DNA of 26,159 nucleotides, taken from contig JBGAOF010000001.1 of the NCBI GenBank assembly GCA_044221915.1, positions 1-26,159 on the forward strand. Direction: 5' to 3'. Made by a program: the position numbers and the translations under genes. The DNA is from Solirubrobacterales bacterium (GTDB lineage Bacteria; Actinomycetota; Thermoleophilia; Solirubrobacterales; 70-9). The notes under the pieces are model-generated. The model saw only the letters and a list, made by a program, of their open reading frames with translations. It made no database searches and was not told the origin of the DNA. Shown here piece after piece: positions 1 to 26,159 of this stretch (position 1 is the first letter of the stretch; every line of letters starts with the position of its first letter).

Positions 1-1091
1 TTCGGGTCGATCTCGGCGTAAAGCCGGACCGGCCCGGCTGCCCCGGCGTGGCGGGTCGCGTTGGTCATCGCCTCGCGACTGGCCGCGACCAGCGCGGCGG
101 TGTTCTCGTCCAGGGGGCGGTCACCCACCGTCACCGCGTCGATCGGGACCTCATGGAGCTCCTCGACTTCCGCCGCGACACCTCGTAGCGCGTCGGCGAG
201 CGAGTCGGCGCTCTCACCTTCGGACCTGCCGGAGAGCCATTCGCGAAGCTCGCGCTCCTGGGAACGGGCGAGAGTGGAAATACGGCGGCTGTCCTCGGGA
301 TTTTTCTGGATCAGGGCGAGAGTCTGGAGTACCGAGTCGTGAAGGTGTGCGGCAACCTCGGCCCGGTCCTCGGAACGGATCCGCTCGGCCCGTTCGGCGC
401 TGAGTTCCCGGGCTGAACGGGCCCAGAGGGGCGCGGCCACCATGCCGATCACGATCACCGCTGTCAATCCGGCCAGGGCCACATCACCACCGGCGCTGAG
501 CGCCCCGTTTATATAGAGGAAGAGCACGGCACCGCCGAGCAGGAGGGCGATTCCGACCCCACCGCGGAACGGCCCCGGCAAACCGCCCCGGCCTGCGGTG
601 CCCCGGGCCAGGCCCGAACCGGGGTCCGCTTCCCGCTGCTCTTGGCCGCCCGCCGACTCGCCGAACTGCCGCCAGATCAGGGCCGCCCCGGCGGCGGCAA
701 TGACCAGCGGCCAGACCAGCGAATCCGACCACCAGACCCCGGTTTCCCTGAAGATGAACAGAAGACCCAGAGTGACAAAACCGGCCCCCGCCGCAACCGC
801 CCAGGATCCCTTGAACGGCCGGGGCGGAGCGGAAACCCCGACTCGGGACCGGCTGCCCTGCCGTGGCTTCCAGCGCCGGATGCCGGTCTGGCCGGCCCCT
901 GCCGGCAGGGCTGCCCAGAGCAGCCCGTAGCCGATCGCGGCAACCCCGCCGGTGACCACGGTCAGCAGGACGGTCCCCACACGAACCAGGGTCGGATCGA
1001 CATTCAGGCGCAGAGCGATGCCGGAGCAGACACCGGCGACCATTCCACCTTCGGGGTCACGCGCAAGCCGCTTGTCGGGGGTTTCGTTCAG
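1..1091 (-). CDS. PspC-domain sensor histidine kinase (HisKA_3/NarX-LiaS type), C-terminus truncated by the window edge
   Basis: Not in the ORF track because no stop falls inside the window. I translated the minus strand at 1-480 and 900-1200. N-terminus LNETPDKRLARDPEGGMVAGVCSGIALRLNVDPTLVRVG is a PspC motif, followed by hydrophobic segments, the H-box EVAAHLHDSVLQTLALIQK (His codon 341-339) and the N-box REAMTNAARHA. Start is either CTG 1091 (overlapping the upstream TGA) or ATG 1043. Confidence 0.9.
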   Translation of the reverse strand, partial: MNETPDKRLARDPEGGMVAGVCSGIALRLNVDPTLVRVGTVLLTVVTGGVAAIGYGLLWAALPAGAGQTGIRRWKPRQGSRSRVGVSAPPRPFKGSWAVAAGAGFVTLGLLFIFRETGVWWSDSLVWPLVIAAAGAALIWRQFGESAGGQEQREADPGSGLARGTAGRGGLPGPFRGGVGIALLLGGAVLFLYINGALSAGGDVALAGLTAVIVIGMVAAPLWARSARELSAERAERIRSEDRAEVAAHLHDSVLQTLALIQKNPEDSRRISTLARSQERELREWLSGRSEGESADSLADALRGVAAEVEELHEVPIDAVTVGDRPLDENTAALVAASREAMTNATRHAGAAGPVRLYAEIDP

Positions 1092-2533
1092 CGGGCCTTC
1101 TTTCCGTCTGGCCGGGCTTCCATGGCCCCGGCCGGCGCACAGGCGGCGGCAGCGCGTTCCCGGGCCGCTGCGCTGGAAGGTCCGTCCGGCTCCAGGTCAT
1201 TTTCCTCGAAACCGCCAGCCCGTCCATGATCGCGCCACTGGGTGTTGTCCACGATCTCGAAGGCGCCGACCTTGAAGTCGGCGTCGAGGTTGACCGCCTG
1301 CTTCAGGAGGGGGCTTCGGTCGCGCCCGGCCGTGGCCCCGACCGCCGCGGCGGCCTGGCTGACCCCGATGCCGTTCGACTGGCGTCCGCGAAAATCCACG
1401 ACCCCTGCCTTGCCGGTCACTTCGCCGGTGACACAGATGTCATCCGGGACGATTACCGAGGTGAGCCCCATTCCACTCCGGACCGGAAGCTCGAGTTTTC
1501 CGGACTTGCCGAAGTCGAACTTGCGGAGGTCGATGGTCATGTTTCCGGCTGCCATCCGGTATCCGTCACGAGGTACGTCCACGACGCTCAGCGGGGTTTC
1601 CCTGATGTCGCCGAAGCTGCCTTCGACCCGGAGATCGGCGATCGAAACAGCGGCCATCGGCAAGGTCACGGCCACGGCAGCGGTGAGCAGCCAGAGCGAG
1701 ATGCGCCGCCGCCCCCGCAGTCCGGCAAAGACCATGCCGGCACCGAGCAGGATCACAAGCGCCGCCATCGGTACACCTCCGAAGAGGGCGGTGGTCCCGG
1801 CTGACAACACGAAGACCAGGCAGAAGACGACCAGCGCACTCAGGCCGATTGCGAACCAGACCATGATCCGGCCGATGGTCGAGGGCCCGTCGTCTCGAAC
1901 CGGCCCCCGGGTTGGCCCGGCGGGGTCGGCGGCGGCCGGGATCGCCGGCCGGGTTTCTCGCGCCCCGGCCATCTGCCTTGTCGCCATCAGTTCGGTCGGT
2001 GAGAGTTGGGTCGGTGATTCGGCGTAGGTCACCACGGCGGTTGAGCTTTCGGACGCCACCCCGGCATCCGGAAGCCCGGGTTCCGGGGTCGACGGGTCGC
2101 TCTCCCGGGCCGGTTTGGTTGTCGGCCGGCCGGCAACGAGAAGCCAGATCGTGATTGCGGCGGCCGCCGTCCAGAAGAGAATCCCGAAAACGGTGCCGGG
2201 CCAGAAACCGAAAAACCAGGTGCCGAAGGTTCCCGATTCGGCCGTTGCGACACCGATCACCGCGGTGACTATTGCCAGCCCGATCATCGTGTTGCGTCGT
2301 TTCGGCTCGATCGGGGGCAGCGGCTCCGACGGATCGCCCTCGACCGGCAGCACCGCGAGCAGCACCAGGTAGACGATCAGGCCGAGTCCGCCCAGCGCGA
2401 GGCTGGCGACGAAGCCGATGCGTACCAGGACGGGATCGATTCTGAAATGGCTGGCGAGCCCGGCCGCGACACCACCGACAAAACGGTCGGACCGGGATCG
2501 GCTGAGTTTGCTGGGGGGAGATTGTTCTTTCAT
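1088..2533 (-). CDS. PspC-domain membrane protein with C-terminal LiaF/Toastrack (DUF2154-like) domain
   Basis: 481 aa. PspC motif KLSRSRSDRFVGGVAAGLASHFRIDPVLVRIGF, several TM helices, a Pro/Ser/Ala-rich linker, then the beta-rich segment YRMAAGNMTIDLRKFDF...VRSGMGLTSVIVPDDICVTGEVTGKAGVVDF typical of LiaF-like C-termini. Confidence 0.85.
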   Translation of the reverse strand: MKEQSPPSKLSRSRSDRFVGGVAAGLASHFRIDPVLVRIGFVASLALGGLGLIVYLVLLAVLPVEGDPSEPLPPIEPKRRNTMIGLAIVTAVIGVATAESGTFGTWFFGFWPGTVFGILFWTAAAAITIWLLVAGRPTTKPARESDPSTPEPGLPDAGVASESSTAVVTYAESPTQLSPTELMATRQMAGARETRPAIPAAADPAGPTRGPVRDDGPSTIGRIMVWFAIGLSALVVFCLVFVLSAGTTALFGGVPMAALVILLGAGMVFAGLRGRRRISLWLLTAAVAVTLPMAAVSIADLRVEGSFGDIRETPLSVVDVPRDGYRMAAGNMTIDLRKFDFGKSGKLELPVRSGMGLTSVIVPDDICVTGEVTGKAGVVDFRGRQSNGIGVSQAAAAVGATAGRDRSPLLKQAVNLDADFKVGAFEIVDNTQWRDHGRAGGFEENDLEPDGPSSAAARERAAAACAPAGAMEARPDGKKAR

Positions 2534-2571
2534 GTCCGGAAGCGTGATCGCCGGTCAGGTCCCTGTCGATC

Positions 2572-2606
2572 GGGAATGACCCTTAGATGGCATCAGGGTT
2601 GTCCCG
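2572..2606. promoter_or_regulatory. Imperfect inverted repeat in the divergent pspC/merR intergenic region; candidate response-regulator site
   Basis: GGGAATGACCCT (2572-2583) N12 AGGGTTGTCCC (2596-2606), 39-73 bp upstream of the pspC start. Function is inferred only. Confidence 0.35.
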
Positions 2607-2667
2607 GGGTGGCGGACCCGGGGCCGGCGGCATCGCCGGGACGCTTTTCCGCCTACGATCCTCGCAG

Positions 2668-3435
2668 GTGGACGCGAAGAAAGTGACAGAAATCCGGGCG
2701 GGTGAGCGGATCACGATCGGTGATCTGGCCGAGCGGACGGGAATGACCGTGAGGAACATCCGTGCCCATCAGTCGCGCGGACTGCTCGACCCGCCTGTCG
2801 TGGTCGGCCGGACCGGCTACTACGGCCCGGATCACATCGGCCGCATCGAGCTGATCCGTGAGCTCCAGGAAGAGGGCTTCAACCTTGAGGCGATCCGCCG
2901 TATCGTCGCCAGTGCCGGGGAATCACCCGGGGAGCTACTCCGCTTCACCCGCGATGTGCGGGCACCCTACGAGGACGAGCAGCCCGAAGTGATGTCACTG
3001 GAGGAGATTTCACGGCCCTGGGGTGAAATTGATTTCGACCGGGAACGCCTGCGGCGCTCCGAGGCGCTCGGTTTGATGCGGCCGCTGGGTGACGGCAGTT
3101 ACGAGGTGCTTTCCCCGAAGTTGCTCAAGGCCGGCCATGAACTGGCCGCGATCGGCGTCCCGATCGACGATTGCCTCGATACCCTGGAAACCCTGAAGGA
3201 AAGGTCGCGCGCGGTCGCGGAGATCTTCATCGCCCTGTTTGACCGGCAGGTCTGGGAGCCCTTCGACCGGGCCGGGCGGCCGCGGAAAGATTGGCCGGAG
3301 GTCCGTGATTCGCTGCGTCGTCTCCGCCCGCTCGCTTCGGATGCCTTCATCGCCTCTTTCCAGTTCGCGATGGAGGAGGTTTCCGAGCGGGCTATCTCGG
3401 AAGGGATCCGGCGTGATCTCGGCGAGGAAAGCTGA
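2668..3435 (+). CDS. MerR-family transcriptional regulator
   Basis: MerR wHTH ITIGDLAERTGMTVRNIRAHQSRGLLDPP...GYYGPDHIGRIELIRELQEEGFNLEAIRRI. Start placed at GTG 2668, 8 nt after a TACGAT -10-like box (2654-2659). GTG 2683 or the track start at 2587 are alternatives. Confidence 0.9.
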   Translation: MDAKKVTEIRAGERITIGDLAERTGMTVRNIRAHQSRGLLDPPVVVGRTGYYGPDHIGRIELIRELQEEGFNLEAIRRIVASAGESPGELLRFTRDVRAPYEDEQPEVMSLEEISRPWGEIDFDRERLRRSEALGLMRPLGDGSYEVLSPKLLKAGHELAAIGVPIDDCLDTLETLKERSRAVAEIFIALFDRQVWEPFDRAGRPRKDWPEVRDSLRRLRPLASDAFIASFQFAMEEVSERAISEGIRRDLGEES

Positions 3436-3467
3436 AGAAGCGGCGCAGCGGTAAAGTTCCCGGACCC

Positions 3468-3540
<73 letters not shown>

Positions 3541-3750
3541 CTCTGGCTGGCTGGGTCGACCGTCGGTGCCGTCGCTCCCGTCGTCCCGCAGGGCCTGAAA
3601 TCGAGGGGATTCTTGCGTACTCAATTGAGCGACATCAGCTCTTCAGCAGGCGGCGCTTGATCCCGAATTGACCGTTCCCACCTTCATCAGGGGTCGATAG
3701 CAACCAGAGTCACGCATAGACGTGGTCTCATATATTGCGGTCAGAAGAAT

Positions 3751-4203
3751 ATGGCCCCCTCCCGTACCCGTCTCATCCTTGGTGGTGTGATCGCACTGAT
3801 CCTGGCCGTGGCACTCTTCGTGATCCTCAGGCCCAAAGACAAGGACGACCGCAGCGGTCCGACCGCAACCGGGGGAGAGGTGGCCCGCCAGGTCGAAGCG
3901 GAGGGCAAGGACGAGGCTGCCGGCAGTTCACGGCCGAAGCCGATCGTCCCGGCGGTGGTAGTCAAGGACGGAGAGCCGCGGGGCGGCATCCTCAAGATCG
4001 ACGCTACGAAGGGCGACCAGGTCGCTTTCAAGGTCAGCTCTGACGTCGACGACGAGATCCACGTTCACGGGTACGACATAAGCAAGGAAGTCTCTACGGA
4101 CAGGCCGGTGACGATCAGGTTCGTGGCTGATATTGAAGGCATCTTCGAGGTCGAGCTGGAGCATTCTGCCGTGCCGATCGCGGAGCTGCAGATCAACCCG
4201 TAG
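3751..4203 (+). CDS. Membrane-anchored cupredoxin-like protein
   Basis: 150 aa. N-terminal hydrophobic anchor LILGGVIALILAVALFVIL, polar linker, then a beta-domain IDATKGDQVAFKVSSDVDDEIHVHGYD...VTIRFVADIEGIFEVELEH resembling cupredoxin-fold patterns but with no Cys. The fold is inferred. Confidence 0.6.
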   Translation: MAPSRTRLILGGVIALILAVALFVILRPKDKDDRSGPTATGGEVARQVEAEGKDEAAGSSRPKPIVPAVVVKDGEPRGGILKIDATKGDQVAFKVSSDVDDEIHVHGYDISKEVSTDRPVTIRFVADIEGIFEVELEHSAVPIAELQINP

Positions 4204-4345
4204 GCGCCGGTATCGGTTTCGGTTACGTGACCGTCCGGGGAGCGGTGGGGAGCGGATGGCTTGAGGTTTCCTAAAGGAAGCTGGAATAGCGTCCTCAGCT
4301 TCGGTGAACGGAGTTTCGACAACAGTCAAGACGGAGGCGCCAAGG

Positions 4346-4906
4346 ATGAGCGGCGGCCGGCGGGCCGTGGCCCTTGCCGTCGTCGGGTTGCTGGTCGGCG
4401 CCGCAGTCTGGGGCCTGACCAGAAACAACCGGGACGGCGACCCGGCATCCCCGGCCACCGTGTCGGCTTCCACCATGATCTCCGGGGAGGCACGCATCGT
4501 CGGCGTGGGTGATCTCGCCAGCCTTCCGGCCGAGGCCGGACACGAGGTTTTCTGGGCCGGCTCCCGGGCAGGCACCGACCTTGAATACAGCCAGGACCCG
4601 ACCGGCAACGTTCATCTGCGCTACCTGACCGACGGAGCGGTGGCCGGCGACCCGAACCAGGGCTTTCTCAACATCGGCACCTACCCGTTCAGCGGGGCCT
4701 ATGAGGCGACCCGCCAGCTCTCGCAGGGTGCGGGGCTGGTCAAGGTAGCCGAACATGGCGGGATCGGATTCTTTGACCCGGCGAACCCGTACAGCGTGAT
4801 AATCGCCTGGCCGGGACAACCTGACCTTCAGGTCGAGGTTTACGACCCGGTGAAGAACCGCGCACTCGACATCGTCCGGAGCGGCGATATCGTGCCCGTG
4901 TCCTGA
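4346..4906 (+). CDS. Bitopic membrane protein of unknown function
   Basis: ATG 4346 follows GGAGG (4333-4337) at 8 nt spacing, so it is preferred over the track GTG 4304. One TM (AVALAVVGLLVGAAVWGL), then a globular domain with VFWAG, VHLRYL, IGTYP and QVEVYDP motifs. Confidence 0.75.
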   Translation: MSGGRRAVALAVVGLLVGAAVWGLTRNNRDGDPASPATVSASTMISGEARIVGVGDLASLPAEAGHEVFWAGSRAGTDLEYSQDPTGNVHLRYLTDGAVAGDPNQGFLNIGTYPFSGAYEATRQLSQGAGLVKVAEHGGIGFFDPANPYSVIIAWPGQPDLQVEVYDPVKNRALDIVRSGDIVPVS

Positions 4907-7410
4907 TCTACGCCTGGGTCATCTTCCCCCTCGTCTTGCTGGCCCTTTGTGCCGGCCTTGGACTGCTGGCCGAAATGGTCCGCGGCCGGAGCCTGCCCTG
5001 GACCCTGTTGCCGGCCACCGGGCTCGCCGGCCTGATCGCGATCGGGGGCCTGATCACGACCATTCCCGCCCTGGCCCCGTTCACCACCGCAACCCTTGCC
5101 GGCCTGGCGATGGTCGGTTACGCCGGCCTTTTTACGGGCGGGCCGCGAGGCCCGGTGCGGCGGCCCCTGGGGAGAGTTGAATCCCGGCTGGTCTGGCCGG
5201 CCCTCGCGGCGGTCGGAGTCTTTCTTGTTTTCGGGGCACCGGTCATCCTCTCCGGTTCAGCCACCTTCGCCGGCTACATCAAGCTCGATGACACATCCAC
5301 CTGGCTTGCTTTCACTGACCATGTGCTGGCCCACGGTCATTCGGTGTCCGGTCTTGCCCCATCCAGTTACGAGGCGACCGTCCAGATCAATCTCTCGGCC
5401 GGCTATCCGCTCGGCGCGTTCATCCCGCTCGGGGTCGGCCATGAGCTGACCGGACAGGATTCAGCTTGGCTGTTTCAGCCATATCTCGCGGTGATGGCAG
5501 CGTTCATGGCCCTGGTATTCCACGAGCTCCTGACTCCGGTGGTCAGGGATCACCGCCTGCGGGCAGCAGCCGTTTTCTTCGCGGCACAGCCGGCCCTGCT
5601 GGTCGGATACGCATTCTGGGGAGGGATCAAGGAAGTGGCGACCGCCGTGCTGGTCGCGATCCTGGCGGCGGGGGCGGTCGAGCTCGCGGGAAATCCCAAA
5701 CCCAGAAGCGCGGTTGTGGTGCCGGTCCTTGCCGGTGCCGCCCTGATCGGAGTTATGGGGGCAGGCGGCCTGCCATGGCTGGCTGGCATCGGGGCCGGCA
5801 CGGCTTTCCTGATGCTTGCCGTTTCCTGGAAGACAGCCCGGCGGGGCGAGGCCCTCGCGGGGATGACCCGGGCGATGGCGGCCAGTGGGCTGCTGGCCGT
5901 GGCCGGGATCGCGCTGGTCGGCCTGCCGACGGTTTTCGCCTCGGGGAGCATGTTCTCCCCCGATCAGGGGGCCCTGACAAGGGCCTCGGAAGAGATGGGC
6001 AACCTGATCCGCCCGCTCAGCCTGCTGCAGTACCCGGGCCCGTGGCCGGTTGGCGATTTCCGGGTCGAGCCGGTTTCGGGGACCGCCAGCCTGGCCACCG
6101 GGGTTCTGGTTCTGGCGACCGTTCTCGCCGCCGGGTTCGGGCTGGTTGCGGCGGTATCCAGGCGGGCCTGGGGGCTCCTCTTGCTCACCTTCGGGACCGG
6201 TCTCGGCTCAATGGTGGTCTGGCTGATCGGCTCGCCCTGGGTTCAGGGAAAGGCCCTGGCGACCGGGTCGGCCTCCTTTCTGGTTCTGGCGATGGCCGGA
6301 ATCGGCTCGCTGATCGGGGCCGGCCGAAATGGGGACCAGGACAGCGGGAACGAGCGGAAACTGTTCCCCGCCCTGTCGGCGGGCGGGCTCAGGGCGATCG
6401 GAGCCTTGCTGTTGATCGTGCCCTGCGGGATTCTTGTTTCCAGTGCGTTGGCCTACCACGAGACCTGGCTGGCTCCGCGCGGCCAGCTCGCCGAGCTGGC
6501 CAGGATCGGCGGGCAGTTCCGGGGCGAGGGGCCGGCGTTGATGACCGAATACCAGGCCTACGGGGTGAGGCACTTCCTCCGGTTGCTCGATGCCGAAGGT
6601 GCTTCCGAGTTGCGGCGGCGGCAGATCCCCCGCCTCGACGGAACCGAGACCGAGAAGGGTGCCTGGGCGGACACCGATGAGCTGGTCCTCGACCCTGGCC
6701 AGGAGGGGCTTCTCACCTACCGGACCCTGGTTCTCAGGCAGGGTCCCGGGCAGAGCCGGCCGCCGTCTCCCTACGAGCTGAAGTGGCGGGGTGACTATTA
6801 CGAGGTCTGGCAGCGGCCGGAGCATCTCGACCCGGGCAGCATTGTTGTTCACAGGCCGCTGGGTGGCGGCCTCCAGCCCTCCGCGATACCGGATTGCCGG
6901 GTTGTCCAGGGGATTGCCTCGAGGGCGAGGGGCGGCTCGGTGGTGGCGGCGTTTCGCAGGCCGAACGCGGTGGCCCGGCTGGATTCCTACCCGCCCGGCT
7001 GGGTTCCCGACCCGGTCAACCGCACGTTGACTCCTCTTTCCGACGGTGCCGCCAGCGGCAGGGTGGAGGTCCCTGAAGCAGGCCGCTACCAGGTCTGGGT
7101 CGGTGGTTCCTCATGGGGCCTGGTTTCGGTTGAGGTTGGTGGCCAGCCCGCCGGCTCGGCCCGTGCTCTGCTCAACAACAACGCCCAGTTCATCCGTCTC
7201 GGCCAGCTTGAGCTTCCGGCCGGCTCCCTGCCGGTCCGGTTGAGCTACGAAAAGGGCAGCTCCCTGCGGCCGGCCACCGGCGGCTATCCCTTCGGCCTGG
7301 GTCCGGTTGTGCTCCAGCCGCTGGCGGGCTCGGGGATGGTGTCGCTTGCACCATCTGATGCGCAGCGGCTGTGCGGCCGCCGGCTCGACTGGATCGAAGC
7401 GGTCCGTTAG
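4903..7410 (+). CDS. Polytopic membrane protein, putative GT-C-fold glycosyltransferase
   Basis: ~835 aa with roughly 13-15 hydrophobic segments in the first ~510 aa. Acidic pair in the first large loop (GYIKLDDTSTWL), YPLG and GIKE motifs, and a large soluble C-terminal region ending in a beta-sandwich-like segment. Start is CTG 4903 (overlapping the upstream TGA) or TTG 4936. Coding status is clear; the function is inferred. Confidence 0.6.
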   Translation: MIYAWVIFPLVLLALCAGLGLLAEMVRGRSLPWTLLPATGLAGLIAIGGLITTIPALAPFTTATLAGLAMVGYAGLFTGGPRGPVRRPLGRVESRLVWPALAAVGVFLVFGAPVILSGSATFAGYIKLDDTSTWLAFTDHVLAHGHSVSGLAPSSYEATVQINLSAGYPLGAFIPLGVGHELTGQDSAWLFQPYLAVMAAFMALVFHELLTPVVRDHRLRAAAVFFAAQPALLVGYAFWGGIKEVATAVLVAILAAGAVELAGNPKPRSAVVVPVLAGAALIGVMGAGGLPWLAGIGAGTAFLMLAVSWKTARRGEALAGMTRAMAASGLLAVAGIALVGLPTVFASGSMFSPDQGALTRASEEMGNLIRPLSLLQYPGPWPVGDFRVEPVSGTASLATGVLVLATVLAAGFGLVAAVSRRAWGLLLLTFGTGLGSMVVWLIGSPWVQGKALATGSASFLVLAMAGIGSLIGAGRNGDQDSGNERKLFPALSAGGLRAIGALLLIVPCGILVSSALAYHETWLAPRGQLAELARIGGQFRGEGPALMTEYQAYGVRHFLRLLDAEGASELRRRQIPRLDGTETEKGAWADTDELVLDPGQEGLLTYRTLVLRQGPGQSRPPSPYELKWRGDYYEVWQRPEHLDPGSIVVHRPLGGGLQPSAIPDCRVVQGIASRARGGSVVAAFRRPNAVARLDSYPPGWVPDPVNRTLTPLSDGAASGRVEVPEAGRYQVWVGGSSWGLVSVEVGGQPAGSARALLNNNAQFIRLGQLELPAGSLPVRLSYEKGSSLRPATGGYPFGLGPVVLQPLAGSGMVSLAPSDAQRLCGRRLDWIEAVR

Positions 7411-7463
7411 GGCTGGAGGCCTGTGCATCGTCCGGCTCCGGCCCGGTCGGGAAGTGGAGCAAT

Positions 7464-7493
7464 TTCACATAACGTCCGGTCGGGCGCTATACT
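7464..7493 (+). promoter_or_regulatory. Sigma-70/HrdB-type promoter for the giant-protein genes
   Basis: TTCACA (7464-7469) N18 TATACT (7488-7493) in the 250 bp intergenic gap. A second -10-like TAGAAT lies at 7545-7550. Confidence 0.6.
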
Positions 7494-7661
7494 CCTCGCA
7501 GCTTCGGACCGGTCCGCCCTGAAGGGTTCGGCCGGGTGAATCCGTAGAATGGGAATTGAAAGGTCGGCGGGGAGCCGGCAGAGGGGCGCCGCTGGTGGCG
7601 GTGCCGAAAGGGAGAAATCACAGTGAGTCAGGGAGCGTTTCGCTCAGAGGAGGTTCAAACG

Positions 7662-10600
7662 GTGAACACCGTCACGCATCGTTCTGCCCACCTTCGACTG
7701 ATCGGGGCTGCTCTTTGCCTTGTCCTGGCTTACATCGGATTTGCCGGGGCCACCGCCGAGGCGGCTACCCCCGTGATCCTCAACTCATCCAACTGGCTCG
7801 GCTCCAGCCGCTTTGCCGAGAAGAGTGATGCCTACGGACAGATCGCGATCGTGGTGCAGCATGACCTCGGGCGCAAGGTCACCGGCCTCCGGATCGACCA
7901 CGACAAGAACGGCACCGACAACACCGGCTCGGTCGGGGTGACGGATGTCAGCACGATCGCCGAGCAGAAGAACTTCCAGGGTGGCTACGCCTACACCAAG
8001 GTCATTTACAAGTTCCTGCCGACCAGTGGTGGCAACGGGTTCTCATGCAACTTCATTGGTAGCAAGATCCGTTCGAATTCGTTCCCGCTGCGGATCCGGG
8101 CTCAGCTCGACAACGGTGACCAGACTGCGACCTCGACGATAAACGCGACCTGGCAGGCCGGCGGCGACTGCGGCTATGTGAAGGATTACGGGATCCTCTG
8201 GAACCCGTCGCAGGCGGCCACCCAGGTCCGGCCCGGCCAGGCCGTCAACTTCCAGGTGACCGGCGACGACCCCGACTCGGTCATCAATGAACCCGACTTC
8301 AGCTCGGTCACCCCGCGCCTCAGGAACATTCTCACCGGCGAGATCATCATGGGCGACCAGATCACCGGTACCGGTCAGGACCGGGTCTGCAACCCCGGCG
8401 GTGACAACAACACAATGGTCTTCCCGGTCACCTTCCCCAAGCGAGGTACCTGGATCGTCGAGGCATCGGCGGGCTCCTCCACCCACCTTCTCGGCCCGAA
8501 CTGCGGCGCAGCCGACAACACCGGCTGGTACTCGCTCGGTGTTGTCTCGGTCAACTCGCTGGCCTCGGTCAGCCCGACCGCCAACCTGACCGCCACCCGT
8601 CCGGTGGTCAACGGCAGTACCTCAATCAACGCCCTCAACGTGCTTGACACCGCCGACCAGCCGGCCGGCGGCCTCGTTCAGGACATCGAATGGGACCTCG
8701 ACTTCAACGCCGGCAACGGCATCGACGGCTTCGAGGAAGGCGTCCGCGGCAACCCCGACACCGGGCTCCCCGGCGGGGCTACGGCCCGCAGCATCAACAC
8801 CACCGGCTACACCCCGGGCTGGTACACGGTCCGGACCAGGGTCTCCGACAACGGTGCCTCCAACGGCGCCGACAATGCCTCCGCCCGGGTGATCTACACG
8901 ACCCAGTTCCTGGTTGACAGCATCCCCTCCGCCGCCGGCCAGAGCCACTCGATCACCTCGCTGGACAACCTGCCGCTCACCCTGCAGGGCACCGACACCG
9001 ACGTCTTCCCGCTGATGGGCGTTGACGACCAGGCGGATCTCCAGTACACGATTATCGACCCGCCCGACCACGGCACCCTCACTCCGTTGAGTGGTGCGGC
9101 CGGCAACGAAACCACCTACGACCCGAACGGGACCAACTACTCCGGCAACGACTCGTTCACCTTCCAGGTCGACGACGGCTACGGCGGCATCGCCGTGGCG
9201 ACCGTGAACATCCAGGTGACCCCGACGACCGACATCAATTCGGCACCGAACCCGATGGTCGATCACAACGACCGCGGGGCCAGCATCGGCTTCAGCTCAC
9301 CGACCGAGGTCGGTCCCGGGGCGACCCTCGATCACTTCGAATGCTCCCTCGACTACGGATCATTTGCGGCCTGCTCCTCTCTTCATAACCTGACCGACCT
9401 CAGCGACGGCCTGCACAACGTCAGGGTCCGCGCCCACGGTGGCGACAGCACGGTTGACGCGAGCCCCGCCCAGGCCGAGTGGGTCGTCGATGCCAAGCCG
9501 GCGGTGAACTTCACGACCACACCGGCCGCCGACAGTGGTGACCCGGATCCGGACTTCGAGTTCACGACCACCGAGGCCGGCAACACGGCCCCGCTTGACG
9601 TGACCTGCAAGCTGGACACCGACATCCGCCGGCCCTGCGATTCACCCTACGCTCTGACGGGCCTCGAGGATGGACCGCATTCACTGACCGTCTACGCGGT
9701 GGACCAGTACGGAAAGGAAAGCTCCAGCACCTACAGCTGGGAGATCTCCCAGGACGGTGTCCTGACCAACCTTGTCGGCAGCTACCCGCTGTTTTCCAAC
9801 AGCCCCGACCAGGACTTTGCCTTTGAGTCGAATGACATCGCCAACACCTTCGAATGCAGTCTCGATGATGCCGCCTGGTCGGTCTGCACTACGCCCGACA
9901 GCCTGACCGGACTCGCCGACGGCCAGCACACATTCAAGGTGAGGGCGAAGAACCCGGCCGATGTCTACGACGAAACCCCGGCCGCCTGGACCTGGAAGAT
10001 CGATACGGCAGCGCCGGACACCTCGATTGACGACTTCAACCGGGCGATCACCAACCAGGTGATCACGGCCCGTCCGAAGTCGAATGAATCGAATGTCAGT
10101 TTCGTCTGTTCGGTTGACGGCGGCAGCTTCAACCCCTGTTCAAGCCCGCTCACCGGACCCGCCCTCGCCGACGGCAATCACAGCCTCGACGTCGCGGCGG
10201 TCGACCGGGCCGGCAACGTGGACATGACCCCGGCCGGTGACAACTGGCTGCTGGACACGGTCGCACCCGACTCGACCATCACCACGGGCCCGTCTGAAGG
10301 CGCCAGGCTCAAGGTGACGAACGCCAGTTTCGAATTCGAATTCGCACCGGACGCCACCGCGGTTTCCGCCCAGTGCTCGCTGGACGGCGAAAGCTGGCGG
10401 GACTGTGACAGCAACACCACCCAGGCCTACGCCGGCCTGCTTGACGGCAGCCACACTCTGCGAGTGCGGGGTGTGGATGAAGCGGGCAATGTGGAAGCCT
10501 CGGTATCCCAGCGCAGCTGGCAGATCGACACCGCCCCGCCGACCGTGACCATCACCTCCGGGCCGGGCGGCACCGTTACCGACCGGATCGCAACCTTCGA

Positions 10601-11378
10601 GTTCAGCAGTTCCGAACCGGGCCAGTCCGAATGCAGCCTCGACGGTGGTCCCTGGCAGAACTGCTCCAGTCCCCAGACCTACACGGGCATGCCCGACGGC
10701 GACCATCATCTGAAGGTGCGGGCCACCGACATGTTCGGCAACCAGGGCCCGGTTTCCGGCCGCAGCTGGAAGGTCAAGCCGCTGGTCAACAATCCGCTGA
10801 CCGTTCCGGTGGCAGCGGCCTGTGATTTCGCCAGTCCCCAGGCTTCCTGCCGCAAGCCCACGGTGTCGGGCAAATTCCTCACCCGCCCCGGACGCACCGG
10901 TGCGAGCAAGGTTCAGCTCGAGATCAGTTCGTCAACCACCGATCTTTCGATCGCCAGGGTCCGCCTCGGCCGCAGCTCAAGCTACGTACTGACCAAGAAG
11001 GCGAAGGGCAAGACGGCACTGGTCGTGACGACCACCGATCGCAACAACCAGGCCCGGACCTACGTCTTCAAGGCGAACGGGACCGGCAAGGAAGGGGTTC
11101 GCACCCTGACCTCGACCGATGGCCAGCTCAAGGTGAGCATCACCCTCGGTGAGGAGCCGAACTTCGAGATCGCCGACCTTGGACCGGGTATCACCAAGGC
11201 GACCTTCACGATCCCGGCCTCCCGGCACTCGCTCAAGACTCGCCCGGCGACGAAACCGGTCCCGACCCAGAAGTGGTACGGCACCGCAATGGACCGGAAT
11301 GGCAACTGGGTCACTACCAGCATGTACATCGATCCACCACGAGCGAAGAACGCCGGCAAGAAGGGGGGCCATAAGTGA
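7662..11378 (+). CDS. Giant secreted surface protein 1: unknown N-domain, PKD-like, cadherin/Big_9-like, 6 two-Cys Ig-like repeats, basic C-terminal domain
   Basis: GTG 7662 follows AGGAGGT (7648-7654) at 7 nt; the track start GTG 7623 is an alternative. Signal peptide ends ATAEA|A. IEWDLD...GWYTVRTRVSD is PKD-like. LQYTIIDPPDHGTL...YSGNDSFTFQVDDG is Big_9/tandem-95-like. Repeat consensus FECSLD..W..C.SP...GL.DG.H...VRA.D.AGN. Confidence 0.85.
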   Translation: MNTVTHRSAHLRLIGAALCLVLAYIGFAGATAEAATPVILNSSNWLGSSRFAEKSDAYGQIAIVVQHDLGRKVTGLRIDHDKNGTDNTGSVGVTDVSTIAEQKNFQGGYAYTKVIYKFLPTSGGNGFSCNFIGSKIRSNSFPLRIRAQLDNGDQTATSTINATWQAGGDCGYVKDYGILWNPSQAATQVRPGQAVNFQVTGDDPDSVINEPDFSSVTPRLRNILTGEIIMGDQITGTGQDRVCNPGGDNNTMVFPVTFPKRGTWIVEASAGSSTHLLGPNCGAADNTGWYSLGVVSVNSLASVSPTANLTATRPVVNGSTSINALNVLDTADQPAGGLVQDIEWDLDFNAGNGIDGFEEGVRGNPDTGLPGGATARSINTTGYTPGWYTVRTRVSDNGASNGADNASARVIYTTQFLVDSIPSAAGQSHSITSLDNLPLTLQGTDTDVFPLMGVDDQADLQYTIIDPPDHGTLTPLSGAAGNETTYDPNGTNYSGNDSFTFQVDDGYGGIAVATVNIQVTPTTDINSAPNPMVDHNDRGASIGFSSPTEVGPGATLDHFECSLDYGSFAACSSLHNLTDLSDGLHNVRVRAHGGDSTVDASPAQAEWVVDAKPAVNFTTTPAADSGDPDPDFEFTTTEAGNTAPLDVTCKLDTDIRRPCDSPYALTGLEDGPHSLTVYAVDQYGKESSSTYSWEISQDGVLTNLVGSYPLFSNSPDQDFAFESNDIANTFECSLDDAAWSVCTTPDSLTGLADGQHTFKVRAKNPADVYDETPAAWTWKIDTAAPDTSIDDFNRAITNQVITARPKSNESNVSFVCSVDGGSFNPCSSPLTGPALADGNHSLDVAAVDRAGNVDMTPAGDNWLLDTVAPDSTITTGPSEGARLKVTNASFEFEFAPDATAVSAQCSLDGESWRDCDSNTTQAYAGLLDGSHTLRVRGVDEAGNVEASVSQRSWQIDTAPPTVTITSGPGGTVTDRIATFEFSSSEPGQSECSLDGGPWQNCSSPQTYTGMPDGDHHLKVRATDMFGNQGPVSGRSWKVKPLVNNPLTVPVAAACDFASPQASCRKPTVSGKFLTRPGRTGASKVQLEISSSTTDLSIARVRLGRSSSYVLTKKAKGKTALVVTTTDRNNQARTYVFKANGTGKEGVRTLTSTDGQLKVSITLGEEPNFEIADLGPGITKATFTIPASRHSLKTRPATKPVPTQKWYGTAMDRNGNWVTTSMYIDPPRAKNAGKKGGHK
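9216..10778 (+). repeat. Six ~87-aa Ig-like protein repeats, each with two Cys
   Basis: Manual parse of the translation. Units end AEWVV, SWEI, TWKI, NWLL, SWQI and SWKV. Units are diverged at the DNA level. Confidence 0.9.
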
Positions 11379-11407
11379 GGGCTTCGGTAAAGGGAGAAGG
11401 CAGGAGC

Positions 11408-14400
11408 ATGACGATGAAGATCAAGGCGATTCTCTTTGCGGCGGTTCTCGGAATGGTGGCCTTCGGGTTCACCTCCGGTGCCCAGGCACAGAAGGTTGGC
11501 AACCCGGGGATGTTTGACATCTCGGCGGTGTCCGGCTTCATGAAGGTCGGCTCGCTGGATCAGTTCGACCTCACCGAAGGCTCGCTTTCGCTGCCCGGCA
11601 CCGTCCAGGCCAACGGCACGGTGACCGTCGCCAACAGCGACATCGGGGCCCCCCAGTTCCCGCTTTGCGCCACCCCCGGCGATCCTTCATGTGAATACGA
11701 CGGGCTGGTAACCGTCAACATCGTCGGTGACCCGACCGGATCAGTCAATCCGCTGACCGGTGACGGAAGCCTGACAATCAAGATGTGGATTGCCGCGAAC
11801 GTGACCAAGCCGGTCAACGCGAACTGCACCATCGGTACTGCGCTCAGCCCGATCGTGATCCCGCTCACCACCGGGGTAAGCGGGACCCTCACCGGTGCGC
11901 CCTACAACCCCGACACCGGCCAGCTCACCCTGGTCAACGGAACCGTGGCGATCCCCGGGCCGTCCGGAGGTGGCCTCTGCGGCATTGTCGGTGGCCAGAT
12001 CGGCCTGCCGTCGGGCTCCGGAAACAACAAGATCAGTTTCACGATGCAGTTCACACCGCATGCCACGCGCGGCGTGCAGCCGGTGATTACTTCGTCCAAC
12101 GAAACAGTTGACGGTGGCCTGCTGCCGATGACCGGCTCGGATGCCGTTTCCAAGCCCGGCACGCCGCAGTTCCAGTGGGATTACGACGGCAACGGCACCT
12201 GGGACACCGCCCTCTCGGTCAACCCGAACACCACGCACACCTACTACGGACCGATCGGTACCGAACATCATCCCCGCCTCCGGGTGGTGGACGGTGACGG
12301 CGATTCCTACGTCGGCACCAAGACCATCACGATCGGCCCGGGGCGCGACCTTGCTGTTGAGGCGGCGGCGCTTGGCCAGTTCGACGTTGGTAACACCGGC
12401 ACCTTCCAGGTCAACGTGACCAACGAATCGGCTGTCAACATGCCCAACCAGATCACCGCGACCGGCACTCTGCCGGCGGCACTTCCGCTGAACAGCGCTT
12501 CCGGCGCCGGCTGGAGCTGCTCGATCGCGGGTCAGACCTACACCTGTACCCGTCCCAGCCTCGGTGCCGGGATCACGGCGCCACCGATCTCGATAAACGT
12601 CAACGTCACCGCGGCGGCGCGGCCGAGCATCAACACCACCCATTCGGTCCAGGCACCGCATGACCCGGTGGCGGTCAACGATTCGACCACGATCAACACC
12701 GAGACTTTCGCCACTGACCTCACGGTGGACAAGCGCCATGACTACGAGTTCCGGCCCGGTTCGGACCCGAAGAACGTGCATGAGATCGAAATCTCGAACG
12801 TCGGCAACATTCCGACCTCGACCCCGACCACGGTATCCGACACGCTGCCGGCCGGCCTGGTGCCGTTGACCGCGACCGGAGCCGGCTGGAGCTGCAATAT
12901 TTCCGGTCAGCTGGTCACCTGTAACTCACCCGCCGTGATCGGCGTCGGTCAGAGTGCCCCGGTGATCGAGATCACCGCCAATGCCGACATCGTGGCCGCC
13001 GGAGGCAACATCGGTGACACCAGCATCACGGTCAACAACACGGCCAGCGTGGCCAATGCCGGTGATGTCAACCCGGGCAATGACGCCGATACCGACCCGA
13101 CCATGATCATCGATGCCCCGGACCTGGCCCTGACCAAGAGCCATATCGGCAATCCGACGGCCGGCGATGACTTCGACTACACGATCACGGTTGTAAACCG
13201 CGGTGGCAAGGACACCGTCCAGCCGACCACGGTCACCGACACTCTCCCGGCGAACCTGACCTATGTCAGCGGAACCGGAACCGGCTGGGTCTGCAACGCA
13301 TCCGGTCAGGATGTGACCTGCACAAATAACGACCCGATCGTCTCCGATACCTCGGCCCCCGCAATCACGCTCACGGTTCACGCCGACACACCGGCGGATG
13401 TCGTCAACACGGCAACCGTCGCCAATGCCGACGACCCGCACCCGGCGAATGACCAGGCCAGCGATCCGACCTCGGTTCGCCTGATTGACCTTGATATCTC
13501 GGCCGAAGCGGTGGGAACCTACAAGGTCAACCGTGACGGTTGGCTGAGGATCGGACTGGAGAACCTCGGAACCTCGGCTTCCGCAAGTACCACGGTCGTC
13601 ACCTCGACCCTGCCGGCCGGCGTCACCTACTCCGATTTCGCCGGCACGGGCTGGGATTGCTCGGCCTCCAGCGGGTCGAACCTGTCCTGCTCGTACGCCG
13701 ATCCGATTGCCCCCGGCAACCCGCCCGCTGACCTCGAGGTCATGGTCAGCTTCGCCGCGCCGTCGGTTCCGGATTCGACGTTCAGCTTCCACGTCGCGAC
13801 CGACAACGACTTTGAACCGGGGAACGATGACGCCGGGTTCACCGCCGACGTATTCGCCCAGGATGTTGGCGTTTCGCTCAGCCACAGCGGCAGCTTCCGG
13901 GTCGGTGCCAACCGCACCTACACGGTTGACGTCGAGAACATCGGTACCGGCCCGACCAGCGGCCAGACCGATGCCGTCGTGGAGTTGGCGGCCGGATTGA
14001 GCTATGTCGGGTACACCGGCTCCCCCGCCTGGTCATGCTCGCCGTCCGGGCAGACCATCACCTGTGTTCACGCCGCCGCAATTGCGGCTGAATCCTCCGC
14101 CGACTCACTCGGCATTCAGGTGCTGGTCGGTCCCGCAGCCTGGCCGCAGGTGACCTCATCGGCCACGGTGAGCACCACCGGCGATCGCAACGGGACCAAT
14201 GATTCCGACGGTGACGTGGCCGATGTTGCAGCCCCGGATCTGACGGTTTCGACCAGTCACTCTCCCGCCTCCTTCCGGGTCGGGACCGAGGCCACCTACA
14301 CATTCGTTGCTTCGAATGACGGTGACGGGCCCACCACCAGCGATACGGTGCTGACCAGCACCGTTCCGGCGGGCCTCACCTTCCTCGATGCCGACGGGGC

Positions 14401-16123
14401 TGGCTGGGACTGTGATTTCACTGCTCCCGACCTGACCTGCACCATGTCGGCCGGCCTTGCCGCCGGCAGTGACGCGGCTCCGATCGATGTCACCGTCATG
14501 CCGACGGTGGCCGCCATGCCCTCGGTCCTCAATGAGGTCCAGGTCGCGGCCGACAACGATCACTTCATCGGCAACGACGGCGCATCCGAAACCATTCCGG
14601 TGACCGCGATTGATGTCGCCATCTCCCTCAGTGGCCCGCTGGGCACACTCGAGGTCGGCAAGGATGCGACTTACACGATCGCTGTTGCCAACGTTGGAAC
14701 TGCCGACACGATCAACCCGATTGCGGTCACCGGCAACCTGCCGGTTGGCGTTCTGCCCGGCGAGGTATCGGGCAACGGCTGGAACTGCAGCATCGATGTG
14801 TCCAACAGCCACAAGGTCGATTGCGTGCGTGCCGCGTCGCTTGGTGCCGGGGCCGCCGCTCCGGCAATCACAGTGGTCGCCGCGGTCAAGCCGAATGTGC
14901 TCAGCCCGGCTCAAACCACATTCTCGGTCACGACCACCGACGACATCCAGAACCTGAACGACGTGAGCAATCAGGTCTCCAACCCGGCGATTTCCGGTCC
15001 CAACGGCAGCGTGCTGCTCGAGCCGGACCTTGCTCCGGGAGCCAGCCTGCGGGTCGGTGACCACGGGACCTACAGGGTCAGGGTCCACAACGACGGCGGT
15101 TCCGCGATCAACGGCGGCACCACGGTTGATGTGGTCCTGCCGGACGGCCTGACGCCGGAAGTCTCCGGCAACTCCAACTGGCCTTGCGCCGTGAACGGCC
15201 AGACCGTGACCTGCACCCGGATTCCGGTGATACCGGCCGGGGAGAGCGCACCGGTTTTCCCGATCAACTTCATGGTGACCGACGAGGCTGCCAGCACCGT
15301 GACCACGACCGCCACCCTCGATGTTCCGGGGGATCTGGTGGCCGCCGACAATGAAGACGACGACGTCCAGAACGTGATCCGGACCGACGTGGCGGTGGCA
15401 CTTGCCTCGACCGGCACCTGGACAGCCGGCACCGACGCGGGCTTTGACATCAACGTCAGCAACGTCGGATCGGCCGACACCGTCGGGCCGATCACCCTCC
15501 AGTCGAGCCTGCCTGAGGGGGTCTGGTTCCTTGACGCCCAGGGCGGCGGGTTCACCTGCGCGCCCGACGGCACCATGCTCTCCTGCGAGAGGAGTGGCAG
15601 CCTTGCCGCCGGACAGTCCGCAGCCAGCCTCAGGGTGAACGTGCGGGTATCGAACACCCTGGAGGGCAGCCTGAATCTCGGGGCGGAAGTCTCGACCGTC
15701 GATGATGTCAACGACCTCAACGACAGCGCTTCGGTCGCCCAGCCGGTGGTGCTGCCGCCGGTGGTGCTGCGGCCCGCAACGATTGTCACGCAGCAGGCAA
15801 CGGTATTGCGAAGCGGTCAGTTCAGCGTTTCCGTGAGCTGCCCGGCCGATGCGACCAAGCGTTGCGACGGCAAGGCGCAGCTCAAGATCACAACCAGGTT
15901 GCGCCGGCCCGGCAAGAAGAAGCGCTTCTGGTCCAACGTGACCACCAACACTGTCCGCTACGAGGTGGCCCCGGGTGAAACCCGCACGATCTCGCTGAAG
16001 ATCAAGTCAGCTCACCGCAAGGCACTTGCGAAGCGCAAACAGGCCCGGGGTGTACTCACTCTGACGCCGACTTCGACACAAATACCCAAGACCACAGGCA
16101 CGGTGAACCTTGTTGCGCGGTAG
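11408..16123 (+). CDS. Giant secreted surface protein 2: unknown four-Cys N-domain, PKD-like, 9 DUF11 repeats, basic C-terminal domain
   Basis: AGGAG at 11402-11406 supports ATG 11408 or 11414; GTG 11375 overlaps the upstream stop. Signal peptide ends GAQA|Q. QFQWDYDGNG...THTY...RLRVVD is PKD-like. DUF11 signature DLALTKS...YTITVVNRG...TVTDTLPANLTYVS. Confidence 0.85.
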   Translation: MTMKIKAILFAAVLGMVAFGFTSGAQAQKVGNPGMFDISAVSGFMKVGSLDQFDLTEGSLSLPGTVQANGTVTVANSDIGAPQFPLCATPGDPSCEYDGLVTVNIVGDPTGSVNPLTGDGSLTIKMWIAANVTKPVNANCTIGTALSPIVIPLTTGVSGTLTGAPYNPDTGQLTLVNGTVAIPGPSGGGLCGIVGGQIGLPSGSGNNKISFTMQFTPHATRGVQPVITSSNETVDGGLLPMTGSDAVSKPGTPQFQWDYDGNGTWDTALSVNPNTTHTYYGPIGTEHHPRLRVVDGDGDSYVGTKTITIGPGRDLAVEAAALGQFDVGNTGTFQVNVTNESAVNMPNQITATGTLPAALPLNSASGAGWSCSIAGQTYTCTRPSLGAGITAPPISINVNVTAAARPSINTTHSVQAPHDPVAVNDSTTINTETFATDLTVDKRHDYEFRPGSDPKNVHEIEISNVGNIPTSTPTTVSDTLPAGLVPLTATGAGWSCNISGQLVTCNSPAVIGVGQSAPVIEITANADIVAAGGNIGDTSITVNNTASVANAGDVNPGNDADTDPTMIIDAPDLALTKSHIGNPTAGDDFDYTITVVNRGGKDTVQPTTVTDTLPANLTYVSGTGTGWVCNASGQDVTCTNNDPIVSDTSAPAITLTVHADTPADVVNTATVANADDPHPANDQASDPTSVRLIDLDISAEAVGTYKVNRDGWLRIGLENLGTSASASTTVVTSTLPAGVTYSDFAGTGWDCSASSGSNLSCSYADPIAPGNPPADLEVMVSFAAPSVPDSTFSFHVATDNDFEPGNDDAGFTADVFAQDVGVSLSHSGSFRVGANRTYTVDVENIGTGPTSGQTDAVVELAAGLSYVGYTGSPAWSCSPSGQTITCVHAAAIAAESSADSLGIQVLVGPAAWPQVTSSATVSTTGDRNGTNDSDGDVADVAAPDLTVSTSHSPASFRVGTEATYTFVASNDGDGPTTSDTVLTSTVPAGLTFLDADGAGWDCDFTAPDLTCTMSAGLAAGSDAAPIDVTVMPTVAAMPSVLNEVQVAADNDHFIGNDGASETIPVTAIDVAISLSGPLGTLEVGKDATYTIAVANVGTADTINPIAVTGNLPVGVLPGEVSGNGWNCSIDVSNSHKVDCVRAASLGAGAAAPAITVVAAVKPNVLSPAQTTFSVTTTDDIQNLNDVSNQVSNPAISGPNGSVLLEPDLAPGASLRVGDHGTYRVRVHNDGGSAINGGTTVDVVLPDGLTPEVSGNSNWPCAVNGQTVTCTRIPVIPAGESAPVFPINFMVTDEAASTVTTTATLDVPGDLVAADNEDDDVQNVIRTDVAVALASTGTWTAGTDAGFDINVSNVGSADTVGPITLQSSLPEGVWFLDAQGGGFTCAPDGTMLSCERSGSLAAGQSAASLRVNVRVSNTLEGSLNLGAEVSTVDDVNDLNDSASVAQPVVLPPVVLRPATIVTQQATVLRSGQFSVSVSCPADATKRCDGKAQLKITTRLRRPGKKKRFWSNVTTNTVRYEVAPGETRTISLKIKSAHRKALAKRKQARGVLTLTPTSTQIPKTTGTVNLVAR
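12344..15751 (+). repeat. Nine ~125-aa DUF11 (conserved repeat domain) units, each with a W/F-x-C...C pair
   Basis: Manual parse. Units begin RDLAV, TDLTV, PDLAL, IDLDI, QDVGV, PDLTV, IDVAI, PNGSV and TDVAV. Each ends in a D-x(4)-N/D-N/D-type motif. Confidence 0.9.
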
Positions 16124-16154
16124 GGAACAGGCAAAGGGAGACAAGGCTAGGAAA

Positions 16155-19100
16155 ATGGCAACCAAGAGGCTGAACATGATCAGGAAGGGAACCTTCAAGG
16201 GACTGGCTGCGGGGATGATTTCGCTTGCCGCGCTGTCAATCGGGGTAGCCACTGCCGAGGCCGGGTTCCCCGGCGGCAACGGACCGATCGCTTTCACCAG
16301 CACCCGTGGTGGCGCGACCGACATCTACAAGATGAACGTGGACGGCAGCGGGGTTACCCGTCTGACCAACGTCGGCACCAACACCTCGCCAGCCTGGTCG
16401 CAGGATCGCAGCAAGATCGCCTTCATCTCGAACCGGGACGGCAACGCCGAACTCTACGTGATGGATGCGGACGGATCCAACCAGACCCGTCTCACGACCT
16501 CGGTCGCGACCGAGTCCGACCCGGCCTTTTCGCCGGACAACAGCCAGATCGCCTTCGCCAGCAACGCGGGGGGAGACCGCGAATTGCATGTGATGGTGAT
16601 TGCCGATGCCCCGGCCAGCACCCAGATCACTGCCAACACCACCCAGGATTACGCGCCGGACTTCTCGCCCGACGGTTCCACTCTCGTCTACGAGCACTAC
16701 GCACCAGGCGTTGACCCGGGCAAGGGCTACCAGATCATGAAGATCCCGACCGTCGGTGGCACGCCCGTGAACCTCACTGGAACCTCGTACACGGTCGAAA
16801 ACGCCGACCCTGCCTTCAACGGTGACGGCAGCCGGGTCGTTTTCCAGAGCCGGAACAGGCCCGCCCAGAGCAACTGGGAGATCTACACGATGAACGCCGA
16901 CGGCAGCAACCAGACCCGTCGCACGAACGTTCCTTCCGCCGCCAATACGGCACCGGTCTACTCGCCTTCCGGCACCAACGGTCCGCTGGACCTTGGGACT
17001 CCCGAAAAGATCCTCTTCGTCTCCAACCGGACCGGTTCCAGCCAGGTCTTCGTCATGAACGCCAACGGGGCCGGTCAGACTCAGCTCTCCGATGCCGTCG
17101 GTTCCGACAGCGAACCGAGCTGGCAGGCGCTGGACATCTTCCCGCCCAACACCTCGATCACCGCCGGGCCGGCGGAAGGCGCGACGGTCGCGGCCGACAA
17201 CGCCGATTTCGCCATCGAATCAACCGAAGCGGGGTCCACCTTCGAGTGCCGTCTCGATGCACTTCCCGCAGTTGGAAGCTGGGGAGCCTGCAACGCGGCC
17301 TACAACACGGGGACGATCGCCGACGGGGACTACACGTTGAACGCACGTGCCATCGATCCGTCCGGCAACGTCGACCCGAGTCCGGTCACCCGCTCGTTCA
17401 CGATCGACACCACACCACCTGTGGTCGATCTGGCCGACGGCCCGCGAGGACCGTGGAACGGTGCCCGTCTCAACTTCACCAATCCGCTCTTCGAGTACAG
17501 CTCACCGGAGGATTCACCGACCAATGTGATCACCTTCGAGTGTCGCCTCGATCCGCCCGCCGACTGGGCTGACTGCACCGAAAACGGGAGCTTCCAGGCT
17601 TCCGGCCTCACCGAGGGCTCGCATACCTTCCAGGTCCGCGGGATCGACCCCTGGGGCAACGCCTCGGCACCGGTCGAGGTCACCTTTGTAGTCGATCTGA
17701 CCGAGCCGGCCACGACCATCGACTCGGGGCCCGCCGACGGGTTCTGGCTCAACAACGGCCATCCTTCATACGAGTTCACGGCTGATGAGCCCGGCACCTT
17801 TGAATGCCGGATCAGCGATTCCGGACAGGATTCCTGGGCTGCTTGTACGAGCCCCTTCGTGCCTTCTCCGGATCTGGCCGACGGACCCCACACCTTCGAA
17901 GTGCGCTCGACCGACCAGGCCGAGAACGTGGAAAGCACCCCGGCCAGCAGGCTGGTCAACGTGGATACCGTCGCTCCGGTGACCACGGTCCTGACCGGAC
18001 CCGATGCGGAGACGATTGATGTCGACCACGCATCGTTCACTTTTGATAACGACCAGCCGGAAGACGCCACCTTTGAATGCAACTTCAACGGCGGCGGCTG
18101 GAACGCCTGTGTCTCGCCGTTCGAGACCGGGACTATCAACAACGACGACTACACCTTCCAGGTGCGGTCAACCGACCGGGCCGGGAATCTCGGCGGACCG
18201 TCGGCGACTCGTTCCTTCACCGTCTACGCCCCGCCGCGTACCGTGGTCACGAGCGGACCGGCCGAAGGCAGTCACATCCCGACCGGCAGCCCCAGCTTCG
18301 AGTTCACCTCGGAAGGCGCCGGAATCGGCGAGACCCCGCCGACCTTCGAGTGCCGGGTTGATTCCGGTGACGAGAATGACTGGTCCTCCTGCACCTCGCC
18401 CCTGAACCTTTTCGGGCTGAACAACGGAGCACACACCGTTGAAATCCGGGCGATCGGACAGGGAGGCCGGCCCGATCTCACGCCGGTGGTCAGGAACTTC
18501 ACTGTCGACAAGGTCAACCCGACCACCGACATCGTTTCCGGCCCGGCCGAATCGTCACTGACCAACGATCCGACCTTCGGTTTCGCGTCGAACGAGCCGG
18601 GAACCTTTGAATGTTCGCTGGACGGTGGCGGGACCTGGACCGCCTGTGCCAGCGGCGTGCCGATCGCCGCTCCGGACGGGCCCGTGGCCCTGCTGGTGCG
18701 TGCCGTGGATCTCGCCGGCAATGTCGATCTGAGCCCGGCCAGTCGCAATTTCGATCTCGACACGGTCGCCCCGGACACCGTCTTTGACAGTGGCCTGGCC
18801 GACGGTTCGAGGACAAAGAACACGACCGAATCCTTCGCTTTCCACGGAACCGAAGCCGGCAGTCTCGAATGCAGCGTCGATTCGGGAGACTGGGCGGCCT
18901 GCAGCAGCCCGGAAGAACTGACCGGTATGTCCGATGGCGCGCAAAGCCTCGCCGTTCGGGCGATTGACGGGGCCGGCAATGTCGACCCCTCCCCGGCCAG
19001 CCGCAGCTTCACCGTTGACACGGTGGCACCGACAGCGACGATCACCAACGCCGCACCGGCCGAAGGCTCGATCGGCAGCAACCAGCTGCCGACCTTCACT

Positions 19101-22037
19101 TTCGATTCCAGCGAGAACATTTCACCGACCTTCCTCTGCCGGTTCTTTGACTCGCAGACCGACCCGCAATCGGTGAACTTCACCGCCTGCGTTTCCGGCG
19201 TCCAGCCGGGTGCACCGCTTGCCGATGAAACCTGGACATTCCAGGTCAAGGCGGTTGATGATGTCGGCAATATCCAGGCTGATCAGGCAAGCCGGACCTT
19301 CACGGTAGACACCACCGAGCCGGATACCACGATTGACAGCGGCCCGGCCGACGCCAGCACCGTCGACACCCCGGCGGTTGACTTCACCTACTCGTCGAGC
19401 CAGACAGGTTCAACATTCGAGTGTTCATACGTTTCCACCGGTGATCCCGAAAACTGGCAGTCCTGCCCGGCGGAGGGTGTCAGCTACACCGCCAAGCCCG
19501 ACGGCGACTACACCTTCAAGGTGCGGGCGACCGACCCGGCCGGCAACGTCGATTCGACCCCGGCCTCCAGCGCCTTCACGATTGACGCGCCGCCGTACGT
19601 TCACATCCTGCCGGCCAGTGATGTGGACGAGGGGGAGACCACCCGTCTCACCGAGCCGTCCTTCCAGTTCGACTCCGATGATCTCGCCGCGACCTTCGAG
19701 TGCCGCGTGGATCCGGTGGACGAGAACTCGCCCTGGACGGCCTGCAGCAGCCCTCATGCCACGGCCACCCTGGTTGATGGCGATCACACCTTCGAAGTGC
19801 GTGCCGTTGACGGCCAGAACCGGCCGTCGGTCACCCCGGCCTCGGTTCACTTCACGGTTGATTCCGTCAAGCCGGTGACCAGCTTCACGGTGGCCCCGGC
19901 TGACGGCTCGACGATCACCGACAGCTCGCCGGACTTCGACTTCACGGCCTCCAAGCCGGGATCGACATTCGAATGCCAGATTGACGGGGGTGGCTTCTCG
20001 GCCTGTGTGCCGCCGCAGACCCTCGGTCCGCTCGTTGACGGGAATCACACCTTCGAGGTGAAGGCGACCGACCCGATCGGGAACGTTGAAGCGCCCCCGG
20101 CCGCGGTTGATTTCACGGTTGACACGACGGCTCCGGTGACCACCGTCACCCAGCCGGCCGAAGCCCAGGCCTTCACCACAAATCAGCCGGAGCTGAACTT
20201 CACGGCCGGAGAGCCGGCCACCTTCAGCTGCGTGATTGATGGTGGCACGCCGTTCACCTGTGCCGACGGAGACATCACCGCCGAACTCGCCGATGGCGCT
20301 CACACCCTCGTGGTGACCGCCACCGATCTCGTCGGCAATCTGGAAACCGCTCCGGTGACGATCAACTTCACCACCGAGGCGCCACCCACCATCAACGTGA
20401 CATCCGGTATCGCCGATGGCGGGGTCAGCAACAACCCCGACCAGAGCTTCGAGTTCGAAGCCTCGGAAAACGACGCGACCTTCGAATGCCGGGTCGACTC
20501 GACCAACCCTGGCGATCCGTGGAACGTCTGCGCTTCGCCGGTTGATCTGACCGGTCTCAGCGAAGGCAGTCACAAGTTCGAGGTCCGGGCGGTCGCTTTC
20601 GCACCGCCGAATGATCCGTCGCTGAAGCCCGCCGTGCGGAACTTCACCGTCGACCTCACCAAGCCGACCACCGACATCACCGGCGGTCCGGCTGACGGAC
20701 AGACGATCATTGTGGACCAGGCCGAATTCTCCTTCGTCTCCAACGATGGTGGCCAGAGCTTCGAATGCCGGATTGATTCCGACGAGGTAGCCGACTGGGC
20801 GGCCTGCAGCTCCCCGGTTGCCCTGAACGGTCTTGATGACGGAGAACACAGCTTCGAAGTCCGGGCTACCGACCAGGCTGGAAACGTTGAAGATCCGGTC
20901 ACCGCGATCGACTTCTCGGTTGACACGGTCGCACCGGTGACCAACATCACCTCCGGCCCCGCGCAAGGGTCCTCGACTCAGAATCCGACCCCGAGCTTCG
21001 CGTTTGAATCGAGCAAGCCGGGATCCACATTCGAATGCCGGATCGACTCGGATGCCTTCGCTCCCTGCTCAAGCCCGTTCACAACCGCGGCCCTGAGCGA
21101 GGGTTCCCATACCATCCGGGTGAAGGCCACCGATGCCAACGGCCTCGGTGAAGTGACCCCGGTTGCCCGGACCTTCACGATTGATCACACCGCGCCCGTC
21201 GCGCAGATCACATCGGGAAGCAGCGGCCTGGTGAACAACCGGGTCTCGACCTTCGCCTTCACCGCCAACGAGGCCTCCAGCTTCGAATGCAAGGTTGACG
21301 GCGGGGCTTTCGCTACCTGCACGTCGCCGTTTGCGACCGAATCGCTGGCCGACGGCCCCCATTCATTCCAGGTGCGGGCCACCGACGCGGCCGGCAATGT
21401 CTCGACCCCGAAGAGCTCGGACTTCGAGGTGGACGCGACCGCACCCGAGGTGACGGTCACCAACGCTCCCCCCGCTTCCAGCGAGGCAACGACTGCCACG
21501 GTCGGGTTCAATGCCAGCGAGACCGCCACCTTCGAATGCAGCGCGGACGGCGGTGCCTTCGTCGGCTGCACGTCGCCGCTGACCCTGACCGGTCTGGCGG
21601 TTGGTGCCCACACGGTCCAGATTCGGGCAACCGATGCCGCTGGCAACGTCGGCCCGGTGGAGTCGGTCGGCTTCGAGGTACTGGCTCCCAAGGCGCCCGG
21701 CAAGCTGGCCCGCCCGAAGATCAAGGTTGGCAAGAAGCGGGTCAGGGGTGGAAGCACCGTCAAGGTGGCCGTCACCCTGAGAAACACCGGTGAACTCGCC
21801 GTGACCAAGGCGAGGGCCTGCCTGAAGACCCCGAAGAAGCTGATCAGCGGCAAGGCAACTCGTTGCCGGAACGTCGGCACAATTGCCGGTGGCTCCGCCC
21901 GCAAGGTGGTGTTCAAGCTGAAGGCCCGTCCTGTCCGCAAGACCACCCGGGCGTCAATCCAGGTCACGGCCAGTGGCCGCTCGGGCTCGAAGACCACGAC
22001 CGGCACGATCCGGGGTCACGTCACCCTGATCAAATAG
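16155..22037 (+). CDS. Giant secreted surface protein 3: TolB-like (PD40) beta-propeller, 17 two-Cys Ig-like repeats, basic C-terminal domain
   Basis: Start ATG 16155 or ATG 16176; signal peptide ends ATAEA|G. Six PD40-type blades (SPAWSQDRSKIAF, DPAFSPDNSQIAF, APDFSPDGSTLVY, DPAFNGDGSRVVF and others) span 16263-17132. Repeats span 17133-21683. Confidence 0.88.
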   Translation: MATKRLNMIRKGTFKGLAAGMISLAALSIGVATAEAGFPGGNGPIAFTSTRGGATDIYKMNVDGSGVTRLTNVGTNTSPAWSQDRSKIAFISNRDGNAELYVMDADGSNQTRLTTSVATESDPAFSPDNSQIAFASNAGGDRELHVMVIADAPASTQITANTTQDYAPDFSPDGSTLVYEHYAPGVDPGKGYQIMKIPTVGGTPVNLTGTSYTVENADPAFNGDGSRVVFQSRNRPAQSNWEIYTMNADGSNQTRRTNVPSAANTAPVYSPSGTNGPLDLGTPEKILFVSNRTGSSQVFVMNANGAGQTQLSDAVGSDSEPSWQALDIFPPNTSITAGPAEGATVAADNADFAIESTEAGSTFECRLDALPAVGSWGACNAAYNTGTIADGDYTLNARAIDPSGNVDPSPVTRSFTIDTTPPVVDLADGPRGPWNGARLNFTNPLFEYSSPEDSPTNVITFECRLDPPADWADCTENGSFQASGLTEGSHTFQVRGIDPWGNASAPVEVTFVVDLTEPATTIDSGPADGFWLNNGHPSYEFTADEPGTFECRISDSGQDSWAACTSPFVPSPDLADGPHTFEVRSTDQAENVESTPASRLVNVDTVAPVTTVLTGPDAETIDVDHASFTFDNDQPEDATFECNFNGGGWNACVSPFETGTINNDDYTFQVRSTDRAGNLGGPSATRSFTVYAPPRTVVTSGPAEGSHIPTGSPSFEFTSEGAGIGETPPTFECRVDSGDENDWSSCTSPLNLFGLNNGAHTVEIRAIGQGGRPDLTPVVRNFTVDKVNPTTDIVSGPAESSLTNDPTFGFASNEPGTFECSLDGGGTWTACASGVPIAAPDGPVALLVRAVDLAGNVDLSPASRNFDLDTVAPDTVFDSGLADGSRTKNTTESFAFHGTEAGSLECSVDSGDWAACSSPEELTGMSDGAQSLAVRAIDGAGNVDPSPASRSFTVDTVAPTATITNAAPAEGSIGSNQLPTFTFDSSENISPTFLCRFFDSQTDPQSVNFTACVSGVQPGAPLADETWTFQVKAVDDVGNIQADQASRTFTVDTTEPDTTIDSGPADASTVDTPAVDFTYSSSQTGSTFECSYVSTGDPENWQSCPAEGVSYTAKPDGDYTFKVRATDPAGNVDSTPASSAFTIDAPPYVHILPASDVDEGETTRLTEPSFQFDSDDLAATFECRVDPVDENSPWTACSSPHATATLVDGDHTFEVRAVDGQNRPSVTPASVHFTVDSVKPVTSFTVAPADGSTITDSSPDFDFTASKPGSTFECQIDGGGFSACVPPQTLGPLVDGNHTFEVKATDPIGNVEAPPAAVDFTVDTTAPVTTVTQPAEAQAFTTNQPELNFTAGEPATFSCVIDGGTPFTCADGDITAELADGAHTLVVTATDLVGNLETAPVTINFTTEAPPTINVTSGIADGGVSNNPDQSFEFEASENDATFECRVDSTNPGDPWNVCASPVDLTGLSEGSHKFEVRAVAFAPPNDPSLKPAVRNFTVDLTKPTTDITGGPADGQTIIVDQAEFSFVSNDGGQSFECRIDSDEVADWAACSSPVALNGLDDGEHSFEVRATDQAGNVEDPVTAIDFSVDTVAPVTNITSGPAQGSSTQNPTPSFAFESSKPGSTFECRIDSDAFAPCSSPFTTAALSEGSHTIRVKATDANGLGEVTPVARTFTIDHTAPVAQITSGSSGLVNNRVSTFAFTANEASSFECKVDGGAFATCTSPFATESLADGPHSFQVRATDAAGNVSTPKSSDFEVDATAPEVTVTNAPPASSEATTATVGFNASETATFECSADGGAFVGCTSPLTLTGLAVGAHTVQIRATDAAGNVGPVESVGFEVLAPKAPGKLARPKIKVGKKRVRGGSTVKVAVTLRNTGELAVTKARACLKTPKKLISGKATRCRNVGTIAGGSARKVVFKLKARPVRKTTRASIQVTASGRSGSKTTTGTIRGHVTLIK
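17133..21683 (+). repeat. Seventeen ~89-aa Ig-like repeats, each with exactly two Cys
   Basis: Consensus DTxAPxTxIxSGPAxG...FxF.S.E.G.TFEC..D...W..C.SP.....L.DG.HTF.VRA.D.AGN...P..R.FTV, parsed by hand. Confidence 0.92.
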
Positions 22038-22055
22038 TTCCGACCGATATCCGGC

Positions 22056-22100
22056 AAGGGGCCCGCGTGGAAAGAGATTTCGCGCGGGCCCTTCCGTTTC
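22056..22100 (+). terminator. Putative terminator hairpin after the giant-protein genes
   Basis: GGGCCCGCG...CGCGGGCCC core with AAA/TTT inner pairs around a GAGA loop. It starts 19 bp after the stop codon and has only a short T tail (CCGTTTC). Confidence 0.55.
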
Positions 22101-22272
22101 GGGCCGGAAGGCGCGGACATAACTCCCGAGGGGGACGGCCCGCCGCCTTCTAGCAGGCACTCCGGACGCTGGGACTCCCCAGAGCCGGTTAATCGGTATT
22201 CTTCCTAGACGCGCCTCAGCCCCCGGGCCGAGGCTTTACTTTGTAACGGTACTGCCTGAGTAGCGAGGAAAT

Positions 22273-22437
22273 ATGGCACGCGGAGATGTCCGCATCGCGG
22301 TGACACTTGCCTGTGAGAGCTGCAAGCGTCGTAACTACCAAACCAACAAATCCAAACGCAATACTCCCGATCGCATCGAGATGCGGAAGTACTGCCGCTG
22401 GTGCGGCAAGCACCAGCCCCACAAGGAAACCCGCTAG
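22273..22437 (+). CDS. rpmG: 50S ribosomal protein L33 (zinc-binding C+ form)
   Basis: Below the track length cut-off. Translates as [54 protein letters not shown] with two CxxC pairs. GAGGA lies upstream. Confidence 0.97.
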
Positions 22438-22946
22438 TGGCCCAATCCCGGGCACAGCGGAAGGCCGAACGCCGCGCGCGTGAGGCTGCGGCACAGGGTG
22501 AGGGCAACGCCGAGGCGAAAGCCCAGCACGACACTCAGGTGCCGAAGTCCGGTGACATCGCCGAGATCGAGGCGGTTGAAGCCGGGATCGCGGCCGGCGC
22601 CCGGGAAGAAGATCTCGAAACCCCCGACGCGCCCAAGGCGGGCCTGAGCTCCAGGGAAGAAAAGCGTAAGCAAAAAGAGGCCGAGAAGCGCAAAAAAGCC
22701 GAACAGAAGCGGCATGAGGAACAGCAGCTAGCCAAGCGGCAAAAGCAGGCGAAGTCTGAGCGCAAGCGCAGCGGGGTGATCGCTTTCCTGTCATCCTGTA
22801 TCGCCGAACTCAAGCGGGTCCAGTGGCCGGACCGGGACACCCTGATCCAGGCCACCGCGGTCACGATTGTTTTCGTGATCGTCGCCGCCGTCTATCTTGG
22901 CCTTCTGGACCTCGCCTTCAATTGGCTCGTCCAGAGGCTCATCTAA
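22437..22946 (+). CDS. secE: Preprotein translocase subunit SecE with long charged N-terminal extension
   Basis: GTG 22437 overlaps the rpmG stop (TAGTG). C-terminal motif ELKRVQWP is followed by one TM. Lies between rpmG and nusG. Confidence 0.92.
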   Translation: MAQSRAQRKAERRAREAAAQGEGNAEAKAQHDTQVPKSGDIAEIEAVEAGIAAGAREEDLETPDAPKAGLSSREEKRKQKEAEKRKKAEQKRHEEQQLAKRQKQAKSERKRSGVIAFLSSCIAELKRVQWPDRDTLIQATAVTIVFVIVAAVYLGLLDLAFNWLVQRLI

Positions 22947-22954
22947 GGAATTTC

Positions 22955-23476
22955 ATGTATCGCTGGTACGTAATCAACACATACTCCGGCCAGGAGAACA
23001 AGGTCAAACAGAAGCTCGAACATCGGATTGAGTCGATGGGCCAGCGCCACCGGGTCCGCAAGGTAGTGGTACCCACCGAGCAGGTTTCCGAGATCAAGGA
23101 CGGCCAGAAGATCCAGGTGGAGAAGCGAACCATGCCCGGCTATGTCCTGATCAACATGGACATGACCGACAACGCCTGGAGCCTCGTCTCCAACACCCAG
23201 GGCGTCACCGGCTTTGTCGGTCCGCGTGATACCCCGGTACCCCTGACAAAGAGCGAGGTTGACCGGCTGCTTCACCGCGAGACAGCCGAACGGCCACGCA
23301 CCCAGGCCCAGTTCGAGATCGGCGAGACGGTCAAGATCATCAGCGGCCCACTTTCCGATTTTTCCGGCGAGATCGCCGAAATCAACGACGACCAGCAGAA
23401 GCTCAAGGTGCTGGTTTCGATCTTCGGTCGCGAGACACCTTCCGAGGTCGGTTACGAGCAGGTAAAGAAGCTCTAG
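22955..23476 (+). CDS. nusG: Transcription termination/antitermination factor NusG
   Basis: ATG 22955 after [22 protein letters not shown]...PGYVLINM...GVTGFVG, and a KOW motif [21 protein letters not shown]...[14 protein letters not shown]. Confidence 0.98.
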
Positions 23477-23511
23477 CGAGCAAAATCTTCAACTCAAGGC
23501 ACCACAGACCC

Positions 23512-23934
23512 ATGGCGAAAAAAGTAATGACCCTGATCAAGCTCCAGATTCCGGCCGGCCAGGCCAACCCGGCCCCGCCGGTGGGCCCGGCCCTCGGCCA
23601 GCACGGAGTGAACATCATGGACTTCTGCAAGGCATTCAATGCGCAGACCCAGCAGGAGGGCGGCACAATCATCCCGGTCGAAATCACGGTCTACGAGGAC
23701 CGGAGTTTCGATTTCATCACCAAGACTCCGCCGGCCGCCGTCCTCATCAAGGAGGCGATCGGGATCCAGAAAGGTTCGGGAGAGCCCCATATCAACAAGG
23801 TCGGCACAATCACCGAGGCCCAGGTACGGCAGATCGCCGAGCGCAAGATGCCCGATCTGAACGCCAATGACCTGGACGCAGCCTCGAAGATCATCGCCGG
23901 TACTGCCCGTTCCATGGGCGTGGAGGTCAAGTGA
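23512..23934 (+). CDS. rplK: 50S ribosomal protein L11
   Basis: [36 protein letters not shown]...[10 protein letters not shown]. Confidence 0.99.
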
Positions 23935-24680
23935 AGATGGCTCACGGCAAGCGTTTCCGCCAGCAGTTCCAGAAGGTCCAGCGTGACCACGTTTACCCGC
24001 CCGATGAGGCGATCAACCTGATCAAGGAGACTGCCTCCGCGGGTTTCGACGAGACGGTCGAGGTCCACATTCGGCTTGGGGTGAACGTCCGCCACGCCGA
24101 GGAGCAGCTCCGCGGCACCCTGGCACTGCCCAACGGGCTCGGCAAGGATGTGCGGGTTGCGGTCTTCGCCCAGGGCGACAAGGCCCGTGACGCAGAGGCA
24201 GCCGGAGCCGACATCGTCGGTGCCGATGATCTCGCGGAAAAGATCGAAGGTGGCTTCGACGAGTTCGACGTGGTCATCGCTACCCCCGACATGATGCCGA
24301 CGGTCGGCCGGCTGGGCCGTGTGCTCGGCCCGTCCGGAAAGATGCCGAACCCGAAGGTCGGCACGGTCACCGAGGATGTCGAGAAGGCAGTCGCTGAATC
24401 CAAGGCCGGCAAGGTCGAGTACCGCACTGACCGCCAGGCGATCGTCCACCTGGCCATCGGCAAGGCTTCTTTCGAGGCGGAAAAGCTGCTTGAGAATTAC
24501 GCCGCAGTGATGGACGAAATCACCAAGGCCAAGCCCGCGTCGGCCAAGGGCCGCTATGTCATCTCGATCTCCGTCTCCACGACGATGGGCCCGGGTATTG
24601 CGGTGGATCCGGCCCGGGCGACCGAAGCCGACATCATCCCCGGCCAGGCCGGGGAAGAAGCCAGCCAGGCCGCTGCCTGA
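23931..24680 (+). CDS. rplA: 50S ribosomal protein L1
   Basis: [13 protein letters not shown]...[12 protein letters not shown]...[19 protein letters not shown]...STTMGPG. Start is GTG 23931 (GTGA overlap) or ATG 23937. Confidence 0.99.
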
Positions 24681-24725
24681 CGGCGGGCCCCGGCCATTCC
24701 CGAAAACCTGTAAAGTCACGCCTCT

Positions 24726-24832
24726 GCCGTAGACCGCTGGTCGGGCGATAGCCCGTAATTCCCAGCGCAGGTGAGCCGGAGCGGCCAGTTGTGGTCACTT
24801 CTCCTGCCCGCCTCTGAGCGGGTTTTTTGTTT
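24726..24832 (+). promoter_or_regulatory. L10 leader (rplJ autoregulatory RNA) followed by a terminator-like hairpin
   Basis: CCGTAGAC-CGCTGG...TAATT...CCAGCG-CAGGT with helix 24735-24740/24762-24767 and inner hairpin CGGGC-GATA-GCCCG, matching the recalled L10_leader pattern. It is followed by CCCGC-CTCTGA-GCGGG-TTTTTTGTTT. A -10-like TAAAGT lies at 24711-24716. Confidence 0.75.
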
Positions 24833-24884
24833 GCCCGGGCTGTCTGCGACAGGGAATCGTCAGACAAAAACAAGTCAGGCAAAA

Positions 24885-25604
24885 ATGAACCGTGAAGAAA
24901 AAGCCGCGCTGATCGAAGAGATCGGTGCCGAGATCGAATCATCTGAAGCGATCTTCGCCGTGGACTACCGGGGGATCTCGGTAACCCAGGCGGCTGAGCT
25001 GCGCACTGAGCTCCGCAAGTCGGATGCGACCTTCAAGGTCGTGAAGAACCGGCTCACCAAGCTCGCTGCGGAGAAGGCAGGTGCCACGGAGCTGAACGAA
25101 CTGCTCCAGGGCCCGACGGCGCTCACCTTCGTCAAGGGCGACACCGCCTCTGCCGCGAAGGCGATCACCACCTTCAACAAGGAGCATGAGGTGCTCACCT
25201 ACAAGGGTGGGCTAATGGGCGAAACGATCCTCGACGAGGGCCGTTTCACCGCAATCTCGAAGCTCCCTTCCCGCGATGTTCTCAACGGTCAGCTGGCCGG
25301 CATGGTCGCCAGCCCGCTGGTCACCCTCACCCGTGGCCTGGGGTCAATGATCTCCGGCCTGGCGATCGCCCTCCAGCAGGTGGCCGATCAGGGTCTTGTT
25401 GGTGGCAGCGCCGAGGTATCGAAGGAAGAAGCTCCCGCCGCAGAGGCCGCCGCCGACGAGGCTCCGGCCGAGGAAGCCGCTGAAGAACCCGCCGCAGAAG
25501 AAGCCACGGCCGATGAGGTCGCTGAAGAACCCGCTGCAGACGAAGCTCCGGCCGATGAGGCTGAAGCGGAAGACAAAGCTGAATCAGAAGAAAACGAGGA
25601 GTAA
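24885..25604 (+). CDS. rplJ: 50S ribosomal protein L10 with long acidic C-terminal tail
   Basis: MNREEKAALIEEI...DYRGISVTQAAELRTELR...VVKNRLTKLA...GPTALTF...KGGLM...ISKLPSRDVL. ATG 24885 is preferred because the track start at 24771 lies inside the leader RNA. Confidence 0.98.
   Translation: MNREEKAALIEEIGAEIESSEAIFAVDYRGISVTQAAELRTELRKSDATFKVVKNRLTKLAAEKAGATELNELLQGPTALTFVKGDTASAAKAITTFNKEHEVLTYKGGLMGETILDEGRFTAISKLPSRDVLNGQLAGMVASPLVTLTRGLGSMISGLAIALQQVADQGLVGGSAEVSKEEAPAAEAAADEAPAEEAAEEPAAEEATADEVAEEPAADEAPADEAEAEDKAESEENEE
25478..25561 (+). repeat. In-frame 42-bp tandem duplication in the rplJ acidic tail
   Basis: Units 25478-25519 and 25520-25561 are 37/42 identical and encode AEEPAAEEATADEV and AEEPAADEAPADEA. 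Confidence 0.85.
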
Positions 25605-25610
25605 CCAGAA

Positions 25611-26000
25611 ATGGCAACCAGCACCGAAGAATGGATTGAAGAGCTCAAGGGCATCAGCGTCCTCGAGCTGAGCGAGCGCATCAAGGCTCTCGAAGAGGAA
25701 TTTGGCGTTTCGGCCACGGCAGTTGCCGCGGCCGCACCCGCGGCCGGCGCTGCCGGTGGAGATGCCGGCGACGCCGGTGACGAAGGCAGCTCGACTGTTG
25801 ATGTCGTGCTGACCGAAGTCGGGGACAAGAAAGTTCCGGTCATCAAGGTTGTGCGGGCGGCTACCGGACTCGGCCTCAAGGAGGCCAAGGCTCTGGTCGA
25901 CGAGGCACCGAAGCCGGTCAAGGAAGGCGTCGAAAAGGACGAGGCCGAGAAGCTCAAGGCCGAACTCGAGGAAGCCGGCGCTACCGTCGAACTCAAGTAG
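25611..26000 (+). CDS. rplL: 50S ribosomal protein L7/L12
   Basis: [21 protein letters not shown]...[35 protein letters not shown]...[11 protein letters not shown]. Confidence 0.99.
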
Positions 26001-26033
26001 GAACGTCCGTTGGGGAGGATCTCCCCGGGATTT

Positions 26034-26070
26034 CGACCGAGGGCCGCGGATGCGGCCCTCGGTCGTTTTC
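26034..26070 (+). terminator. Intrinsic terminator after rplL
   Basis: Perfect 14-bp stem CGACCGAGGGCCGC-GGAT-GCGGCCCTCGGTCG followed by TTTT. A smaller hairpin GGGGAG-GAT-CTCCCC precedes it at 26012-26026. Confidence 0.85.
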
Positions 26071-26159
26071 AGGGTCAGAGACCACGGAATGCCTCGCTCG
26101 ATAGACGTGAACGTTCGAGTCCTGCCGTCCAGGTCTCTGAACATTCATGTACACTGGCT

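Follow-up and report, generated by a model that had tools for sequence, protein, structure and literature searches.

Three kinds of described proteins bear on the locus analysed here. The type IX C-terminal domains of Bacteroidota (Por_Secre_tail, CHU_C) are terminal Ig-like domains of about 100 aa that close a wide range of unrelated secreted proteins within a single lineage. The S-layer and S-layer-associated proteins of Lactobacillus (SlpA, CbsA, SlpB) are described as having wall-binding regions of high pI that vary in sequence and have a charge pattern in common; these regions have been proposed to attach to anionic polymers of the wall non-covalently, by electrostatic forces (PMC3666127). 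Fibrillar adhesins, as outlined in a published survey, consist of a signal peptide, an N-terminal head, a long stalk of Ig-like repeats and a C-terminal attachment element, and the survey recognised no anchor in nearly half of its fibrillar adhesin-like proteins (PMC8286594). Literature searches on the anchoring of surface proteins in Thermoleophilia turned up nothing.

The window considered here (the whole stretch of DNA analysed, 26,159 nucleotides) comes from a Solirubrobacterales MAG that is 79% complete and represents an uncultured, soil-type actinobacterium. It codes for three giant proteins in which the layout of a fibrillar adhesin can be recognised: a signal peptide, a head, tandem stalk repeats and a putative terminal attachment element. 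LPXTG/sortase-anchored adhesins of Gram-positive bacteria share this layout; in contrast to them, the proteins described here have neither an LPXTG motif nor a hydrophobic segment, no sortase was found in the genus, and the putative attachment would be non-covalent. The last domain of each protein (its tail) is strongly basic (pI 10.40, 11.82 and 12.00) and, like the Lactobacillus regions, stands out by this basic character from the rest of the protein. The likeness does not extend to sequence: no sequence match was found, SLAP-type Pfam models gave no hits on the tails, and the tails fall into several families, adopt Ig-like beta-sandwiches, are always C-terminal and occur in Actinomycetota.

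Results

The three proteins, all encoded on the plus strand, were delineated from the ORF list, the translations and Pfam/NCBIfam scans. Protein 1 (P0001, 1251 aa; 7623..11378) consists of a signal peptide (approximately residues 1-47, ending in ..ATAEA before an A), an acidic body and a basic tail, with Big_9, cadherin-like and Big_13/OmpL47-type repeats recognised in the body by Pfam and NCBIfam. Protein 2 (P0002, 1582 aa; 11375..16123), which is probably translated from the Met at residue 12, has a signal peptide (approximately residues 1-38, ending in ..GAQA before a Q) followed by an N-terminal region, acidic DUF11 repeats (about 10 in number) and a basic tail. In protein 3 (P0003, 1975 aa; 16110..22037), which probably begins at the Met at residue 16, the signal peptide (approximately residues 1-51, ending in ..ATAEA before a G) precedes a head with a TolB-like PD40 propeller, an extended array of Big_13/OmpL47-type repeats (NCBIfam marks 10 stretches) and a basic tail. 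A type-I signal peptide is present in all three giant proteins, and a later hydrophobic segment in none. The idea that the basic tail is left untranslocated in the cytoplasm was dropped, there being no membrane-spanning segment.

The stalks had been described in an earlier note on this DNA as strongly acidic, in agreement with the pI of the three bodies (4.05-4.26; protein 1, 4.26) and their net charges of -70, -106 and -172. The abrupt change of charge reported there at the last repeat boundary was also reproduced: 50-aa sliding windows change sign after the last repeat, going from negative to positive at approximately residues 1026-1051 (protein 1), 1451 (protein 2) and 1826 (protein 3). The genes beside the operon (PspC, MerR, an unannotated membrane protein and secE-nusG-rplKAJL) include no candidate machinery gene and revealed no functional link.

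An exact recount returned the same charged residues and Cys pairs as the manual counts of the earlier note: 31 K+R versus 12 D+E and one C-x8-C pair (Cys at 15 and 24) in tail 1, 25 versus 4 and one C-x7-C pair (30 and 38) in tail 2, and 31 versus 1 and one C-x14-C pair (46 and 61) in tail 3. Tail 1 (199 aa; 10779..11375, plus strand; net +19, pI 10.40) is the least extreme of the three, since its positive charge is spread over 199 aa and the last 100 aa carry only +7. It gave no Pfam or NCBIfam match above cut-off, a search with the single protein found no match in 40 relatives, and a protein-atlas look-up was uninformative (scores <= 0.77). The small family of approximately 200 aa to which it is assigned (alignment A4) came to light only through orthologue loci. 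Besides tail 1, the family includes the tails of an orthologue (G111), a paralogue (C99) and a homologue (G016), and these three members keep a second Cys pair that is absent from tail 1 of the window.

Tail 2 (123 aa; 15752..16120, plus strand; net +21, pI 11.82) is assigned to an uncatalogued family of basic, C-terminal Ig-like domains (alignments A2 and A3). In the working definition of this analysis, a member matches the profile, lies at the C-terminus and is net positive, and tail 2 shows all three features (E 9e-52 with the A2 profile, which includes tail 2 itself). A search of related loci with the single tail sequence retrieved one locus. Among 16 family members, none matches Pfam and one matches NCBIfam, weakly; a PDB sequence search with A3 returned nothing below E 0.42. 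At E <= 0.001, the family comprises at least 4208 representative proteins or clusters in the library searched. Among the best 150 of these hits, 135 of 148 domains end at most 30 aa from the C-terminus, 140/148 carry a charge of at least +10, and the bodies are acidic in 70 of 76 cases. The family was detected in 35/41 related genomes; the domain lies 0-12 aa from the stop in 11/11 loci of relatives, with charges of +22 to +30. Across the phylum, tail 2-type tails were found in 16 of 81 genomes of the class and in 0 of approximately 140 genomes outside it. The AF2 model of tail 2 (pLDDT 81.9) shows a beta-sandwich of Ig-like type and a single short helix (HRKALAKRKQ). In a wide VIA-align search with this model, the 50 matches listed were generic Ig-like ones (best Z 8.8) and included no wall-binding or type IX C-terminal domain, which excludes nothing.

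Tail 3 (117 aa; 21684..22034, plus strand; net +30, pI 12.00) is assigned to the CARDB/DUF11/NEW3 clan of Ig-like domains (PF07705, PF01345 and, for NEW3 or NPCBM_assoc, PF10633; alignment A1). The CARDB/NEW3-like character claimed for it earlier is true at the level of the family: at E <= 0.01, CARDB matches 7 of the 15 tail 3-type tails of the same genome (best 2.5e-7), NEW3 matches 5/15 and DUF11 4/15. Tail 3 itself remains below the Pfam cut-off for CARDB (16.4 bits, E 0.011; cut-off 22.7 bits). The AF2 model (pLDDT 83.5) has eight strands and forms an Ig-like beta-sandwich; Foldseek found 145 PDB matches for it at E <= 0.001, among them the CARDB structure 3idu (E 2.7e-4, TMq 0.59) and further domains of Ig-like type. 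The two AF2 models, of tails 2 and 3, were built on shallow alignments (15 rows in one case and 4 in the other). In a local HMM iteration, the tail 3 family and the DUF11 repeats of protein 2 merged, and a word-index homologue search with tail 3 among longer proteins recovered the tail 3 protein alone. The likeness to the clan consists of family-level matches and the eight-strand sandwich; the difference lies in the terminal copies, which reach +15 to +28 here (internal copies, 0 or below) and many of which have a Cys pair. When copies of the CARDB/DUF11-like family were sorted by position, 15/17 terminal copies carried at least +15 and 22/22 internal copies 0 or less. The best hits of the A1 profile are skewed towards basic domains, from which that profile was made.

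The earlier statement that the three tails show no obvious mutual alignment agrees with pairwise BLASTP, which found no similarity (E 0.19 to 58). In hhalign, the probability for tail 1 against the other two tails was 0.2% and 18%, and that for tail 2 against tail 3 was 55-59% over 44-45 columns. The tails had been called "convergent or highly diverged"; the first term fits better for tail 1 against tails 2 and 3, and both are retained for tail 2 against tail 3. The alternating beta patterns noted in all three tails stand for tails 2 and 3, whose AF2 models are all-beta or nearly so. As judged from sequence, the three tails appear to belong to separate families with no demonstrable kinship; what they have in common is charge, position and, partly, a Cys pair. 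An all-against-all phmmer comparison (--max, E 0.01) placed 27 of 51 basic tails in a single cluster; ribosomal protein L3 was also inside, and the cluster was rejected as an artefact of composition and given no weight as a sign of homology.

Comparison of orthologues gave body/tail identities of 48.7/31.5, 47.5/30.1, 38.3/28.1 and 74.9/69.1%, with tails of +19 to +30. The tails diverge faster than the bodies, and charge is kept across orthologues. Homologous third genes have tails from different families, all of them basic. In the operon loci, the last 100 aa carry +15 or more in 14 of the 15 complete giant genes, the exception being protein 1 of the window (+7). Related genomes do not count as independent samples. 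A paralogous three-gene operon is located on contig C99.

To place the tails in the context of the whole genome, C-terminal charge was compared between exported and other proteins. With our own ORF caller and signal-peptide rule, both crude, applied to the 79%-complete genome, and with 94 signal-peptide-like ORFs that have a further hydrophobic segment excluded, the last 100 aa had a net charge of at least +18 in 25/163 signal-peptide-like ORFs versus 6/880 ORFs lacking a signal peptide (Fisher odds ratio 26, p 4e-16). The earlier proposal was to be given up if the secreted proteins of the lineage showed no excess of basic tails; in this genome, the excess is clear. Of the signal-peptide proteins whose mature part is 300 residues or longer, about a third (32/104) reach +12 or more in the last 100 aa; in the same proteins, the first 100 aa do so in 14/104 and any internal window in 9/104, and the last 100 aa of proteins without a signal peptide do so in 14/553. 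Pfam hits were obtained for 18 of the 29 basic-tailed proteins scanned. The passengers include enzymes (two subtilases, S9/S15 peptidases, a GH5 cellulase, a GDPD, a metallophosphoesterase and a tannase-like protein), a beta-helix protein, a cupredoxin and Big/cadherin adhesin-like stalks. Basic tails are also found on small enzymes with only mildly acidic bodies.

Known anchoring systems were sought in this and related genomes. Sortase (PF04203) was found in 0/16 genomes of the genus and in 6/9 genomes from other families of the order, and LPXTG-type C-termini (motif, hydrophobic segment and basic end) in 0/1980 ORFs. SLH domains (PF00395) were found in 0/25 genomes and gave no hit on the three tails; Por_Secre_tail and CHU_C gave no hit to them in the Pfam scan even at E <= 10. 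The partner of the Lactobacillus regions is teichoic acid; here, in contrast, no TagF-type teichoic acid polymerase was found in 25 genomes, and polysaccharide pyruvyl transferase (PF04230, CsaB) was found in none of the 16 genomes of the genus. The anionic wall polymers named as the partner in the earlier note are therefore something that we infer. The only hint of a wall-linked glycopolymer comes from LCP ligases, found in 25/25 genomes.

Discussion

The reading that we favour, and to which we would give about an even chance, is that the tails are charge-based, non-covalent surface retention modules; we infer envelope binding, its electrostatic nature and the partner alike. Each tail would be a compact domain, rich in beta-structure and able to form a disulfide, with Lys and Arg spread over its exposed faces. 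Sec export and cleavage of the signal peptide would yield proteins with neither a membrane nor a covalent wall anchor, and the polycationic last domain would then adhere, by non-covalent forces, to something anionic in the cell envelope. Such retention would keep the acidic stalk and the N-terminal head, or the enzyme in other proteins, at the cell surface. The three tails would be interchangeable C-terminal retention modules, with selection acting to keep the net charge and the terminal position and not to preserve any one fold or motif.

The strictly terminal position of the tails could also mean that they are C-terminal sorting or secretion signals, the terminal Ig-like domain being recognised by dedicated machinery that may process it by cleavage or link the protein to part of the envelope. 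The model for such handling is the type IX secretion C-terminal domain of Bacteroidota, which has about the same size and fold class as the tails (approximately 100-120 aa, Ig-like). That the tails are Ig-like beta-sandwiches of approximately 100-120 aa, that many unrelated passengers bear them and that the families are confined to one lineage (16/81 genomes of the class and 0/~140 of the phylum outside it, for the tail 2 type) would all suit a sorting signal. A specific receptor, however, would be expected to need a conserved signal, and at least three families with no demonstrable homology or common motif fill this one position, even on homologous proteins, which argues against such a receptor. 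There is also no candidate machinery gene beside the operon and no Por_Secre_tail Pfam match, and the tails differ from type IX domains in that HMM matches are lacking, the host belongs to Actinomycetota and several unrelated families occupy one role. Strong positive charge is not a known feature of type IX C-terminal domains. We consider a sorting signal unlikely. Binding of the tails to anionic matter in the cell's surroundings (extracellular DNA, acidic exopolysaccharide, humic substances or mineral surfaces) and not to the cell's own wall, which would make them matrix or substrate adhesion modules, is given a similarly low probability. The charge evidence for it equals that for surface retention, the many hydrolase passengers would gain from sticking to polyanionic substrates or matrix, no pathway for a wall polyanion was found (TagF 0/25, pyruvyl transferase 0/16), and a DNA-bound Ig-like domain (AlkC, 5vhv) is in the Foldseek list of tail 3, as one of many generic Ig hits. 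However, the giant proteins already have a putative adhesive head (PD40 propeller, cadherin-like domains) at their N-terminus, opposite the tail; were both ends adhesive, nothing would link the protein to the cell, and the architecture mirrors that of anchored fibrillar adhesins.

The extreme asymmetry of charge within one polypeptide (-70 to -172 versus +19 to +30), the tandem arrangement of several giant genes and the paralogous three-gene operon on C99 are compatible with binding of basic tails to the acidic stalks of neighbours, in a head-to-tail assembly that would form an S-layer-like or gel-like coat or network. The same tails, however, occur on the small enzymes with mildly acidic bodies, and evidence for regular self-assembly is lacking; we regard such a coat as quite improbable. 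It is very improbable, finally, that the charge is a by-product with no specific role, arising from composition drift of fast-evolving terminal domains or from a folding or solubility need of acidic proteins. The tails do evolve faster than the bodies, and tail 1 is only moderately basic, but a single fold family is basic in 15/17 terminal versus 0/22 internal copies, the charge is conserved across families, orthologues and the 4208-representative library family (as checked in its best 150 hits), and the enrichment is restricted to exported proteins.

Returning to non-covalent surface retention, a broader version of it can be put forward, tentatively and with less than an even chance of being right. 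In this sortase-less genus of Solirubrobacterales, much of the exoproteome may be displayed through a fold-agnostic charge code, in which several unrelated C-terminal domains (+15 to +40) suffice and are swapped freely if charge is kept, and in which the anionic envelope polymer is something other than a TagF-type teichoic acid or a pyruvylated SLH ligand. If charge-based retention is the right reading, a simple sequence rule (terminal, folded, strongly basic) would predict surface-retained proteins in an abundant soil lineage, the tails would point to an anionic envelope component, and the unannotated family of at least 4208 representative clusters would deserve a family-database model. The tails could also serve as tags for the display of proteins on such cells. 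Tail 2-type tails also occur in sortase-bearing families of the order, and thus are not simply a sortase replacement.

The three tails combine a basic charge with one cysteine pair

C111, the 26.2-kb contig that forms the whole window, belongs to a genome of 2.0 Mb in 269 contigs that is 79% complete and has ~64% G+C. Proteins 1, 2, and 3 are encoded by consecutive long ORFs on the + strand whose ends overlap or almost touch, and each starts with a type-I signal peptide. Protein 1 (7623-11378, +, 1251 aa, signal peptide ATAEA/A) contains Big_9, cadherin-like, and Big_13/OmpL47-type repeats; protein 2 (11375-16123, +, 1582 aa, GAQA/Q) contains DUF11 repeats; in protein 3 (16110-22037, +, 1975 aa, ATAEA/G), a TolB-like PD40 propeller precedes many Big_13/OmpL47-type repeats.

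The earlier note had counted 31 K+R versus 12 D+E in the 199 aa of tail 1, 25 versus 4 in the 123 aa of tail 2, and 31 versus 1 in the 117 aa of tail 3, with a single Cys pair in each (C-x8-C, C-x7-C, and C-x14-C, respectively). The counts are exact and the Cys pairs were confirmed, as was the abrupt charge flip described there: the sign changes within about one 50-aa window past the last repeat. The pI values of tails 1, 2, and 3 are 10.40, 11.82, and 12.00, versus 4.26, 4.05, and 4.05 for the bodies. Tail 1 is the mildest of the three, its last 100 aa having a charge of just +7.

Tail families and predicted folds

BLASTP gives no alignment among tails 1-3, which agrees with the previously noted lack of mutual similarity, and scans of Pfam and NCBIfam revealed nothing above cut-off for any of them. 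Tail 3 has paralogues elsewhere in its own genome, and together they form a 15-member alignment (A1). AF2 models of tails 2 and 3 were built on shallow alignments; that of tail 3, from A1, has eight strands (pLDDT 83.5) and matches many Ig-like domains, including CARDB (3idu). Tail 3 had been said to resemble CARDB/NEW3 domains. The tail alone falls below both databases' cut-offs; among A1 members, matches to domains of the Pfam clan were found to CARDB (7/15), NEW3 (5/15), and DUF11 (4/15), and when the HMM was iterated locally, the family fused with protein 2's DUF11 repeats. The likeness therefore holds at the family level.

Tail 2 has three relatives within its own genome (alignment A2), and its nearest named relative, 69% identical, comes from the MAG Solirubrobacterales bacterium 67-14. 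Its model (pLDDT 81.9) shows a beta-sandwich plus a single helix spanning HRKALAKRKQ; the matches listed by Foldseek and VIA-align were all generic Ig-like ones (for example Calx-beta, PapD-like chaperones, and an archaeal surface-protein domain; best Z 8.8). None of the 16 rows of the enlarged tail 2 alignment (A3) matched Pfam, one matched NCBIfam weakly, and the family had no sequence match in the PDB.

As a lone query, tail 1 found no matches in 40 relatives. It can be aligned over its full length with the tails of an orthologue in genome G111, a paralogue on contig C99, and a homologue in genome G016 (alignment A4), with 12 invariant columns that include both cysteines. The A4 tails from loci L039, L018, and L040 keep a further Cys pair, around the ..CG/CA.. 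and ..C[VL]R.. positions, which is missing from tail 1 (10779-11375). Profile-profile comparison gave probabilities of 0.2% for A4 versus A3, 18% for A4 versus A1, and 55-59% over 44-45 columns for A1 versus A2 or A3. As judged from these alignments, tails 1, 2, and 3 are three families, two of which may be distantly related.

Basic C-termini are enriched among signal-peptide proteins genome-wide

ORF calling used a GC3 criterion and signal-peptide calling a simple one; both are crude and home-made, and the genome is incomplete. The comparison excluded 94 signal-peptide-like ORFs that have a further hydrophobic segment. On this basis, a net charge of at least +18 in the last 100 aa was found in 25/163 signal-peptide-like ORFs versus 6/880 ORFs lacking a signal peptide (odds ratio 26, p 4e-16). 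With the threshold lowered to +12, the numbers were 34/163 versus 24/880. We conclude that basic tails reach beyond the three proteins of the window. The enrichment is specific to the C-terminus: among 104 signal-peptide proteins whose mature part has 300 residues or more, the last 100 aa were basic in 32, the first 100 aa in 14, and any internal window in 9, while 14/553 proteins without a signal peptide had basic last 100 aa.

The passengers are diverse and include two subtilases, S9/S15 peptidases, a GH5 cellulase, a GDPD phosphodiesterase, a metallophosphoesterase, a beta-helix protein, a cupredoxin, a tannase-like protein, a PD40 protein, and Big/cadherin stalks; 11 of the 29 basic-tail proteins scanned had no Pfam match. 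The tail of a signal-peptide-bearing DUF3089 protein (L070, G000:C4:4520-5956, +) is Lys-rich (+24), appears from its sequence to be helical rather than beta-rich, and would be a further structural type. Another recurrent type, with the motif NRKKGTATL.VKV...G.V.L and the ending ..V.V.YTP.GG.....V.L, occurs at G000:C230:2746-4683, C214:1566-3647, and C51:1-1164.

Within the CARDB/DUF11-like family, charge depends on position. Terminal copies in the own genome carry +15 to +28 in 15/17 cases (the exceptions are -12 and +1), while the charges of the 22 internal copies range, without exception, from -16 to 0. At 24 loci in 15 other genomes of the genus, the best-matching copy ends at most 8 aa from the stop in 23 cases and 17 aa from it in one, with charges of +14 to +42, a sample that leans basic because basic copies were used to make the profile. 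The acidic (-12) terminal domain, at G000:C14:1981-3195 (-), could be a natural control.

Distribution, conservation, and exchange of the tails

Members of the tail 2 family were found in 35/41 related genomes, which are non-independent samples (20/24 of the genus, 14/16 of the order's other families), in 16/81 genomes sampled across the class, and in 0 of ~140 genomes from other classes of the phylum. At all 11 loci examined, the domain ends 0-12 aa before the stop and carries +22 to +30. The genus shows an expansion of the CARDB-type basic tail (15/15 genomes, 4-38 matches each), which is rare in the rest of the order (3/9).

An exhaustive tail 2 profile search of 1.84 billion representatives returned 4208 proteins at E <= 0.001, of which 139 reached E <= 1e-10. 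Local re-search of the best 150 of the 4208 gave 137 proteins with a near-full-length domain, 148 domains in all; the 13 proteins lost were very long, with many short matching stretches. Within this best-150 set, 135/148 domains end at most 30 aa from the C-terminus (most of the other 13 are the leading member of a tandem pair), 140/148 have a charge of at least +10 (median +21), 138/148 have a C-x4-12-C pair close to the domain start, and 70/76 of the longer bodies are acidic. Matches P0006-P0008 and about ten others, of 2500-7700 aa, which the local re-search did not recover, contain just 8-23 short stretches at profile positions ~47-80, probably because a basic beta-hairpin motif recurs in them or as an effect of composition.

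A paralogous three-gene operon (L018, G000:C99:144-12312; 1202, 1561, and 1293 aa) mirrors the three genes of the window (E 1e-185, 3e-237, and 8e-211), and related operons are present in G016, G022, and G111. The last 100 aa carry at least +15 in 14/15 complete giant genes of these loci, the exception being protein 1. Tails diverge faster than bodies (body versus tail identity 48.7 vs 31.5, 47.5 vs 30.1, 38.3 vs 28.1, and 74.9 vs 69.1%) while holding their charge at +19 to +30. The tail of the third gene is CARDB-type in the window, whereas the homologues on C99 and in G016 have a fourth, unassigned basic type, the L018 version having no match to the three window tail profiles; G022 has a giant gene with a tail 2-type tail. 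The tail module is exchangeable and its charge is not.

Possible mode of retention

Sortase was found in none of 16 genus members, the majority of them at least 90% complete, and in 6/9 genomes of the order's other families. A search found no LPXTG-type C-terminus among 1980 ORFs, and neither SLH nor a TagF-type polymerase in the 25 genomes covered, so the usual Gram-positive anchoring is not in evidence in the genus. Polysaccharide pyruvyl transferase was found in 0/16 genomes of the genus and 3/9 outside it. LCP ligases were found in 25/25 genomes, mostly two each, and a wall-linked glycopolymer is plausible.

From the observed anatomy, enrichment, and conservation of the tails, we infer binding, and the best-supported explanation is that exported proteins are kept on an anionic envelope component by charge, non-covalently. 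The retention module would be an exchangeable, supercharged, folded C-terminal domain, which would hold its protein there through charge. Lactobacillus S-layer proteins have high-pI wall-binding regions (PMC3666127), and the tails could work in the same manner; compared with fibrillar adhesins (PMC8286594), a basic tail would take the place of the LPXTG anchor. A rival explanation is that the tails are a sorting signal; a motif-specific receptor is argued against by the presence of several families without demonstrable homology in one job. Alternatively, the tails might bind external polyanions, stalk and tail might self-assemble, or the charge might have no specific role.

Electrostatic wall binding is an established kind of mechanism, and the clan of tail 3 is likewise known. 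The novel points are the tail 2 family, which is uncatalogued, together with the small family of tail 1; a charge that depends cleanly on position inside a single fold family; and how widely such tails are used in a lineage whose searched genomes yielded no sortase, SLH, or TagF. Such tails were not found described in the literature searched on Solirubrobacterales or Thermoleophilia.

Genes flanking the operon

The operon is followed by secE, nusG, and rplK-rplA-rplJ-rplL, and preceded by two PspC-domain genes, a MerR regulator, two small ORFs, and, directly upstream, a gene for a polytopic membrane protein (4936-7410, +, 824 aa). The latter, which is absent upstream of the G111 orthologue, had no matches in Pfam or NCBIfam. 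It has at least 1212 homologues at E <= 0.001, all named hypothetical, with source names Solirubrobacterales, Thermoleophilia, and Gaiellaceae; those among the matches listed are 43-76% identical, besides a 99% near-self top match. The adjacent PspC-domain genes (3-2533, -; 347+ and 481 aa) are divergent from the gene for the MerR-family regulator (2587-3435, +).
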